DNA from: Bacillota bacterium
GTDB taxonomy: Bacteria; Bacillota; Clostridia; Acetivibrionales; JAMNXU01
Length of the DNA: 64,000 nt
Assembly: GCA_023623175.1 (NCBI GenBank)
Contig: JAMNXU010000022.1
Coordinates: forward strand, 4,181 to 68,180
Direction: 5' to 3'
In this document: piece after piece, positions 1 to 64,000 of the stretch
Layout of the letters: each line of letters starts with the position of its first letter
Numbering within the stretch: position 1 is the first letter of the stretch
Program-made: the position numbers and the translations under genes
Notes under the pieces: model-generated
Database searches by the model: none
Told to the model about the DNA's origin: nothing
The model's input: the letters and a program-made list of their open reading frames with translations, nothing else

Positions 1-81
1 GGTTCAGGTGAGATGAAACAGGGTCATGCGGGGTGCGTGAGACAGGGGACGGTTTGACAGGACAGTGAACCGTACCCTGTC

Positions 82-1122
82 CTAGCTGGCATGGGAAACA
101 AGATCCTTTGCATACCTGAATGTTTCCGCGAACAATATCATGTAAATTGTATATATTTGCTCCGCTTTATACCGATTTTCAATATCCAGTCCCTGATTGG
201 ATTCATATGTAATGCTTACTTCTCCGTTAATATGCGAGCAGGCGGACACTAAATTAAAGGACTGGGGGGGATAAGCGCCGTTGTCGGCCTTTTCTTCACA
301 GACTTCAAACAGCTCGCCACAGCCTTTGTCTTCGGCAGCCTTTTTTACCCTCAGAGCCAGCTCGTAAATTCTCTTGTTCAAATGTTCCGGCACATAGTTG
401 GTTTGCAGGAATTTAGAAGTAGTATTGGCACCGCCGTGCAGATGGAGGGTCACGTCGGGCACCCGCTCGTCGCACAGCTTCAATAGCGCTTTTGTTTCTT
501 CTGCCATTGGGAAAAAGAAGTTGTCGTGCATGAGGTTTACACCGTCATCATTAAAATAACTTCCAAGGAAATCAACATAATCCTTGATTGGATGCTTTGC
601 CTTGCAATCAGGCCATTCGCAAAGGGAGCCGTCCTTCCAGGTTCCCTGGCTGTAATATCGGAAGGTTTTATAATCTTTGCCCAAAAATGAGTCAAAGGGA
701 ACCCTGGCTCTGCCGTCGACGTTCAGGCAGGGTATTAAAAGAAGATTTATACCCCTGGCTGCATCCAGTATATCGTGATTTTCATTGCCGGCCAGATCCT
801 TTCCCGTTTCTAAAAGGCTGATCAGATTGAGGATTGCAACGGTCCCTTCAAACTCTCCGCCATGAATTGCTCCAACCAGCAAAACCGTCGGGATATAACC
901 CGGTGTGGACTTGTCTGCGTAGTATTTTGGGTTCAGGGCGCCGGCAGCAGAACTGTAGTTGGCATTATGCCGGATATAGTTTCTATTGCCGTATTCAATT
1001 AGATAGATGTTGCGTTTGCCTGCAGACCGGCATAGTATCTCCGCTTTTCCTCTCTGCAGGGTTCTTACTGCATTTTCAATATCATGCAGGCTTCCTTTCC
1101 AAAAAACCGGCGTGCTCATCAT
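82..1122 (-). CDS. M14-type zinc carboxypeptidase-like protein
   Basis: 346-aa ORF. It has an HxxE zinc motif (AIHGGEFEG), then LNVDGR, and a later HLHGG, as in M14 or succinylglutamate-desuccinylase-type metallopeptidases. Assigned from motifs only. Confidence 0.55.
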   Translation of the reverse strand: MMSTPVFWKGSLHDIENAVRTLQRGKAEILCRSAGKRNIYLIEYGNRNYIRHNANYSSAAGALNPKYYADKSTPGYIPTVLLVGAIHGGEFEGTVAILNLISLLETGKDLAGNENHDILDAARGINLLLIPCLNVDGRARVPFDSFLGKDYKTFRYYSQGTWKDGSLCEWPDCKAKHPIKDYVDFLGSYFNDDGVNLMHDNFFFPMAEETKALLKLCDERVPDVTLHLHGGANTTSKFLQTNYVPEHLNKRIYELALRVKKAAEDKGCGELFEVCEEKADNGAYPPQSFNLVSACSHINGEVSITYESNQGLDIENRYKAEQIYTIYMILFAETFRYAKDLVSHAS

Positions 1123-1718
1123 GCCCTCTCCTTTTTCGAATGATGAAAGGGTTGTGTACTGCTGAACAACTATATTTTGACAAACAATGCTCTTTAATTA
1201 TTACCGGATTTTTCTTTAACAGATATTCTAACATATTACTTAAACCCGACACCATATTTTATATGGAAAAATTGCTTAATTTCCTTTAATGCTCTTCTCT
1301 ATTTTACCTGGCGGACAAACTCAGTGTAAGTGACAAGCCTGTTATCCTGAAGGAAATGCCGAGGCAAGATTTAAGCAGGAGCCGTTTGCTGATTTTTATT
1401 GTAGCCGGCAATGTAAATCTTATTAGCAAATTCTATAACAAATCTTAAACATTAATCCTAAATATAAATTCTAAATACAAATTTTAAATAAAATTTAAAT
1501 AAATCATGTTAATATATGAATGTGGGATGATTAAGTGAAAAAATATTCCTTAATGAAACAAAGAAATTGACTCGATTGATCTGAAATGTCTCGTTGTCTG
1601 CACGGGAGTAATGGCTGCCGGAGTAGCAGAATTATTCCGGGCTAATGCAGTCCTGTTCCTGCACGGATGAAAATATTGGATGGAGTATGAATGAATAAAC
1701 CTGCCAGGGAGGCACGGT

Positions 1719-2213
1719 ATGATCAGGGAAATATTGAAACTGGGCAATCCCGAATTGTACGAAAAAAGCGTTGAAGTTACAGATGCGGATATTCCGCTTC
1801 TTGATTCGTGGATTACTGATTTGCATGATACGCTTTTGGACTACAGAAAACGGTATGGCGCGGGCAGGGCGATAGCAGCTCCTCAAATAGGTGTTAAAAA
1901 GCGCCTTGTATATATGCTAACCGACAAGCAGTATGTTTTTATCAATCCCGTACTGGAGTTTCCCGATGATGAAATGTACGAGGTTCTCGATGACTGTATG
2001 TCCTTTCCGGGGTTATGTGTCAGGGTTATGCGTTATAAACGCGCGATAATACGGTACAAAGACAGGGATATGAAACCTCAAAGCATGTTTTTGGAAGGAG
2101 ATTATTCGGAACTGCTTCAGCATGAATGTGACCACCTCGATGGAATATTGGCCACAATGAGGGCTGTCGACAACAAGGCCTTTATAATGATGGAGATGAA
2201 AAGGCAATTTTAG
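1719..2213 (+). CDS. def: peptide deformylase
   Basis: 164 aa with the three deformylase motifs: AAPQIGV, a CMSFPG variant of EGCLS, and HECDHLDG. An AGGGAGG RBS lies 6 nt upstream of the ATG. Confidence 0.9.
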   Translation: MIREILKLGNPELYEKSVEVTDADIPLLDSWITDLHDTLLDYRKRYGAGRAIAAPQIGVKKRLVYMLTDKQYVFINPVLEFPDDEMYEVLDDCMSFPGLCVRVMRYKRAIIRYKDRDMKPQSMFLEGDYSELLQHECDHLDGILATMRAVDNKAFIMMEMKRQF

Positions 2214-2228
2214 TTAGAGAGCTGTTTT

Positions 2229-2459
2229 ATGTCCCGTGAACTGGGGTAAAAACCGTCTGCGTGTTTCAGGTATGTCGGCATGTCCGTGCGAATCCGGACA
2301 AATGAACTATACCCGTGTCCCTGCCGGAATGTTCATGTAAGTTGGGACAAGAGAACCGTCCCCGTGTCCCGGTTGGGACAAGAGAACCGTCCCCGTGTCC
2401 CGGTTGGGACAAGAGAACCGTCCCCCTGTCCCGGGAGAGACGTCCCCGTGTACCGGGGG
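2229..2459. repeat. cluster of the dispersed 27-nt palindromic repeat (three tandem 31-bp periods plus degenerate copies)
   Basis: GGGACAAGAGAACCGTCCCCGTGTCCC occurs at 2344-2370 and 2375-2401, and at 2406-2432 with one mismatch. Degenerate copies flank these. The cluster lies between the convergent def and cupin genes. Confidence 0.9.
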
Positions 2460-3050
2460 CTAATGCTCGGCGGCTTCGGCGTCGGCTTTTGTTGCGTGGA
2501 CGGTGCCGAAGGGATGTTGAGGCGGAGCATATATGGAATATAGCTTCAGCGGCCTGTTGCCCGTGTTGATCAGGTTATGCCATTTGCCCGCGGGAATAAC
2601 GATTATGAAGCCGTCGCGGACCATGGCCTGAAAATCCAGCTTGTCTTTTGAATCGCCCATCCTGACAAGTCCCTGTCCTTCCTCGATGCGAATGAATTGA
2701 TCGAGGTTCGGGTGAACTTCCAGGCCGATATCTTCTCCGACTTTGAGGCTCATCAGTGTGACCTGCAGATGTTTTCCTGTCCACAGGGCAAGCCGGAAGT
2801 TGTCGTTTTCTTCAGTGGCATCCTCAATATTGACGACGAACGGGTTGGGACCATAATCTCTTAATATTATTGGATTATTGGTTTTAAAATGTTGCATATG
2901 TGGTAGATATTGGTCAGGCATCCGATTATATAAATCTGCATTAACAATTGAATAATCAACCAGGAAGGGACACCGGAAAGAGCTATATAAACTATGCAAC
3001 GGGATATTGACGCTGTAAGGATACTGGTACATATATGCAGTATTGTTCAT
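2460..3050 (-). CDS. cupin domain protein
   Basis: The C-terminal cupin core includes GEDIGLEVHP, RIEEGQG and IPAGKWHNLINTG. I prefer the start at 3050 (MNNTAY) because GAAAGGA lies 8 nt upstream. The ORF track extends to 3116. Confidence 0.6.
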   Translation of the reverse strand: MNNTAYMYQYPYSVNIPLHSLYSSFRCPFLVDYSIVNADLYNRMPDQYLPHMQHFKTNNPIILRDYGPNPFVVNIEDATEENDNFRLALWTGKHLQVTLMSLKVGEDIGLEVHPNLDQFIRIEEGQGLVRMGDSKDKLDFQAMVRDGFIIVIPAGKWHNLINTGNRPLKLYSIYAPPQHPFGTVHATKADAEAAEH

Positions 3051-3288
3051 GTCTTTCATCCTTTCTGATGAAGCGGTTAATTTGAGGGTTACTTTGAGCA
3101 TGTTGACGAAACCCAATGGCGCTTGGGCGTTCGCATTAATATAATATGCTTTATGTTAAGGGGGTGTTCCATAACTCTATAAACGTGCGTTTAAAGAATT
3201 ATTGAAGAATAACCATTTTTTTGATACAATTCATCTGAAATCGACAATATGTTTACATTAATTTCTTGAAATTAATGGGGTAGGAGAT

Positions 3289-5439
3289 ATGAAAAAGATA
3301 AGCTCAAGAATTATTTTATTGCTCGGAATTCTGTTGTTCTTCGTATGTTCCGGTCTTGGTCTGGTAGCTTACATAACATCCAACAATTCACTGGTTGGCG
3401 TTTTGGAAGAAACCATGCCGAAAGTCGCCGTGGAGGCGTCAACTACCATAGAAGACGGAATACAAAACCACCTAAATACATTAAATATTATAGCATCGCT
3501 GGACAGCATGAAAATACTCAATGAGCCCGGGGCCAATCTTTCCGGCATCAGGGCTGTGTTGTCCAATGAAGCAAAACGGTCCGGTCACAAGCAAATGGTG
3601 ATTGTAAACAGAAACGGAAAGGCGTTGTTTAATGACGGCAAAACCGCGGACCTGAGCAATAATGCCATTTTCACGAGAGTGATGTCGGGCGAGGAATTTG
3701 TCACGGAACCGGCGCTCGATATCGAAGGAACGGATATTGTAATGATATATGCCGTTCCTGTAAGAATTGACGGCAAGATTGCCGGCGCGCTGATGGCTGT
3801 CAGAGACGGTCTCGAGCTCAGCGATTTTGCGGGAAGAATCAAGTTCGGAAAGACCGGGGAAGCCTTTATCATAAATGCACAGGGACGGACTATCGCTCAT
3901 TCAAACAAGGATCTCCTAATGAATATCATAAACGCAGCAAGATCTAAAGCTGCCGATGATGCTGCCGGTACCGGCCCGGCTGACGGGCTGACCTCGGCAA
4001 CCGTTTCATCCTCATCGGCCGATGCCGTATCGTCCGCAACAGTTTCAGGTGACGAAGGCAATGAAGCAGGAGACTCCCAAACGGCAAGCGTGGCCATGAA
4101 GGTCGGATTTGAAGGTTTTGCCGAAGTGCAAAAGCAAATGACCGAGGGAAAAACCGGGTTCGGAGAATATAAATACCACGGCGTTTCCAAGGTTGCGGGA
4201 TTTGCACCGTTTGAAAAGTATGGATGGTCCATTGCGGTTTCCGTTGACAGGAGTGAAATGCTGTCAGGTTTGGACGAACTTCAGAGAGCTTTTATAATAA
4301 TTTCCGCCATGTTCCTGCTCGCAGGACTGGTGGTTGCGTACATCATGGGCAAGGGCATTTCCAGGCCGATTATATATCTTTCGAAAGAATGCAGCGTAAT
4401 GGCCAACGGAGACTTCTCCAGGGTGATGGGAGATAAATACACGAAGAGACGCGATGAAATAGGAGAACTGGCCAGGGCTTTTAATAACATAAATGTAAAT
4501 GTTTCAAGGATAATTCGAAATGTAATTGATGAAACGGGCAGCGTGGTAAAAGCGATTAAGAACGTTGATGACAACATGTTCTCGCTGAATTCCCAGATTG
4601 ATTACATGTCCGGCATAATCGGAAAGCTGTCCTCAAAAATGCAGGAGAATTCGGCAACAGCTGAGGAAATGAACGCAACGACCATGGCAATTGAAGGAGC
4701 CATCGATTCCATTGCCAATGAATCGCAGCACAGCGCCAAAACAGCCGTTGAAGTCAGCAGGAGGGCTGAGGATCTTAAATCCACTGCTGTGGATTCCCAA
4801 AAGAAGGCGCAGGAGATCCGTGCAGATGTGGCGGAAAAACTGAGAAAAGCCATAGAGCAGGCAAAATCCGTTGAAAGGATCCAGGTATTGTCCGATGCAA
4901 TCCTGGCCATAGCGTCAAAGACAAACCTGCTTGCGCTGAACGCTGCTATTGAGGCATCTCACGCCGGAAGCGCGGGCACGGGTTTTGCCGTTGTTGCGTC
5001 AGAAATAAAGAGCCTGGCAGAAAGTTCAAAAGAGACTGTCAATGAGATCCTGGAAGTTACGAAACTGATAACGGAGTCGGTGAAAATTCTTTCCAACAGC
5101 GCTGAGCAGGTCCTGGCATTCCTCGAGGACAGGGTTGTGAAGGATTATGACATGCTCGTTGTTGCCGGAGAGCAATACAATAACGATGCGCAGATGCTCA
5201 GCGAAATGGTGGCAAACTTAAGCGCAACGACGGAAGAATTGTCAGCTGCGATCCAGAACATGGCAAAAGCAATTAACGATGTGGCCGTAGCTTCGGAACA
5301 GGGTGCGATAGAGACTACGGACCTGGCTTCGGAAGCCGAGATTATAGTCAGAAGAACCAGGGAAGTTTTGCAGAAAACCAACGAGGTCAACAGGAGCGCC
5401 GAAAGGCTGATGGAGCTCGTGTCGATATTTAAAGTGTAA
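3289..5439 (+). CDS. methyl-accepting chemotaxis protein (Cache-type sensor, HAMP, MA domain)
   Basis: 716 aa with an N-terminal TM segment, a periplasmic sensor region, a second TM segment, and a HAMP region ([13 protein letters not shown]). It carries the highly conserved signalling hairpin [32 protein letters not shown]. Confidence 0.9.
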
Positions 5440-5464
5440 CAATAAGAGTCGTATTCGATGATGT

Positions 5465-5505
5465 GGCGCGCCGCTTGGTATTATATTGAGCGGCGCGTCG
5501 GTTTC
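5465..5505 (+). terminator. putative terminator hairpin after the MCP gene
   Basis: GGCGCGCCGC (5465-5474) pairs with GCGGCGCGTC (5490-5499), including one G-U pair, around a 15-nt loop. The U tract is weak. Confidence 0.4.
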
Positions 5506-5574
5506 CGGTACGGATGGCCGCTGTTGCGACCCAGGCGTTATAATAGGTCGGTTTCCATTTTAGGGGGGATGGAA

Positions 5575-6276
5575 ATGGAAAAGTGCCTGTTATCAATTGA
5601 TTGGGATTATTTTGTCCGTACGGAAAAAGGCAATTGGGGATCCTTCCTGGAAAACGGCAGCAGCGTCACGGATCTCTGGTACAAAAGGTATATCCAGGAG
5701 AAGATGAAGGGAAAGGACATTCAAAAATCCTTCAAACTGTCGCCTGAATTGAACGTGTTCTGGGAGAAAATCAGCAGATGTTTCAAAATAACAAAAGACT
5801 CAAAGATTTATGTTTCAGATTCCCATGCCCTGTCCTATGATATAGCGAAAAAATATGACCTGAAAACGGTATGCCTTTTTGATTCCCATGCCGACCTCGG
5901 GTACGGCGGACTTTCATCTCTCAATTTCGAGGTCAACTGTTCCAACTGGCTTGGCAAGCTGCTGAAGGAACGCCAGATCAGCGAGGCCTGTATTTTTTAC
6001 AGTGCCCATACGGAAGAAAAACCAGAGTATTTTAAAGCAATGAATGATATTTTCAACATTGGGTATTTCAAATTGGAAAACTTCAATAAAAATTACAGCG
6101 TGCCGGTAATCCATGTGTGCCGGTCCGGCGCGTGGACTCCTCCATGGTTTGATGTTAAATTTATCCAGTTCGTAAAAGCATTGGGGATTCCCGGCGAGAT
6201 CGTCAGCTGTCCTGCACGAAAATGGAACCCATCCTCTCTTAGTTTTTCGGATCAGATTAATTATCTGCTGGCATGA
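5575..6276 (+). CDS. hypothetical protein, possibly arginase/deacetylase-like fold
   Basis: The ORF track starts at 5458, but that start runs through the terminator hairpin. AGGGGGG precedes the ATGs at 5569 and 5575. The SIDWDYF and DSHADLGYGG motifs faintly recall ureohydrolase-fold metal sites. Confidence 0.4.
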   Translation: MEKCLLSIDWDYFVRTEKGNWGSFLENGSSVTDLWYKRYIQEKMKGKDIQKSFKLSPELNVFWEKISRCFKITKDSKIYVSDSHALSYDIAKKYDLKTVCLFDSHADLGYGGLSSLNFEVNCSNWLGKLLKERQISEACIFYSAHTEEKPEYFKAMNDIFNIGYFKLENFNKNYSVPVIHVCRSGAWTPPWFDVKFIQFVKALGIPGEIVSCPARKWNPSSLSFSDQINYLLA

Positions 6277-6485
6277 TGGGCTGCCGGTAAGATAATTTAT
6301 GAAAGAGCCCGATTCTCCACGCTTTTTTACCTTTAATACTCCTCCTATTTTTGTTAAAGCGCATTAACCAATGATAACGCAGGTTACACGTAGGTTGAAT
6401 TTTACATTACTCTATCAAATCATTGACTTATGTTTAGCCCGTCAAATCGTAAATAAACCGGCAGCAGATAAAGGAAAATAAATCG

Positions 6486-6514
6486 TTGACGGTTAACAAG
6501 TTAATAATTATAAT
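6486..6514 (+). promoter_or_regulatory. sigma-A type promoter (TTGACG-17-TATAAT) for the marR-ABC operon
   Basis: TTGACG lies at 6486-6491, followed by an exact 17-nt spacer and TATAAT at 6509-6514. Confidence 0.55.
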
Positions 6515-6516
6515 AC

Positions 6517-6533
6517 TAACTATTAGATAGTTA
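6517..6533. promoter_or_regulatory. perfect palindrome TAACTAT-TAG-ATAGTTA, candidate MarR operator
   Basis: This 7-3-7 perfect inverted repeat starts 3 nt after the -10 element, so a bound repressor would block initiation. Confidence 0.45.
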
Positions 6534-6660
6534 ATCGTTATAGAATTAACTGTTATAAAATTAATTATATAAAGTTAATTATAAGGCTTATAAGCTTATT
6601 GCTTTAGCTTGATTGCCAGAAAGCTAATTTAATAAAGCTAATTAATAAAATTTTGCCGCG

Positions 6661-7254
6661 ATGATTCCGTTGGAAGGGTGTGATACCAGAATGAAAGGCA
6701 ATCCTGAGAATATTCCGGAAAGCATTCCGGATAATATCCGGGGAAACATGCCGGAAAATTTTCCGAAAAATTGCCTGCCAAGCATTCCCCCGGGTATGAT
6801 GCTCAACAGGCATATTATTCACCAGCTGATCGGTTTCGCAATCAAACACAGGAAAATCATGCAGGGTTTTCTCGATGAAACGGGGGTTTTTCAAGCGCAG
6901 CATCGCCTGCTCATGGAGATTTTCCGCAACAGGAGCGCATCGCAGAGCGAACTCGCCAAAATCATGGGCATATCCGCCGCGTCGGTGGCGGTATCGCTAA
7001 AGAAACTGGAAAAAGGAGGCTATATCCAGAGAGAAGTAGACGAGGGAGACAACCGGTACAATCAAATTGCCCTGACCGAGAAAGGGCAAAAGGTAGTTGA
7101 AAGAAGCAGGGAGATTTTCGAACTAACCGATCGCAAGGTTCTCGAAGGATTTACCGATGAAGAGAAGCGTACTCTGTCCATTTTGATGGATAAGGTGCAT
7201 GTCAACCTGGATAAAATGGAAGAAGAAATAAAGAATATTGGCGCCCGGAAATGA
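6661..7254 (+). CDS. MarR family transcriptional regulator
   Basis: The winged-helix core reads SQSELAKIMGISAASVAVSLKKLEKGGYIQREVDEGDNRYNQIALTEKG. The start is uncertain: ATG at 6661, 6691 or 6796. The last gives a canonical MarR of about 152 aa. Confidence 0.8.
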   Translation: MIPLEGCDTRMKGNPENIPESIPDNIRGNMPENFPKNCLPSIPPGMMLNRHIIHQLIGFAIKHRKIMQGFLDETGVFQAQHRLLMEIFRNRSASQSELAKIMGISAASVAVSLKKLEKGGYIQREVDEGDNRYNQIALTEKGQKVVERSREIFELTDRKVLEGFTDEEKRTLSILMDKVHVNLDKMEEEIKNIGARK

Positions 7255-7293
7255 AACAGCAGAAAGATAATAAGAAATGAAAGGACATAAAGT

Positions 7294-9030
7294 ATGAAAA
7301 GGTATTGGAAATATATCAAACCCTATCTGCCCGCCTTTATTATCGGGCCGATTCTTATGATCGTGGAAGTTATCGGTGAAGTGACGATGCCCTTCCTGCT
7401 GAGCAAAATTATTGACAATGGCGTAAACGGAGGCAGGGGCATTGCCTATATCGTAGCAATGGGCGTAACAATGGTTGTCACTGCCCTGTGCATGATGGGG
7501 GGCGGCATTGGAGGAGCCTATTTTGCCATTAAGGCATCCACGGGATTCGCCAATGATTTGAGAAAGGATCTTTTTAACAAAATACAGGAATTTTCCTTTA
7601 CCAATATTGATCAGTATAACACTGGTTCGCTCATTACGCGGCTGACGAATGATATAACGCAGGTGCAGAACATGATCCAGATGCTGATGAGAATGGCGCT
7701 GCGGGCACCCGGAATGCTTATCAGCGCGCTCATCATGGCATTTACCCTGAATGCGGAGCTGGCGCTGGTTATTCTCTTCGTAATGCCGGTATTGGCGACA
7801 GCAATCTATTTTATTATGAAAATTGCGCTGCCGCGTTTCAGAAACATGCAGAAAAAACTGGACGCACTGAACAGCGTTACCCAGGAGAACCTGACCAACA
7901 TCAGGGTTGTAAAATCCTTTGTGCGTGAAGGCCATGAAGTGGAGAAGTTCGAGAAGGCCAACATGGACCTCAGGGAAACCACGATTAGGGCCATGAAGGT
8001 TGTTATTTTTGCGATGCCGGTCATGACAGCAGCCATGAATATTACAACACTCGCGGTGGTGTTTTTCGGTGGAAGGCAGGTAATAGAGGGCAGCATGACG
8101 ACCGGCGTGCTGATAGCTTTTGTGAACTATGTCATGCAGATCCTCATGTCGCTCATGATGGTATCCATGATTATCCTGAGCAGTTCCAGGGCCCTGGCGT
8201 CGGCCAGGCGCATTGATGAAGTACTCTGCACCACCATTGACCTGACCGATGAAAAGGCTTCGAAAAAGGATTTAAAAGTCCAGCGCGGCAAGGTCGAATT
8301 CAGGGGAGTTTACTTCAAATATTATAAAAACAATGAAAAATGGGTGCTTGAGGATATCAACCTTGTGATACAGCCGGGCGAGACCGTGGGAATCATAGGT
8401 TCGACGGGAAGCGGCAAATCAAGCCTGGTGCAGCTGATTCCGCGGTTATATGACGTGGACAGCGGGGAAGTGCTTGTTGACGATGTTAACGTCAGGGATT
8501 ATTCGCTCAGGAACCTGCGCAGCGGAGTGGGCATAGTGCTTCAGAACAACGTTTTGTTTTCAGGCAGTATCCTCGATAATCTCAAGTGGGGCGACGAAAA
8601 CGCCGATGAAGACGAAATTTTCCGCGCCGCGCAAAGTGCCCAGGCCCATGGCTTCATAACTTCATTCAGTAACGGCTACAATACCGAACTGGGACAGGGC
8701 GGCGTCAATGTTTCAGGAGGACAGAAGCAGCGACTGTGTATTGCGAGAACGCTTTTGAAAAAGCCCAAAATCCTGATCCTCGACGACAGTATGAGCGCCG
8801 TTGACACGGCTACCGAGGCAAGGATAAGGGAAAGCCTCAGAAAGGAGTTCAGAGGCACAACCAAGATTATAATTGCCCAAAGGATTTCATCGGTAATTGA
8901 AGCAGACAGGATAGTGGTCCTTGACAACGGCAAGATTGTCGGAGTGGGCACTCATGATGAACTAATGCAGAGCTGCGCGACTTATACGGAAATTTACTAC
9001 TCCCAGACGGACAAGAAGGTGACCGCATGA
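7294..9030 (+). CDS. ABC exporter, fused permease/ATPase subunit A
   Basis: 578 aa. A six-TM domain is followed by Walker A GSTGSGKSS, the signature VSGGQKQR and Walker B ILILDD. Confidence 0.9.
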   Translation: MKRYWKYIKPYLPAFIIGPILMIVEVIGEVTMPFLLSKIIDNGVNGGRGIAYIVAMGVTMVVTALCMMGGGIGGAYFAIKASTGFANDLRKDLFNKIQEFSFTNIDQYNTGSLITRLTNDITQVQNMIQMLMRMALRAPGMLISALIMAFTLNAELALVILFVMPVLATAIYFIMKIALPRFRNMQKKLDALNSVTQENLTNIRVVKSFVREGHEVEKFEKANMDLRETTIRAMKVVIFAMPVMTAAMNITTLAVVFFGGRQVIEGSMTTGVLIAFVNYVMQILMSLMMVSMIILSSSRALASARRIDEVLCTTIDLTDEKASKKDLKVQRGKVEFRGVYFKYYKNNEKWVLEDINLVIQPGETVGIIGSTGSGKSSLVQLIPRLYDVDSGEVLVDDVNVRDYSLRNLRSGVGIVLQNNVLFSGSILDNLKWGDENADEDEIFRAAQSAQAHGFITSFSNGYNTELGQGGVNVSGGQKQRLCIARTLLKKPKILILDDSMSAVDTATEARIRESLRKEFRGTTKIIIAQRISSVIEADRIVVLDNGKIVGVGTHDELMQSCATYTEIYYSQTDKKVTA

Positions 9031-11144
9031 CAGAAGGATTTGGCGAAAGAAGTCATACAGGTAAAAAAAGAGACGATATTATTGATACTATTACTGAAAA
9101 TACAGGTATTAATCAAAAGAAAAGGATTGACGAAGAAAGCCGGGCGGGCAGTAAAAATGAGATTAACGGTGAAAACGGCAAGAACAGAAATAATCAAAAA
9201 AGCGACGATTATCTTATAAAAAGAAAAGAAGAGCTTCTGCGGCGATACGGCAGCAGGTCGGAATTTTCTCCCGGAAAGGCGGGGAGAACCGCAGGTCCGA
9301 GGGGGATGAGACCTGGCGGACCGCCAAGGCCCGGAGGTCCCTTCGGAGGAATGGGAGGGAAGCCTAAAAATCTGTTACCTACGATCAAGAGGCTGCTTGC
9401 TTATATCGGCCGGGACAGGATCAAAATTCTGTTTGTTTATGCCTGTGTACTTGTAGGCACAGTGACCGGCCTGGCAGGAAGTTATATTCTCAGGCCCGTG
9501 ATCAATAACCTTGTGGCTGCAGACCGCTCGGGCGATGAAAAGCTCAGGAACCTGGCGGTGGGAATAATCGTTATGGCGGGCATCCATATCTTCAACACAC
9601 TGAGTTCCTACCTGCAGCAGCGTTTCATGGTAGAAGTGTCGCAGAATTCGCTGATTCGTATCAGGAAAGACCTGTTCAGCAAAATGCAGAGGCTTCCGCT
9701 AAGATATCACGACACTCACACCCACGGCGACCTGATGAGCCGCTTTACCAACGACCTTGACGCAGTCGGCGAAATGCTCACCAATACCATGGTGCATATT
9801 TTTTCGGGAATTCTCACGCTCGTGGGCACCATTGTGCTGATGTTCGCCACGAACTGGATTCTCGCCGTTGCAACCATTCTTACGGTGCCGATGCTGTTCT
9901 TTGCGGGCAATAAAATAGGGACGCTGAGCAGGAAATATTACAAGGGACAGCAGCAGGCGCTGGGCGCCGTCAACGGTTATATAGAGGAATCGGTTACCGG
10001 GCTTAAAGTTATAAAGGTGTTTTGCCACGAGGATACGGCAAAGGAAGAATTTGAGCTGCTGAGCGACGACCTGAGGAAAAAGCAGATAAGCGCCCAGTTT
10101 TTCGGAGGCATAATGGGGCCCGTCATGGGCAATTTGAGCCAGATCAGCTTTGCGATAATTGCGACGATCGGCGGGATACTTTGTCTTCTGACCAATTTCG
10201 ATATCGGCGGACTGACCATTTTTACAAGCTATGCAAGGCAGTTTTCGAGACCTGTCAGCGAGTTGTCCATGCAGATGAATGCGATATACTCCGCGCTGGC
10301 TGGAGCGGAAAGGGTATTCGAAGTGATGGATGCTCCGCCTGAAACACCGGACACGGAAGATGCAATTGAAATCTGCTCCGAAGCAAATCCTGCCGAGGAC
10401 GCAACGCCGATAAAGGGCGAGGTTAAGCTGGAGAATGTGACCTTTGGCTACAATCCTGACAGGATAGTGCTGAAAAACATCAACGTAGTTGCTGAACCCG
10501 GTAAAAAAATAGCCTTTGTTGGTTCCACGGGCGCGGGCAAAACCACGGTCATGAACCTGATAAGCCGGTTCTACGAGATTGAGCAGGGGCGGATATTGAT
10601 CGACGGCATTGACATAAAGAAGATAAAAAAGGATTCACTGAGGAGCAATATTGCAATGGTGCTCCAGGACACCCACCTGTTTTCCGGGACGGTACGCGAA
10701 AACATCCGGTACGGCCGACTTGACGCAACCGACGAAGAAGTCATTGCCGCCGCAAAAACGGCAGGTGCTCATTCCTTTATCGAAAGACTTCCCAACGGTT
10801 ATGATACGGTCCTGGACGGCGACGGTTCCAACCTGAGCCAGGGTGAAAGGCAGCTTTTAAACATTGCGCGAGCCGCCGTTTCAAAAGCGCCGATCCTGAT
10901 TCTGGACGAAGCTACGAGCTCCGTAGATACGAGAACGGAAAGGCAGATAGAACTGGGCATGGAAAGGCTTATGAAAAACAGGACAACTTTTGTCATCGCC
11001 CACAGGCTTTCCACGGTACGCAACGCTGACAGGATCTACGTGCTGGAACACGGAGAGATTATAGAACAGGGTACCCATGAAGAACTGCTTGAGATGAAAG
11101 GAAGGTATTATCAGCTCTATACCGGGGCGATTGAACTGGATTGA
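9027..11144 (+). CDS. ABC exporter, fused permease/ATPase subunit B (with a long N-terminal extension)
   Basis: 705 aa. An ATGA overlap with the upstream stop suggests translational coupling. It has Walker A GSTGAGKTT, the signature LSQGERQ and Walker B ILILDEATS. Confidence 0.9.
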   Translation: MTEGFGERSHTGKKRDDIIDTITENTGINQKKRIDEESRAGSKNEINGENGKNRNNQKSDDYLIKRKEELLRRYGSRSEFSPGKAGRTAGPRGMRPGGPPRPGGPFGGMGGKPKNLLPTIKRLLAYIGRDRIKILFVYACVLVGTVTGLAGSYILRPVINNLVAADRSGDEKLRNLAVGIIVMAGIHIFNTLSSYLQQRFMVEVSQNSLIRIRKDLFSKMQRLPLRYHDTHTHGDLMSRFTNDLDAVGEMLTNTMVHIFSGILTLVGTIVLMFATNWILAVATILTVPMLFFAGNKIGTLSRKYYKGQQQALGAVNGYIEESVTGLKVIKVFCHEDTAKEEFELLSDDLRKKQISAQFFGGIMGPVMGNLSQISFAIIATIGGILCLLTNFDIGGLTIFTSYARQFSRPVSELSMQMNAIYSALAGAERVFEVMDAPPETPDTEDAIEICSEANPAEDATPIKGEVKLENVTFGYNPDRIVLKNINVVAEPGKKIAFVGSTGAGKTTVMNLISRFYEIEQGRILIDGIDIKKIKKDSLRSNIAMVLQDTHLFSGTVRENIRYGRLDATDEEVIAAAKTAGAHSFIERLPNGYDTVLDGDGSNLSQGERQLLNIARAAVSKAPILILDEATSSVDTRTERQIELGMERLMKNRTTFVIAHRLSTVRNADRIYVLEHGEIIEQGTHEELLEMKGRYYQLYTGAIELD

Positions 11145-11167
11145 GGTAATGAACTTTTTAAAATTGT

Positions 11168-11208
11168 CCTCCTGGTGCCTGACCGGCTTTACAGGAGGCT
11201 TTTCTTTT
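11168..11208 (+). terminator. rho-independent terminator after the ABC operon
   Basis: CCTCCTG (11168-11174) pairs with CAGGAGG (11192-11198), followed by CTTTTCTTTT. Confidence 0.6.
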
Positions 11209-11499
11209 AAAGCCGGAAATTTCTGCGTTGAATATCTTTGTTAAATTTTTGCATTGAAAAATTTTTGTTAAAAATGCAGGAAAAATCCTTGTATCCATCA
11301 TATTTATTGTGGTAAAATCCTTATGTTAAAAATTTATTTATCTCGTAATGTCCGTGAATAGAGGACAAAACCTGGATTTGCATAACAGTAATATAAGTGG
11401 CGAACATATTAACTGATGCAGGAAAATTAAAACGTTGTTGCAATTATACTGTATACAGCGCAACGGCTTCAGGAGCCACAGCAAAAGCGTTTAGCATAA

Positions 11500-12846
<1,347 letters not shown>

Positions 12847-12879
12847 TCGCAGATCCTGAGTGGAGTTTTATCTATGGAC

Positions 12880-12925
12880 AATGCCCGGCTCCGTTCCCGG
12901 AACCGGGCATTATGATTTTCTTTTT
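12880..12925 (+). terminator. terminator hairpin after gdhA
   Basis: AATGCCCGG (12880-12888) pairs with CCGGGCATT (12903-12911), followed by a T-rich tract. Confidence 0.55.
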
Positions 12926-12970
12926 ACTATCCAGGTTTTTTACTGGTTTTCAAGCTGGCTTAAAATTTTC

Positions 12971-14116
12971 TCATGGCTTGAAACTTTCTATTTCCTCGAG
13001 CATTGCATAAATATTACGGACGGGCGTGCCATGCACAATGGCATTTGAAGGGCCAGCAATGTAATTCAGACCGCCGGACTCTTCGAGCGAGACTCTTGTT
13101 TCGCGCCTGACATCCTCCTCGGTGCCGGTGTGAAGCGTCACGGAACTTATATTGCCAAGCACCACGACATCCGGGTATTTTTCCCTTATTTTTCCCACTG
13201 TCATTCCCGCATCCCGGTCAGCTTCGCAAAAGGCTTTGCATCCGGCTTCCACGAACAGGTAGTCGGCGATGCTCCATATGTTGCCATCTGTGCCGTAGGC
13301 AAAATGTATGCCATATTTGTCGCATTCTTCGACCAGCAACTTTATAGCAGGGGCGACAGCCTTTCTGAAAAAAGCGGGAGAGTAAACGGGCCCCGTGCTT
13401 GTCGCCATGTCGAGACCGTCATTTATCCACCTGTAACCTTTGCTCGCGAGGAACCTGACATGATGAAGACTGCGCTGGACACCGTGCATTATATATTCCG
13501 CCAGCAAATCGGGGATGAGCGCGACAGCCTCAAGCCATATGGCCTTTGTCATGGGAATTCCAACATTAAGGCCGCTTACGATACAAGGGAAATACGGTTC
13601 TGCAAGTTTTTTGAAAGCAAGCTGGTCTGCATAAATTTCTTCCAGTTCATCCTCGGTAACGCTGGTATCGGTTTTTATTACAGCTTTCAATTTTACTTCA
13701 AGCTCGTCAACATCCGAGGGACCCGTGGTGTCTTCGACCACTCCGTAGGTTTGCCTGACGGGATCGTATCTTTTAATAATATGCGGGCCGTTTATGTCTC
13801 CGAAAAGAAGTGTATAATCATCGAGCTTTTTGGTGGGCTTCTGGCTCATTCTCCATGTCTGGCGCACAACATCGGCCTTGAGCATCCGGTTGAGCTCGAT
13901 CGCGTTTTCCCAGTACCTTTTTACAAATTCATCATGGGCGTTTTTTCCGGAAAGCCACGAAAGTTCTTCCTTAAAATGCAGACTGGCTCCCCCGCTGTCC
14001 ACTTCTCTTCCCAAAAGCTCTGATGCCACCGAACATACAATCGAGGGAAAATAAAAAGGCATTTTATCGGGTTTCCTGTTGCTTAAAACTGCTTCGAAAC
14101 GTTCATGGGAATTCAT
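12971..14116 (-). CDS. uroporphyrinogen decarboxylase (URO-D) family protein / methyltransferase-like
   Basis: About 381 aa counted from MNSHERFEAVL at 14116. The sequence looks URO-D/MtaA-like over its whole length. The 96 upstream codons in the ORF track (to 14404) are read-through of the repeat cluster. Confidence 0.6.
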   Translation of the reverse strand: MNSHERFEAVLSNRKPDKMPFYFPSIVCSVASELLGREVDSGGASLHFKEELSWLSGKNAHDEFVKRYWENAIELNRMLKADVVRQTWRMSQKPTKKLDDYTLLFGDINGPHIIKRYDPVRQTYGVVEDTTGPSDVDELEVKLKAVIKTDTSVTEDELEEIYADQLAFKKLAEPYFPCIVSGLNVGIPMTKAIWLEAVALIPDLLAEYIMHGVQRSLHHVRFLASKGYRWINDGLDMATSTGPVYSPAFFRKAVAPAIKLLVEECDKYGIHFAYGTDGNIWSIADYLFVEAGCKAFCEADRDAGMTVGKIREKYPDVVVLGNISSVTLHTGTEEDVRRETRVSLEESGGLNYIAGPSNAIVHGTPVRNIYAMLEEIESFKP

Positions 14117-14184
14117 TATCAGACACCGTCCAAATACAGAGTTATACTTGTATTGTACCAGAGTTACGTGTTGCAAACAAGGGG

Positions 14185-14435
14185 CCGGGACACGGGCGGG
14201 GACACGGGGACGGTTCTCTTGTCCCATCGGCGGGACACGGGGACGGTTCTCTTGTCCCATCGGGATACTTGCCTTGCCGGAAAAGTGGCTGTTTTCCGTT
14301 CTTGGCAGTTTTTCATTCTGGGACAGGGGAACCGTCCCCTTGTCCTTGTGCAGGGACAAAGGAACCGTCCCCGTGTCCCAAAAGGAACCGTCCCCGTATC
14401 CCAAGGAACCGTCCCCGTGTCCCCGCCCGTGTTCC
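14185..14435. repeat. inverted cluster of the dispersed 27-nt repeat (two reverse copies, four forward copies)
   Basis: Reverse copies lie at 14199-14225 and 14232-14258. Forward copies lie at 14320-14345 (variant), 14353-14379, 14384-14402 (partial) and 14405-14424. Confidence 0.9.
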
Positions 14436-14600
14436 GCCTGTTAATCAGGCAGGAATTTTACTGTATTAAGACGAATTATTTTTATAAATTGATTAGACTT
14501 CCGGACTTAGGGTATTTATATACTGTTCTGTTTTTTAACATTAGCCCGATTAATAAAATGACATAATAAAAAAATTATCAGTCTGAAGGGGGAAAGAACC

Positions 14601-14981
14601 ATGAAGATACCCGTGGCCTTTTACAGGTGTGAGGTGTGCGGCAAGCTTGTAGCTCTGCTCAAGAGCGGCGGAGGACAGCTTACATGCTGCAACCAGCCAA
14701 TGACAAAGCTTGTTCCAAACACAACGGATGCTTCCACTGAAAAACATGTTCCCGTAGCAACGAGGAAGGACGGAATGATTTACGTCCAGGTTGGATCTGA
14801 ATTGCACCCGATGACGCCCGCGCATTATATTGAATGGATTGCTGTGGTAAGCGAAGACGGCGCCGAAATTATCCCATTGACTCCCGAAGATGAGCCCAAA
14901 GCTGTGTTCCGTGACAGGGAAAACGCTGAAGTGTATGAATATTGTAATCTACACGGATTATGGGTTGCAGAAATCAAGTAA
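14601..14981 (+). CDS. dfx: desulfoferrodoxin (2Fe superoxide reductase)
   Basis: 126 aa. The N-terminal desulforedoxin motif is CEVCG...CC, and the C-terminal SOR domain contains EKHVPV and HPMTPAHYIEWI. A GAAGGGGGA RBS precedes the start. Confidence 0.9.
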   Translation: MKIPVAFYRCEVCGKLVALLKSGGGQLTCCNQPMTKLVPNTTDASTEKHVPVATRKDGMIYVQVGSELHPMTPAHYIEWIAVVSEDGAEIIPLTPEDEPKAVFRDRENAEVYEYCNLHGLWVAEIK

Positions 14982-14999
14982 ACCAGGCAGACTTCACAA

Positions 15000-15029
15000 A
15001 CATCCGCAAATTGCGGATGTTTTTTTATT
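15000..15029 (+). terminator. rho-independent terminator after dfx
   Basis: ACATCCGCAA pairs with TTGCGGATGT as a perfect stem (15000-15020), followed by TTTTTTTATT. Confidence 0.85.
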
Positions 15030-15250
15030 CCAACAAGTCGAAAAAGTAGCCAGAAATTGTTTACATAAAACTACGTTTGTTTGATTTGTTTTTTTGTTTG
15101 CAATTATTAAATAAAATCCCCCCTTTTGGTGGATGACAGAAACATACAAAAATTGTACTTTAAAAAAATGAACATCAAATCTTTTTGAATGGCGAGCATG
15201 TTCATTTGTCGACGATTCATTTTTTGTCGAAGCTTTCAGGAGGGATATAT

Positions 15251-16753
15251 TTGAAGAAGAGGCTACTAATTCTTGGAACCAGCATTATAGCGGTTGTTTT
15301 GGTAGTAACGGCGCTGCTTGCACTGTACCAGGGCGGAATAATCCCGGCTAGCAGCGATCCGATCTCCGTTATAATCCTGCATACCAATGTCGTACACGGC
15401 CGCGTGCCGGAGGAGCCGACCATTGCAATGGGCTATGCCCATATGGCGGCAACAATAAAAGAAATCAGGGAAAATAATGAAAATGTGCTGCTCCTTGATG
15501 CCGGCGATGCCTTCCAGGGCAGCAGCTCTGCGAGCCTGTCAAAGGGCGAAAGCATAGTCAGCATAATGAACGCAATGAAATATGACGCGATGGCCGCGGG
15601 CAATCATGAATTTGGATACGGCTGGCAAAGGCTTGTCGAACTGGCTGAAATGGCCGAATTTCCCGTGCTTTCAGCAAACACTTACGGACAGGACGGCAAG
15701 GAACTGTTGGAGTCTTATACCATTAAAAAACTGAACGGAATCCGCGTCGGCATTTTTGGCCTGACTACCGTGGAAACGGCGACAAAAACATCTGCAGCCA
15801 ACGTGGAAGGCATTACTTTCGCGGATCCCGTGGAAAAAGCCAAAGAAATGGTGCAGACGTTAAGGAAGAAAAAGTGCGACCTGGTTATTGCGCTTGTCCA
15901 CCTTCCGATAGTTGATGCCGGGGATTCCTGTGAGCGCCTTGCCCAGGAAGTTGAAGGGATAGACCTGATTGTTTCAGGCCATTCCCATGTAGCTCTTGAA
16001 GAAGGCATGGAAGTCAATGACACCCTGATTGTGCAAGCGGGAGAATACGGAAAAAGCCTTGGCGTTGTCACTGTTGAAATGAAAAAAAGGGAGCCGGCGG
16101 AAATAAGGGCGTTGCTATATACGCCAGAGTGGTCTGAAGAAGGGCTTCCGGGTGACGAAGAGATCCAGGCGGTTATTGATGAATATGAAAAGGAAAATGA
16201 CAAGATCCTGTCCGAGGTAATCGGCAGGACCGACGAACTGCTTGACGGCGACAGGATTCGCCTCCGTACGGGAGAAACCAATCTCGGACGCCTTATTGCG
16301 AAGGCCATGCTCTCTGCTACGGAAGCGGACGTGGCGCTGATAAACGGAGGCGGAATCAGAGACTCCATAAAACCCGGAGAGATTACCAGGAGGGATGTCC
16401 TGAATGTGCTGCCTTTCAACAACGTTGTAATAGTCAAGGAAATTAAAGGTTCGGATCTGCTCCAGGCGATTGAACACGGCGTAGCGCTCTACCCGGAGCC
16501 CGCAGGAAGATATCCCCAGCTTGCGGGACTTGAATTCAGTTTTTCACCTGACAGGGAGCCCGGCAACAGGGTAACAAGGGTTACGGTTGCAGGAAAGGCA
16601 CTTGATCCTGAAAAGATGTACAGGGTTGCAATGAATGACTTTAACGCTTCAGGCGGAGACGGCTATGCAATGTTTGAAAAGTGCAGGGTATTGGCTGAAT
16701 TCGGACCGCTCGACAGCATTGTGGCCGAATATATCAGGAAGAACTTTAACTAG
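15251..16753 (+). CDS. membrane-anchored bifunctional metallophosphatase/5'-nucleotidase
   Basis: It has the DAGDAFQG and GNHEFGYG metallophosphatase motifs and a C-terminal 5'-nucleotidase domain. I prefer the TTG start at 15251, which has AGGAGGG 7 nt upstream. The ORF track starts at 15185. Confidence 0.8.
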   Translation: MKKRLLILGTSIIAVVLVVTALLALYQGGIIPASSDPISVIILHTNVVHGRVPEEPTIAMGYAHMAATIKEIRENNENVLLLDAGDAFQGSSSASLSKGESIVSIMNAMKYDAMAAGNHEFGYGWQRLVELAEMAEFPVLSANTYGQDGKELLESYTIKKLNGIRVGIFGLTTVETATKTSAANVEGITFADPVEKAKEMVQTLRKKKCDLVIALVHLPIVDAGDSCERLAQEVEGIDLIVSGHSHVALEEGMEVNDTLIVQAGEYGKSLGVVTVEMKKREPAEIRALLYTPEWSEEGLPGDEEIQAVIDEYEKENDKILSEVIGRTDELLDGDRIRLRTGETNLGRLIAKAMLSATEADVALINGGGIRDSIKPGEITRRDVLNVLPFNNVVIVKEIKGSDLLQAIEHGVALYPEPAGRYPQLAGLEFSFSPDREPGNRVTRVTVAGKALDPEKMYRVAMNDFNASGGDGYAMFEKCRVLAEFGPLDSIVAEYIRKNFN

Positions 16754-16850
16754 ATGGCCGGCATTCAAACAATCAATAAAACATCAGTGTTGATTTTCTT
16801 ATGATGAAACCTGTACATATAAAAAAATTAAGAAAGTGAGGTCTTACACT

Positions 16851-19280
16851 ATGATTCCCAAAATGAGCAGAAAGGCTTTTTTATCGCTGTTTTTGGCGTT
16901 GGTCCTTAGCTTGACGGTGCTGGTCCCCGGAACGGGCGTATTTGCTGATGAAGGTTCGCCCGGAAGCGTGTCTCCTTTTGCCGGCGGCTCGGGTACGGAA
17001 GAAGATCCGTACCTGATAGAAAATGCCGAACAGCTGGATGAAGTGAGAAACTATCTTGATTCGCATTTTCTGCTTACCGGTGATATTGACCTTACTGCCT
17101 ACCTGTCAAAGGACGGCAAGGGATATAACAACGGTGCCGGATGGCAGCCTATCGGGACTGAAGAGCAACCTTTCCTGGGCAGTTTTTACAGTGCGGGATC
17201 CGTAATTAAAGGCCTTTACATAAACCGCGGTGACGAAGACTACGTAGGTTTGTTTGGTTACCTGGGTCCTGGTGCTATTGTGTCTGTATGGCTGGAAAAT
17301 GTGGATGTAACTGGAAGAAACAAAGTCGGCGCATTGGCGGGAGCAAACTACGGGGTGATAATTGAAAGCTATGCAACCGGCTCAGTTACGGGCAATGAAG
17401 ATGTGGGCGGACTCGTGGGGCACAATGTTGAATCCCTCATGGATTCTTACACTGATTGTACCACCGTGGGGAACAAAAGTGTCGGAGGCCTGGTCGGAAG
17501 AAACAGCGATTATGTTGCCGACTGTTATGCCAGGGGAACCACGAAGGGCACGAGTTGTGTCGGCGGACTGATAGGTACCCACGAAGATGAATTATATTAC
17601 AGCTATGCTGTTGGACCCGTAAGCGGAAACAGTGACACCGGGGGACTGGTAGGGCTTTTCGATGGCTATATTGTATTTAAAAGCTATTATGACAAAGATA
17701 CCACCGGTCAGTCGGACACCGGCAAAGGCGAACCCAGGAGCACCGAGGAGCTGAAATTCCGCGCAAATTACGAAAGATGGGGATTTGCACATATATGGAC
17801 AATAACCGACGGTGAAACCTATCCGATATTGCGCTGGCAGGAAGGAGCTCCCATGGGCGGTTTCGGCGTAATGATTCCGAGCGGCGCGGCGCAGCCGGGG
17901 GTACAGTGTATTTTAAAAATTCTTTACGCCATGGATGAATACGGCACCACACGAAACGATTCTGCAGAAGTTACCGTGTATAATGAAACCGACGGAGAAG
18001 TTCTTTTCCAGTCGGAAGCAGAATTCAGGGACGGAGAAGCGGATGTGCCGTTTGTACTGAATAATACCGGGACTTATGTGTTGCGTGTCAATGTTGAGGG
18101 TGTAACCTATTCTTCAAAAATCTTGGTAGAGGTTGTAAAACCGGTATTTGCAGGTGGCAGCGGCACGGCCGAAGACCCGTACCTGATAGCTGACGCAATC
18201 CACCTGGATAATGTCAGGTACTGCCTTAATGCTCATTTCAGGCTGATAAGCGATATTGATCTGAATGTTGCTCCCTACAACGAAGGAAAGGGCTGGAAAC
18301 CAATCGGAGGTTATCCCTATGTATTCAGCGGGCAGTTTGATGGCAACGGGAAGACAATAAGGGGTCTTTATATTAACCGCCCCGGAGAAGATGATGTTGG
18401 TTTGTTTGGGATAATCTGGGGTAACTCTGTTTTGAAAAATATCAGGCTTGAAAATGTGAATGTAACAGGTGAACACTATGTAGCCGGGCTGGTCGGCAGT
18501 ACCAATTACGACACTGAAATTGCAAACTGCTACGTATCAGGCATCATTACTGCCAGGACCGATGCCGGGGGTATTGCCGGCGAAAACTTGGGTAGTATTG
18601 TTAACAGCCATTCTTCATGCAAAGTTGTCGCTGAAAGATATGTAGGAAGCCTGGCAGGCTGGCACACGAGCGGTGAAATAAGGAACTGCTCCGCCACAGG
18701 CGATGTAACCGGCAATGATGTTGTCGGAGGCCTGGTCGGAGGCAATGACGGTTATATTTACCAGTCTTATGCAACGGGAACGGTTACCGGTAAAACCGGC
18801 GACAGTATCGGTGGCCTTTCAGGCGATAATTTCGGGGTAATTGCCGAATGCTATGCCACCGGCAATGTTGAAGGCATTGAAAGTGTCGGAGGACTTGTAG
18901 GGTATAATTTCGGGGAAGTGCTCAGGTGCTATGCACTGGGATCCGTCAACGGCAAAGAGATGGTCGGCGGTGTGGTCGGATACAACGAGAGTGGAATCGT
19001 CAACACGACCTTTGCCGCCGGAAGAGTCAGCGGAATTGAAAATATTGGCGGAATCGTGGGACTGAATGAAGGCGGAGCAGTCAAAAAATCCTACTATGAC
19101 AGCCAGACCACGGGTCGCTCCTTTAGTGAAAACAGGGACGGCATTCCCAAAGCATCCGCTGAGATGAAGAAAAAAGATACGTTCTATGCCTGGGATTTTG
19201 ATACGGTTTGGGATATTGCCGAGTCACAAACCTATCCTTTCTTCAGGTGGCGCAATGAATTGAATGCAGGTTCCAAATAA
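16851..19280 (+). CDS. secreted GLUG-motif repeat protein (internally duplicated)
   Basis: It has a signal peptide (MIPKMSRKAFLSLFLALVLSL) and more than 20 repeats of VGGLVG / GGLVG type. Two homologous halves each begin with FAGGSGT-EDPYLI. Confidence 0.7.
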   Translation: MIPKMSRKAFLSLFLALVLSLTVLVPGTGVFADEGSPGSVSPFAGGSGTEEDPYLIENAEQLDEVRNYLDSHFLLTGDIDLTAYLSKDGKGYNNGAGWQPIGTEEQPFLGSFYSAGSVIKGLYINRGDEDYVGLFGYLGPGAIVSVWLENVDVTGRNKVGALAGANYGVIIESYATGSVTGNEDVGGLVGHNVESLMDSYTDCTTVGNKSVGGLVGRNSDYVADCYARGTTKGTSCVGGLIGTHEDELYYSYAVGPVSGNSDTGGLVGLFDGYIVFKSYYDKDTTGQSDTGKGEPRSTEELKFRANYERWGFAHIWTITDGETYPILRWQEGAPMGGFGVMIPSGAAQPGVQCILKILYAMDEYGTTRNDSAEVTVYNETDGEVLFQSEAEFRDGEADVPFVLNNTGTYVLRVNVEGVTYSSKILVEVVKPVFAGGSGTAEDPYLIADAIHLDNVRYCLNAHFRLISDIDLNVAPYNEGKGWKPIGGYPYVFSGQFDGNGKTIRGLYINRPGEDDVGLFGIIWGNSVLKNIRLENVNVTGEHYVAGLVGSTNYDTEIANCYVSGIITARTDAGGIAGENLGSIVNSHSSCKVVAERYVGSLAGWHTSGEIRNCSATGDVTGNDVVGGLVGGNDGYIYQSYATGTVTGKTGDSIGGLSGDNFGVIAECYATGNVEGIESVGGLVGYNFGEVLRCYALGSVNGKEMVGGVVGYNESGIVNTTFAAGRVSGIENIGGIVGLNEGGAVKKSYYDSQTTGRSFSENRDGIPKASAEMKKKDTFYAWDFDTVWDIAESQTYPFFRWRNELNAGSK

Positions 19281-19333
19281 AGATAGGCTCCATATGCCAA
19301 ATTGGTCCCCACATACCAACCAGTTTTAGTTGA

Positions 19334-19380
19334 AACAGGCAGCCGGTTTTCACCAAAAGAAAACCGGCTGCCTGTTATTG
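19334..19380 (+). terminator. rho-independent terminator
   Basis: AACAGGCAGCCGGTTTTC pairs with GAAAACCGGCTGCCTGTT as a perfect 18-bp stem (19334-19376), followed by ATTG. The stem is very strong but the U tract is short. Confidence 0.75.
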
Positions 19381-20076
19381 TCCGGCAATAATTTAATGAA
19401 AACGGGAAACTTGAAAGGGCGCAGAAAATTGTGATAACATAAACATATAAATCTTTATTAAATTATGAATGAAATTTCAGATAAACACTTAATTCAGAAA
19501 GTATTTAAATTATCAAACAAACCCGTAATTCAGAAAGCATTCAAATAAATATTCAAATAAAAATATCCGGACAAAACATATCCGGATACATTATCCGATA
19601 CAGTATTAATTTAACTTGAATCGAACATTCAAATTTGATACCTAAGTTAAATATAAATATATAATATTTTTGCAGAAAATAGCATAAAACATAAACCTCA
19701 AAATAAAAAACACAACAAACTTAATAATACAATAATCACAAAACAAATCAGAACATTAAGCAAAACTCCCGCATGCAACATCCCGATGCAGTATTCAGTC
19801 ATTTAACCCATTATAATTTGAGCAAAGGCATTTCAAGGAAAAAGCATGTTTTTCGATTCAATGCGCAATATTATTTCCGGAAAACAATCTTCTCATTTTG
19901 GGAGATATTTTTGGATAAAATAAGCAATTAAGGGCTAAATAATTAAATGATAAATTAAAATTTACGGAATATAATGCCTGATTTTAAGAAAGTGCCATGC
20001 CCGTTCAGATAATGTAATCGCCTGAATGATTGATAGTTTTGACCTAAATTAATCTTTTACAAGGATGTGAAGAAAT

Positions 20077-21438
20077 ATGGCCAACAGTTTTTCCCAGGTT
20101 ACTCCTGAATTGAAGGAGCTTTCAAAGCTGTTTGAGAGTAACACCAGGATAGACCCTGCGCTTTATGACAAGTATGAAGTAAAACGAGGACTGCGCGATA
20201 TAAGCGGCAAGGGGGTACTGGCAGGGCTCACGCTTATTTCGGAAATAATCTCCACCGAAACTGTCGACGGGGAAGAGCGTCCCTGTGAAGGAAAGCTGTA
20301 TTACAGGGGAATTGACGTGGAAGAAATAGTTGATGGCTTCATAAAGGAAGACCGTTTTGGGTTTGAGGAAACGGCTTTCCTGCTGCTGTTCGGCCGGTTG
20401 CCCAATGCCGGAGAACTGGAGAGGTTTAACAGGATTTTGGCCAATTATCGCACTCTTCCTACAAGTTTTGTTCGCGACATAATCATGAAAGCTCCGAGCA
20501 GAGACATGATGAATACGCTGGCCCGCAGCGTGCTGACCATGTATTCCTATGACGACCATGCCGACGACATTTCGCTGCCCAATGTATTGCGGCAGTCTCT
20601 GCAGCTTTTGGCGCTGTTTCCCCTGCTGTCGGTATACGGCTACCAGGCCTACTGCCATTACCATGACGGGAAAAGCCTGTTCATCCATCCTCCGCGCAAT
20701 GATTTGTCCACCGCGGAAAACATACTGCATATTTTAAGGCCTGACAGCAAATTTACCGCGCTGGAAGCCAAAATACTCGATGTGGCGCTGGTTTTGCACG
20801 CAGAGCATGGCGGCGGCAACAATTCAACCTTTACGACCCACGTGGTTACTTCTTCGGGGACCGACACCTATTCGGCCATAACCGCGGCCCTTTGTTCGCT
20901 CAAGGGTCCGAAACACGGCGGGGCCAACATTAAAGTGGTGCTGATGTTTGAGGATATGAAGGCAAACATAAAGGACTGGTCTGATGAAGAAGCAGTGGCG
21001 GACTATCTTGAGAGACTGCTGGATAAACAGGCATTTGACCGGTCGGGGCTTATATACGGCATGGGTCACGCGGTATATTCGGTTTCCGATCCCAGGGCGA
21101 AAATACTTAAAAGGTTTGTTGAAAGCCTGTCAAAAGAAAAGGGCCGCATGGAGGAATACAAGCTTTACTCCCTGGTTGAAAGGCTCGCGCCGCAGGTAAT
21201 TGCGAAAAAAAGACGAATATACAAGGGCGTCAGCGCCAACGTGGATTTCTACAGCGGCTTTGTATACGATATGCTTAATCTGCCCTTGCAACTTTTCACA
21301 CCGCTCTTTGCCATTGCGCGCATGGCGGGATGGGCTGCCCATCGCATGGAGGAGATTGCAAACGCGGGCAAGATTATCAGGCCCGCCTACAAGGCGATTT
21401 CAGAGCGAAAGGGATACATTCCGCTTAAAAACCGGTGA
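20077..21438 (+). CDS. citrate synthase
   Basis: 453 aa. It carries the citrate synthase signature region HAEHGGGNNSTF and GMGHAVY, and the sequence looks citrate/2-methylcitrate synthase-like over its whole length. Confidence 0.9.
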   Translation: MANSFSQVTPELKELSKLFESNTRIDPALYDKYEVKRGLRDISGKGVLAGLTLISEIISTETVDGEERPCEGKLYYRGIDVEEIVDGFIKEDRFGFEETAFLLLFGRLPNAGELERFNRILANYRTLPTSFVRDIIMKAPSRDMMNTLARSVLTMYSYDDHADDISLPNVLRQSLQLLALFPLLSVYGYQAYCHYHDGKSLFIHPPRNDLSTAENILHILRPDSKFTALEAKILDVALVLHAEHGGGNNSTFTTHVVTSSGTDTYSAITAALCSLKGPKHGGANIKVVLMFEDMKANIKDWSDEEAVADYLERLLDKQAFDRSGLIYGMGHAVYSVSDPRAKILKRFVESLSKEKGRMEEYKLYSLVERLAPQVIAKKRRIYKGVSANVDFYSGFVYDMLNLPLQLFTPLFAIARMAGWAAHRMEEIANAGKIIRPAYKAISERKGYIPLKNR

Positions 21439-21460
21439 TGAGCTGGTTTACATGACCGAA

Positions 21461-21501
21461 AAACAAAAGGCTGCGACGTCAATGACGGGCAGCCTTTGTT
21501 T
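21461..21501. terminator. bidirectional terminator between citrate synthase and the SGNH hydrolase gene
   Basis: AAACAAAAGGCTGC pairs with GCAGCCTTTGTTT (one bulge). The arms are flanked by A and T runs on either side. Confidence 0.65.
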
Positions 21502-21555
21502 CAGCCAATCCGGCTATTTCCGCATTAGATGTATCGAAACGGCTTAAGCAATATC

Positions 21556-22182
21556 CTAAATGCACCGCACGAGTTTTAGCCATTCTCTCGTGATCAGCGC
21601 GTGGCCGGCCTGGGTTGGATGAACACCGTCAGGAGCCCAGAATTCCGGTTCTCTCAGCGTGGAAGCGCTGCTGAAAATACCGTCGAGAGGCAGCAGCAAT
21701 GCATTGAACTCACGTGCCAGATCCCTTACAACATGAATCTTCGGATCAAGATCCTCCCTCCAGGCTCTGCGGTCTTCGGGAACGGGCAGAACGAAAGGTT
21801 CGCACAAAATTATCCTTGCGCTTGTATGCTCTTTGACCTGGTCCAGTATATACCTGTAATCCCTTTCAAATTCTTCGGGGGATGTGGGATCGTTGCGGTC
21901 ATATCTTCTCCAGCAGTCGTTGATTCCTATCAATATGGATACAACTGTGGGATTCAGTTTCAGGCAATCCTCGTCCCACCTGGCCCTCAGGTTTCTTACC
22001 CTGTCGCCGCTGACGCCCCTGTTTATGAATCTGAGGTTCAATTCCGGATATTGGGCAGATAACCATGACGCTATCATCATAGGGTAACCGCGTCCGAGAT
22101 CATTGAGGTTCTCGCGGCTTCTGCCGCAGTCTGTTATACTGTCTCCCTGGAACAGAATTACATCATTTTGCTTGATCAGCAT
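21556..22182 (-). CDS. SGNH/GDSL family hydrolase
   Basis: Block I is FQGDSITD and the C-terminal catalytic block is DGVHP. The start at 22182 (MLIKQND) has an AGGAGG RBS. The ORF track extends to 22290. Confidence 0.8.
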   Translation of the reverse strand: MLIKQNDVILFQGDSITDCGRSRENLNDLGRGYPMMIASWLSAQYPELNLRFINRGVSGDRVRNLRARWDEDCLKLNPTVVSILIGINDCWRRYDRNDPTSPEEFERDYRYILDQVKEHTSARIILCEPFVLPVPEDRRAWREDLDPKIHVVRDLAREFNALLLPLDGIFSSASTLREPEFWAPDGVHPTQAGHALITREWLKLVRCI

Positions 22183-22308
22183 AAGTTTGGCCTCCTGTAA
22201 ACAGAATTTGGTTTCAAGTTTGTCTTTCAGTGAATGAATTAATATGCTGCAAGTATATTGCAATATTTTAACTGCATATATCAGCTGCATATTTTAATTT
22301 TATACCTT

Positions 22309-22377
22309 AATTCAATATCAATACCAAACATAATTCAATATCAATACTAAACATAATCCAATATCAATATTAAACGT
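22309..22377. repeat. three tandem 23-bp AT-rich repeats
   Basis: AATTCAATATCAATACCAAACAT occurs at 22309-22331, 22332-22354 and 22355-22377, with 1 to 4 substitutions between copies. Confidence 0.85.
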
Positions 22378-22465
22378 ATTAATACCGAACCGAAGATTTA
22401 TTTTCACAAACCGAAAATTCCATTTAACATTCCTAAAGGCTCTGCACACAAAAGACGATGCCGTT

Positions 22466-23911
22466 TCAACCCAGTAGGACCACTGGTACCAGGAGAGGTA
22501 CGGAGCGGCCGGGGCTGCTTATTTCAAGGATGATGTTGTTTACAGCGTCGACCTGTTCACCGGCCTTGATGGTTATTTCCGCAGTTTCACTTCCGCTGCC
22601 CGGGCCATGCCATTTCACGAACAGGTTGGTTCTTCCAACGGCTTCAAAGCCCCGGGGCAGGATCCAGCGAAGCGTATACCGCCGGTAATCGCCGCAGTTG
22701 CAATTTTTAAGGGTAACCTTCAGCCTGATTTCGCCGAGCGGTTCTATTACAGGTTCGCCATCAAATTCGATCAATGCGCTCACGTAAGTGTTTTCAGCAG
22801 TGAAGGAATAGCGGGACCGGCCTTTGAAGCTTTCGACAAATTCCCGTCCCATAAACATGCGGGGATTGAAATCGTCCAGTTCATCGGGCCCGTCGGTTAT
22901 TTCCACCTTATTTCTGCAGGGATTGAGACCCTGGTAAGTGGTAACCGGCAGCAGGTTCATCACGCAATCGGTTAATTCAGTGCAGGAACGGGGGAAATAA
23001 GCGCTTCCCTGTATAACTGCTATGGTTATGATATTATCGCCTATGTAAGCACGCCAATCGGCGGGAATGATCTTTGTTCCGTGCATTATCCCAAGCAGCG
23101 CGCCCACGGTGGCGCCGGTGCAATCGGTGTCATCGCCGCAGTTGATTGCAAGAATCAGCGATTTTTTGAAATCCCCTTCGCCGTATTTAAGCCCGATTAT
23201 CACAAAAGCCACGTTTGCAGGCGCCTGGAACCAGCCGAGGTCAGAACTGTCTTCCACAACCCTGTTCCGGGCTGTGACCCAGTCCAGGCCGTTTTTGTAA
23301 CAGTCCAGGACAATTTTAACGCTGCGCGCAACGCGGCAGTTTTCAGGTATTTTCGACAGGCCTATTTCAATCAGCGTGTCTATGTCATTTACAACGAACG
23401 CGGCGCTTTGCATTGCTGCTATGAAAATGGCTGCGTAGGTGCCTTCGCCAAAACCATGGTCAACGCAGGCGTCCTCAAACGCCAGGCGGATAGCCTTCTC
23501 AGGCATGGCAGGATGGGTGCATGCCCAGATTTCTGTACGAATCCATGCGCCATTGGAGTGCTTCCACTCCTCGTTATTCAGCTCGCCGGACATAGGCGGC
23601 ACAATTCCCATGCGCAGGTTGGCCTTGCACACTCCATATTCGTTCCACGGCGGGCCGATGTAACTGAGCCAGTATTCACCGAGCACTTTTGAGTTAATGC
23701 CCGCGGGTCCGACCTCGCTCAGCGCCTTGAGCCATACAAGCTGGAGGTCGAGGTCATCGTTGGGAAGGGGAGCTCCCGGTTCCGAGGCAAATCCGCTTAT
23801 GTCAAGCAGTTCCCGTTTACCTTCATGGGGAGTGCCCATTGTTCCGCCGATATTCTTACCGAGCCAGCATGCATATATTTTATCGCGGAGTGCGTCCCTG
23901 TTCAGTTTCAT
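22466..23911 (-). CDS. ADP-ribosylglycohydrolase family protein with C-terminal beta-rich extension
   Basis: It has the ARH motifs GKNIGGTMGTPHEG and CGDDTDCTGATVGALLG. The start at 23911 has a GGAAAGGAGA RBS. The ORF track extends to 23941. Confidence 0.8.
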   Translation of the reverse strand: MKLNRDALRDKIYACWLGKNIGGTMGTPHEGKRELLDISGFASEPGAPLPNDDLDLQLVWLKALSEVGPAGINSKVLGEYWLSYIGPPWNEYGVCKANLRMGIVPPMSGELNNEEWKHSNGAWIRTEIWACTHPAMPEKAIRLAFEDACVDHGFGEGTYAAIFIAAMQSAAFVVNDIDTLIEIGLSKIPENCRVARSVKIVLDCYKNGLDWVTARNRVVEDSSDLGWFQAPANVAFVIIGLKYGEGDFKKSLILAINCGDDTDCTGATVGALLGIMHGTKIIPADWRAYIGDNIITIAVIQGSAYFPRSCTELTDCVMNLLPVTTYQGLNPCRNKVEITDGPDELDDFNPRMFMGREFVESFKGRSRYSFTAENTYVSALIEFDGEPVIEPLGEIRLKVTLKNCNCGDYRRYTLRWILPRGFEAVGRTNLFVKWHGPGSGSETAEITIKAGEQVDAVNNIILEISSPGRSVPLLVPVVLLG

Positions 23912-24153
23912 TTTTCGTCTCCTTTCCGCCTTTTCAGGCATTTCCTTCCTTCCAGATATTATTGTAGCACTGTTGGCGCTATTTTCAATTAACCCGGCAC
24001 AATTTACATAGATTATATCTATGGCAAATCATAATAAGTAAATATTACACTGTAAACGAATTATTGTGTTATCATCTCGGTAAAACAGCATTACCCGGTG
24101 TCGGCCATGGTCACTTAAAATCGGGGATTAATCGGGAAGGAGACTGTTGCTAG

Positions 24154-25017
24154 ATGAAAGTTGCCGATATATTCAGATCAAAAAGGGTGATATCGTTCGA
24201 AATATATCCTCCGAAACGGGTTGATTCTGAATCCGAAATAAACTGTATAGCTGAAAACCTTAAAAAATTCTCTCCTGATTTTATAAGCGTGACCTGCGGC
24301 GCGGGAGGCAAAGGCGACGGCAATAAAACGATTGAAATAGCCTCGGCAATAAAACACGTCCATGGCATTGAAAGCGTCGTTCACCTTCCCGGCGCCAACC
24401 TGGCAAAACGGGATGTCCTGGGAATTCTCGGCGAATTGAGGGATCACGGGATTGAAAATATAATGGCGCTGAGGGGCGATATTGATCCCGGCAACCCGCC
24501 GAAGGGAGAATTCAGGTATGCAAGCGAACTGATCTCATTCATAAAGGGAAACGGCGATTTCAATATACTGGCGGGCTGTTATCCCGAAGGACATGTGGAG
24601 AGCGCGTCAATTATTGAGGATATCCGCAATTTAAAAATTAAGGTTGATGCCGGAGTGGACCAGCTTGTAACGCAACTGTTTTTTGATAACGAGTATTTTT
24701 ATTCATTTCGTGAGAGAGCCGCCATAGCCGGTATCAATGTTCCGATTGCGGCGGGAATCATGCCCGTTGTTAACAAGAAGCAGGTGGAACGCATAGTCAG
24801 GCTCTGCGGAGTGAGCCTGCCGAAAAAATACCTTTCCATACTGGACAGGTACGGCGACAATCCCGTGGCTATGAGGGACGCCGGGATTGCCTATGCCGTT
24901 GACCAGATCGTGGATTTGATTGCCCACGGGGTCGACGGGATACACCTGTATATTCTCAACAATACTTATGTTGCTTCAAGGATCTGTGAGGCGATAGATT
25001 CGTTGCTTGCTGCATGA
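24154..25017 (+). CDS. metF: methylenetetrahydrofolate reductase
   Basis: 287 aa with SFEIYPPK, ITCGAGG and ALRGD motifs. A GGAAGGAGA RBS precedes the start. Confidence 0.9.
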   Translation: MKVADIFRSKRVISFEIYPPKRVDSESEINCIAENLKKFSPDFISVTCGAGGKGDGNKTIEIASAIKHVHGIESVVHLPGANLAKRDVLGILGELRDHGIENIMALRGDIDPGNPPKGEFRYASELISFIKGNGDFNILAGCYPEGHVESASIIEDIRNLKIKVDAGVDQLVTQLFFDNEYFYSFRERAAIAGINVPIAAGIMPVVNKKQVERIVRLCGVSLPKKYLSILDRYGDNPVAMRDAGIAYAVDQIVDLIAHGVDGIHLYILNNTYVASRICEAIDSLLAA

Positions 25018-25078
25018 TGGATATATTTGCCGGCTTGTGGCATAAAGCGTCTGGATGCGAATGTTGTTTGCCTGGATG

Positions 25079-25999
25079 CTATTTCACTTCAAAGCCATAG
25101 TTTGAAATAACCTTTTTCAGTTTTGAAATGTACTCTAGGGCCACGGAACTCAGGCGCGCCTTCTCGTTCGCAATCCACCCTATCCTCATTTTTTCGTCGG
25201 TTTTGAGGGGCACCGAAATTATGTTGTCTCCGTTGAGATCGCTGCTCAGGACGCCGGAACAGATGGTGTAGCCGTTAAGCCCGATCAGGAGGTTGAAGAG
25301 CGTGGCGCGGTCGCTGACATATATGGTTTTTTTCCTCGGGAAGGTGCTCAGGATTTCCTCGGCAAAATAAAATGAATTGTATACGCCCTGTTCAAAAGCC
25401 AGGAACGGGTAGTCTTCCAAATCCTCGAGGGTTACATAGTCCCTGTGGGCAAGGGGATGCCTTGAGCTGATAAAAATATGGGGATCGGCTTCAAAAAGCA
25501 GGTGGAATGTCAGGTGGTTCTCCCTGAGCAGCTTGTTTATGACCTTTTCATTGAAATTGCTGAGGTAAATAATCCCGATTTCACTGCGCAAATTTTTAAC
25601 GTCTTCGATAATTTCATATGTCCTTGTTTCGCGCAGCGTGAACTCATACTCGTCCACGTTCAGGTCAAAAAGCAGTTCAACAAAGGCATTTACGGCAAAC
25701 GCATAATGCTGGGTGGAAATCGAGCAAAGCTTTTTTGACGGTTTTCTGCCCGTGTAATGCTGTTCCATCAGTTCCGCCTGCTCAATAACCTGCCGCGCAT
25801 AGGAAAGAAATTCCATGCCGTCGGTGGTCAGCGAAATTCCCTTGTTTGTGCGGTTGAAGATTTCTATGCCGAACTCTTCTTCCAGCTCCCTGACAGCGCT
25901 TGACAAACTGGGCTGCGTTATGAACAGCTGTTTTGCAGCTTCGGAGATGGAACCACATTCAACAATCTTAATGATATATTTTAACTGTTGCAGTGTCAT
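25079..25999 (-). CDS. LysR family transcriptional regulator
   Basis: The N-terminal HTH reads MTLQQLKYIIKIVECGSISEAAKQLFITQPSLSSAVRELE, followed by a LysR substrate-binding domain. The ORF track starts at 26026. Confidence 0.85.
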   Translation of the reverse strand: MTLQQLKYIIKIVECGSISEAAKQLFITQPSLSSAVRELEEEFGIEIFNRTNKGISLTTDGMEFLSYARQVIEQAELMEQHYTGRKPSKKLCSISTQHYAFAVNAFVELLFDLNVDEYEFTLRETRTYEIIEDVKNLRSEIGIIYLSNFNEKVINKLLRENHLTFHLLFEADPHIFISSRHPLAHRDYVTLEDLEDYPFLAFEQGVYNSFYFAEEILSTFPRKKTIYVSDRATLFNLLIGLNGYTICSGVLSSDLNGDNIISVPLKTDEKMRIGWIANEKARLSSVALEYISKLKKVISNYGFEVK

Positions 26000-26112
26000 A
26001 TCATCGCCCCGCCATGTTTTTTCCATTGATTATACAACACAAACCGGGCATATTCAATAAAAAAAGTTAATTTTTGTGCATATAACATGTAAAAGTGTTC
26101 CTTTATATTCAT

Positions 26113-26171
26113 TATGAGTTTTTGAGAACTGTCCCCGATTTTTATAAGTTTTTGAGAACCGTCCCCGATTT
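26113..26171. repeat. two direct 29-bp repeats carrying a variant of the dispersed-repeat core (GAGAACNGTCCCCGATTT)
   Basis: TATGAGTTTTTGAGAACTGTCCCCGATTT lies at 26113-26141 and TATAAGTTTTTGAGAACCGTCCCCGATTT at 26143-26171. Confidence 0.85.
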
Positions 26172-26198
26172 GACATAATACAATATTTTTTTTAGAAT
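26170..26198 (+). promoter_or_regulatory. sigma-A type promoter (TTGACA-17-TAGAAT) for the L25/Ctc gene
   Basis: TTGACA lies at 26170-26175, followed by a 17-nt spacer and TAGAAT at 26193-26198. The -35 element overlaps the end of the second direct repeat. Confidence 0.5.
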
Positions 26199-26258
26199 AT
26201 TATTAGTGCTCAATGGTAGTGAGTGCTAATAAAACAAATTAAAGGGAGGGATTATTAC

Positions 26259-26852
26259 ATGGTTGCCGTGTTGAATGCAATGGAAAGGAAGGAGAGCTCA
26301 AAGAAGGCCAGGAAAAAAGGCTTTGTTACCTGCAATGTTTATGGTCCGGGCGTTGAGCGCAATATGGATCTCCAGATCGACAACAGGGAAGTAAACAAGT
26401 TTTTGAAGGGCCATTCCGTGGGAGCGAAAACAAAGCTGAAAGTCAATGGCAACGAGCTTCTTTGCATTGTTAAGGAAATACAGTACGGGCCGGTAAACAG
26501 GAATCCCTTACATATCGACTTTTACACTTCGTCCCAGGACGAAGTCGTCAGGATCAGGGTTCCCTTGCTGTACAAGGAAAGGGAACAGCTTGCAAGGGAA
26601 AATCTTGTGCTGAACATCCTCGAGGATGAAATTGAAATCCAGGGAACTTTGGGTGTTTTGCCCGAATTCATTGAAATAAATGTTTCAAAGATGAAAGAGA
26701 AAAGCACCATTACAGTGGGGGATATAAATTTGCCTGAAGGCGTCAGGGTTTTGTCCGACAGGGATGAAGTGGTGGCCCGTATAGTGAGAGCAGGTGCTGA
26801 ATCCGATGAAACTGAATCCGGGGAAGAGACCGAACCCGGGGAGGAAGAATAA
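26259..26852 (+). CDS. rplY: 50S ribosomal protein L25 / general stress protein Ctc
   Basis: The start at 26259 has an AAAGGGAGGG RBS. It has an L25 N-terminal domain (RKKGFVTCNVYG, PLHIDF), a Ctc-type C-terminal domain and an acidic tail. Confidence 0.8.
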   Translation: MVAVLNAMERKESSKKARKKGFVTCNVYGPGVERNMDLQIDNREVNKFLKGHSVGAKTKLKVNGNELLCIVKEIQYGPVNRNPLHIDFYTSSQDEVVRIRVPLLYKEREQLARENLVLNILEDEIEIQGTLGVLPEFIEINVSKMKEKSTITVGDINLPEGVRVLSDRDEVVARIVRAGAESDETESGEETEPGEEE

Positions 26853-27073
26853 GGTTGACGCTTTTCCAGGAGCTGAAATATTGAAATGTACGAAGCGGGG
26901 GTTTCCTGCAGTGTGCTGTTGGTATAAAGAAAAAGGTCCGCGCATATTTTGCAGGGGGCCCCTTTTTTTAGGCGTTTTTAAGTGGTTTTCCATGGACAAA
27001 AAGGTGTATAATACAATCAGGTAAGCAATAAGTTGATAGTATGGTGGGAGATTGAGTGAGGGGAACAGACATT

Positions 27074-27898
27074 ATGTACATTCTTGTTTCCTTGGATTCC
27101 AATTATATCAGGCCGCTTAAGGTTATGTTGAAATCGCTTTTTCTCAATAATCCCGGCGAAAAATTCGTTATTTACCTGATGCATTCGAGCATAACGGACG
27201 AAGAACTCGATGACCTGGGACGGTATGTCGGCGACCACGGCCACAGGCTCGAAATAATAACAATTGATGAAAAGTGTTTTTCCAATGCGCCGGTCATTCT
27301 CTACTATACCAGGGAAATGTACTATCGCCTGCTCGCTCACAAGTTTTTGCCCAATGACCTTGACCGGATATTGTATCTCGATCCCGATATACTTGTTATC
27401 AACCCCATAAGAAAATTGTATGACATGGATATTGACGGCTATTTGTATGCGGCCGCCTACCACAAGATTCCTTCGATAAAGGGTATAAACAAGATCAGGT
27501 TGAATCCATACGATATAGAGGCATATTACAATTCCGGGGTCCTCCTGATGAATCTTGATCTCCACAGGAAATGTATCAGGGAAAAAGACATATTTGATTT
27601 TATAGAAAAAAACCGGCTTAAACTGATAATGCCGGACCAGGATGTGCTGAACGCTTTATATTCCAAAAAGATAAAGAGTATAGATGAGAAATATTTCAAC
27701 TACGATGCAAGGTACTATAATTATTATAAATTAACAAGCCATAATGTATGGGACATGGATCATGTCATAAGAAACACCGTTATCCTGCATTTCTGCGGAA
27801 AGAAGAAGCCGTGGAAGAAGAGCTACAGCGGCAAGTTCCACGCGCTGTACAAGCACTATGAAAAGCTCGCATTTCCGAATGCAGAAACGCAAGCCTGA
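27074..27898 (+). CDS. glycosyltransferase family 8 (GspA-like)
   Basis: It has GT8 motifs: YLDPDILV (DxD), YYNSGVLLMNL, and a PDQDVLN...HFCGKKKPW tail. Confidence 0.8.
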   Translation: MYILVSLDSNYIRPLKVMLKSLFLNNPGEKFVIYLMHSSITDEELDDLGRYVGDHGHRLEIITIDEKCFSNAPVILYYTREMYYRLLAHKFLPNDLDRILYLDPDILVINPIRKLYDMDIDGYLYAAAYHKIPSIKGINKIRLNPYDIEAYYNSGVLLMNLDLHRKCIREKDIFDFIEKNRLKLIMPDQDVLNALYSKKIKSIDEKYFNYDARYYNYYKLTSHNVWDMDHVIRNTVILHFCGKKKPWKKSYSGKFHALYKHYEKLAFPNAETQA

Positions 27899-28089
27899 CT
27901 CAATTATTCGAAAGATTTTTCCAACCCAGAAACAGCCAGTTTTTGCCATGGCTGAATCCCGTGTTTACGCCCCGGGTTACAGTGGTAGATTAATTTTTGT
28001 TGCGGTCAGACATGGTGTGTCCAACCATGCAGAAGTTCATGCAAAAATCAGGTACGAAAGAATGAGACTTTAGAAGGAGGCAAATACAA

Positions 28090-29736
28090 ATGAGCATGTT
28101 TTGTTTTCAATGCCAGGAGACAGCCAAAGGCACCGGCTGCACGGTAAGGGGCGTATGCGGCAAAACCGATGATGTGGCGAAGCTCCAGGATTTGCTGATT
28201 TATGTGTTGAAAGGAATATCCATTTACAGCACAAGGGCCAGGAGCAAGGGGCTGAAATTTGACAATGTTGACAGATTCATTATTGAAGGACTTTTTTCAA
28301 CAATAACAAATGTCAATTTCGACAGGGAATATTTCGTAAAGAAGATCAGGGAAGCGCTTGCGCTCAGGGGGGAACTCAAGGACCTGCTTCTGAAGGAAGG
28401 AATTGAAATGGACGAGAACCTCCATGACGCAGCCGTATGGTATGGGGAAAGAGAGGAAGAACTCGAGCGCAAGGCGGAAAGCGTAGGAATTCTGAGTACC
28501 CGGAACGAGGACATACGCTCCCTGAGGGAATTGATTACATGCGGACTCAAGGGAATGGCGGCTTATGCCGAGCATGCAGCTATCCTCGGGTATACCAGCG
28601 ACGAAGTTTTCGCTTTCATGCAGAAGGCCCTGGCGGATACGCTTGACGATGAGCTCACGGCGGAGGACCTGACCGCGCTGGTCATGGAGACGGGCAGGTA
28701 CGGTGTTGAAGTAATGGCACTCCTGGACAGGGCAAACACGTCAACATACGGCAATCCCGAAGTTACGAGGGTTAATATAGGGGTAAGAAATAACCCGGGT
28801 ATTCTGGTCAGCGGACATGACCTCAGGGACATTGAAGAGCTCCTGAAACAGACGGAAGGTACGGGAGTAGACGTATATACCCACGGAGAAATGCTTCCCG
28901 CCAACTATTATCCGGCTTTCAAGAAGTATGAACATTTCGTGGGCAATTACGGAAACGCATGGTGGAAACAGGACAAGGAGTTTGAGAGTTTCAACGGACC
29001 GATCCTGATGACCACCAATTGCCTGATCCCTCCAAAAGATTCGTACAGGGACAGGGTTTATACGACCGGAGTAGTGGGATTCCCGGGAGTTAAACACATA
29101 CATGGCAGGGAAAACGGCAAGCCGAAGGATTTTTCAGAAATTATAGAACATGCGAAGAGGTGCGAACCTCCGCAGGAAATTGAAAAAGGCGAGATCGTGG
29201 GAGGATTTGCCCACAGTACGGTGGAAAGCCTTGCTGACAAAATTGTGGCGGCCGTCAGGGAAGGCAAGATCAGGAAGTTCTTTGTCATGGCTGGCTGCGA
29301 CGGAAGGATGAAGAGCAGGGAATATTATACCGAGTTTGCAAAAAAACTGCCCGCAGATACGGTGATACTGACGGCCGGGTGCGCCAAGTACCGTTACAAC
29401 AAGCTGAACCTCGGAGACATCGATGGAATACCGAGAGTCCTTGACGCAGGGCAGTGCAACGATTCTTATTCCCTTGCAGTAACAGCGCTTAAACTCAAGG
29501 ATGTATTCGGCCTCGACGATGTCAACAGGCTGCCAATAGTCTACAACATCGCGTGGTATGAGCAAAAAGCCGTGATTGTTCTTCTCGCGCTGTTGTACCT
29601 TGGCGTAAAGAACATTCATCTCGGGCCGACACTGCCGGCATTCCTCTCGCCGAATGTCGCGAAGGTGCTGGTTGATAAATTCGGCATAGGCGGAATAACA
29701 AACGTGGACGATGATATAAAAATGTTTATGGCGTAA
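28090..29736 (+). CDS. hcp: hydroxylamine reductase / hybrid-cluster protein
   Basis: 548 aa. The N-terminal cysteine motif is MFCFQCQET...[10 protein letters not shown], and the sequence looks Hcp-like over its whole length. An AGAAGGAGG RBS precedes the start. Confidence 0.95.
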
Positions 29737-29752
29737 ATAAAGAAATATATGG

Positions 29753-29785
29753 CATGGTACCTTGGTTTTAAGGTACCATGTTATA
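29753..29785 (+). terminator. hairpin after hcp
   Basis: CATGGTACCTT pairs with AAGGTACCATG as a perfect 11-bp stem around a 6-nt loop. The tail is T-rich but mixed. Confidence 0.55.
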
Positions 29786-29815
29786 TATGAGAACTTTACC
29801 GGGAGGTAAACCGCC

Positions 29816-30628
29816 ATGGATATTCAAACTTTCCTTATGGCTTTCGGCCTTACACTGCTTGCAGGATTGTCAACGGGAATAGGAAGCGCGCTGGCGTTTT
29901 TCACCAAAAGGACCAATACCAAGTTTCTGTCCGTTGCGCTGGGTTTTTCCGCCGGTGTGATGATTTATGTATCAATGATTGAGATAATTGTCAAGGCCAG
30001 GGAATCACTGTCGGCCGCGCTCGGCGGCAAGGCGGGTTCGTGGGCTTCCGCAGCGGCTTTTTTCGCAGGAATGTTTTTTATAGCGGCGATTGACAGGTTT
30101 GTGCCTTCTGCCGAAAATCCCCACGAGTTCAAGAAGGTGGAACGTTTGAACAGCGCTGAAACCGGCGTCGTGACGGACAGGCTGATGAGGATGGGGGTTT
30201 TTACCGCGTTGGCCGTTGCGATTCACAACTTTCCCGAGGGGCTTGCAACCTTTACATCAGCCATTAAGAATCCTACCCTGGGTATCGCGATAGCGGTAGC
30301 CATAGCTATACACAACATTCCCGAAGGAATAGCGGTATCCGTTCCGGTGTATTTTGCCACGGGGGACAGGAAAAAGGCATTCAGGCTTTCATTTCTCTCA
30401 GGGCTGTCAGAGCCTGTCGGAGCCATCATAGGATACCTGATACTGTTCAATTTCTTCAATGACATGGTATTCGGCCTGTTGTTCGCTTTTGTGGCAGGCA
30501 TCATGGTTTTCATATCGGTGGATGAGCTGCTGCCCACGGCAATGGAGTACGGGGAACCTCACCTGTCCATTTACGGCGTGGTGGGAGGAATGATGGTTAT
30601 GGCTGTAAGCCTGCTTTTACTGATGTAA
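29816..30628 (+). CDS. zupT: ZIP family zinc transporter ZupT
   Basis: 270 aa with eight TM segments. It has HNFPEGLA and HNIPEGIAV metal-binding motifs. Confidence 0.9.
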   Translation: MDIQTFLMAFGLTLLAGLSTGIGSALAFFTKRTNTKFLSVALGFSAGVMIYVSMIEIIVKARESLSAALGGKAGSWASAAAFFAGMFFIAAIDRFVPSAENPHEFKKVERLNSAETGVVTDRLMRMGVFTALAVAIHNFPEGLATFTSAIKNPTLGIAIAVAIAIHNIPEGIAVSVPVYFATGDRKKAFRLSFLSGLSEPVGAIIGYLILFNFFNDMVFGLLFAFVAGIMVFISVDELLPTAMEYGEPHLSIYGVVGGMMVMAVSLLLLM

Positions 30629-30847
30629 TGAAGTATTTGTACATAATATGATGCCGTGGATTATATTTTCATGCAAATTTATTTTTACAGATATATAACG
30701 CTGAATTCCGGTATTTAAATGCCCAAAATTTGCATCCCGAATTTTAAAGGTTTATAATCAAAAGTGTGGTGGTAAATATTTGTCAAAAATATTTAAACTC
30801 CCGATCAGACTCCATTATTTAAAATTTATAAAGAAAGGATGATGTTT

Positions 30848-31441
30848 GTGAAAAGCTTGAAGGGAACAAGAACAGCGGAAAACCTGCTGAAATCCTTTGC
30901 AGGTGAAGCCCAGGCACGCAACCGCTATACATATTATGCGTCCGTAGCCGACAAGGAAGGTTATAAGCAAATCAGGAACATCTTCATTGAAACGGCTGAC
31001 AATGAAAAGGAGCATGCCAAGAGATTCTACAAGTTCCTGCTGGAAGGTTTCAAGGACGAGCTTCCCGGAAGGCTGAAGATTGAAGCTGAGTATCCCTTTA
31101 CGCAGGGCGACACGCTGCACAACCTGCGCGCTGCGGCCAGCGGAGAAAATGAAGAATGGTCACAGCTTTATCCCGAATTTGCAAATGTGGCTGACGAGGA
31201 AGGTTTCCCCGAAATTGCCAATGTATTCAGGAAAGTGGCCGCTGCCGAGCAATGGCATGAGATCAGGTTCAACAAGCTGGCTGACAATATTGAGAACGGC
31301 AAGGTGTTCAAGAAGGACCAGGTAGTTCGCTGGAAGTGCGGCAACTGCGGTTATGTGCATGAAGGCGCGGAAGCTCCCGAAGTATGCCCCGCATGCGCTC
31401 ATCCCAGGGCATTCTTTGAACTCTATGTAGAGGCTTATTAA
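30848..31441 (+). CDS. rbr: rubrerythrin
   Basis: It has a ferritin-like diiron domain (ExxH motifs) and a C-terminal rubredoxin-like CGNCG...CPAC. I prefer the GTG at 30848 (KSLKGTRTAENL, the usual rubrerythrin N-terminus), which has GAAAGGA 8 nt upstream. The ORF track starts at 30839. Confidence 0.9.
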   Translation: MKSLKGTRTAENLLKSFAGEAQARNRYTYYASVADKEGYKQIRNIFIETADNEKEHAKRFYKFLLEGFKDELPGRLKIEAEYPFTQGDTLHNLRAAASGENEEWSQLYPEFANVADEEGFPEIANVFRKVAAAEQWHEIRFNKLADNIENGKVFKKDQVVRWKCGNCGYVHEGAEAPEVCPACAHPRAFFELYVEAY

Positions 31442-31470
31442 TAAAAAAAGATTTATGGAATAAAACTGAA

Positions 31471-31510
31471 AAAAGGCATGGCCCTCATACAGGGATACCA
31501 TGCCTTTTTA
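31471..31510 (+). terminator. rho-independent terminator after rbr
   Basis: AAAAGGCATGG pairs with CCATGCCTTTT as a perfect stem, followed by a T tract. Confidence 0.85.
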
Positions 31511-32034
31511 TATAAGAAATTTAGTAATCGTTTTTTTAATCCCTTGTTTTATAAGTTCAGGCCAATACGAAATAACTCATTGTCAATGGAGTATTTCACA
31601 GGCTTAATAAACTTATATGGCAGTATAAATTCAGCTGAGAGAGCCTGAGTGAGCCTGATACGATAATAAAACCCGGTATTAATGAAACTTTTTTGGTGGT
31701 GTTGCAATTAAGCGTAATTTTGTATATTAGTTTAACTAAAATTATGTTACCGGGCAAAAATGATATTTAATATTTTGTGAGAACTGTAAATATTTGTTTT
31801 TAAAAAGAGGAATTTGTAAATAAATGGCCTGAATAATTGTCAAATTGTCGCGCAAAAGTATGAATATTTTTTGAAAAAGCGTTTCTATGTCGTGAAACCA
31901 CTTGCTTTTAAGATTTTAGAATATTAATATATATTTATATGATAGTGATTATATGTGTTCAGATTATTACAACATAAGGTAATGAATGAAATTATTTTTA
32001 TTATTTGAGACTTGTGATAAAACGGTGCGTCAAA

Positions 32035-33066
32035 ATGTACACAATGGAGACTTATATAAAAATATTTCAATACGCGAAAGACAATAATGCCACGGACATT
32101 CACCTTACACCGGGCTCTGTTCCTGTTATGAGGGTAGACGGTGAAATACACAAGATGCCTTTTGAAAAAGTGCTCCCGAGAGATACGGAGTATCTTGTGG
32201 ATGAAGTTCTTAACGAGGAGCAGCAAAACCATCTGAGGCAAAGGCATTTTCTCAATTCCCCCGTCGTAATCAGGGAAATCGGGAGAATTCGCGCCAATAT
32301 TTTTCAGCAGAGGGGCACCTATGCAATTAACCTGAAGCTTTTGGATATGCCCTTGCTGGATGAAGAGGTACTGGGCATCCCCAAGGCAGTGATGGACCTT
32401 CACATTTTAAAGAGCGGGCTCATCCTGATCTGCGGCAGGAGGAAATCCGGCAAATCCACGACATTGTCAGCGCTGCTCAGGAAGATAAGCGAAAAAAGGA
32501 TATGCCATATCATTACCATAGAGGATCCCATTGAACATCTGTACAAACACGACAAATCCATTATCAATCAAAAGGAAGTTGGCATTGATGTAAACAGCTT
32601 TGAAGAGGGGATTTATTCCTCAATGGCCCAGGACCCGGACGTTATAATGATCAGCTCGGCGAATGAGCCTGAAACAATTGCCGCGGCCCTGACAGCCGCT
32701 GAAAACGGGCATCTTGTCATTACGACATTTCAGTCCGGCAGCACCGTGGAAACAATCGAAAACATCATCGGCATGTTTCCTGTCGACAGGCGAAACCATA
32801 TCAAGATGCAGCTCAGCAATGTGATTGAGGCAATAGTTACGCAGCAGCTTATCCCCGCAGCTGACGAAAAGCGCAAGGTGCTGGCGACAGAGATCATGCT
32901 TGCAACGGACGCCATGAGGAACCTTATCCTTGAGAACAAGATATACCAGATTCCATCGGCGATAAAAGCAAGCCGGTCGCTGGGAATGCAGACCATGGAA
33001 GATTCGGTAAGGGAGCTTGTTGAGAAGGGATTGATAACACGGGAAACAGCTGCGCTTTTGTTATAA
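32035..33066 (+). CDS. PilT-like secretion-superfamily NTPase with degenerate catalytic motifs
   Basis: It can be aligned by eye to PilT over its whole length (ATDIHL...PVMRVDG, ITIEDPIE, AAENGHLV, SLGMQTMEDS). The Walker A is GRRKSGKST. Walker B and the His box are replaced (see findings). The start could be 32035 or 32044. Confidence 0.75.
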   Translation: MYTMETYIKIFQYAKDNNATDIHLTPGSVPVMRVDGEIHKMPFEKVLPRDTEYLVDEVLNEEQQNHLRQRHFLNSPVVIREIGRIRANIFQQRGTYAINLKLLDMPLLDEEVLGIPKAVMDLHILKSGLILICGRRKSGKSTTLSALLRKISEKRICHIITIEDPIEHLYKHDKSIINQKEVGIDVNSFEEGIYSSMAQDPDVIMISSANEPETIAAALTAAENGHLVITTFQSGSTVETIENIIGMFPVDRRNHIKMQLSNVIEAIVTQQLIPAADEKRKVLATEIMLATDAMRNLILENKIYQIPSAIKASRSLGMQTMEDSVRELVEKGLITRETAALLL

Positions 33067-33216
33067 GATCGCCCTTTGCTCAAAATGGCCGTTTGATACG
33101 GGTCCGCCGATAAGGTGCCGGACAGCTGACAAGAGACATAGAACATGGGCAACCCGTGATTATAATTAACACTGTTTTATATTAATTAATCTGATTTGTT
33201 AAGAAGAGCGAGGAGA

Positions 33217-34896
33217 ATGCTGGTGCTCAAAGATATCGGCAAACGTGGCTTCTATCCGTTGATAGGAGCGTTCCGTTATGTTTCGGTTTTTTTAACGATA
33301 CTGATGTATGTCGTGCGTGGCGTGATTGAGCAGTATGATTATGCCATGATGCTTTTGCTGGTACTCAGCATAGCGTTTTCGGTACTTCTGCTTAATTACC
33401 TTTACAGGAAAAGCCTTGACAACATTCACAGGGTCTTAGTGCTGCTTGTCATTGAAATAAGCGCGTTGTCCTTCCTGACATACATAACGGGTGGTTTGTC
33501 CAGCCCCTTTATTTGGTGCTTTCTCAACCCATTACTTATAATATCCAGTTTTTCTCTTTCCGCCCGCAAGATTTTCTTCCTGGTCGCCAATTTCATATTG
33601 TTGTGCGTGATCGGGTATGCCAGCGAAAGGGAAACAGCGGTCAGCGAATTCTTTATTGCGCGTTCGAACATTATTTTAAGCTACCTGCTGATATTGATAC
33701 TTGTTAATATATTGCTGAGGTACAATCGCAAAATACTGGAGAAACACCAGGAGTTGCGGGAAACCAAGGAACAGCTTGAGGAGTCCAACAGGAAAATCAA
33801 GGGCATAATCCGGGATATCCTCGGCATGTACGAAACCGTGCACGCCTTTCCGGGACAGGAGAGCCGTCGGAAAATCGTGGACATCATCCTGGATTTTGCT
33901 GAGAGGGTTTCTCCCGAAGCCCAGGCTTTTTTCATGCAGAACGGGGGATATATAGATGAAAATCCTATTATTACGAAAATTGAAGATCCCCTGGTAAGGG
34001 AAGAGCTTTACAACCTGAATATTTCGAAAATACCTTGGAAAGACATTTGGACGAGAAGATTGAAGCACGGCATGATGGCGGCGATGATAAGGGTGTTCAA
34101 CTTCAGGGATTATGGAGTCATAGGACTGGTGCTGCCCGCGTCAGAGTATAACAAGGCGAGGGAGGAATATGACTCGAACCTGCTGCTGTTTTCAAGGCTC
34201 GGCGCTACGTTTTTCGACAGGATTGAAACCGACGAGATAAATTATGAACTGGCCGTTGCCGACGAACAGAAACGGATAGCCGAGGACATCCATGACAGCG
34301 TGGTCCAGAGGCTTTTTGCCGTGTCGTGCTTTACATACGACATCATAAAGAATTGGGAGCAGATTCCTGACGCGGAAAAGAAAGAGCAGTTCACAACGGT
34401 CATGGAGACCGTCCAGAGCTCGCTCAGGGATCTGCGCTCCACCATTTACAACCTTAGCGACAGGATGAACCATACTGATCAGTTCCGAGGCAGTATTGAG
34501 GCATACCTAGAAAGCATGGGCAAGCTCAGCGGAATTGACATGCATGTGGACATGAAGGGCAACTTCAATGACCTGGCGGTAGGCGCCAGGAAGGCGCTTT
34601 ACAGGATTATAGCCGAAGGCGCCGGAAATGCCGTAAAACATGCTAGTTGCTCGAACATTTATGTGAACCTCGAAGTCAACGAGGATAAAACCGTTCTCAC
34701 GATAAAAGACGACGGTATCGGTTTTGACGTTCAAAAAGCCGAACAGGAAAAGAGAGGACTTGGACTGCACAATATGAAGAACCTCGTGAGAATTTTCAAC
34801 GGCGATATTTCCATAATTTCGGGGGAAGCCGAAGGTACGGCCATAGATATTAAGTTTGACAGCAGGGACGTGCTGAAAAAGGCTGAGTACGTCTGA
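33217..34896 (+). CDS. polytopic sensor histidine kinase (HisKA_3 / NarL-partner type)
   Basis: The first ~190 aa have about five or six TM segments. The H-box is AEDIHDSVVQRLF, and the HATPase motifs are NAVKHA, DDGIGF and GLGLHNM. The start is ATG 33217 or GTG 33223, the latter 6 nt after GAGGAGA. The ORF track starts at 33196. Confidence 0.85.
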   Translation: MLVLKDIGKRGFYPLIGAFRYVSVFLTILMYVVRGVIEQYDYAMMLLLVLSIAFSVLLLNYLYRKSLDNIHRVLVLLVIEISALSFLTYITGGLSSPFIWCFLNPLLIISSFSLSARKIFFLVANFILLCVIGYASERETAVSEFFIARSNIILSYLLILILVNILLRYNRKILEKHQELRETKEQLEESNRKIKGIIRDILGMYETVHAFPGQESRRKIVDIILDFAERVSPEAQAFFMQNGGYIDENPIITKIEDPLVREELYNLNISKIPWKDIWTRRLKHGMMAAMIRVFNFRDYGVIGLVLPASEYNKAREEYDSNLLLFSRLGATFFDRIETDEINYELAVADEQKRIAEDIHDSVVQRLFAVSCFTYDIIKNWEQIPDAEKKEQFTTVMETVQSSLRDLRSTIYNLSDRMNHTDQFRGSIEAYLESMGKLSGIDMHVDMKGNFNDLAVGARKALYRIIAEGAGNAVKHASCSNIYVNLEVNEDKTVLTIKDDGIGFDVQKAEQEKRGLGLHNMKNLVRIFNGDISIISGEAEGTAIDIKFDSRDVLKKAEYV

Positions 34897-34903
34897 AGAG
34901 AAG

Positions 34904-36106
34904 TTGCGGAGGAAAGCGCGGGATACATGGGATATGGGCAAAAGGGAATACGAAATACTTGCGATATTGTCAATCATAATTTTGCAAATTGTGCTGGGTT
35001 ACAGCATTTTGCCGTCGCTCATGGGCTCCTCGGGGTACATGTATGTATTCAGGCCCCTGTTTTGGCTGGCGCTTTCAGTTTACGTGCTGGTAAGACCAAG
35101 ATGCAGGTTTAAGGGGAAACTGAAGCTCAACAGGCTGTTTATACTGTGGAGCGCAATTTGTGGCTTGCTGTATATTTCCCTTTATTTTTCCGGTGGCTTC
35201 CTTGACGGAATAGGATACAGCCCCTACTCGAAAAAAGCTTTGGGCGTAATCACAAATTTGCTGAGTTTTGGCAGCACGGTTTTAATGATGGAATGGGTGA
35301 GAAATTATTTAATAAACCGGGTGAAGAAAAAATATATTGCCCTTTTCAGCATTGCGACGGTTCTGATTTTCAGCGCCCATAATCTTAATCTCAGGATGGC
35401 CCTGAACCTGGAGTCCTTGCCGCAGGCAGTGCAATATCTCGGCGAGTATGCCATTCCCGAGATTATGAGCAATATATTACTTACCTATATGGCATATATC
35501 GGCGGGGCATCCCCCGCGATGGTATACAGCGCGGTTACGTCGTTTCCGATGTGGATTACTCCGGTGCTTCCTGATCTTGAATGGATCACGAAGGCTTTTA
35601 TCGGGATAATAATGCCGGTTATTTTCCTGCTTGTTATAAGGCAGTTGTACAGAAGAAAATCCAGGGAAATTAAATACAGGGAATTCAAGTATGAAAACCC
35701 CAGGTCATGGATCGGTGTAAGTATTTTTTCAATCCTGCTCATATGGTTTGCCATAGGGATTTTTCCCGTGTTTCCTACCGTTGTCCTGACAGGGAGCATG
35801 GAGCCGGCGATATATCCCGGAGATGTGGCATTGATGGTTAAAACGGACGGAAAGAACATTAAAGTGGGTGACGTGATCCAGTATTGGACCGGTGAGGTTT
35901 TCATCATTCACAGGGTGATAGATATTGATGAGGCAACGGGCAGGTACCAGACCAAGGGGGATAACAACTCAAGCCCGGACTCAAGGCTTGTTTCCCCGGG
36001 ACAGGTGAAGGGAAAGCTTTTGAAAGTAATACCGAAGCTGGGACTGCCCGCCGTAATGTTTAATAATTCAAATAGAAACAGAATCCGCGAACAGGCAGAG
36101 TTTTAA
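34904..36106 (+). CDS. SipW-type (S26B) signal peptidase I fused to an N-terminal ~7-TM domain
   Basis: The C-terminal ~110 aa carry GSMEPAIYPGD (catalytic Ser), IHRVI (catalytic His) and KGDNN, as in the archaeal/ER-type SipW peptidases. The preceding ~285 aa are polytopic membrane sequence. Confidence 0.75.
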   Translation: MRRKARDTWDMGKREYEILAILSIIILQIVLGYSILPSLMGSSGYMYVFRPLFWLALSVYVLVRPRCRFKGKLKLNRLFILWSAICGLLYISLYFSGGFLDGIGYSPYSKKALGVITNLLSFGSTVLMMEWVRNYLINRVKKKYIALFSIATVLIFSAHNLNLRMALNLESLPQAVQYLGEYAIPEIMSNILLTYMAYIGGASPAMVYSAVTSFPMWITPVLPDLEWITKAFIGIIMPVIFLLVIRQLYRRKSREIKYREFKYENPRSWIGVSIFSILLIWFAIGIFPVFPTVVLTGSMEPAIYPGDVALMVKTDGKNIKVGDVIQYWTGEVFIIHRVIDIDEATGRYQTKGDNNSSPDSRLVSPGQVKGKLLKVIPKLGLPAVMFNNSNRNRIREQAEF

Positions 36107-36126
36107 AATCGGCCAGAGGTGCGTTC

Positions 36127-37209
36127 ATGAAGCTGAACAAAAGACTAAAAGCAGGGTTGCTCCTGTGCATTGGAATATTGTTCCTGGCAACCGCGTGGTA
36201 TACGGTTGCAGAGTGGCGGACTCCCAAATTTGTGGAGCAGAAGAATCTTATCTATTCTTTTGCGAGCAACGCCAAAATCGGCTACAGGGTTTTCCTGAGG
36301 CCTAATATAGTTTATGATGAAAATTTTATCGAAGAAGGGAAATATTATATTTCCAAGTATATTGACCACATTGAAGCGGTGTTCAGATATGAGTTTACGG
36401 GCAGCGAAGAGGCGGAACTGAACGTCGAATACGATGCCACGGCTTACCTGCAGGGGCTTTATGGCGATGAAAACGGGGTGCTCTGGAGCAAGCCTTATGA
36501 ATTGATTTCGACAAGCTCCGAAAAGGGACAGGTTTCTGAGAAAAGCATCGAAAGAAAGGTTAATATACCCCTGGATAATTATGTCGCTTTAAAAGAAAGC
36601 TTTTACCTTGATACCAGGGTGAACAGTCCAGTTGTTTTGAACGTGGTTTTCAACGTCAAGACCGTTGTCAACACTCCGAATGGAACGCTCAGCGAAACAT
36701 TGAGTCCCAACCTGGTTATTCCCATAGGCGAGACAGTTTTCAGCATGGATGGAAATCCTGAAGCGCAGGGCGGCAAAAGACTGGAGGAAACGGTAAAGGT
36801 CAGGTTGCCTTTGAATTATCAGAAAATAGCGCTCCTGGCATCCTTTGCGCTTTTGCTGGTTGTCGCATTTATTGTTGTCTGCCTTGCCAAGGAAGAAAAG
36901 ATGCCTGACGCTTTCCAGAAGGAGATCAGGGGCATATTCAAGGAATACGGGGACAGGCTTGCGGGCATGGAAAAGCCGGTTCCGTACCATATGCTGGATA
37001 TCATCAGCGTCAATTCCGTTGAAGACATAGTCAAGATCGCCGACGAGATAGGGCAGCCGGTATTCTACTACATGGTGGACACCCGTACCGAAAGGAAAAT
37101 AGAGTTCTACGTGTTTGACAACACTAGAACCTATTACATGGTTATTTTTGGCGAAATCGAGAATACCGGTGATTCCGGCGCAGAGGAGGACACTAATAAG
37201 GAAATTTAA
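36127..37209 (+). CDS. bitopic membrane protein of unknown function (possibly DUF5305-like)
   Basis: 360 aa. It has an N-terminal anchor (AGLLLCIGILFLATAWY), an ectodomain of about 210 aa, a second TM segment (IALLASFALLLVVAFIVVCLA) and a cytoplasmic tail of about 115 aa. An AGAGGTG RBS precedes the start. Confidence 0.5.
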   Translation: MKLNKRLKAGLLLCIGILFLATAWYTVAEWRTPKFVEQKNLIYSFASNAKIGYRVFLRPNIVYDENFIEEGKYYISKYIDHIEAVFRYEFTGSEEAELNVEYDATAYLQGLYGDENGVLWSKPYELISTSSEKGQVSEKSIERKVNIPLDNYVALKESFYLDTRVNSPVVLNVVFNVKTVVNTPNGTLSETLSPNLVIPIGETVFSMDGNPEAQGGKRLEETVKVRLPLNYQKIALLASFALLLVVAFIVVCLAKEEKMPDAFQKEIRGIFKEYGDRLAGMEKPVPYHMLDIISVNSVEDIVKIADEIGQPVFYYMVDTRTERKIEFYVFDNTRTYYMVIFGEIENTGDSGAEEDTNKEI

Positions 37210-37210
37210 T

Positions 37211-37248
37211 GGCACCAAAGTAGTATATTCGCATACTACTTTGGTACC
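37211..37248 (+). other. intercistronic stem-loop
   Basis: GGCACCAAAGTAGTAT pairs with ATACTACTTTGGTACC (one mismatch, 6-nt loop), starting 2 nt after the stop of the previous gene. There is no U tract. Confidence 0.6.
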
Positions 37249-37397
37249 GGGAGAATGGTACTCTGCAAGGTAAAAATCACACGCTCCGGTAATTTACAAT
37301 GGCATATTTTACGTATAACATAAAATCACAGGAAATAACGAAATAAACATAAATTCGACATTTCGCGAAGAAATATGATTTGGGAAAGGGGTATAAC

Positions 37398-38102
37398 ATG
37401 AAAAGGTCTAAATTCATTTTACTGGCGTTGGTGGCGGCATTGGTACTGATGGGCGCGGGATACGCAGCCTGGACGCAGACGTTTACAATCGATAACAACA
37501 TTACAACGGGAGAATTATTCATTAAGGTCGAGCAGGTACAAAGTGGGAACAAAATTTTAGTGTATAACGAAACTGATAATAAATATGTCGATCTCCCGGA
37601 AAATCATTATTTAGGCAATATTTTAGATTTTGCTGTAGGCAAGGAGTCCGGAGAAAAAAACAGAGAAGGTCAAAGTACTTTGGAATCATTGTCATGTACT
37701 ATTGAACAGATGCATCCCGGAACCAAATTAATCCACACCTTGAAATTTACGAATCTGGGAACTGTAAAAGCTACTACAAAAGCCATCAGCAAGAGTGGAG
37801 AAAATGATGAGATAGCTCCTGAGACCGGGCACATGCCTTTGTGGAACGATATGATTTTAACAGTAAGAAAAATAAAAGGTGATCATGAGGAAAGTAGAGT
37901 AATTGGACAAGATACAACAGGTATTGATAAATTTAACAGCTTTAAAAATGCTTTGGCCTGGGCGGTTGGCGATCTTGACGTGGGAGAAAATGTTACAGTG
38001 GTAATTGAGCAGGAGCTTCCCGAAAGCAGTGATAATCAAACAGAAAATATAAAAAATCTGGTATGGAAGGTCATACTGCAATTTGAGCAGGCCTTTGATT
38101 AA
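37398..38102 (+). CDS. TasA/camelysin-like secreted protein, paralogue 1 (candidate major subunit)
   Basis: It has a SipW-class-like signal (MKRSKFILLALVAALVLMGAGYAAWTQTF). The TTGELFIKV and HPGTKLIHTLKFTNLGTV motifs and a C-terminal strand ending in LQFEQ parallel TasA. A GGAAAGGGG RBS precedes the start. Confidence 0.65.
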   Translation: MKRSKFILLALVAALVLMGAGYAAWTQTFTIDNNITTGELFIKVEQVQSGNKILVYNETDNKYVDLPENHYLGNILDFAVGKESGEKNREGQSTLESLSCTIEQMHPGTKLIHTLKFTNLGTVKATTKAISKSGENDEIAPETGHMPLWNDMILTVRKIKGDHEESRVIGQDTTGIDKFNSFKNALAWAVGDLDVGENVTVVIEQELPESSDNQTENIKNLVWKVILQFEQAFD

Positions 38103-38142
38103 TCGAACGGGCTTTTGAACAGGAATTGCACTGGTATACCAT

Positions 38143-38174
38143 AAATGGCACAAGCCACCTGACTTGTGCCATTT
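38143..38174 (+). other. stem-loop after paralogue 1 (attenuator/terminator-like)
   Basis: AAATGGCACAAG pairs with CTTGTGCCATTT as a perfect 12-bp stem around an 8-nt loop. Confidence 0.6.
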
Positions 38175-38207
38175 ACAGTATATGGCGGGGTTAGCCGGGT
38201 GGTAAAG

Positions 38208-38876
38208 ATGAAGAGATTTCACAGTACGAAATATTTACTGGTAACAGCGGTGATTGCACTTATCCTGATGGGATTCAGCTATGCCATGGCAATGCAGGCA
38301 GGCTTCGTGGATGCCTACATGTCGAATAACGCTTTAATTGAGTTCATACCCGATGAGTGCGGAGTATTGACTGCAAGCAACGGTGTAACTGCCTCCGTGG
38401 ATTTCAACCGCGACATTGCCGGGAAAATAGTCGATAAAGCTCATATTAAGCTTACCGCCCGGGGTTTCTACCCGGGAGCCCGAGTAGTTTATAACATTGC
38501 GGCCAGGAACATAAGCAACATACCTCTTACGGTTGATCAGTACAAGCTTGAAATAGACGACAAGAACCAGTCCCTGAGGGATTTAATAAGATTTTCCTGC
38601 AACGTGAAATTGTATAAGGAGAACGACAGTTATTACAATCTGCTCGGGTCATTTAAAAATATAGGAATTGACGAACTCGCCGCAAATTTGACATCAATTA
38701 TGAAGTATAGAAAAATAGATGTAAATGAGAAAATTGTGCTCGAATTCAGCGAACATATAAGTCAGTATCATCAAATGGCCGCCGGAAAAAGCGGATTGTC
38801 CTATAAGCTGGTTCCGGTATTCAAACAATATTTCCCGGGCGAGGAACAGGAAGACGAGGCTGAGAAAACCACATGA
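38208..38876 (+). CDS. TasA-like secreted protein, paralogue 2
   Basis: Its signal (MKRFHSTKYLLVTAVIALILMGFSYAMAMQAGF) carries the same G-x-x-Y-A motif, and the body is beta-rich. It is more divergent than paralogue 1. Confidence 0.5.
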   Translation: MKRFHSTKYLLVTAVIALILMGFSYAMAMQAGFVDAYMSNNALIEFIPDECGVLTASNGVTASVDFNRDIAGKIVDKAHIKLTARGFYPGARVVYNIAARNISNIPLTVDQYKLEIDDKNQSLRDLIRFSCNVKLYKENDSYYNLLGSFKNIGIDELAANLTSIMKYRKIDVNEKIVLEFSEHISQYHQMAAGKSGLSYKLVPVFKQYFPGEEQEDEAEKTT

Positions 38877-39397
38877 TCAGGATTTTCCGAAAAAGATACA
38901 GAAGGCGAAAGAAGGTCAGATTTGGCAACCTGCAGCATATAGGGACCGTCTGCGTTGCAGTGGTAATAGCCTGTGCGCTGCTCGGAGTTGCCTATGCCGT
39001 GTGGAACCAGTCCTTCGACATTTTCAGTTCAATAAGCACGGGCAATATCAGCATTGCCATAAGGGATATAAATGTCGAAAGTTCAGATGATTACGAAACA
39101 TTTTCGTTTAATCCGATAAGGCAGGGAAATGTTGTAAGGGATGTGGAAATTAACGTGGTGACCGAATCAAATCCTTTCAACATGATCCTTGTTTTTACTG
39201 TCGAAAACAACGGAACCGTACCCGTGGTCTGCGAGGGAATCGACAACAGCGCAGGAAATGAGGTTGATGTTTTGCTTCTCGAGGCTCCGGCGAAAATTGA
39301 GCCGGGGCAAACGGGCAGCATCAGGGTGAAGCTTGCCAGGGGTTATTGTGCAGACTTTGAGTTCAGTTCCTTTGTTCGTTTCAAGCAGGCCACATAG
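38873..39397 (+). CDS. TasA-like secreted protein, paralogue 3 (short)
   Basis: An ATGA overlap with paralogue 2 suggests coupling. It has a basic N-terminus followed by CALLGVAYAVWNQSF, and the STGNISIAI, FTVENNGTVPV and IEPGQTGSIRVKL motifs. Confidence 0.55.
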   Translation: MIRIFRKRYRRRKKVRFGNLQHIGTVCVAVVIACALLGVAYAVWNQSFDIFSSISTGNISIAIRDINVESSDDYETFSFNPIRQGNVVRDVEINVVTESNPFNMILVFTVENNGTVPVVCEGIDNSAGNEVDVLLLEAPAKIEPGQTGSIRVKLARGYCADFEFSSFVRFKQAT

Positions 39398-39469
39398 ATG
39401 TGAAAAAAGTCCAGGAGTTGATGAGGTATCAGCAGATATATCGGCAAAATTGCAATACTTGCATTTGCA

Positions 39470-39994
39470 TTGACATTCAGTCTCATATTTACATGTGTGG
39501 CCGTCGCATTGTGGAGAGACGAAAGCGAGGTACGGTTCAGGCTGACAATTTCCGCCCCTGAGCCGCAGGGCGGGAACTGCGGGTGCGGTGAAATTACTTC
39601 AGTTCCGCAGGGCATACAGATGCTCACGGACACGTACAATTGCATTAAAAACATGCTTCACGGTTACGGTCTTCAGCTGGAAGCGCGCATTGAAGTAATA
39701 ACCGCCATGCCTTCCGGCAGCATGACACAATCGCAGCTGCTGGCGGAATACCACCAATACCTGGATGAGATAAATGAATTCAGGAAAGATATCAACCGGT
39801 TCGGCAACTGCATTAACAAGCTGGCCGCGTTTTTCAGCAAGCTGACGTGGCAGGAGAAACAAGAATATCCTGATTTCTGGGACAGGCACCAGGAATTGTG
39901 GGATATGGCCGACGACCTGTGGAACATAAGGGAAGGCCTTTACGACCTGGCCCATGATCTGTATGAAGCAGGAAAAAAGAAAATCCAAAAATAA
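39470..39994 (+). CDS. hypothetical N-terminally anchored helical protein
   Basis: This 525-nt ORF encodes a hydrophobic N-terminus and a helical, heptad-like C-terminal part. It has no canonical start with an RBS (see findings). Confidence 0.4.
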   Translation: MTFSLIFTCVAVALWRDESEVRFRLTISAPEPQGGNCGCGEITSVPQGIQMLTDTYNCIKNMLHGYGLQLEARIEVITAMPSGSMTQSQLLAEYHQYLDEINEFRKDINRFGNCINKLAAFFSKLTWQEKQEYPDFWDRHQELWDMADDLWNIREGLYDLAHDLYEAGKKKIQK

Positions 39995-39995
39995 G

Positions 39996-40631
39996 TTATG
40001 TACGATCATCCTTTAGCCTGTTTATGTATAATGCGGCCTGGGTGCGGTCATCAAGGCCGAGCTTGGCAAGAATGCTGCTGATGTGTTTTTTCACGGTGTT
40101 TTCGCTTATAAACAGTTTTTCCGCGATGCTTTTGTTGGAAAGCCCTTTGCCCAGGCATTCCAGGACTTCTATTTCACGCCGGGAAAGACTCTCCATGCCT
40201 TCGGCGCCCTTGGAGTGCTGCTGACTTTGGAGACCGCCCTGTTCAACAAAGGCAGGGTCAAAGTATTTTCTTCCTCTTAAAACGGTTTTTAAGGCGTAAA
40301 CTATATCCTCGGGAAAGGCGTCTTTGAGGATATAACCGTCGATCCCGACCTCAAGGGCCTTTTCAAAGTCCCGGGAAGAAGAAGAGGAGGAGAGGATTAC
40401 AAATTTCGAGCCCAGATTTTTTGATTTAGCGGCGGAAATGAAGTCCAGTCCGCTTTCGTTTTTCAACCGCATATCCACCAGGACAAGGTCAAAATACTGT
40501 TCGGACAGGCGTTCCAGTGCGGTGCGGACGTCGTTGGCCTGTTCCACCGTTTTGATGTCGGCCTCCGAGATCAGTATATTTTTAATTCCGCTGCAGACAA
40601 GCGGATGATCATCCACTATTAAAACATTCAT
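39996..40631 (-). CDS. NarL/LuxR family response regulator
   Basis: The receiver domain reads MNVLIVDDHPLV...DLVLVDMRL. The LuxR HTH reads LSRREIEVLECLGKGLSNKSIAEKLFISENTVKKHISSIL. Confidence 0.9.
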   Translation of the reverse strand: MNVLIVDDHPLVCSGIKNILISEADIKTVEQANDVRTALERLSEQYFDLVLVDMRLKNESGLDFISAAKSKNLGSKFVILSSSSSSRDFEKALEVGIDGYILKDAFPEDIVYALKTVLRGRKYFDPAFVEQGGLQSQQHSKGAEGMESLSRREIEVLECLGKGLSNKSIAEKLFISENTVKKHISSILAKLGLDDRTQAALYINRLKDDRT

Positions 40632-40775
40632 AAAACCGCCCCCAACCGTTTTCCTGAATTTATTATACCTTTCGGCAGGAATGTATACAACCTGTCGAAA
40701 AAAGTTCCGAGAAAAGGGCGGTTATTGAACGAAAGTGTTTATTTTAGCTTGACTATTTTGTAAAAATGATAAAAA

Positions 40776-42440
40776 ATGGATATGGGACAAGTTAATACGC
40801 TTTTATCAATGCAGTACGGCAGAAAATTAAAGATAATTGATTGGTTTTGGGGTAATGAATCGGTGAGAAGTTATTCGGGTGCATTTTTTATACCATGTGT
40901 TTTTAATACTGCTGTTGGGGCATTTGTTTGGACCGCTGATGCAGGATCCTGGGTCGTCTTATTTTTACTCCTGTTTTTTGCCCTGTTGAGCATTGCACTG
41001 TTTGCAGCTCTGATTCGGTTGAAGGACAGGAAAAAGGAAACTGAAACACTCAACGATTTGCTTACCGGCATGCTCAATTCCATTAATGATGGCGTTATGG
41101 TCGTCAATCCTGAAGGTAAAGTGACCATGCTGAACAGGGCCGGGGAAATTCTGACGGGCAGGACGGCAGAACTTGCTCTGGGTATGCATTACAGGGATGT
41201 TTTTGTTTTAAGATCTGAAACTGGCGACGACGATGTGGAGGACCCGGTCGAAAAGGTATTTAAGACGAATAAGAGTCAGAAATTGGAATCGAGCGCCGTC
41301 CTGGTTTCCGCACACGGGAAGAGGTATGATATTGAGGCCGATGCCGCGCCGATCGGGGACAATAAGAGCAGTAACGCAGGTGTTGTGCTTGTTTTCAGGG
41401 ATATAACCGAAAAGAAAGAGCAGGACAGGAGAATAGAGTATTTAAGTCAGCACGATTCCTTAACAGGCCTCTACAACCGCATGTTTTTTGAAAAGGAAAT
41501 CAAAAGGCTCGATAACGAGTCCAATCTTCCCATTTCAATAATAGTTGGCGATGTAAACGGATTGAAGCTTACAAACGACATCTTTGGACATGATGCCGGC
41601 GATCAGCTTCTGGTTATGGCGGCGGAAGTATTTAAAAAGGTCTGCAGACCCGGGGATATAGTCGCGCGCGTAGGGGGAGACGAATTTTATATTCTGCTGC
41701 CCGGGACCGATGGGAGCGAGGCAATGAAATTAATATCGAAAATGAAGCAACGGTTTTCAAAAAGAGTAGTCAGAGCGGTCAGGGGCAGCATATCCATGGG
41801 TTGCGCCACTAAAACCTCTGCAGGGGAAGACATCATCCAGGTGATGAAAGACGCCGAAAGAATGATGTACATGGCAAAAACCCTTGACAGGGAAGATGTA
41901 AAGAGATCCACGTTTAAGAATATTCTGGAAATTTTTCATAAGAACAGTCCCCAGGAAAAAGAGCATGCGAAAAATGTCAGCATGATCTGCGAAAAGATCG
42001 GAAAAGCTATGGGACTGTCGCAGGGTGAATTGAAAAGGCTCAGGGAAGCCGCGATGTTCCATGACATTGGAAAAGTCATACTGGATGAAAGCCTGCTTGA
42101 CAGGACTGTAAAGCTTACGGGACGTGAAAAGAACGAAATGAAACATCATCCTGTCACTGGCCACAGGATCCTGTATTCCTTTGATAATACCCTGGATTTG
42201 GCTGAGCCGGTTCTCGCGCACCATGAAAGATGGGACGGGAAGGGATTCCCAAAGGGACTTAAAGGGGAGGAGATTCCCAAACTCGCCAGAATCATAGCCG
42301 TTGCCGAAAGCTACGATACGATTTTGAACAGGCTCGGCACTGGCGCAAACACGGAAGAAGCCATCAACATATTAAGGCAGCAGGCCGGAACCAAGCTCGA
42401 TCCCAATATTGTCAACGTGTTTGTAAGCATACTTAACTGA
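40776..42440 (+). CDS. membrane PAS-GGDEF-HD-GYP protein (c-di-GMP synthase/phosphodiesterase)
   Basis: It has two N-terminal TM segments and a PAS region. The GGDEF motif is intact (RVGGDEFYILL), with RPGD placed five residues upstream (an I-site). The HD-GYP part reads FHDIGK...HHERWDGKGFPKGL. Confidence 0.9.
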   Translation: MDMGQVNTLLSMQYGRKLKIIDWFWGNESVRSYSGAFFIPCVFNTAVGAFVWTADAGSWVVLFLLLFFALLSIALFAALIRLKDRKKETETLNDLLTGMLNSINDGVMVVNPEGKVTMLNRAGEILTGRTAELALGMHYRDVFVLRSETGDDDVEDPVEKVFKTNKSQKLESSAVLVSAHGKRYDIEADAAPIGDNKSSNAGVVLVFRDITEKKEQDRRIEYLSQHDSLTGLYNRMFFEKEIKRLDNESNLPISIIVGDVNGLKLTNDIFGHDAGDQLLVMAAEVFKKVCRPGDIVARVGGDEFYILLPGTDGSEAMKLISKMKQRFSKRVVRAVRGSISMGCATKTSAGEDIIQVMKDAERMMYMAKTLDREDVKRSTFKNILEIFHKNSPQEKEHAKNVSMICEKIGKAMGLSQGELKRLREAAMFHDIGKVILDESLLDRTVKLTGREKNEMKHHPVTGHRILYSFDNTLDLAEPVLAHHERWDGKGFPKGLKGEEIPKLARIIAVAESYDTILNRLGTGANTEEAINILRQQAGTKLDPNIVNVFVSILN

Positions 42441-42453
42441 GACCTATATTTAG

Positions 42454-42488
42454 TCAGCGGGCAGTTGACAGATTGCTCGCTGATTTTT
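42454..42488 (+). terminator. terminator after the GGDEF/HD-GYP gene
   Basis: TCAGCGGGC pairs with GCTCGCTGA (one mismatch), followed by TTTTT. Confidence 0.55.
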
Positions 42489-42500
42489 GTCTGGTTAAGC

Positions 42501-42562
42501 GGGACAAGGGAACCGTCCCCGTGTCCCAGCTAATTGGGACAGGAGAACCGTCCCCGTGTCCC
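42501..42562. repeat. two copies of the dispersed 27-nt repeat
   Basis: GGGACAAGGGAACCGTCCCCGTGTCCC lies at 42501-42527 and GGGACAGGAGAACCGTCCCCGTGTCCC at 42536-42562. The second copy ends 1 nt before the LysR stop codon. Confidence 0.9.
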
Positions 42563-42563
42563 G

Positions 42564-43460
42564 CTAACCGTGTACAAGGCCTTCCCTGATCAGTTCTGAA
42601 AATTTCCGGGCGCCGGGAGCCAGCGGTACGCGCTTCATGTAGCAAAGTCCCATATAGCGTTCCGGGATGTTTTCCACGAGTGGCACTTCAAAAATTGTCT
42701 GGGCTTCAAGGGCTTCCAGCGAAAATTCCCTGATCACGCAGGAAATGCCAAGGTTTATTTCCGCGAGCGAAATCAGAAGGTCATGGGAGCCCAGTTCTAT
42801 CTGCGGGGCGAGCAGTATGCCCCTGCTCAGCAGAAACTGTTCCACGTAGCGGCGGGAATTCGCTTTGCGTTCAAGAAATATCAGCGGCAGCTGAGCCAGC
42901 TCCTGGAATGTCAGCGGATGATCGATTTTATCCCTGTACGCAGGACCGGCCACGAATACGTCATGTATGGCCATGCAGGGTTCCGACTGAATTGCCGGAT
43001 CATCAACGGGCAAATTACACAGAGCAATGTCAATCTCGCCGTTCTTCAAAAGTTCGCAAAGTTCAAGCGAAGTTCGGTTCACCAGGTTAAGACTGACATC
43101 GGGGTATAGCTTGTGAAATTTGTCAAGGAAGGGAAGGAGGAACAGCTTGGTGGCTGTATCTCCTACGCCGAGCCTCAGTTCGCCCGACAGGAGGCCCTGC
43201 ATTTCATAAAGTTTTTGTTCGCCGGTTTCAAGGAGATTTATGGCGGTACGAGCATATTCATAAATCAACCTGCCTTCCTGGGTAAGGGACACACCCCTGG
43301 GAGTCCTGTTAAACAACCTTATTCCGAGGGATTTTTCCAGCTGGCTGATGCTCTGGCTTACCGCAGGCTGGGTCATGAACAGAGTATTGGCCGCCCTGGA
43401 TATGCTTCCCGAGTGGGCTACTTCGCAAAAAACCCTGTATGTATCCAATTTAGCGCGCAT
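42564..43460 (-). CDS. LysR family transcriptional regulator
   Basis: The HTH reads FCEVAHSGSISRAANTLFMTQPAVSQSISQLE, followed by a LysR effector domain. An AGGGGAG RBS precedes the start. Confidence 0.85.
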   Translation of the reverse strand: MRAKLDTYRVFCEVAHSGSISRAANTLFMTQPAVSQSISQLEKSLGIRLFNRTPRGVSLTQEGRLIYEYARTAINLLETGEQKLYEMQGLLSGELRLGVGDTATKLFLLPFLDKFHKLYPDVSLNLVNRTSLELCELLKNGEIDIALCNLPVDDPAIQSEPCMAIHDVFVAGPAYRDKIDHPLTFQELAQLPLIFLERKANSRRYVEQFLLSRGILLAPQIELGSHDLLISLAEINLGISCVIREFSLEALEAQTIFEVPLVENIPERYMGLCYMKRVPLAPGARKFSELIREGLVHG

Positions 43461-43548
43461 ATAAGCTCCCCTTATACTAAATATTCTTAATATTTATTTT
43501 ACTAATACCATAAAATTGTTATATCATGCAAGTAGCGGAGGTGTGTTT

Positions 43549-44739
43549 ATGGAAAGAATTATAGGAACCGTGGCGCGGGGATTGCGCCTGCCCATCGTCA
43601 AACAGGGCGACAACATTGTGGATATGGTGGTGGAAGCCGTAATCAACGCTTCGCGCCAGGGGGGATACAGCATAAAGGATAAAGATGTCGTGGCCCTGAC
43701 GGAATCCATTGTAGCGAGGGCCCAGGGCAATTACGCTTCTGTGGATGCCATAGCGAAGGATATAAGAAATAAGTTTGGCGACAATACCATCGGGGTTATT
43801 TTCCCTATCCTGAGCAGGAACCGTTTTGCCGTTTGTCTCAGGGGCATCTCCAGGGGGGCGCGGAAAATCGTACTGATGTTGAGCTATCCATCCGACGAGG
43901 TGGGAAACCACCTGGTGTCCCTTGACGATTTGGACGAAAAGGGCGTAAATCCCTGGACGGACGTGCTGACCGAGCAGGATTTCAGGAGGCTGTTCGGAGA
44001 CGTAAGACACACCTTTACGGGGATAAATTACGTGGAATATTATAAATCCATAGTCGAGCAATGCGGCACGGAATGCGAAGTGATATTCTCAAACCAGCCA
44101 AAAACGATCCTTGAATATACGAAACACGTGCTGGCCTGCGATATTCACTCCCGTTTCAGGACAAAGCGCATACTGAAGAAACTGGGCGCGGAAACGGTTT
44201 ACGGCCTTGACGATATTCTCAGCGCACCGGTCGACGGAAGCGGCTACAATGAGCAATACGGACTGCTTGGATCAAACAAGGCCACGGAGGACACGGTCAA
44301 GCTTTTTCCGCGCGACGGGCAAAAATACGTCGATGAAATACAGAAGAAAATTGCTGAAAAGACCGGCAGGACAGTGGAAGTAATGATTTACGGGGACGGG
44401 GCTTTCAAGGACCCCGTAGGGCAAATATGGGAACTGGCCGATCCCGTGGTTTCGCCGGCATACACCGCGGGTCTTGAGGGAGCGCCCAATGAAGTCAAGA
44501 TCAAGTACCTCGCAGACAATGAATTTTCCCATCTCAAGGGTGATGAACTCAGGGATGTCATTACGCGGTACATCAAGGACAAGGCACAGGACCTCAAGGG
44601 CTCAATGGTGTCCCAGGGAACGACGCCGAGGCGCCTGACCGACCTGTTAGGCTCCCTGAGCGACCTCGTGTCGGGAAGCGGCGACAAGGGCACGCCGGTT
44701 GTATATATCCAGGGATACTTCGACAATTACGCGGAATAG
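43549..44739 (+). CDS. coenzyme F420-0:L-glutamate ligase (CofE)-like family protein
   Basis: The start at 43549 has a GGAGG RBS. The N-terminal part (RLPIVKQGDNIVDMV...VALTESIVARAQGNY) resembles the CofE/COG1478 fold. This assignment is from memory. Confidence 0.45.
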   Translation: MERIIGTVARGLRLPIVKQGDNIVDMVVEAVINASRQGGYSIKDKDVVALTESIVARAQGNYASVDAIAKDIRNKFGDNTIGVIFPILSRNRFAVCLRGISRGARKIVLMLSYPSDEVGNHLVSLDDLDEKGVNPWTDVLTEQDFRRLFGDVRHTFTGINYVEYYKSIVEQCGTECEVIFSNQPKTILEYTKHVLACDIHSRFRTKRILKKLGAETVYGLDDILSAPVDGSGYNEQYGLLGSNKATEDTVKLFPRDGQKYVDEIQKKIAEKTGRTVEVMIYGDGAFKDPVGQIWELADPVVSPAYTAGLEGAPNEVKIKYLADNEFSHLKGDELRDVITRYIKDKAQDLKGSMVSQGTTPRRLTDLLGSLSDLVSGSGDKGTPVVYIQGYFDNYAE

Positions 44740-44853
44740 AAAAATGGTAAAGTTAAAAAATAATATTGCCCAAAAATATAAGTCTATATCAAGGTGCAAA
44801 CCAGTAACAAATAGTGTGGGAATACAGGGAGCTGTTTGGTGAAAAAAAGTTTT

Positions 44854-44881
44854 GGCTGCAATCAAGTTGCAGCCTTTTTTG
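44854..44881 (+). terminator. rho-independent terminator
   Basis: GGCTGCAA pairs with TTGCAGCC, followed by TTTTTTG. Confidence 0.7.
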
Positions 44882-45076
44882 ATTTGCCTCTTTTGATTTG
44901 ATTTAGGAGCAGTCACACCGAATACTTTTTTCCCCGTGGAAAAATATAATAGTGGAATTAAATAAACCATGGCAGTGTCATTTTTTCAAAGTTTGCCGTG
45001 GTATTGATTTGCAATGCAGCATTGATCTGATTTACTATGCACCATTGATCAATGCGGGTTTTCGGGGGATGCCAGG

Positions 45077-46744
45077 TTGAGTGATACAAAATTTGTTGAT
45101 GCCAAATTGAATGACACGAGGAAAAAGGTCTATGTATTCGGGCATAAAAATCCCGACACCGATTCAACATGCGCCGCGATAACCTATTCTTACCTGAAAA
45201 ATCAGGTAGACGGCGAGAAGGTATATATCCCGGCCGTTTTGGGCGACATAAGCGCAGAATCATCTTTTGCCCTCGAGTATTTCGGCGTTGAAAAGCCGGT
45301 GAAAATTGACAGCCTGAAACCCAGGGTGAGCGACATGGTCCTGGAAAAAGTGGAACCGGTCCATATAACGGACCCAATACAGGATGTTGTTCAAAAGATC
45401 GTCACCACTGAAGGCAAAACGCTGCCCGTGGTTGATGAACACGAGCGCCTGATGGGCGTAATATCAATAACGGATCTTGTGCCTGCGCTGATTTCCCTGA
45501 GGCAGAAGAATTACATGCGGAAAATGGAGGTACCGTTCCGGAACCTTCTCAAAGTGCTGCAGCTTACAAAAATACAGGGCAGCCTGGATGAGGACACATT
45601 CAGGGGAAGTGTATACATTTTCAATGATTTGACATATTACCAGCGCATTTCGCGAAACGGCCTGATCATATGCAATCGCCATGAATACGGCAAGGGTTTC
45701 ATATTTTCCCTTGAACCCAGGTACATAATTGTAGCCGACGTGGAAGACCCCTCGATGCTTGAAACCGCGCCCGGTTATGACGGAGTTGTATTCACATCGG
45801 TGAAAAACATATATGAGCTGGTCCAGGCTTTAAACCTGGCGCTGCCGGTCTACGACCTTGTAAAGAAGGAAAACCTGGAGTATTTCACTCTTTCGGAGGA
45901 CGTGGAAGATGTGCGTAAAAACATGCTGACTTCTCGTTACAGGAGGTTCCCTGTTGTTGACGAACATGGGATTGTCGCGGGAATGATTTCGCGAAGCAGT
46001 CTAATGGATATCAACCTGAAGGAAGTCATCCTGGTGGACCACAACGAAAGAGGCCAGTCCATCGACGGAATCGAGACCAACAGGATCCTGGAAGTTATAG
46101 ACCACCACAGGATAGCGGATTTTCAAACCATGGCTCCGCTTTATTACCGCTCGGAACCCGTCGGCAGCACCAACACAATAATATGCAAGATATACAGGGA
46201 GAAGGGAATTAAAATACCAAGGGCCATGGCTGGTCTGATGCTCAGCGGAATACTGTCCGACACGCTGATCTTCAACTCGCCGACTTCAACACCCGAAGAC
46301 AGGCAACTGGCTGAGCAACTGGCTGAAATAGCCGGAGTCAACCTGTATGAGTACGGACGACTGATGATTTCGAAAGGAGAAAACCTTGCCGATACCGAGC
46401 CGAAAACAATCATAGAAAGGGACATGAAGAAGTTCACCATGGGGAAATACAGGGTTTCCGTATCCCAGGTCAATGTCGGCGATATAGAAGCGTTTTACAA
46501 AATATTCGACCGGCTCTTTGACGAACTGGAATCAACATGCAGGGAAAATGGTTTTGATCTTGCCGTTTTAATGCTCACAAGCCTTGTGGCGGGCGGTACG
46601 GAGCTTTTGGCGGCAGGAGAAGCAAAATGGCTTGCGGAAGTGGCATTCGGTCTCGAAAAAGGCAGGATGCATATATTTAAAAAAGGCATGTTTTCACGAA
46701 AAAAACAGGTGGTGCCGAGATTAATGGAGGCGGCTTACATGTGA
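45077..46744 (+). CDS. ppaC: CBS-domain family II (DHH/DHHA2) inorganic pyrophosphatase
   Basis: It has the DHH motifs GHKNPDTDS, DHNE and DHHR, with a CBS pair inserted between them. The TTG start has GGGGGA upstream. Confidence 0.8.
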   Translation: MSDTKFVDAKLNDTRKKVYVFGHKNPDTDSTCAAITYSYLKNQVDGEKVYIPAVLGDISAESSFALEYFGVEKPVKIDSLKPRVSDMVLEKVEPVHITDPIQDVVQKIVTTEGKTLPVVDEHERLMGVISITDLVPALISLRQKNYMRKMEVPFRNLLKVLQLTKIQGSLDEDTFRGSVYIFNDLTYYQRISRNGLIICNRHEYGKGFIFSLEPRYIIVADVEDPSMLETAPGYDGVVFTSVKNIYELVQALNLALPVYDLVKKENLEYFTLSEDVEDVRKNMLTSRYRRFPVVDEHGIVAGMISRSSLMDINLKEVILVDHNERGQSIDGIETNRILEVIDHHRIADFQTMAPLYYRSEPVGSTNTIICKIYREKGIKIPRAMAGLMLSGILSDTLIFNSPTSTPEDRQLAEQLAEIAGVNLYEYGRLMISKGENLADTEPKTIIERDMKKFTMGKYRVSVSQVNVGDIEAFYKIFDRLFDELESTCRENGFDLAVLMLTSLVAGGTELLAAGEAKWLAEVAFGLEKGRMHIFKKGMFSRKKQVVPRLMEAAYM

Positions 46745-46750
46745 AAAGAG

Positions 46751-46778
46751 AAAGCCAATCGGATTTGATTGGCTTTTT
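46751..46778. terminator. bidirectional terminator
   Basis: AAAGCCAATC pairs with GATTGGCTTT as a perfect stem, followed by TTTTC. It lies between the convergent ppaC and ymaF-like genes. Confidence 0.75.
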
Positions 46779-46790
46779 CGGATACTCAAT

Positions 46791-47075
46791 TCAGCTCATT
46801 CCATTGTAAAAAGATGTTGCACCCCTGTAATCATGGGTATGCCTGTCAGCCACCAGTGTCACCCCGCTGTACATGTGGTAGTGTTTATCGCCTACATATA
46901 TTGCCGGACCCGTGGAAGAGCGGTACAAATGGGTATGGCCGTCATCCAGCGACGTTTCGCCGGACATAATATGGGTGTGTCCCGGAAAATCTTTTACACT
47001 GCTCGTCACACCCTGATAATCGTGTGTGTGGCCGTCATTGAATGAAGTTCTTCCTGCAAAGGAATGGGAATGCAT
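46791..47075 (-). CDS. YmaF-like histidine-rich repeat protein
   Basis: 94 aa with four repeats of (D)GHTH-x-Y / HTHDY spaced about 20 aa apart. Confidence 0.55.
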   Translation of the reverse strand: MHSHSFAGRTSFNDGHTHDYQGVTSSVKDFPGHTHIMSGETSLDDGHTHLYRSSTGPAIYVGDKHYHMYSGVTLVADRHTHDYRGATSFYNGMS

Positions 47076-47457
47076 TTATAACACCTCCCTTTTATATTAT
47101 GTAAACCTAATTATTGTTGTGATTTTTTTGCATACATTAAACAGATGTTTATTTAACTGTAGCTTTCGACAGACAAACTCCACTTGCAGGCTTTTTTCTG
47201 ATATTGCTTCAACCGGCAATCCCTGTATGAAAATTTTATAATTCCATTAACCTGATAGTCTTTTCAGCCGAAGTTTTATAAACTGATAACCTTTTGCCGA
47301 TGATCAGCGAAAAAGGCAAATTCCTGATTTTTTGGAACGAATGTATCATAAGATTGGCAAATTTCCAAAATCATTAAATGTTCAGAAAAGGCATAGTATT
47401 TAATAATGTTGAAGCCGGTAATGCCGAAAACGTTGAAGCGTTTTGAAAGGATTGAGC

Positions 47458-48513
47458 ATGAAGAAGTATTCGGTATCCTCCGCGAAAATTGCGGCAACAT
47501 ATATCGGGACAGTTGTAGGCGCGGGTTTTGCCTCGGGACAGGAAGTGCTGCAATTCTTCACCGTATTCGGACAAAAGGGTTTATATGGTCTCATTGCAGT
47601 CACCGCACTGTTTGCCGTATTCGGGTACATAATCATGGATATCGGGTATACCTGCGGATTTAATTCTTACCATGAACTGATCAGGTGCTCGGGTCCGCGG
47701 TTTATGAGCAGGATTTTTGATTTTACCATTATTTTTTTCCTTTTCGGAAGTCTCACCGTCATGATTGCCGGCGCCGGAGCCATTATCAGGCAGCAATTTA
47801 ACGTTTCCGAAATGTGGGGCAGCCTTTTTTTGGCGGTCATAACGGTAATGACAGTGTTTACTGGCTTCAGCGGCGTTATCAATTCCATCAGCGCCGTAGT
47901 TCCGTTTTTGCTGGTCGCCACAACCGGCGTGTGCATCCTGTCCTTTTTCAGGGATCCATTGCCTTCAGACATATCCACTTCCGGTCCTGCTGTCGCACCT
48001 CTAATTAACAACTGGGTTCTGGCAACGATACTGTACATTTCCTACAACACGGTTTCCTCGCTGGCGGTGCTGTGCCCGCTGGGAGCAGAGGCAAAAAGCC
48101 GCAGCGCCGTATATAGAGGCGCGGCGCTGGGAAGCATGGGTCTCGGCGCGGGAATGACGACCATATTTTTCGCGTTGTACAGGTTTCTTCCGGTGCTGAA
48201 AAATGTCGAGGTTCCCATGGCTTATATCGCGGGCCGTGCATCGGCTCTGTTCAAGGTGATGTACATTGTGGTACTGCTGGCGGAGATTTATACCACTGCC
48301 GTGGGAGGTTTGTTCGGCCTGAAAACAAGGGTTGCCGGATTTGCCGGAGTAAACTGGAAACTGGTGGTTATTGCCATAATGCTGCTGTCGTTAACCGCAA
48401 GCCGGTGTGGTTTTGCCAATCTCGTGCGCTATATTTACCCGATAATGGGCTATTGCGGAATCGTCATTATCGTAAGCCTGATGATTTCCAGGTATAAAAA
48501 GAAGTTTTCATGA
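47458..48513 (+). CDS. YkvI family membrane protein (transporter-like)
   Basis: About 11 TM segments. The N-terminal motif YIGTVVGAGFASGQEVLQFF is typical of the YkvI family as I recall it. The ATG at 47458 has AAAGGA upstream. Confidence 0.65.
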   Translation: MKKYSVSSAKIAATYIGTVVGAGFASGQEVLQFFTVFGQKGLYGLIAVTALFAVFGYIIMDIGYTCGFNSYHELIRCSGPRFMSRIFDFTIIFFLFGSLTVMIAGAGAIIRQQFNVSEMWGSLFLAVITVMTVFTGFSGVINSISAVVPFLLVATTGVCILSFFRDPLPSDISTSGPAVAPLINNWVLATILYISYNTVSSLAVLCPLGAEAKSRSAVYRGAALGSMGLGAGMTTIFFALYRFLPVLKNVEVPMAYIAGRASALFKVMYIVVLLAEIYTTAVGGLFGLKTRVAGFAGVNWKLVVIAIMLLSLTASRCGFANLVRYIYPIMGYCGIVIIVSLMISRYKKKFS

Positions 48514-48759
48514 GTGGTACTAAAGTGTCACGGCTATAAATCAGTTGAGGAAGCAGAGTCCCTCGCGGGGAAAATTACCGCACTTAACGGGGGATGCGTG
48601 AAGTATGAAGGAAAAATGATACCGGTCAAATTGCGAATTGGGATTAGCATGATACCTGGCGGAGGTCTGAGCTATAAAGAAGTCCTCGACAGGGTGCATA
48701 ACGCCATAGAGAAAGTTCGGCAGGATGGCGTTCCTGTCGGAGTAATGGAGGACATGTGA
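48514..48759 (+). pseudogene. probable remnant of a GGDEF domain (C-terminal half only)
   Basis: This 81-aa ORF starts with GTG directly after the ykvI stop. VKLRIGISMIPGGGLSYKEVLDRVHNAIEKVRQDG aligns with the last strands and helix of GGDEF domains, but no GGDEF motif is present. Confidence 0.35.
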
Positions 48760-48773
48760 GCCTGTTACGGGAT

Positions 48774-49412
48774 TTAAATGGCAAGAGTAGCAGGAGAGGA
48801 TTCCTCCTGAACTCCTTTTGGCGCTGCTTCGCCCATGGGTTCCACGAATGAATCATTTTCTTGAGATTCAAGGATCAGAAGCCTGCGAAAATCGCTTACA
48901 TATCCTTCAAACATGAGCACCTTGTTTTCTATGGAAAAAAGATCGCTCGTGCGCGTGAGTTCGGGTATATTGGTACCGCAATATACCCGGCTTTTTATTA
49001 ATAACTCTGTGACAAACTGGGAGCAAAAATAGCGGTTTTTCCTTTTTATCGGGAAGTTGAAATAAACGCCTATGAGACCTATAAAATTATATTTGTATTT
49101 ATCCTTTTTCTTCAGGAACTCTTCAACCATCCGATAAATCATTAAATACTGTTCCCCGGTTACCGTCACCCTGTACACGAGGCACTCGCACCGCGGGAAT
49201 TTTTTATAGACGCCTTCGTACAGGTTTTCCACCACTAGTCCGCCTGAAAAGGGATTGTCGGGATTTATCCTTCCAAAGGAATACATCCTGGTAAAGCTGC
49301 CGTCAAAGCTGATTGAGACATGGGCGTACTTAATATTGGAGAGTGCAAAAATCACTTTTGAAAGCCATGTTCCGGTTTTGCTGAAAACAAGAAAGATGTG
49401 TCTCTCGTTCAT
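48774..49412 (-). CDS. hypothetical protein, possible permuted papain-fold (NlpC/P60-like) enzyme
   Basis: 212 aa. YAHVSI comes early and YFCSQFV late, which suggests a permuted His/Cys catalytic pair. This is weak. Confidence 0.35.
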   Translation of the reverse strand: MNERHIFLVFSKTGTWLSKVIFALSNIKYAHVSISFDGSFTRMYSFGRINPDNPFSGGLVVENLYEGVYKKFPRCECLVYRVTVTGEQYLMIYRMVEEFLKKKDKYKYNFIGLIGVYFNFPIKRKNRYFCSQFVTELLIKSRVYCGTNIPELTRTSDLFSIENKVLMFEGYVSDFRRLLILESQENDSFVEPMGEAAPKGVQEESSPATLAI

Positions 49413-49534
49413 GCAGTCGTTATCGTCCCTTCGTCTGCGAGCGGCTTACAATGCCTATATGCTGCTATTATACAATAAAATCAATTAAATTTCTGCAGTT
49501 TGATATAAATTTAGTGTGCAAATCCGTATTTTAC

Positions 49535-49552
49535 ATGTTAAAATATTAACAT
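49535..49552. promoter_or_regulatory. Rex-like operator ATGTTAA-AATA-TTAACAT upstream of PFOR
   Basis: It sits inside a perfect 9-4-9 palindrome (49533-49554). It matches the clostridial Rex consensus TTGTTAA-N4-TTAACAA except at the two outermost positions. Confidence 0.5.
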
Positions 49553-49747
49553 GTAATGGCACAGTATGAATAAAGTCATGTATCAAAGATTAGAAATATT
49601 GATTTTTCTTTAAATTGACTGTACAATTAATGTAGCATAATGTATTTTGTATACAATAATAACTCTGTGGCTTTGCTTTACAAAATACTTACATAATGCT
49701 AAACTAAACTATTGTTGAATTATTGTCAGTGAAGGGGGCCAAAATAA

Positions 49748-52700
49748 ATGCCAAGACAAAAGCAGTCAATGGACGGCAATACCGCGGCCGCGCACGTCGC
49801 GTACGCGTTTACCGAAGTTGCCGCCATTTATCCGATTACACCTTCGAGTCCCATGGCCGACCTTGTTGACCAGTGGTCAGCGGCAGGCCGTGAAAATATC
49901 TTCGGCAACCAGGTCAAGGTTGTCGAGATGCAGTCTGAAGCAGGCGCTGCAGGAGCGGTCCACGGTTCTCTCGCCGCAGGCGCGCTTACAACAACGTTTA
50001 CTGCTTCACAGGGACTTCTGCTCATGATTCCCAACATGTACAAGATTGCAGCCGAACTGTTGCCCGGCGTGTTCCATGTATCGGCAAGAACGGTTGCAAC
50101 CCATGCTTTAAGCATTTTCGGAGATCACAGCGATGTTTACAGTTGCCGTGAAACGGGCTTTGCCATGCTCGCCGAAACAAATCCGCAGGAAGTAATGGAT
50201 TTGAGCGCTGTTGCTCACCTGTCCGCAATTGAAGGAAGGGTTCCTTTCCTTAGTTTCTTTGACGGTTTCCGCACATCCCATGAGATCCAGAAGATAGAGG
50301 TATGGGATTACGAAGATCTCAAGGAAATGTGCAACATGGAAGCCGTGAAGGCTTTCCGCGATCGCGCGCTGAATCCGGAACGCCCGGCAATGCGCGGTTC
50401 CCACGAAAACGGTGATATATTCTTCCAGCATCGCGAAGCATGCAATCCCGTTTACAATAATCTGCCTTCAGTAGTCAAGAAATACATGGACATGGTCAAC
50501 AAAAAGATCGGGACAAATTATGACCTGTTCAACTATTACGGCGCTCCCGACGCAGACCGTGTCATAGTTGCCATGGGCTCCGTCTGCGATGTAATCGAGG
50601 AGGTTATTGATTACCTCAACGCAAGAGGAGAAAAAGTTGGACTCATCAAGGTCCGCCTGTATCGTCCGTGGGTATCTGAAAGCTTCCTCAAGGCCCTTCC
50701 GAAGACCGCGAAGAAGGTAGCGGTTCTCGACCGCACAAAGGAACCCGGTGCACTGGGCGAGCCGTTGTATCTTGACGTTGCCACAACGCTCCGCGAAGCA
50801 GGTCTCAATGATATCATACTGACGGGCGGACGCTACGGACTCAGTTCCAAGGATACTCCTCCGTCTTCCATATTTGCAGTCTACACCGAGTTGAGCAAGG
50901 ACGATCCGAAACGCCGCTTCACAATCGGTATCGTGGATGACGTTACAAACCTGAGCCTGCCTGAAGTCAAGCCCGCGCCCATTACAGCCGCTCCAGGAAC
51001 GATAGAATGCAAGTTCTGGGGAATCGGCGGCGACGGAACCGTAGGCGCCAACAAGAACTCCATAAAGATCATAGGAGACCATACGGACAAGTATGTCCAG
51101 GCATACTTCCAGTATGACTCAAAGAAAACGGGCGGTATAACGATATCCCACCTGAGGTTCGGAGACAGGCCGATAAAGAGCTCATACTACGTCAACCAGG
51201 CGGATTTCGTAGCATGCCACAACCCGTATTATATGCTGAAGGGCTACAAGATAGTTCAGGACGTCAAGCCCGGCGGTATATTCCTTATCAACTGCCAGTG
51301 GTCCGACGAGGAACTTGGTGAAAAGCTTAACGCGGAAACCAAGAGATATATAGCCAAAAACAACATTCAGCTTTACACGATCAATGCCATAGATATCGCC
51401 AATGAAATCGGCATGGGCAAACGCACCAACACGATTCTCCAGGCTGCGTTCTTCAAGCTTGCAAATATCATGCCCATAGATGAAGCCGTCAGGTTTATGA
51501 AGGATGCCGCAAAGAAGACCTACGGCAGAAAAGGCGAAGCAGTAGTTGAAATGAACTACAAGGCAATTGATGCCGGCGTTAACGCAATTCACAAGGTGGA
51601 AGTTCCCGCATCATGGGCTGACGCCGTGGATGAACCGGTTAAAGAGGAAATTAAAGGCCGTCCGGCTACGGTGAAAATGGTTGAAGATCTGCTGATACCG
51701 ATCAGCCTGATGGACGGTGACAGCCTGCCGGTATCCGCCTTTGTGGACAATCCTGACGGACAGTTTGAACTCGGCGCTTCTGCCTATGAAAAACGCGGTA
51801 TAGCCGTGAATGTGCCCGAATGGGATCCGGAAGCCTGCACACAGTGTAACATGTGCGCATTTGTATGCTCCCATGCCACGATTCGTCCTTTCATGCTCAG
51901 CGAGGACGAAGTAAAGGCGGCTCCTGCCGGAATCAAGCTTGCTGACACGAAACCCAGGGCAAGCGAATACAAGTTTACAATGTCCGTATCACCCATGGAC
52001 TGCATGGGCTGCGGCGAATGCGTAACCGTATGTCCTGTTAAGACCAAGGCTATCAAGATGGTTCCCAGGGAAACCCAGCTTGATCAGCAGCCCGTATTCG
52101 ACTACCTTGTCGCAAACGTGGGCAGAAAACCTACAGCGCCGCCTGATACGACGGTCAAGGGTTCGCAGTTCAACCAGCCTCTGCTTGAGTTCTCGGGCAG
52201 CTGCGCAGGTTGTGCTGAAACTTCCTATGCGCGCCTGATCACCCAGCTGTTCGGCGAGCACATGTATATTTCCAATGCCACCGGATGCTCGTCCATCTGG
52301 GGAGGTCCCGCAGCGGCATGCCCGTACACGGTTAACAAGGACACGGGCAGAGGTCCCGCATGGGCTAACTCGCTGTTCGAAGACAACGCAGAGCATGGCT
52401 TCGGAATTTACCTCGGGCAAAAGGTTATTCGCGAACAGCTGATTTCGAAGCTTGAAAAGCTCGCCGCATCGGATAAGGCGTCGGAAGCACTCAAGACCGC
52501 CATTGCCAGGTTCATGGAAACCAAGGATAATACGAGAGCGAACGCCCTCGCCACCGAAGCATTGATTCCCGAGCTTGAAAAAGCTGCAGCTGCCGGCTGC
52601 GAGATTGCTAAGGACATACTCGACAAGAAGCAGTATCTTTCCAAGAAATCTATCTGGATCCTCGGCGGCGACGGATGGGCTTATGATATAGGCTTCGGAG

Positions 52701-53302
52701 GTCTCGACCATGTGATTGCTTCGGGCGAAGACGTAAATATCCTGGTATTTGATACCGAAATGTATTCAAATACCGGAGGACAGACTTCCAAGGCGTCCAA
52801 TATCGGAGAAGTCTGCCAGTTTGCGGCTTCGGGCAAGGAAGTAGCCAAGAAGAATCTCGCAGAGATTGCAATGAGCTATGGCTACGTGTATGTGGCCCAG
52901 ATCGCCCTTGGCGCGAACCCGGCCCATACCATCAAGGTTCTTCTTGAGGCCGAAGCTTACAAGGGACCGTCGCTCATTATCGGGTATGCTCCCTGCGAGC
53001 TCCACGGAATCAAGGGCGGCATGAATCACTGCCAGGATGAAATGAAGAAGGCCGTAGCTTCCGGCTACTGGAACCTGTTCAGCTACAACCCGGCTCTCAA
53101 GGCTGAAGGAAAGAATCCGTTCACATTGTCTTCCAAGCCGGATTTTGCAACCTACCAGGAATTCCTGAACAACGAAACGCGTTACGCGAGCCTGGCACGC
53201 TCGTTCCCTGAACGCGCTTCAAGGCTGTTCGAACAGTCAGAAAAGGCTGCAAGGGAGCGCTATGAACACCTGCTCAAATTGGTGGAACTGTACGGTAAAT
53301 AA
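49748..53302 (+). CDS. nifJ: pyruvate:ferredoxin (flavodoxin) oxidoreductase
   Basis: 1184 aa. The single-polypeptide PFOR has two ferredoxin-type CxxCxxCxxxCP motifs and a TPP-binding GGDGW...D region. A GAAGGGGG RBS precedes the start. Confidence 0.95.
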   Translation: MPRQKQSMDGNTAAAHVAYAFTEVAAIYPITPSSPMADLVDQWSAAGRENIFGNQVKVVEMQSEAGAAGAVHGSLAAGALTTTFTASQGLLLMIPNMYKIAAELLPGVFHVSARTVATHALSIFGDHSDVYSCRETGFAMLAETNPQEVMDLSAVAHLSAIEGRVPFLSFFDGFRTSHEIQKIEVWDYEDLKEMCNMEAVKAFRDRALNPERPAMRGSHENGDIFFQHREACNPVYNNLPSVVKKYMDMVNKKIGTNYDLFNYYGAPDADRVIVAMGSVCDVIEEVIDYLNARGEKVGLIKVRLYRPWVSESFLKALPKTAKKVAVLDRTKEPGALGEPLYLDVATTLREAGLNDIILTGGRYGLSSKDTPPSSIFAVYTELSKDDPKRRFTIGIVDDVTNLSLPEVKPAPITAAPGTIECKFWGIGGDGTVGANKNSIKIIGDHTDKYVQAYFQYDSKKTGGITISHLRFGDRPIKSSYYVNQADFVACHNPYYMLKGYKIVQDVKPGGIFLINCQWSDEELGEKLNAETKRYIAKNNIQLYTINAIDIANEIGMGKRTNTILQAAFFKLANIMPIDEAVRFMKDAAKKTYGRKGEAVVEMNYKAIDAGVNAIHKVEVPASWADAVDEPVKEEIKGRPATVKMVEDLLIPISLMDGDSLPVSAFVDNPDGQFELGASAYEKRGIAVNVPEWDPEACTQCNMCAFVCSHATIRPFMLSEDEVKAAPAGIKLADTKPRASEYKFTMSVSPMDCMGCGECVTVCPVKTKAIKMVPRETQLDQQPVFDYLVANVGRKPTAPPDTTVKGSQFNQPLLEFSGSCAGCAETSYARLITQLFGEHMYISNATGCSSIWGGPAAACPYTVNKDTGRGPAWANSLFEDNAEHGFGIYLGQKVIREQLISKLEKLAASDKASEALKTAIARFMETKDNTRANALATEALIPELEKAAAAGCEIAKDILDKKQYLSKKSIWILGGDGWAYDIGFGGLDHVIASGEDVNILVFDTEMYSNTGGQTSKASNIGEVCQFAASGKEVAKKNLAEIAMSYGYVYVAQIALGANPAHTIKVLLEAEAYKGPSLIIGYAPCELHGIKGGMNHCQDEMKKAVASGYWNLFSYNPALKAEGKNPFTLSSKPDFATYQEFLNNETRYASLARSFPERASRLFEQSEKAARERYEHLLKLVELYGK

Positions 53303-53371
53303 TAGCTTTTAATTGCAGATGGCGTTTTCCGCAGAAGCGCAGTGGAAAACGCTGTCTGCATGTCAATAAGG

Positions 53372-53410
53372 AAAATCGCCGCACCGTCCCCAGGGCAGTG
53401 CGGCGATTTT
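53372..53410 (+). terminator. terminator hairpin after PFOR
   Basis: AAAATCGCCGCAC pairs with GTGCGGCGATTTT as a perfect 13-bp stem around a 13-nt loop. Confidence 0.7.
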
Positions 53411-53433
53411 CGCAATTGATAAGGAGGTACGAC

Positions 53434-54060
53434 ATGCTGGACAAATCCATTCCCCATATCCGCGTGATAATGGTGAAATCCGATACGGCTGATTACCCGC
53501 GCTTTGAACTGCCGGAAGGTTTTGTTTTCAGGGGATATGAACCGGGGTTTGAAAACGCGTGGGCGGAGCTGATTTTTGAAACAGAGCAGGCTGAAACTCT
53601 CGAAAAGGCCCGGGAGATTTTCACGAAGGAATTTCTGGAGTCGCCGGAAGACCTGGAAAGGAGATGCCTTTTCGTGATCGAAGAAAGCAGCGGCAGGATT
53701 GCAGCGACCGCTTCGCTCTGGTATGGCGACCTCTTCGGCGAAGTCATGCAGCGCATTCACTGGGTGGCTACCCGTCCCGAATACCAGGGCAAAGGCCTCG
53801 TGAAAGCCTTGATGACGAGGCTCCTTGATATTTACAATGAACTGGGCTGCAAAGGATTCATATACCTGACTTCCCAAACATGGAGCTACAAGGCGCTAAA
53901 TTTATATTCCCGGTTTGGTTTCAGGCCGTACCTGGGACCGAAACCAGTCAACTGGAAGTACGATGATCCGGGCGATTTTGAGAAAAAGAACGAGGAAGCC
54001 TGGAAACTGGTGGAAATGAAAATCAGCGGGTATGAAAAGGCAAAGACCAGCGGGTATTGA
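53434..54060 (+). CDS. GNAT family N-acetyltransferase
   Basis: The ATG at 53434 has an AAGGAGG RBS. The acetyl-CoA motif reads ATRPEYQGKGLVKALM. The ORF track starts at 53398, inside the terminator. Confidence 0.8.
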   Translation: MLDKSIPHIRVIMVKSDTADYPRFELPEGFVFRGYEPGFENAWAELIFETEQAETLEKAREIFTKEFLESPEDLERRCLFVIEESSGRIAATASLWYGDLFGEVMQRIHWVATRPEYQGKGLVKALMTRLLDIYNELGCKGFIYLTSQTWSYKALNLYSRFGFRPYLGPKPVNWKYDDPGDFEKKNEEAWKLVEMKISGYEKAKTSGY

Positions 54061-54081
54061 AAAAAACGGGTAAGAAAAAGC

Positions 54082-54130
54082 AACGGGCAGAAGTAACCAC
54101 ATTCTGCCCGTTTATTTATTTTTTTATTTA
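54082..54130 (+). terminator. rho-independent terminator
   Basis: AACGGGCAGAA pairs with TTCTGCCCGTT as a perfect stem, followed by TATTTATTTTTTTATTT. Confidence 0.85.
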
Positions 54131-54185
54131 TATTTTTTGAATAATTTGATAAAATCAGTGATAATGATATTTTGAGGTGGCTTTG

Positions 54186-56102
54186 ATGCATAACCGTGTT
54201 TCCAAGTATATTAACATAATTGTTATCACCTTCATCCTGTTTTCCCTGGTTTTTTCGTCAGTAACCTCATCTGCCGAAAACCGATCATTCGAAATTACCG
54301 AATACACGATTGACGTCACAATAAAACCCGATGGATCAGCCGATATTAAAGAGACGCTTGTTTACGATTTTGACGGAGAATTCAACGGTGTGCTCAGGGA
54401 CGTGGATTTCATGGCTACCGGCGGACTGGAAAATCCCGGAGTTTACGTGGAGAAAAAAGGCGTTTTGCATGAACTTAAGCTCAATTCCACCGACAATCTT
54501 GACGCAGGCGGAGAAAATGGGACATATAACCTTGTCAGGGAAAATGATATAGCCCATTTCAAAATATTTGAGAAATCGCGGGACGAAAAGAAAAAATTCG
54601 TAATTAGCTACACGTTCAGGGACGTGGTCACAAAATACAATGACATAGCCGAATTTAACAGAAAAATTGTTGACTCCGGCTGGGAGGTCAGGCTCAACAA
54701 CGTCACCATCAATTTTGAAATCCCGGAAGGCGCGCTTCGCGAAGAAATCATGGTATTTGGCCATGGTTCGCTGCTCGGGGAGTCAAAAATAATTGACGAA
54801 AGGCATGTGCAGTTTACGGTGCCCTATGTCAACCCCGGCGAAACGGTGGAGACGCTCGTGCTGTTTCCCCCAAGGCTGGTGCCCCAGGCGCTGAAGATTC
54901 AGAACAGGGACATGCTGCCGTTTATACTGGAAAATGAAGCTCAGCTTGCCGAGGAATCCAACCGTATCAGGAACGAGGCGCGCAGGCGCATTGAGCGCGA
55001 GAACACGAGGAAGCTTGTCGGCAACGGCATCAGCACTGTATTTATTATTGCCTGGTTTATTATTCTCTTCCTGCTCTACAGGAAATATGACAGGGAACCC
55101 AAACCAACCTTTGAAGGCAAGTACTACAGGGAGCTTCCCGGCGAGTACACGCCCGCGGAAATGAGCTGCCTGCTTTCCATGGGAAATGTAAGCACAAGGG
55201 ACATCACGGCTACGTTAATGGACCTCGTGAGGAAAAAACAGCTGCTTTTGAAAAATGAAAAAAGCATAAAAAAGGGATTATTCAGGAGCAGGGAAGTAAA
55301 TGAATATATCGTGTCGATAAATCCCAACGCTCCGGCTCAAAAACTCAAAAGCCACGAAGCATTTCTTATTGACTGGTTCATAGGCACCATAGGCGACGGA
55401 ACAAGCGTAAGACTTGACGAGATTGCCCAATATGCAAAAACCGCTTCAAAAGCAAGGCGTTTCAAGAAGGATTATGACCGGTGGTGCGAACTTGCGAAGG
55501 AAGAGGCCGAAAAGAACGGTTTCTTCGATCACACCTGTCGAAAGGGCTCGAAAATAGGAATGCTGATCTCGATTGCATACCTTGCGCTGGGAATACTGAT
55601 TCTATCGGCATTCAATGCCATAGGCGGATTTTTCATGATGGTGCAGTTCGTATTTTTGATTATCTTTTCCGCGAGAATAAACAGGCGAACCCAATACGGA
55701 AGCGAACAAAAGGCAATGTGGGATGCCTTCAGGAATTTCCTCAGGGATTTCAGCAGCATGGACAAGGCAGAAATGCCGTCAATTGTTATCTGGGAGTACT
55801 ATCTTGTCTATGCCGTTTCGCTGGGAGTCGCAAAACAGGTTATTAAGCAGCTGCCCCTGGTGCTGAGGGAAGAGGAACTGCAGGATCCGCGCCTGACCTA
55901 TATGTATAGTTTCGGTGTCCATAACTCGTTCAATTCGCTCAGCAACGCTCTTGACAGAACCATTGATTCAGTGGACAGCGCAATTAACAATGCCATGGCC
56001 GTGGCCAACTCCACGCTGTCGTCCAAGACCGGCGGCGGAGGAGGTTTCAGCACAGGAAGTTCCGGGGGAGCCGGGGGAAGAGGAGGCGGCGGCGCTTTCT
56101 GA
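54186..56102 (+). CDS. DUF2207-like membrane protein with glycine-rich C-terminus
   Basis: It has a signal or anchor, an ectodomain of about 250 aa, several TM segments and a GGGGGFSTGSSGGAGGRGGGGAF tail. The ATG at 54186 lies 6 nt after GAGGTGG. Confidence 0.65.
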   Translation: MHNRVSKYINIIVITFILFSLVFSSVTSSAENRSFEITEYTIDVTIKPDGSADIKETLVYDFDGEFNGVLRDVDFMATGGLENPGVYVEKKGVLHELKLNSTDNLDAGGENGTYNLVRENDIAHFKIFEKSRDEKKKFVISYTFRDVVTKYNDIAEFNRKIVDSGWEVRLNNVTINFEIPEGALREEIMVFGHGSLLGESKIIDERHVQFTVPYVNPGETVETLVLFPPRLVPQALKIQNRDMLPFILENEAQLAEESNRIRNEARRRIERENTRKLVGNGISTVFIIAWFIILFLLYRKYDREPKPTFEGKYYRELPGEYTPAEMSCLLSMGNVSTRDITATLMDLVRKKQLLLKNEKSIKKGLFRSREVNEYIVSINPNAPAQKLKSHEAFLIDWFIGTIGDGTSVRLDEIAQYAKTASKARRFKKDYDRWCELAKEEAEKNGFFDHTCRKGSKIGMLISIAYLALGILILSAFNAIGGFFMMVQFVFLIIFSARINRRTQYGSEQKAMWDAFRNFLRDFSSMDKAEMPSIVIWEYYLVYAVSLGVAKQVIKQLPLVLREEELQDPRLTYMYSFGVHNSFNSLSNALDRTIDSVDSAINNAMAVANSTLSSKTGGGGGFSTGSSGGAGGRGGGGAF

Positions 56103-56509
56103 GCAATGCTGCCGGGATTATGTAAGATTATACTGTGTTTTTCTGCAGGATAATACCTGCCCGGGGAATTTCTTAACCGGGGAATTATCTTAAAATGAAA
56201 TATAATATAAAATTTGAACTTATAACAATCTGAATTCAAATGGAACAAAGAAATTATGCCGTACATTGCTCTGCCCGTGGAAATAACCGGATTAATAGGA
56301 AAATAAAAATTTCGACTAAAACTAATTAGAAAATATAAATTTAAATTAAAAATTAAACAAAATTAATCAAAAATATAAATTTGAATTTAAAAAATAAAAC
56401 AAAATTTAATAAATATTCATTGACTTTAACAATTTTCATAAAAATACAAATTTTGAGAAACCAAACACAAAACGGCGTTTCGCCAATGAAAAACAAGGAG
56501 GAAGATAAC

Positions 56510-57064
56510 ATGCCAACCACGGCTATTGTAATTATCGCGGTCGCAGCAATAGTGCTTCTGTATGTAATGGCAACGTACAACAAGCTTGTAGCAAAGAGAA
56601 ACAAGGTGGCAAATTCATGGAGCCAGATCGATGTGCAGCTCAAGAGGAGATTCGACCTTATACCGAACCTCGTTGAGACCGTCAAGGGTTATGCCGCCCA
56701 TGAAAAACAAACGCTTGAGCAGGTAGTCCGGGCCAGGACCAAATACATGTCTGCAACGAGCCACCAGGAAGCCATGGATGCCCACAGTGAGCTCACCAGG
56801 AGCCTTGGAAGGCTGTTTGCCGTGGCAGAAGCCTACCCCGAGCTTAAGGCCAACACAAATTTCCTGAAACTCCAGGAGGAGCTTTCGAAAACCGAGGACA
56901 AAATCAGTTTTTCTAGGCAGTTTTACAATGATGTTGTCATGGATTACAACAACTCGGTCCAGATGTTCCCTTCAAGCATAGTAGCCTCGCTGTTCAAGTT
57001 CAGGCCTGAAGAATTCATCAGGATTGACGAAGCGGAAGCAGCTGCGCCGCAGGTAAAGTTTTAG
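56510..57064 (+). CDS. lemA: LemA family protein
   Basis: The start at 56510 has an AAGGAGG RBS. It has a single TM segment followed by YNKLVAKRNKVANSWSQIDVQLKRRFDLIPNLVETVKGYAAHE. The ORF track starts at 56381, in AT-rich noncoding DNA. Confidence 0.85.
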   Translation: MPTTAIVIIAVAAIVLLYVMATYNKLVAKRNKVANSWSQIDVQLKRRFDLIPNLVETVKGYAAHEKQTLEQVVRARTKYMSATSHQEAMDAHSELTRSLGRLFAVAEAYPELKANTNFLKLQEELSKTEDKISFSRQFYNDVVMDYNNSVQMFPSSIVASLFKFRPEEFIRIDEAEAAAPQVKF

Positions 57065-57200
57065 CCATATGCGGAGCTTTGAACCACTATAATGTTTTCT
57101 GCCCCGATATGTTTCTGAAAAGCCGCTTTTCAATTGGTATCAGAGGAAACTTCAGATTTTATGTTTACAAATTGACAAATGATTAATTATGCGTTAATTT

Positions 57201-57238
57201 ATATTTATACAACGAAAGACATATAGTTGTATAAATAT
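57201..57238. promoter_or_regulatory. 13-bp perfect inverted repeat in the amino-acid ABC operon leader
   Basis: ATATTTATACAAC (57201-57213) and GTTGTATAAATAT (57226-57238) are separated by a 12-nt spacer and end 29 nt upstream of the ATG. Confidence 0.45.
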
Positions 57239-57266
57239 TAGAATTCAATATTTTGGGGGAGAGGCT

Positions 57267-58142
57267 ATGAAAAAGAACAGGTTACTGATTTTGGCGCTTG
57301 CTGTTCTGATGCTTTTCAGCTTCGTTCTGGCAGGCTGCAGCTCTAAAAAGGAAGAAGGGAAAAAAGAATCCGGCGATTTGGTGAAAGTCATTGACATTCC
57401 GCTTACCCAGGAAGAATATGCTTTCGGTGTAGACAAAAATCAGCCGGAGCTTCTCGAAAAAGTCAATGAATTCATCGCAAAGATCAAGGAAGACGGAACT
57501 TTTGACGAGATCCTCGACAGGTATTTCGGCGACGGTGAACCGCAGCCGGTTGATTCCGCTGAACTTGATCCTTCGAAGGACCAGCTTGTTGTTGCTACAA
57601 ATGCTGCTTTTGAGCCCTTCGAGTACATGAAGGGAGACAAGTACTACGGTATAGACATGGAAATTGCGAAGCTTCTTGCTGATTATCTCGGCAAGGAACT
57701 TGTTATCAGCAATATGGACTTTGATGCCGTTTGCCTGTCCGTAGGCGAGGGCAAGGCAGATATCGCGATGGCAGGTCTCACGATCAAGGAAGACAGAAAA
57801 GCATACGTCAATTTCACGGACAAATATTATGACGCTGCTCAGAAACTCATCGTGAAGGCTTCGGACAAGACCTTCGACGATTGCAAGACCGCCGAGGACG
57901 TGGAAGCCATCCTCAAGGGACTGGACAGCAGCACAAAGATAGGCGTTCAGAACGGAACGACAGGCCAGTTCTACGTGGAAGGAGACCCGTACTGGGGATT
58001 TGAAGGTTTCGACGTTGAGTGCGTAGGATACAAGTCAGGTTCCCTTGCCGTTCAGGATATGATAAACGGAAACATCAATTTTGTAATAATTGACGAAGCT
58101 CCTGCAAAATTCATAGTTGAGGCGTTCAACGAGCTTAACTGA
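57267..58142 (+). CDS. amino acid ABC transporter substrate-binding lipoprotein
   Basis: It has the lipobox LAGCSS. The body looks like a family 3 solute-binding domain (LVVATNAAFEPFEY, GYDMEIAK-like, IAMAGLT). Confidence 0.85.
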   Translation: MKKNRLLILALAVLMLFSFVLAGCSSKKEEGKKESGDLVKVIDIPLTQEEYAFGVDKNQPELLEKVNEFIAKIKEDGTFDEILDRYFGDGEPQPVDSAELDPSKDQLVVATNAAFEPFEYMKGDKYYGIDMEIAKLLADYLGKELVISNMDFDAVCLSVGEGKADIAMAGLTIKEDRKAYVNFTDKYYDAAQKLIVKASDKTFDDCKTAEDVEAILKGLDSSTKIGVQNGTTGQFYVEGDPYWGFEGFDVECVGYKSGSLAVQDMINGNINFVIIDEAPAKFIVEAFNELN

Positions 58143-58354
58143 TGAAGCGGCAGGACGGATTGATGAAGGCACCGTGTTGAATGATACGTACGTGTTGAAT
58201 GATACGTAATGGATGTATTCGGAAATGCTGTGCCGGATGGTTGATCGGAAACCGTGCTAAGTGATTGGATTCAGGTTAAATATAGTAATTAAGTTCAGGT
58301 TAAATTTTAAAAGAAATTAACTCAGCTGTAAAAATAACAAAATTCAAAATTCAT

Positions 58355-58384
58355 GCAATACTCCGCTGTGTCGCGGAGTATTGC
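58355..58384 (+). other. intercistronic stem-loop between the binding-protein and permease genes
   Basis: GCAATACTCCGC pairs with GCGGAGTATTGC as a perfect 12-bp stem around a 6-nt loop, ending 21 nt before the permease ATG. Confidence 0.65.
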
Positions 58385-58405
58385 GGCTATAAGGGATAAA
58401 AGAAG

Positions 58406-59086
58406 ATGGGGAATTTTGATAAGAAGATACTGAAATTTTGGGATATATTTTATAATCGCAACGGTTACAGAAGAGTAATTTTAGGATTAAAAAACTCTGT
58501 ATATATTGCATTTACCGGCCTTGCAATCGGCATAATCATTGGTACGATAATAGCCATAATCGAGGTTTTTCCAAAGTACAGGAGACTACCGAAGATCCTC
58601 GACGCCATATGCCGGTTTTACGTCGGACTGTTCAGGGGTACGCCGATTGTTGTGCAGCTCCTTGTGGCCTATTACGTAGTTTTGCCGCTGCTGGGTTTAA
58701 ACCTGCCCTCAATACAGGTTTGTGTGATTGTTTTTGGCCTTAACAGCGGGGCCTATGTTTCAGAGATAATGCGAGGCGGCATACTGTCCGTGGATCCGGG
58801 CCAGATGGAGGCTGGACGGGCTTTGGGACTGAGCTACCGCGTGACCATGATGAAGATTGTCGTGCCCCAGGCTGTCAAAAACATACTGCCTACACTGGGC
58901 AACGAATTGATCGCGCTCATAAAGGAAACATCCGTCGTGAGCTTTGTCGGCGCTGCAGACCTGTATGTTGAGTTCATGGTTCCGTACCTCGCCATGGCGC
59001 TGATATATATTGTGCTGGTCATGATAATAGCATCGTTTGTAAGAGCAATGGAAAGGAGTCTAAGGAAAAGTGATAGACGTAATTGA
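58406..59086 (+). CDS. amino acid ABC transporter permease
   Basis: 226 aa of HisM/GlnP type. It has the EAA-like motif ([22 protein letters not shown]). Confidence 0.9.
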
Positions 59087-59894
59087 TTTAAGAAAAAGAT
59101 TTGGCAAGCTTGACGTCCTGAACGGCATTACGACTACGATCCGGGAAGGCGAAAAGGTTGCCATCATAGGGCCGTCGGGCAGCGGCAAAAGCACTTTTTT
59201 AAGGTGCCTCAACTGCCTCGAAGATCCCACAAGCGGTGCTATTATTTTCCAGGGCGTAAATATTGCCGATATGAAAGTTGACATAAATGTTCACCGCCGT
59301 CACATAGGAATGGTTTTTCAGCAATTCAACCTGTTTAATAACAAGACGGTCCTGGAGAACATAATGCTTGCCCCGGTTTACCTGGGAATAAGGGACCTCA
59401 GGATCAAGAAGCTGAAGAATTTCTTCATACGCATAAGAAACCTTTTCACAAGGAACAAGTTGCCGCTTTACGAAATAAATACCACGCCGGCCAAAATAAA
59501 GGCCGAGGCCAGGGAAAACGCTATGAGGCTGCTCAAAAGAATCGGGCTTGAGGATAAGGCAAACGTTTATCCTTCGACGCTGTCGGGCGGCCAGAAGCAA
59601 AGGGTGGCAATCATAAGGGCCCTTGCTATGAACCCGAAGGTTATGCTTTTTGACGAGCCCACTTCGGCCCTTGACCCTGAAATGGTGGGAGAGGTGCTGG
59701 ACCTGATCAAGACCCTTGCCGACGAAGGCATGACAATGGTTATCGTCACCCATGAAATGGGTTTTGCAAGGGAAGTTGCGACAAGGGTAATCTTCATGGA
59801 CGAAGGGAGAATAGTTGAGGAAAATACTCCCGAGGAGATTTTTACCAATCCGAAGAATATAAGGACGAAGGAATTCTTGTCGAAAGTTTTGTAG
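59070..59894 (+). CDS. amino acid ABC transporter ATP-binding protein (with a ~35-aa insertion)
   Basis: It has Walker [10 protein letters not shown], a Q-loop, the signature LSGGQKQR and Walker [12 protein letters not shown]. The GTG start overlaps the end of the permease gene. Confidence 0.9.
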
Positions 59895-59976
59895 GTCTTA
59901 GACGGCGCAGAACCTGCAACCCGTGACGACGGGAATGCAGCTAAACCGAAAAATATTGAATAAAAAATAATAAATG

Positions 59977-60012
59977 CCCCTGGCGGCTGTTTTGGCTGCC
60001 AGGGGTATTTTA
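59977..60012. terminator. bidirectional terminator
   Basis: CCCCTGGCGGC pairs with GCTGCCAGGGG (one mismatch). An A-rich tract lies upstream and a T-rich tract downstream. It sits between convergent genes. Confidence 0.65.
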
Positions 60013-60124
60013 ACCAGTCAGTTACCTGTAAGTTTGCAGTAGAAAGTAGTTTATATACTATTTTTATATACTATATGGTTTAATGAGCAGCAGATATTGC
60101 AAATATTAATGATAATCTATTTTA

Positions 60125-60676
60125 TTACTCGCCGAAATATCTCTTGAGCAGACCTTCGAATGCTTTTCCGTGCCTTGCTTCGTCCTTGCACATTTCGTGG
60201 ACTGTGTCATGGATTGCATCGTAGTTGAGCTTCTTGGCCAGTGTTGCAAGGTCCTTCTTGCCCTGGGTAGCGCCGTATTCAGCTTCGACTCTCATTTTCA
60301 GATTCGTCTTCGTGTCAGCTACAACGACTTCACCGAGAAGTTCTGCGAATTTGGCCGCATGTTCAGCTTCCTCAAACGCGATTCTCCTGTAAGCTTCGGC
60401 GACTTCGGGATATCCTTCCCTGTCAGCCTGCCTGCTCATGGCGAGGTACATTCCGACTTCAGTGCATTCGCCCATGAAGTTTTCACGCAAACCTTCAACG
60501 ACTTGCGGGTCAACTCCCTTTGCCACGCCGATTCTGTGCTCGTCAGCCCAGACTCTTTCTTCGTTCTCTGACTTTTCTGCGAATTTTTCCCTTGCAGCTC
60601 CACACTGCGGGCATTTTTCGGGCGCTTCATTTCCATAGTGTACATAACCGCATACAGTACAAACAAATTTTTTCAT
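60125..60676 (-). CDS. reverse rubrerythrin (N-terminal rubredoxin-like, C-terminal diiron domain)
   Basis: CTVCGYVH...CPQCG lies at the N-terminus, followed by a ferritin-like domain with ExxH motifs. An AGGAGG RBS precedes the start. Confidence 0.85.
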
Positions 60677-60718
60677 ATACTACCTCCTATATTTTTATAA
60701 TTTTTTCATTTATTAAAT

Positions 60719-61156
60719 TTAGGTCCTGCAACCGGCGCAAATGCCTTTACAGGTAACCTGAACTTCGCTGACCAGGAAATTGTCGAGACCCCTTGGCCTG
60801 AAATCCGAGGAGTCCAGGTTGAAATCGTAGATACTCCCGCATTTAACACACCTGAAATGTCCGTGCAGAGAAACGTCAGCGTCATATCTTGCTTCGCTGT
60901 CATTCATTTCAAGGACGATTGCGACATTTTTGTCCACAAACATGTTCAGCGTGTTGTAAACGGTGGTTTTTGAAAGGGACGGAATTACATCGGCCAGGCT
61001 ATTGTAAATCATATCGACCGTCGGGTGGTTTTTGTGCCTTATGAGGTATTCATAAATCTTCACCCTTGGATATGATGGCCTGATACCATGGCTTTTTAAA
61101 AAGTCCCCTATGTTTTTCACGTCAATATTCATTTCATTTTTCACTTCAGCGTTCAT
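60719..61156 (-). CDS. perR: Fur family regulator, PerR-like
   Basis: It has HPTVDMIYNSL...TVYNTLN (winged helix), HGHFRCVKCG and CKGICAGC. It is apparently co-transcribed with the reverse rubrerythrin gene, 42 nt downstream. Confidence 0.7.
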   Translation of the reverse strand: MNAEVKNEMNIDVKNIGDFLKSHGIRPSYPRVKIYEYLIRHKNHPTVDMIYNSLADVIPSLSKTTVYNTLNMFVDKNVAIVLEMNDSEARYDADVSLHGHFRCVKCGSIYDFNLDSSDFRPRGLDNFLVSEVQVTCKGICAGCRT

Positions 61157-61234
61157 TGCGTTTCATCCCTTTTGAAGGTTTTAACTGTTCTTTGAGAATT
61201 TTGAACTTATTATAAAATTGTAATCAAAGCAATT

Positions 61235-61249
61235 TTGTAATCATTACAA
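61235..61249. promoter_or_regulatory. PerR/Fur-type box TTGTAATCATTACAA
   Basis: This perfect 7-1-7 palindrome lies about 80 nt upstream of the perR start. It is close to the PerR consensus TTATAATNATTATAA. Confidence 0.6.
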
Positions 61250-61561
61250 TATTATTATATACCACAATTCGAATTTTTAAACAAGATATTTTTAAAAAAT
61301 TTTTTGAATTCTATAGGGAAACTGTGCGGGAATGTGGAAATGGCGAACAGAAATAAGAAGTATGAGGAGAACCGATGCCGGATTTTAGGTTTGACAATGC
61401 GTGATAAACATTTATTATAGAGTTGTTGGCGTTTGTTTTAACGGAAACATTGCCTGTTAAAGGCATTATTGGTTAAATTGTAGTAGGAGATATTGTGCGC
61501 GGCCGTGAGTTTGATAGGATTAAGCAGTAAATCATTTTACATGAAATAGTAATTTGAAATA

Positions 61562-61754
61562 CATCAGGCCGCAAACTATTTGCATAATCCGTAAATTGAA
61601 GAAACCCAAACTATTTACATTAATCTGTAAATTGAAAAGCATTAACCGCAAACTATTTGCAATAATCCGCAAATTGAAGTGCATCAGGCCGCAAACTATG
61701 TTGCATTAAACCATAAATTGAAATGCATTAAGCCGCAAATTTATTGGACAATCC
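61562..61754. repeat. tandem array of ~40-bp repeats (4.5 units) upstream of the MATE gene
   Basis: The units lie at 61562-61600, 61601-61636, 61637-61678, 61679-61722 and 61723-61754 (partial). Each contains (C)CGCAAACTATTTGC and ends in TAAATTGAA. Confidence 0.85.
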
Positions 61755-61802
61755 AGCTGTTTAAGGCAATTTGACTGTAATTTAATCAGAAAGGTTTGGG
61801 CT

Positions 61803-63197
61803 ATGGAAAAAGAGATTCTCAGGGCAGAAGAAAGCAAAAGCACTAACAGGACCAAAATAGAAAAGGACCTTACGGAAGGTAATGTTGCAAAGCAACTGAT
61901 AATGTTTGCGCTTCCCTTTATGTTGTCCAACCTGATACAAACGCTTTATAACGTCGTGGACATGCTGATTGTAGGAAATTTCTGTGGAACGGCATCCATA
62001 TCGGGAGTTAATATCGGGGGGCAGGTAACATTTGTTTTGACGAGCATAGTGGTAGGGCTCAGCGTCGGAGGAACCGTAGTGATTGCCCAGTACCTCGGCG
62101 CAGGGGAAAGAAAGGCCATGAACGAAACCATAAAGACGCTGATAACATTCCTTCTTATATCATCGATAGTTATTACTGTTACGATGATGTTCCTGTCTGA
62201 TGGCGTTCTCCACTTGATACGGACCCCGGAAGAGGCATACCAGGAAGCGCGGGATTATCTTAATGTCACGGTCACGGGAATAATCTTCATATTTGGATAT
62301 AACGCCTTTGCCGCAATCCTGAGGGGACTCGGCGACAGCAAACGGCCGCTTGTGTTCGTTGCAATTGCCTGCATAATAAACATATTCCTTGATTTGCTTT
62401 TTGTTGGGGCGTTCGGAATGGCAGCCGGGGGAGCAGCCATAGCGACCGTTATATCCCAGGGAATCAGCATGGTGGCCTGCATTATTTACCTCAAGAAAAT
62501 TAATTTTGAATTTGATTTCAGGCTGAATTCCTTCCGTTTTTACGGGAACCGTTTTAAAAAGCTCATGCAGGTGGGCATACCGGTTTCAATACAGAACGTG
62601 ATAGTGAATTTTTCGTTCCTTGTACTGACGACGATTGCGAACGGAATGGGAGTCAGCGCTTCTGCTGCCCTGGGCGTAGTGGGCAAGTTCAACGGCTTCG
62701 CCATACTTCCCGCGATAGCGGTGGGTTCTTCCGTTTCGGCGATGGTTGCCCAAAACATGGGAGCGGGGCGCATCGACCGAGCCAAAAAGACATTGTACGT
62801 GGGATATGTACTGGCCCTTTCCTGCAGCGTTGTTGTTTTCGTTATTTCACGCCTGTTTCCGAGGCAAATCCTGTCGGTGTTTGGTGATGACCCGGATATG
62901 ATTGCCGCAGGACTGGAGTATATGAAGACATTCACCTTTGATTATCTGATTGTGCCGTCCACTTTCTGCCTTGGAGGACTTATCAGCGGCGCCGGGCATA
63001 CGATGATTTCATCGTTGGGCTCGATCATGTCGGCGCTTGGCTTCAGGGTTCCGCTCGCCATACTTTTTGCCATCGTCCTTGACAAGGGCATGTGGGGACT
63101 GGGATTGGCGGCGCCTTTTGCGGCCCTGGGTTCGACAATAATACTCCTGATTTATTATTTATCCGGCAAGTGGAAGAAAAACAAGATCATAGACTGA
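61803..63197 (+). CDS. MATE family efflux transporter
   Basis: 464 aa with 12 TM segments. The N-terminal part (LIMFALPFMLSNLIQTLYNVVDMLIVG) is typical of the MATE/NorM family. Confidence 0.9.
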   Translation: MEKEILRAEESKSTNRTKIEKDLTEGNVAKQLIMFALPFMLSNLIQTLYNVVDMLIVGNFCGTASISGVNIGGQVTFVLTSIVVGLSVGGTVVIAQYLGAGERKAMNETIKTLITFLLISSIVITVTMMFLSDGVLHLIRTPEEAYQEARDYLNVTVTGIIFIFGYNAFAAILRGLGDSKRPLVFVAIACIINIFLDLLFVGAFGMAAGGAAIATVISQGISMVACIIYLKKINFEFDFRLNSFRFYGNRFKKLMQVGIPVSIQNVIVNFSFLVLTTIANGMGVSASAALGVVGKFNGFAILPAIAVGSSVSAMVAQNMGAGRIDRAKKTLYVGYVLALSCSVVVFVISRLFPRQILSVFGDDPDMIAAGLEYMKTFTFDYLIVPSTFCLGGLISGAGHTMISSLGSIMSALGFRVPLAILFAIVLDKGMWGLGLAAPFAALGSTIILLIYYLSGKWKKNKIID

Positions 63198-63243
63198 AAT
63201 TACCGACTGAATATAACGGCTTGAAAATTTTTCTTGAAGCCCA

Positions 63244-63272
63244 TTGACATCGTGTCGGGCCGGCGATAAAAT
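63244..63272 (+). promoter_or_regulatory. sigma-A type promoter TTGACA-17-TAAAAT
   Basis: TTGACA lies at 63244-63249, followed by a 17-nt spacer and TAAAAT at 63267-63272. Confidence 0.5.
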
Positions 63273-63276
63273 TATA

Positions 63277-63313
63277 TTGAACATAATATATGAATATTCA
63301 TTCAAATGTTCAA
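63277..63313. promoter_or_regulatory. nested palindrome, candidate ArsR/SmtB operator
   Basis: In TTGAACAT-AATAT-ATGAATATTCAT-TCAA-ATGTTCAA the outer 8-bp arms are perfect and the central 12-bp palindrome is perfect. It starts 5 nt after the -10 element. Confidence 0.5.
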
Positions 63314-63499
63314 ATGTTTGTGGCTTTGTTTTAGTTAAAAACATAGCATTAATAACGGGCAGAATGCGGAACTTATACGTTGAAACGTGGAATTTCAGTT
63401 GAAGCCGGAATTTTTCAGAAGCCGGAATTTTTCGAACGGCTGAAAACGAAATTTATAACAGTGCAGGCAAAATAAAAAATGGTACAGGCAGGTGATTAA

Positions 63500-63868
63500 G
63501 TGACAAGGAAGTATGAAGAAATCGAGAGATGTGACTGCGACGTAATACATGAAGACGTCGTGTATGAAGTAAAAAAGAAAATGCCCCGGGAAGAGACCCT
63601 TTATGACCTGGCTGAACTGTTCAAGGTGTTTGGCGACTCCACGCGCATAAAAATACTGTGGGCTTTGGAAGAAGCGGAGATGTGCGTCTGCGATATCGCG
63701 TTTTTGCTGAACATGACCCAGTCGGCCATTTCCCACCAGCTCAGGGTGTTGAAACAGGCAAAGCTTGTCAGGAGCAGAAAGGAAGGCAAGATTGTTTACT
63801 ATTCGCTCAGTGACGATCATGTAAGGCAGATATTCGACCAGGGTCTGAGCCATATAAATGAGGGATGA
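63500..63868 (+). CDS. ArsR/SmtB family metal-sensing repressor (CadC-like)
   Basis: It reads LFKVFGDSTRIKILWALEEAEMCVCDIAFLLNMTQSAISHQLRVLKQAKLV, containing the CVC metal site and the HTH. An N-terminal CDC is also present. The GTG start follows GGCAGGTG. Confidence 0.85.
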   Translation: MTRKYEEIERCDCDVIHEDVVYEVKKKMPREETLYDLAELFKVFGDSTRIKILWALEEAEMCVCDIAFLLNMTQSAISHQLRVLKQAKLVRSRKEGKIVYYSLSDDHVRQIFDQGLSHINEG

Positions 63869-64000
63869 TGCGGTGATTGAAATATTTTATGGCTTGTGAC
63901 GCCGGCCTCATGATGGCAATGGGGCAATGAATTATTACAGGATTAAAAGGATGAAATGTAAGATGTATTATAGCAGGATCAAATATGAATATTTGAAAAT

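Follow-up and report, generated by a model that had tools for sequence, protein, structure and literature searches.

The analysed stretch of DNA (64 kb, referred to in its entirety as the window) carries in its intergenic regions several copies of a short repeat unit with a common 18-mer, GAACCGTCCCCGTGTCCC. Three tandem full units (2344-2432), each reading GGGACA-AGA-GAACCGTCCCC-G/C-TGTCCC, lie between the 3' ends of the peptide deformylase gene def (1719-2213, +) and an unknown ORF (2460-3116, -), and a degenerate inverted dimer (41-89) lies just downstream of the ORF at 82-1122 (-). A composite element (14187-14435) occupies the divergent gap between an MtaA-like gene (starting near 14080, -) and a desulfoferrodoxin gene (14601-14981, +), and a further pair of units (42501-42562) is bordered by the 3' ends of two convergent genes, one for a PAS-GGDEF protein (40776-42440, +) and the other for a LysR regulator (42564-43460, -). 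Two direct repeats (26112-26171) abut a -35-like TTGACA upstream of an L25/Ctc gene (26223-26852). The features are as follows.

41-89, both strands: degenerate inverted dimer; one core, at 45-55, is in reverse orientation (AAACCGTCCCC on the - strand), the other, at 67-77, in forward orientation (GAACCGTACCC)
2295-2322, + strand: full unit, GGACAAATGAACTATACCCGTGTCCC, degenerate in that its 18-mer has 3 mismatches
2344-2432, + strand: three full units in tandem, repeating every 31 nt, covariance-model E 1e-10 to 2e-6
2433-2459, + strand: partial unit, GGGAGAGACGTCCCCGTGTACC, a remnant truncated on its 5' side
14187-14258, - strand: left arm of a 250-nt composite palindrome, with full units at 14199-14225 and 14232-14258 (33-nt period)
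14259-14319, no strand: non-repeat spacer of the composite element, separating the reverse from the forward unit blocks
14320-14435, + strand: right arm of the composite palindrome, with full units at 14320-14346 (degenerate) and 14353-14379
26112-26171, + strand: doubtful relative, two 30-nt direct repeats with the loop motifs GAACTGTCCCC and GAACCGTCCCC and no arms
42501-42562, + strand: two full units, 42501-42527 and 42536-42562, with a 35-nt period

The 41-89 dimer has cores at 1 mismatch, with arms GGACA/TGTCC around the forward core, and is matched by the covariance model at 53-89 (E 0.003). Both arms of the composite palindrome carry partial reiterations, GGGACACGGGC on the left and CGCCCGTGTTCC on the right; the right arm also contains units that lack the 5' arm (14380-14402 and 14403-14423, at periods of 23 and 21 nt). 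As single-stranded DNA the region 14185-14435 folds at -90.8 kcal/mol (z -12.5).

The 18-mer occurs at eight exact sites on the two strands of the window, with none expected (no match in any of 100 shuffles). A preliminary description had given the same count, and seven of its eight positions are right; the site placed at 14407-14424 is really at 14406-14423. Allowing up to 3 mismatches gives 13 matches to the 18-mer against 0.03 expected, and the core at up to 1 mismatch is found 19 times against 0.9 expected. A covariance model, trained on units from other genomes and then run over the window, returned 10 matches with E<0.01, distributed over four intergenic loci. The three 31-bp periods first reported correspond to full units at 2344-2370, 2375-2401 and 2406-2432. 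Most of the degenerate copies listed with them are also borne out, among them a partial unit at 2433-2454. The repeat pair at 26112-26171 shares only the central 11-mer, has no arms, gave no fold and is matched weakly by the covariance model (E 0.08), so that its membership of the family is doubtful. The segment 2229-2268 is too degenerate to be called a unit. Every confident copy in the window is intergenic, as had been claimed; one match inside an ORF (39199-39235) is weak (E 0.02), has no stem and is probably due to chance. A CRISPR array was rejected, the spacers being only 4-8 nt long, the units dispersed and no cas gene noted among the ORFs inspected. Taken alone, the window holds a repeat family that is ordinary, though abundant, and that has no apparent effect on neighboring genes.

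Outside the window, more than 92 loci, from Bacillota, Bacteroidota, Actinomycetota and other phyla, carry the exact 18-mer, in units that stand singly, in tandem arrays or as inverted dimers. The scan covered 596 Gb of contigs, for which about 17 chance matches to the 18-mer are expected, and copy numbers per genome taken from it are lower bounds (at least the number given). Single matches in high-GC Streptomyces (L030), Polyangiales (L051) and Mycobacteriales (L069) lack the 5' arm and were set aside as chance. The family had been likened to elements that are poorly described in Clostridia; it does extend beyond the window, and it is a cross-phylum family, not one specific to Clostridia. Nor does it lie mainly within genes, judging by the positions of the copies across loci. 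It could not be matched to a catalogued family, in agreement with the initial reading: a scan of the whole window with Rfam at gathering thresholds gave no match, and the locus at 14187-14435, scanned at E<=10, gave only spurious matches to generic long hairpins, far under their cut-offs; none of the papers searched for the sequence string contains it; and the unit sequence is not among the REPs tabulated by Quentin et al. in 2018 (PMC6006769).

Each unit is a hairpin of 27 to 37 nt, with a stem of 5-8 bp and a loop of ~13-15 nt that holds GAACCGTCCCC; in the window the arms are the terminal inverted hexamers GGGACA and TGTCCC. The label "palindromic" in the preliminary description thus fits the 6-nt arms, which are complementary, and not the ~15 nt between them, which are asymmetric. 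A single unit is weak by energy alone (-5.3 kcal/mol, z -0.9). The small hairpin proposed earlier is instead supported through covariation: across 96 units, 69.9% of cells are paired against 46.8% in shuffles, and the covariation score is 0.608 against 0.213 in shuffles (reached by 0 of 500) and 0.205 at most in register-slid controls. For the five core stem pairs, pairing runs at 82-91% and 4-6 standard pair types occur at each; the invariance of the loop columns is 96-100%. It is the loop that is conserved, and the arms vary freely among lineages. The partial reiterations break off within the loop, a hint that cleavage may take place there.

Across loci, copies lie mostly in tandem or convergent intergenic regions, and of the four loci in the window, three adjoin the 3' ends of genes, two of these three in gaps where the genes converge. 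This placement would suit host hairpins acting at the RNA level in 3' UTRs, in termination or in protection from 3'-exonucleases, any link to a transposase being purely historical; such roles are documented for classical REPs (PMC3733652). We consider this explanation unlikely. No T-run follows any unit, and orientation relative to the upstream gene, the bias that was to be checked, shows no preference (27+15 copies in the same sense, 15+27 in the opposite sense), on which two grounds intrinsic terminators were rejected. Stem mismatches are of the G-T/T-G type in 33 cases and of the A-C/C-A type in 31, so neither strand is favored as RNA. The 14187-14435 composite and 12 other copies sit in divergent 5' regions, Rfam contains no matching family, and a generic hairpin function leaves unexplained an 11-nt loop that is invariant across phyla. 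Separately from this, no replication-strand bias was seen, with 32 copies concordant and 30 discordant with local GC skew, the 8-kb skew being a crude proxy; IS200/IS605-type elements have a lagging-strand bias.

A RAYT/IS200-like transposase had been suggested as a partner, and the search for one succeeded outside the window only. Clustering of ORFs from 92 loci revealed a gene for a ~250-aa Y1/HUH protein that is directly flanked by units in three of them (L022, L024 and L028); in a fourth (L025) the nearest core-like match lies ~120 nt from the gene and has 4 mismatches in the 18-mer. The inverted-flank arrangement around the gene is seen at L022, L024, L028, L094, L095 and L097, and identical units flank the Y1_Tnp gene in Faecalibacterium, Prevotellaceae and Bacteroidales MAGs. 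Of 80 metagenomic homologs, inspected over 300 nt of flank, 45 have the 11-mer on the upstream side, 40 have it downstream and 34 have it at both ends. Some 87-90% of these flanking copies are arranged in the inverted -/+ sense; the upstream one stands ~50-56 nt ahead of the start codon, the downstream one 10-35 nt past the stop. The GAACCGTCCCC core at up to 1 mismatch is missing from 29 of the 80 loci, several of which carry variant loops such as GGGGACGGGGTT, AGGGACGGTCC and GGGGACAGG instead. In the loci inspected the gene sits in ordinary chromosomal neighborhoods, and no tnpB was noted beside it in the four loci with gene calls. Many of the homologous genes are on contigs of ~1 kb, which is what assemblies broken at the flanking repeats would give; the family thus interrupts metagenome assemblies. 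A tblastn search detected no transposase homolog within the window, so that the link to a cognate gene in this organism is indirect; that gene presumably lies elsewhere in this genome.

The dispersed inverted dimers share the -/+ polarity of the gene flanks (65:5), and with the 250-nt composite at 14187-14435 they resemble MITEs with inverted ends. They might be read as the terminal inverted repeats of a MITE that arose from a DDE insertion sequence of the classical type, with the Y1 gene nearby by coincidence. This we regard as highly improbable: no target-site duplication is visible at the borders of units or dimers, ORF clustering of the 92 loci yielded no unit-associated DDE transposase, and among 80 independent Y1 loci, 34-45 have the gene flanked by the motif. 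The unit was not found in mobile-element collections either, IMG/VR viral contigs containing no exact 18-mer and PLSDB plasmids not matching the dimer at all and the protein's catalytic core only weakly, in 12 cases; neither collection indicates a plasmid or phage vehicle.

The protein matches Pfam Y1_Tnp above the cut-off and reaches 75.5 and 58.4 bits against NCBIfam REP_Tyr_transpos (NF047646), under the equivalog cut-off of 80. A sequence search of the PDB identifies 4ER8 as the only match, and the same entry, a RAYT-REP hairpin complex, is the best structural match of the AlphaFold model (pLDDT 88; E 7e-8, TM 0.76), followed by the TnpA-hairpin complexes of IS608 and ISDra2. Profile alignment with hhalign gives E 6e-33 (37% identity) against the TIRYT gbm2474 and 2.5e-7 (18%) against the E. 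coli RAYT. The signature MPR...AYCLMxNHxH...GxLxQxR...Y---NP...WSS is common to the protein and TIRYTs, and its YIHQNP and WSS motifs are invariant or nearly so among homologs. The C-terminal ~100 aa are predicted with confidence to be helical; matches there to helix-turn-helix (HTH) families are weak and sub-threshold (6 of the 16 members match HTH_7/HTH_26/HTH_38, 4 match HTH_23 and 1 matches HTH_28), and Bac_DnaA_C is not matched. By profile match and motifs, the protein is nearer to TIRYT (TnpAY1 subclass 2.1) than to the E. coli RAYT. Stem type tracks protein phylogeny, related proteins having related stems, and stem and protein thus co-diverge.

TIRYT genes with TIR repeats ("TIRtrons") were described by Di Nocera, De Gregorio and Rocco in 2013 (PMC3733652), and TIRYTs correspond to TnpAY1 subclass 2.1 of Quentin, Siguier, Chandler and Fichant (2018, PMC6006769), who found proteins of this subclass in about 15% of surveyed strains and no REP-like structure for them. 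As in TIRtrons, a RAYT-like Y1 gene stands here between inverted repeats at fixed short distances, and the repeats are also dispersed as singles, dimers and groups. The flanking repeat has a GGGG(A/T)(C/G)-type motif, here GGGGACGG, which fits 7 of 8 positions of the TIR consensus GGGGWSAS, a comparison made with the published consensus only; GGGGACAC replaces it in reiterated copies and GGGGACAG in sister lineages. The C-terminal HTH-like extension recalls that of subgroup 2.1.2, although the matches here are weak. The published TIRs are plain, whereas each "TIR" here is a hairpin whose stem covaries and whose 11-nt loop is invariant, and the hosts are mainly Bacillota, Bacteroidota and Actinomycetota MAGs, in contrast to the Proteobacteria and Acidobacteria of the 2013 set. 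The unit sequence is absent from the text and text-format supplements of PMC3733652 and PMC6006769, the figures (including Figure 9 of Di Nocera et al., with TIR sequences) lying outside the search.

Like the REPs, BIMEs and REPINs of E. coli and Pseudomonas, the units are short, multicopy extragenic hairpins that form tandem clusters and, as inverted doublets, long hairpins. With REP/RAYT (TnpAREP) systems they share a cognate Y1/HUH gene between inverted repeats, co-evolution of protein and repeat, and 4ER8 as the closest structure. REPs, however, have GT[AG]G at the foot of the stem, which is missing here, where the columns beside the stem are variable; foot and stem are conserved in REPs, whereas in the units it is the large loop (13-15 nt against a few) that is conserved; and REPs are lineage-specific, whereas one unit is common here to several phyla. 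Identity to the E. coli RAYT is, moreover, only 18%. CGTC-tagged REPs (PMC3733652) resemble the unit in that it holds CGTC (GAAC-CGTC-CCC) and in that they too are short hairpins, dispersed mostly as head-to-head dimers. Their tag sits unpaired beside one end of a stem of 8-9 bp that closes a loop of 4-5 nt, and they have no associated transposase; here, in contrast, CGTC is part of the 13-15 nt loop, and the unit is linked with a transposase gene. IS200/IS605 elements and the gene-less PATEs also have a Y1 HUH enzyme, imperfect hairpins in single-stranded DNA and no target duplication, and share the IS608/ISDra2 fold matches, but the tyrosine motif of TnpA-IS200 is Y---Q where the protein has Y---NP (class 2), and their left and right hairpin ends are distinct where ours are identical inverted copies. 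The unit is not a canonical REP with a GTAG tag; its place is among the TIR repeats of TIRYT genes.

At many TIRYT genes the upstream unit overlaps a TTGACA box that lies ~50 nt ahead of the start codon, an arrangement suggestive of autoregulation. The same overlap, an 11-mer that is asymmetric and invariant, the stem-less 30-nt direct repeats beside the -35-like box of the L25/Ctc gene and the weak C-terminal HTH matches (~6 of 16 members) could all be read as signs that the 11-mer is a double-stranded operator or iteron for the TIRYT HTH region or for a host regulator, the arms being incidental. We judge this improbable, slightly more so than a role as RNA: compensatory changes in the stem fit selection for intrastrand pairing and are not predicted by a duplex binding site, and hundreds of intergenic copies with no preference for a gene class are unlike a regulon. 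As a secondary function, an operator role is compatible with a transposase site.

We therefore favor, as likely, a reading in which these are REP/REPIN-like non-autonomous elements and the unit is the cognate site of a TIRYT-type Y1/HUH single-stranded DNA transposase. The family itself is new; elements of this kind are known, though the class has been little described. The resemblance to REP/BIME or MITE-like elements proposed at the outset is supported by the Y1 gene flanked in other genomes and by the covarying stem. Points that weigh against this reading are the lack of a homolog in the window, the failure to find a clean pair of empty and filled sites, the absence of a strand bias, the weak energy of a single unit, the homolog loci without the core and the relatives of the host in which no unit was seen. 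The enzyme would be TnpAY1 subclass 2.1-like, with a catalytic core and a C-terminal helix-turn-helix region, and by analogy with E. coli TnpAREP and the TnpA of IS608/ISDra2 it would bind the folded hairpin on transiently single-stranded DNA, read the loop sequence, and then cut and rejoin nearby. The dispersed inverted dimers would be miniature, gene-less versions of the hairpin-gene-hairpin cassette, with the same polarity, and the outcome over time would be single copies, two-period tandem arrays and inverted dimers in intergenic DNA. Cleavage and strand transfer of folded single-stranded REPs by TnpAREP in vitro are described in PMC8266576; we infer catalysis on the units, a mechanism of single-stranded DNA cleavage and ligation, and ongoing mobility.

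More tentatively, and at somewhat less than even chances, the unit may be the missing substrate of TnpAY1 subclass 2.1, the second-largest RAYT-like class, and represent a new REP architecture with its specificity in the 11-nt loop GAACCGTCCCC. This loop is common to Bacillota, Bacteroidota and Actinomycetota, with the variants GGGGACGGGGTT and GGGGACAGG in sister lineages. If so, recognition and cleavage would be loop-centered, in contrast to RAYT, with its GTAG at the foot of the stem, and to IS608, with its guide tetranucleotide. In any case the analysis yields a defined 27-37 nt hairpin in which an invariant loop and a covarying stem divide the labor. Matched pairs of protein and site from several phyla make the class testable in TnpAREP cleavage and strand-transfer assays.

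Close comparisons between genomes bear on turnover of the units. Relatives of the host with 87-88% PFOR identity have no unit in 14-23 kb and are not syntenic; one of them carries a different Y1 gene. When strain variants were sought, no record was found for the LysR product; the def product was found on one 903-bp Logan contig, which ends 3 bp past the stop codon. We were unable to find a clean pair of empty and filled sites, and transposition itself is therefore something that we infer. At an orthologous site, one Prevotellaceae MAG has a dimer where another has a monomer, and contigs that are 99.7% identical still differ in their unit arrays. A break of synteny at a unit was also found. The units mark points of rearrangement, and in Clostridia and Bacteroidota of the gut and rumen they can give rise to long palindromes that are prone to form cruciforms.

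The 18-mer GAACCGTCCCCGTGTCCC occurs exactly eight times in the window, as the preliminary description had counted, and in none of 100 dinucleotide-preserving shuffles; with up to three mismatches it is found 13 times, against 0.03 expected. The sites listed there are correct except for one coordinate that is off by one, the true site being 14406-14423. The full unit follows the consensus (T)GGGACA-RRR-GAACCGTCCCC-N-TGTCCC(A), in which hairpin arms enclose a loop with the 11-mer GAACCGTCCCC, referred to here as the core. Units were located in the window as follows:

41-89, degenerate inverted dimer
2295-2459, unit locus with three complete tandem units at 2344-2432, the 31-nt period matching the three tandem 31-bp periods claimed earlier
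14187-14435, composite locus of two reverse units, a spacer of ~60 nt and four forward units
42501-42562, unit locus

The four clear loci all lie between genes, in agreement with the intergenic placement first proposed. Their neighbors include def and an unknown gene (convergent), an MtaA-like gene and a desulfoferrodoxin gene (divergent), and PAS-GGDEF and LysR genes (convergent). The composite locus is an imperfect palindrome of 250 nt with a predicted single-stranded DNA fold of -90.8 kcal/mol (z -12.5). Judged by its energy, a single unit does not stand out as a hairpin (-5.3 kcal/mol, z -0.9), and the structure is supported by sequence comparison between units, not by thermodynamics. When 96 distinct units (94 from gene-anchored loci) were aligned without gaps, with positions -(k+2) paired with +k, 69.9% of cells were paired (46.8% in shuffles). 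The covariation score was 0.608, against 0.213 in shuffles, none of 500 reaching the observed value, and at most 0.205 when the register was slid. The hairpin folding proposed earlier is thus upheld by compensating stem changes, and intrastrand pairing is under selection. Each of the five central pairs is paired in 82 to 91% of units and uses four to six standard pair types. Of the eleven loop columns, all but the last are 96 to 100% invariant; the last is C in 85 of the 96 units. G-T and T-G mismatches (33) occur about as often as A-C and C-A mismatches (31), which favors neither strand, as expected of an element acting at the level of DNA rather than RNA.

Clustering of all ORFs from 92 unit-bearing loci revealed no gene family generally enriched beside units. 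The RAYT/IS200-like transposase search proposed in the preliminary description was productive outside the window, in which no transposase homolog was found. A single protein of 250 to 266 aa is encoded directly between units in Faecalibacterium (L022; L-numbers denote stretches from other genomes or metagenomes), Prevotellaceae (L024) and Bacteroidales (L028). Another Prevotellaceae locus (L025) has a fourth copy at its edge, where the only core-like match nearby has four mismatches. Read in gene orientation, L022 carries a reverse unit ~80 nt before the start codon and a forward unit ~30 nt past the stop codon; in L024 and L028 a doublet precedes the gene and a forward unit follows it. The protein matches Pfam Y1_Tnp (47.6 and 42.2 bits, cut-off 23) and, below the cut-off of 80, the NCBIfam REP-associated tyrosine transposase model (75.5 and 58.4 bits). 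An alignment of 16 members displays the HUH motif (GNHIHLL), a class-2 tyrosine motif (YIHQNP), a WSS motif and a C-terminal SIRQxSRLTG helix-turn-helix-like (HTH) region. Its sole sequence match in the PDB is E. coli TnpAREP (4ER8). The fold is RAYT-like: an AlphaFold model (pLDDT 88.1) best matches the 4ER8 RAYT-REP hairpin complex (E 7e-8, TM 0.76), followed by IS608 and ISDra2 TnpA with bound hairpin DNA.

We then proceeded in reverse, from the protein. At E<=1e-10 it has 6194 homologs, several named 'REP element-mobilizing transposase RayT', and many lie on contigs of ~1 kb, as expected if flanking repeats break assemblies. Contexts were retrieved for three genomic loci (L094, L095, L097) and 80 metagenome loci, ~70 loci having flanks long enough to test. 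GAACCGTCCCC lies within 300 nt upstream in 45 loci, downstream in 40 and on both sides in 34, and still flanks homologs of just 36 to 58% identity to the query. Upstream copies are ~87% reverse, typically 50 to 56 nt ahead of the start codon, and downstream copies ~90% forward, typically 10 to 35 nt beyond the stop, so that inverted units flank this Y1/HUH gene in many genomes. The arms vary by lineage and remain complementary inside each unit (ACACA/TGTGT, CAATCA/TGATTG, AAGACA/TGTCTT, GGTGTCAA/TTGACACC, TGAAACGCG/CGCGTTTCA, AGCGCGC/GCGCGCT and GGATCA/TGATCC), and several loci lacking the core carry sister loops such as GGGGACGGGGTT, AGGGACGGTCC and GGGGACAGG. Stem and protein diverge together: stem type tracks protein phylogeny, the GGGACA-type stems falling in one clade (L120, L131, L132, L136). 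At many genes the upstream unit overlaps a TTGACA box, which suggests, speculatively, autoregulation. L095 has two Y1_Tnp genes on one contig (213-965 and 5250-5498, one a fragment) whose adjacent units differ in stem type (CAATCA, AACACA), and two hairpin families therefore coexist in one genome. A relative of the window organism (L183/L184, 87% identity in PFOR) has a different Y1_Tnp gene of 304 aa at 4882-5796, 4 kb upstream from PFOR; directly oriented copies of AGGGACAGTTAT flank this gene, and no GAACCGTCCCC unit occurs within 23 kb. For the window PFOR, the best named matches are [Clostridium] cellulosi (84%) and Ruminiclostridium (83%), a similarity that assigns the window to a Clostridia-like anaerobe.

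The unit lacks the GT[AG]G foot that defines canonical REPs, and is therefore not one of them. Di Nocera 2013 (PMC3733652) describes TIRYT genes, which are RAYT-like and flanked by terminal inverted repeats (TIRs) rather than GTAG REPs; many of these repeats have GGGGWSAS in common, and TIR families of moderate abundance are present as singles, dimers or groups. Quentin 2018 (PMC6006769) equates TIRYTs with TnpAY1 subclass 2.1, the second largest, whose members have HTH-type extensions at the C-terminus and are patchily distributed across phyla; automatic and manual searches near its genes are both reported to have revealed no REP-like sequences. The protein profile matches TIRYT gbm2474 at E 6e-33 (37% identity), against E 2.5e-7 (18% identity) for E. 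coli RAYT. Read in reverse, the main motif GGGGACGG agrees with GGGGWSAS at 7/8 positions, and GGGGACAC and GGGGACAG are found in reiterated copies and sister lineages of the present repeat. Neither the REP table of Quentin 2018 nor the text supplements of Di Nocera 2013, which publishes the TIR sequences as a figure, contain the motif. We therefore place the repeat in the TIRYT/TIR class and add that every 'TIR' forms a stem-loop whose loop is conserved. The REP/BIME- or MITE-like reading offered at first gains support in its REP/REPIN-like form, since units flank a Y1_Tnp gene in other genomes, and we consider that the repeat probably belongs, as a REP/REPIN-like family, to the poorly described TIRYT class. 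With it, an orphan class of HUH enzymes gains a concrete candidate substrate. TnpAREP is described as performing cleavage and strand transfer on folded single-stranded DNA (PMC8266576). By analogy with the known biochemistry of TnpAREP and IS200/IS605 TnpA, the enzyme would bind the folded unit on single-stranded DNA, read the loop, then cut and rejoin nearby, which would spread and rearrange units; for the window organism, the cognate gene would lie elsewhere in the genome.

The inverted doublet is a very common form, for example GGGACACGGGGACGGTTCTTTTGTCCCATTTT-loop-AAAATGGGACAAAAGAACCGTCCCCGTGTCCC, which folds as a 34-bp hairpin (-44.8 kcal/mol). Inverted core pairs have the polarity GGGGACGGTTC...GAACCGTCCCC in a ratio of 65:5, with a modal spacing of 44 to 45 nt; this is the polarity of the gene flanks, and doublets thus look like the gene cassette minus the gene. 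Same-orientation arrays have two periods, 28 to 37 nt for full units and 19 to 23 nt for head-less units (RR-core-3' arm) behind a single 5' arm, and both kinds occur in the window. At an orthologous site in two Prevotellaceae MAGs, an inverted doublet (L031 2595-2672) corresponds to a single unit (L059 7420-7460), the two differing by a 41-nt indel with TGTCCCA at its borders. Contigs of 99.7% identity have different unit arrays upstream of the gene, and synteny between L005 (~1700-1735) and L047 (~1645-1676; 95% identical) breaks off precisely where a unit without a 5' arm ends. Partial reiterations beginning within the loop (GTCCCC..., CCCC...) are frequent beside full units. Reiterations of the 3' part (GTGTCCCCCGTGTCCCC, GTCCCCCTGTGTT repeated) adjoin full units in many genomes (window 14187-14206 and 14417-14435; L022 366-340; L031 ~4020-4050; L115 ~140-200). 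Their break points within the loop, at GAACC^GTCCCC or ahead of CCCC, may mark a cleavage site, or may reflect slippage.

The repeat is abundant, and the family is widespread across phyla, with ordinary local consequences. Copies are not confined to the window: when one genome was scanned for each GTDB species, the 18-mer was present without mismatch in more than 92 stretches, a lower bound. The matches listed include Lachnospiraceae, Oscillospiraceae, Faecalibacterium, Christensenellaceae, Prevotellaceae, Muribaculaceae, Coriobacteriaceae, Armatimonadota, Mesobacillus, Neobacillus, Propionicimonas (~10 loci in one MAG) and another Actinomycetes MAG. A few single matches in high-GC genomes, without a 5' arm, are probably due to chance. 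The three bases separating the 5' arm from the core track host base composition (AAA, AGA, GGA, CCG), the remainder of the unit being constant. In the Propionicimonas/Actinomycetes MAGs (L007, L027, L034, L035, L055, L062, L063, L074) a conserved block, TGAC(T/A)A(G/C)(G/C)T, immediately precedes GGGACA, making the element longer in this lineage. We found no matching family in Rfam, no match in IMG/VR viral contigs or PLSDB plasmids, and no paper in a literature search for the sequence string. By crude ORF calling ~85% of copies are intergenic (42 tandem, 21 convergent and 12 divergent contexts), with no orientation preference seen relative to the neighboring gene or to local GC skew (32:30). 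Exact 18-mers deep within long ORFs (L018 ~1695, in ORF 124-3486; L021 ~2528; L033 ~3936) may be intragenic insertions, as reported for REPs/RPEs, or ORF-calling artefacts.

At 26112-26171, two 30-nt direct repeats, TTAT(G/A)AGTTTTTGAGAAC(T/C)GTCCCCGATTT, contain the loop 11-mer but have no stem arms. At their end stands a -35-like TTGACA, with TAGAAT 17 nt further on, ~50 nt upstream of an L25/Ctc gene (26223-26852). The repeats may represent an operator-like use of the motif, and, speculatively, the HTH region might bind them as duplex. Other repeats in the window comprise four copies of a ~44-nt repeat, TTTACATGAAATAGTAATTTGAAATACATCAGGCCGCAAACTAT, at 61536-61743 (spacings 78, 42 and 44 nt), unrelated to the hairpin family; three tandem 23-nt repeats at 22308-22376; two 36-nt repeats at 19472-19543; and A/T-rich tracts with a 13-nt period at 1435-1511 and 56306-56409. 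An 814-aa ORF (16836-19280) contains an internal duplication (17204-17539 versus 18356-18781).

Follow-up and report, generated by a model that had tools for sequence, protein, structure and literature searches.

We describe here a PilT-derived protein that appears to be a former motor turned non-catalytic accessory of an unrelated fibre system. The protein, for which we use the short name pPilT (pseudo-PilT), is encoded in the window, the stretch of 64,000 nucleotides analysed in this work, by the first gene of what is, judged from sequence, an AbpX/TasA-type cassette for putative fibres. A sequence-only reading of this DNA had proposed that the protein is a pseudo-ATPase rather than a retraction motor. 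As a prediction this is well supported: the catalytic Glu is absent in 39 of 39 members of the clade, the clade is constrained, and its genes are never found beside type IV pilus genes. The identity of the locus as an AbpX/TasA-type cassette goes beyond that reading and is new.

The open reading frame at 32035..33066 specifies a product of 343 amino acids, and the features discussed below fall within it as follows.

32035..33066, + strand: pPilT (pseudo-PilT), 343 aa, cytoplasmic, with both PilT domains (N2D and CTD)
32434..32463, + strand: Walker A/P-loop, GRRKSGKSTT, residues 134-143
32512..32535, + strand: Asp box ITIEDPIE, retained, residues 160-167
32632..32673, + strand: degenerate Walker B, DPDVIMISSANEPE, residues 200-213, placed by HMMER alignment
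32707..32742, + strand: degenerate His box, GHLVITTFQSGS, residues 225-236

The protein passes the cutoff of TIGR01420, the PilT/PilU family model (332.5 bits against 319.1), as well as the PF00437 threshold (89.9 bits), and it aligns to Aquifex PilT (2EWV) with an E-value of 9e-76 in HMMER. Its AF2 model (pLDDT 91.5) has the two-domain N2D + CTD fold, and Foldseek superimposes this model on PilT4, PilU and PilT with TM-scores of 0.85-0.93. Identity is about 40% to clostridial PilTs and 33-42% to PilT/PilU retraction ATPases. No hydrophobic segment was found in the hydropathy profile of pPilT.

The motif changes that had been called by eye in Walker A, the Asp box, Walker B and the His box were each borne out by HMMER alignment to solved PilT structures. 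In Walker A, the canonical GPTGSGKST has become GRRKSGKST; thus GxxxxGK[ST] is retained, with R, R and K standing where canonical P, T and G would be. Walker B changes from DPDVIFVGEMRD to DPDVIMISSANE, a substitution of Ser for Glu and Asn for Arg, so that S-S-A-N (within ISSANE) occupies the place of G-E-M-R in the canonical hhhhGEMRD. No Glu is found at the catalytic position, where PilT studies regard it as required for activity (PMC5065972). In the His box, GHLVITTFQSG replaces GHLVFGTLHTN, with the first His intact and the second exchanged for Gln. The AIRNLIRE motif reads AMRNLILE; its A, N, L, I and E persist, but the second Arg, present in 100% of canonical PilTs, is lost. Common to pPilT and canonical PilTs are the GRxRxN arginines, the Walker B aspartates and the Asp-box Glu, E163, the last being invariant in both groups.

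These changes characterise a clade. Relatives of pPilT form a tight group, with about 40 sequence clusters that merge into one cluster at 50% identity in a set of 1.84 billion representatives. We counted motifs in 39 members of the clade and, for reference, in 80 canonical PilTs obtained from the same search. In the canonical set, the Walker B positions are occupied by G (100%), E (99%), M (91%) and R (96%). The catalytic Glu, by comparison, occurs in 0 of 39 clade members, and the Gly preceding it is replaced by Ser in 37 of 39. The loss of the Glu is thus neither private to this genome nor an accident of alignment. Only 10 of 39 members retain the second His of the His box, versus 99% of canonical PilTs. 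Most of the clade has lost this residue along with the Arg of Walker B, the AIRNLIRE Arg and several other residues invariant in PilT; in all, at least 10 further positions at which canonical PilTs do not vary are altered, the AIRNLIRE Arg among them. The PilT-invariant D74, R101, N152, R180, R198, R243 and D246 are substituted, and R299 is lost too.

The P-loop, too, is degenerate in part of the clade. Its Lys is gone in 10 of the 39 members, and three others have Arg at that position; one P-loop-degenerate member (P0026, GDSGS-IPAT) is nonetheless the first gene of a complete cassette. The prediction that the protein binds nucleotide and hydrolyses it poorly therefore survives in part: binding is possible for the window pPilT, with its intact GxxxxGKS/T, but it cannot be what the family as a whole conserves, given these losses of the Lys.

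Despite its degenerate active site, pPilT is conserved to the same degree as the best-conserved cassette proteins. Mean column identity is 68% across 39 clusters. By mean Kimura distance, pPilT (0.53) has diverged less than the kinase (0.75) or the subunits (0.74-1.01), and a comparison of two lineages gave a dN/dS of 0.13. Purifying selection on the clade is indicated. We considered whether top HMMER matches of 700-1000 aa were Rosetta-stone fusions of pPilT, and rejected this reading because the proteins are tandem double PilTs whose score sums two domains, most halves being canonical.

The cassette comprises nine genes: pPilT, a kinase, a signal peptidase I, a DUF5305 protein, three subunit-type genes, gene 8 and a regulator. 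In the window they are arranged as listed below.

31908..31943, + strand: promoter-like hexamers from a consensus scan, 9/12 matches, weak evidence
33196..34896, + strand: sensor histidine kinase (Pfam, hydropathy, alignment A8)
34904..36106, + strand: multi-TM domain fused to an archaeal/ER-type signal peptidase I (SP10), TIGR02228 78 bits
36127..37209, + strand: DUF5305 protein, putative signal-peptidase accessory (PF17231 84.8 bits, hydropathy, literature)
37211..37248, no strand: inverted repeat with 16-bp arms and no T-run, directly after the DUF5305 stop codon
37380..38102, + strand: AbpX-like subunit 1, with a SipW-type signal peptide; likely start ATG 37398
38166..38876, + strand: secreted cassette protein 2, putative minor subunit or tip (alignment A4, N-terminal hydrophobic segment)
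38873..39397, + strand: AbpX-like subunit 3 (profile A5 vs AbpX 9sj2, E 4e-6)
39470..39994, + strand: gene 8, a protein without assigned family (alignment A6); its start in the window is uncertain
39996..40631, - strand: NarL/LuxR-type response regulator (translation), convergent at the cassette end

The promoter-like hexamers lie in a 530-nt AT-rich region upstream of the pPilT gene, downstream of a rubrerythrin terminator at about 31472-31486; no riboswitch was detected in this long 5' region at E<=1. As had been noted from the sequence, the pPilT gene is first in the locus and lies directly upstream of the kinase gene. The weak RBS before it, also remarked upon, is real in the window, but it is specific to the window, since homologous loci carry GGAGG-like sites.

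The kinase has six hydrophobic segments at its N-terminus, along with a cytoplasmic linker domain and the HisKA_3 and HATPase_c domains, and its true start is probably an ATG near 33217. The peptidase, with a likely start at ATG 34934, has a multi-helix N-terminal domain and finds human SEC11A/C as its best Foldseek matches; it fits the “10-TM SPase I” of abpX loci (bioRxiv 10.64898/2026.01.04.697558). We also asked by Foldseek whether its membrane domain might be a PilC/GspF-like platform. No such similarity was found, the best non-peptidase match being a weak one to the Rce1 CAAX protease. The DUF5305 protein combines two TM segments with an extracellular domain and a C-terminal domain in the cytoplasm. 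Gaps of 8-21 nt put pPilT, the peptidase and DUF5305 in one tight operon, and the inverted repeat stands between these machinery genes and the subunit genes.

Subunit 1 has a signal with a weak TIGR04088 match, and its mature end, AWTQTF..., corresponds to the donor strand. The profile of this subunit (A3) matches AbpX (PDB 9sj2) with an E-value of 6e-7, the alignment beginning at mature residue 2; that of subunit 3 aligns to the same structure from mature residue 1. Secreted cassette protein 2 was found at all loci by tblastn, and it gave no family match. The N-terminus of gene 8, ALW...SEVRFRLTIS, is donor-strand-like, and its C-terminal part is helical. The cassette is identified as AbpX-type because of the AbpX profile matches, DUF5305, the SipW-type multi-TM peptidase and the fit with the bacterial abpX loci already described. 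Among 20 window ORFs scanned, no pilus-related family was found, nor was another PilT-family gene found within the window. A GGDEF/HD-GYP gene adjoins the cassette in the window and is not conserved at other loci.

Eight distinct complete cassettes are collinear, and several partial cassettes are consistent with them. The first position is always pPilT, directly upstream of the membrane histidine kinase; the two genes overlap by 4 nt at two loci (L086 and L103) and lie 14 nt apart at two others (L006 and L090). Response_reg and GerE domains are found at the regulator position in all homologous loci. No type IV pilus genes were found beside pPilT in the flanks of at least eight homologous loci. 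The reach of these searches varied: the contig search with the clade profile was dominated by canonical PilTs and returned L006 as the sole clade locus, and the metagenome search with the peptidase profile gave close relatives only, the more distant cassettes coming from a protein search.

Three more distant cassettes are without pPilT. They have an adjacent kinase-regulator pair and the peptidase, and two of the three have DUF5305; gene 8 is absent, being confined to pPilT-containing cassettes. Because cassettes of the same type exist without a PilT-like gene, pPilT is a lineage-specific add-on and not core machinery. Further, as kinase and regulator are adjacent in these cassettes, the gain of pPilT coincides with the regulator moving away from the kinase. 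Their kinases share the architecture of the cassette kinase, and we found no kinase feature specific to pPilT-containing loci.

One decayed duplicate was also encountered, in which the membrane domain of the kinase is what survives beside pPilT; an intact orphan copy of pPilT remains where the other cassette genes are gone. A candidate two-gene module of pPilT and a 165-aa kinase membrane domain (L088; dN/dS 0.11-0.13) was rejected as a family because the short kinase-domain protein is confined to the L088 lineage.

We tentatively favour, at a little under even confidence, the view that pPilT is a catalytically dead descendant of a clostridial PilT that was captured by an AbpX-type cassette and now serves as a non-enzymatic adaptor ring, likely on the kinase. 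A PilT retraction ATPase would have been captured as the first gene of this nine-gene, TasA-superfamily matrix-fibre cassette, and its substitutions would have made motor action impossible. A PilT-like ring, assumed from homology, or a sub-assembly of one, would then act as an adaptor at the cytoplasmic face of the membrane. The most likely docking site would be the adjacent 6-TM HisKA_3 kinase, to which gene order and spacing are the evidence that points; docking there would tune the kinase/phosphatase output, and the LuxR-type regulator would in turn control how strongly the peptidase and fibre-subunit genes are expressed. The window pPilT may still bind ATP, although this is not what the family conserves. 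There is precedent for a pilus ATPase as a signalling protein in M. xanthus PilB and EPS production (review PMC11656802). Mirror-tree partial correlations with pPilT are 0.59 for the regulator, 0.44 for the peptidase and 0.26 for the kinase; drawn from 9 related taxa, they are weak either way.

The main rival proposal, which we regard as unlikely, is that pPilT is a decoy or brake made together with the products of the matrix operon: by taking the PilT docking site on the pilus platform or by poisoning PilT hexamers, it would block retraction. Pili would then stay extended for adhesion, or an extension-only, secretion-like mode would assist the passage of matrix fibres across the wall. An analogue is the EpsE clutch, which acts on flagella and is encoded in the B. 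subtilis eps operon. That pPilT is a PilT by descent, with the full fold and the identity to clostridial PilTs noted above, speaks for the proposal, as do the partly retained AIRNLIxE-K motif, the persistence of an orphan copy without the other cassette genes, and the common tendency of pseudoenzymes to act on their active paralogue or on partners of it. Secretion of the SipW/TasA-like Bsa matrix proteins in C. perfringens needs PilA3, PilB2, PilC1, PilD and PilMNO, but not PilT (PMC11580942), and an ATPase-dead PilT of V. cholerae is still able to serve as an adaptor (review PMC11656802). However, the AIRNLIRE Arg and the seven numbered residues from D74 to D246 are substituted, neither the 20 window ORFs scanned nor the flanks of homologous loci offered a pilus gene on which to act, and the fixed position of pPilT directly before the kinase is left unexplained. 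A variant that we hold to be somewhat less probable would make pPilT a non-catalytic ring, produced by the AbpX operon, that physically links AbpX fibres and type IV pili, with the pilus machine locked in a non-retracting, secretion-competent state and that state reported to the kinase.

The remaining proposals are harder to sustain. It is improbable that the ring is a cytoplasmic scaffold on the peptidase, on the cytoplasmic domain of DUF5305, or on both, organising sites of AbpX-like subunit cleavage and polymerisation. The shared tight operon, the existence of that cytoplasmic domain and the partial correlation with the peptidase among the 9 related taxa are in its favour, but related bacterial loci have the peptidase and DUF5305 without pPilT, archaeal fibre loci also have DUF5305 with dedicated signal peptidases, and the peptidase membrane domain resembles Rce1, weakly, and not a PilC/GspF platform. 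We give the same low credence to a nucleotide- or c-di-GMP-dependent switch, in which the degenerate site still binds a ligand and the liganded state is the signal. The window pPilT retains the GxxxxGKS/T, Asp box, Walker B aspartates and GRxRxN arginines that such a switch might use, and a GGDEF/HD-GYP gene adjoins the cassette, yet the P-loop Lys is absent in a quarter or so of the clade, and P0026 heads a complete cassette all the same. The suggestion of c-di-GMP binding in the sequence-only reading found no footing: neither a known binding module (MshEN, PilZ-type) nor a riboswitch was detected, and the adjoining GGDEF/HD-GYP gene is conserved at no other locus. Finally, it is very improbable that pPilT is either an active ATPase using non-canonical residues or a functionless, decaying relic. 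An acidic residue does lie three positions after the lost Glu (E211 in the window; D/E in most of the clade), but it is not a replacement, because canonical PilTs have it beside the catalytic Glu (GEMRD), and the Glu itself is the residue held essential in PilT studies (PMC5065972). The relic is excluded by the full-length conservation across about 40 clusters and the low dN/dS.

For TasA/AbpX matrix fibres, Sec export, strand donation outside the cell and a dedicated signal peptidase are thought to suffice. If the adaptor proposal is true, a conserved cytoplasmic component derived from a motor would constitute an unexpected layer of intracellular control over matrix fibres. pPilT would also be a clear natural pseudoenzyme of the PilT/secretion-ATPase family, revealing which parts of the fold are needed apart from catalysis. 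Should the ring couple the two systems, it would be the first cytoplasmic element of motor origin to control a TasA-superfamily fibre, and the first pseudoenzyme found in nature within the PilT family. Annotation pipelines label proteins of the clade “type IV pilus twitching motility protein PilT”, a misleading name that wrongly implies twitching motility. The cassette occurs in Clostridium thermosuccinogenes, a named and sequenced species whose pPilT orthologue lies at 5155-6219 of locus L103, and these hypotheses are therefore open to direct testing.

Comparison with known systems sets pPilT apart. It has the same length and two-domain fold as the PilT/PilU ATPases (TIGR01420; PDB 2EWV, 6OJX, 5ZFQ, 3JVV, 9N32) and shares with them the P-loop outline, Asp box, Walker B aspartates, GRxRxN arginines and most of AIRNLIxE-K. 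Unlike them, it has neither the catalytic Glu nor the Walker B Arg, and it lacks the second His of the His box and the P-T-G of the canonical P-loop; its gene is not accompanied by pilB, pilC, pilM or pilin genes and instead stands at the head of a fibre operon dependent on Sec and signal peptidase. Bacterial abpX loci have been described with AbpX-like subunits, a multi-TM SPase I, DUF5305, a histidine kinase and c-di-GMP enzymes nearby (bioRxiv 10.64898/2026.01.04.697558). The window cassette resembles these TasA-superfamily loci in its subunits with a W-containing N-terminal donor strand, dedicated peptidase, DUF5305 and kinase; it differs in that pPilT, gene 8 and the relocated regulator are fixed in one sub-family here. 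An ATPase or PilT-like component occurs nowhere in the text or supplement of that description (bioRxiv 10.64898/2026.01.04.697558), and targeted full-text literature searching found no mention of pPilT.

Pilus-motor proteins with functions independent of their own hydrolysis are known, namely the ATPase-dead V. cholerae PilT, an adaptor for PilU, and M. xanthus PilB, which acts in EPS production (PMC11656802). Those cases are laboratory mutants or active enzymes within pilus systems, whereas that of pPilT is a natural, clade-wide loss outside pilus loci. Filament machines can be regulated or positioned by P-loop proteins that do not hydrolyse nucleotide, examples being ArlH/FlaH of the archaellum and TadZ/CpaE of the Tad pilus. 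Like the role proposed for pPilT, theirs is that of a degenerate ATPase fold as regulator or hub of a surface filament. However, they belong to other P-loop families (KaiC/RecA-like and ParA/MinD-like, respectively) and serve ATP-driven machines; AbpX/TasA fibres, by contrast, assemble extracellularly through strand donation. A clostridial matrix system is functionally tied to pilus components: secretion from the sipW-bsaA-bsaB-bsaC matrix operon of C. perfringens, a TasA-family system, depends on type IV pilus proteins (PMC11580942). In that case genuine pilus genes supply the link in trans and PilT is not required, whereas in the window the PilT-derived gene lies inside the matrix operon itself.

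The protein encoded at the head of the cassette (pseudo-PilT, or pPilT) is recognizably a member of the PilT/PilU family. It scores 332.5 bits against the family model TIGR01420 (curated threshold 319.1) and matches PF00437. A HMMER search of all PDB sequences gave Aquifex PilT (E 9e-76), Geobacter PilT4, Thermus PilT2, and P. aeruginosa PilT and PilU as the best matches. An AlphaFold2 model built with the clade alignment (pLDDT 91.5) resembles PilT4, PilU and PilT in Foldseek (TM 0.85-0.93). A sequence-only reading had held that the protein keeps its P-loop and Asp box but has lost the Walker B glutamate and the His-box histidine. The HMMER alignment to the PDB PilTs places the motifs exactly as that reading did, and the losses are thus confirmed: Walker A is GRRKSGKST (canonical GPTGSGKST), the Asp box ITIEDPIE is retained, Walker B is ISSANE (canonical VGEMRD), and the His box is GHLVITTFQSG (canonical GHLVFGTLHTN). 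The gene and its surroundings are as follows.

Features of the cassette in the window
31908-31943: promoter-like hexamers
32035..33066, + strand: pPilT, a 343-aa soluble protein
Same strand, downstream of pPilT: cassette kinase, 566 aa, with six N-terminal hydrophobic segments, HisKA_3 and HATPase_c
Same strand, downstream of pPilT: signal peptidase fusion, 400 aa, a multi-helix membrane domain plus archaeal/ER-type signal peptidase I (TIGR02228)
Same strand, downstream of pPilT: DUF5305 protein
37211-37248: strong hairpin (inverted repeat with 16-bp arms, no T-run) directly after the DUF5305 stop, dividing machinery from subunit genes
Same strand, downstream of pPilT: four small proteins
Convergent: NarL/LuxR regulator

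Our search of 5.8 billion proteins revealed a discrete pPilT group, about 40 clusters with identities of 52-67%, beneath which identity falls sharply to about 42%, the level of ordinary PilTs from Desulfosporosinus, Lachnospiraceae, Oscillospiraceae and others. When 1.84 billion 50%-identity representatives were searched exhaustively with HMMER, the entire clade was a single representative (P0033, 578 bits); the single-domain proteins ranking after it score at most 365 bits, with motifs that are canonical or nearly so.

Motif states in 39 clade members
Walker B catalytic Glu: Glu in 0 of 39; S, F, Y, L or A instead
Gly preceding the catalytic Glu: Ser in 37 of 39
Walker B Arg: absent in 29 of 39
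Second His-box His: His in 10, Gln in 23, Arg, Lys or Asn in 6
P-loop Lys: T, I or A in 10, Arg in 3

Eighty canonical PilTs from the same search served for comparison. Positions at least 90% invariant among them and altered in the clade fall in the P-loop (P135, T136, G137), Walker B (G207, E208, M209, R210) and the His box (H233), and include the second Arg of AIRNLIRE (R299) as well as D74, R101, N152, R180, R198, R243 and D246. Forty-three columns, among them R84, R86, N88, E163, D200 and D202, are conserved in both sets alike.

Partial degeneracy also occurs outside the clade. The single-domain relative P0260 keeps the Glu and lacks the Arg in Walker B (ISELLEPE) and has ALPT as its His box; it may be a case of independent loss or an intermediate stage. 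Proteins P0241-P0261 include tandem “double PilTs”, chains of 660-1020 aa that contain two complete PilT units. Both halves are canonical in most and one or both are degenerate in some. Examples of degenerate halves are the first of P0248 and both of P0254 (second half AVSSLPD) and P0261 (second half VATDLPD).

We read pPilT as a pseudoenzyme throughout its clade, and that clade shows no sign of decay. Mean column identity is 68%, and dN/dS between two lineages is 0.13. The mean pairwise distance (0.53) is near those of the signal peptidase (0.50) and regulator (0.47) and smaller than those of the kinase (0.75) and the subunits (0.74-1.01). Further, pPilT is a constant member of one cassette type. 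The nine genes occur in identical order in eight distinct complete loci (the window, L001, L003, equivalent to L099, L086, L090, L091, L097, and L103/L094 of Clostridium thermosuccinogenes), whose flanks are unrelated, and several partial contigs are collinear over their extent. In L086 and L103 the pPilT stop and the kinase start overlap by 4 nt; in L006 and L090, 14 nt separate them. Even P0026, a member without the P-loop Lys, heads a full cassette. The single exception, L088/L089, is a second pPilT copy in the genome that carries L001 and its full cassette (GCA_050952225.1). There (L088, 10001-11573), nothing of the cassette follows pPilT except a 165-aa ORF equivalent to the kinase's six-TM membrane domain; pPilT and this ORF both have dN/dS of about 0.11-0.13 against the full cassette L093. 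Because this ORF is confined to the L088/L089 lineage, we read the copy as a decayed duplicate.

Around the cassette, none of 20 window ORFs scanned against Pfam belongs to a pilus-related family, and they include genes typically found on the chromosomes of anaerobic Bacillota. The window holds no second PilT-family gene, and positions 30000-43000 no Rfam family. Core 8-mers of the hairpin (AGTAGTAT/ATACTACT) recur, inverted, at the same intergenic position in L003 (15035-15062); the repeat could serve to bind a regulator, or to control the processing or stability of the RNA. For the fourth small protein gene, gene 8, no ATG, GTG or TTG start codon precedes the segment encoding the hydrophobic N-terminus (39400-39520): an in-frame stop lies at 39422, and the GTG at 39400 is in a different frame. 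The likely reason is a non-canonical start, a frameshift or an error in the sequence. In other loci the gene starts normally. Immediately after the regulator lies a PAS-GGDEF-HD-GYP gene (40776-42440), which the other loci examined do not share next to their cassettes; in L090 its place is taken by a CdaA-type c-di-AMP synthase gene. Elsewhere in the window, 16836-19280 encodes an 814-aa GLUG-motif protein, unrelated to the cassette and probably a surface or adhesin-type repeat protein.

Related cassettes exist without pPilT. The peptidase has a matching close clade, including C. thermosuccinogenes, Thermincola and Dethiobacteria, and more distant homologs at 35-46% identity. In three distant loci (Clostridiaceae bacterium 35-E11, Clostridium sp. 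D2Q-11 and Rossellomorea vietnamensis), kinase and regulator are adjacent, followed by subunits and peptidase, with DUF5305 in two; all three lack the PilT-like gene and gene 8. Their kinases are full-length homologs of the window kinase, and strain 35-E11 has a canonical PilT at a separate site, adjoining another secretion-ATPase gene (L012). Thus, pPilT is an add-on to the fiber cassette, not core machinery.

What, then, might pPilT do? In line with the sequence-only reading, the sequence evidence speaks strongly against a motor role. The accompanying idea of nucleotide binding survives in part: the window protein could bind ATP, but this is probably not the conserved function of the clade, given that the P-loop Lys is lost in a quarter of its members. 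Core fiber functions are present without pPilT, and its appearance goes together with a change in the kinase's neighbors: the adjacent regulator is gone, and pPilT lies upstream, overlapping the kinase gene in some loci. We therefore tentatively favor, from gene order only and at somewhat less than even odds, a role in which pPilT would serve the membrane kinase as an adaptor with no enzymatic activity. In a small mirror-tree test, the kinase did not stand out as the partner of pPilT.

The main rival, which we consider rather unlikely, is that pPilT is a decoy that blocks retraction on a type IV pilus machine. It gains plausibility from the secretion of the SipW/TasA-like Bsa matrix of C. perfringens, which needs pilus assembly proteins and not PilT (PMC11580942), and support from the adaptor function retained by ATPase-dead PilT (PMC11656802). 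A scaffold on the peptidase-DUF5305 complex is possible, although the peptidase membrane domain has no PilC/GspF-like fold. That domain (34934-35720) is multi-helix with no Pfam match; as a clue from structure, Foldseek gives only a weak match, to the CAAX intramembrane protease Rce1 (probability 0.87, TM 0.34/0.46), and E120 and R123 (P0121 numbering) are invariant in 32 homologs.

Characterized PilT paralogs, such as the four in Geobacter, retain all four motifs (PMC5065972). Targeted full-text literature searches found neither a natural PilT-family pseudo-ATPase nor PilT-like genes in TasA/AbpX loci; the pPilT family is already in databases, but under the label PilT. Profiles of the first and third small proteins match the AbpX fiber subunit, whose structure was solved recently (PDB 9sj2; E 6e-7 and 4e-6, respectively), both alignments starting at the mature N-terminal donor strand, with QWSETLSL opposite AWTQTFNI. 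Earlier archaeal Tafi work ties DUF5305 to the dedicated peptidase (PMC11821415, PMC12337348). A 2026 preprint, which with its supplement mentions neither an ATPase nor PilT, describes bacterial abpX loci with a dedicated 10-TM signal peptidase I, a DUF5305 accessory protein and AbpX-like minor subunits, along with histidine kinases and with diguanylate cyclase or HD-GYP genes (bioRxiv 10.64898/2026.01.04.697558). The pPilT cassette matches the loci described there.
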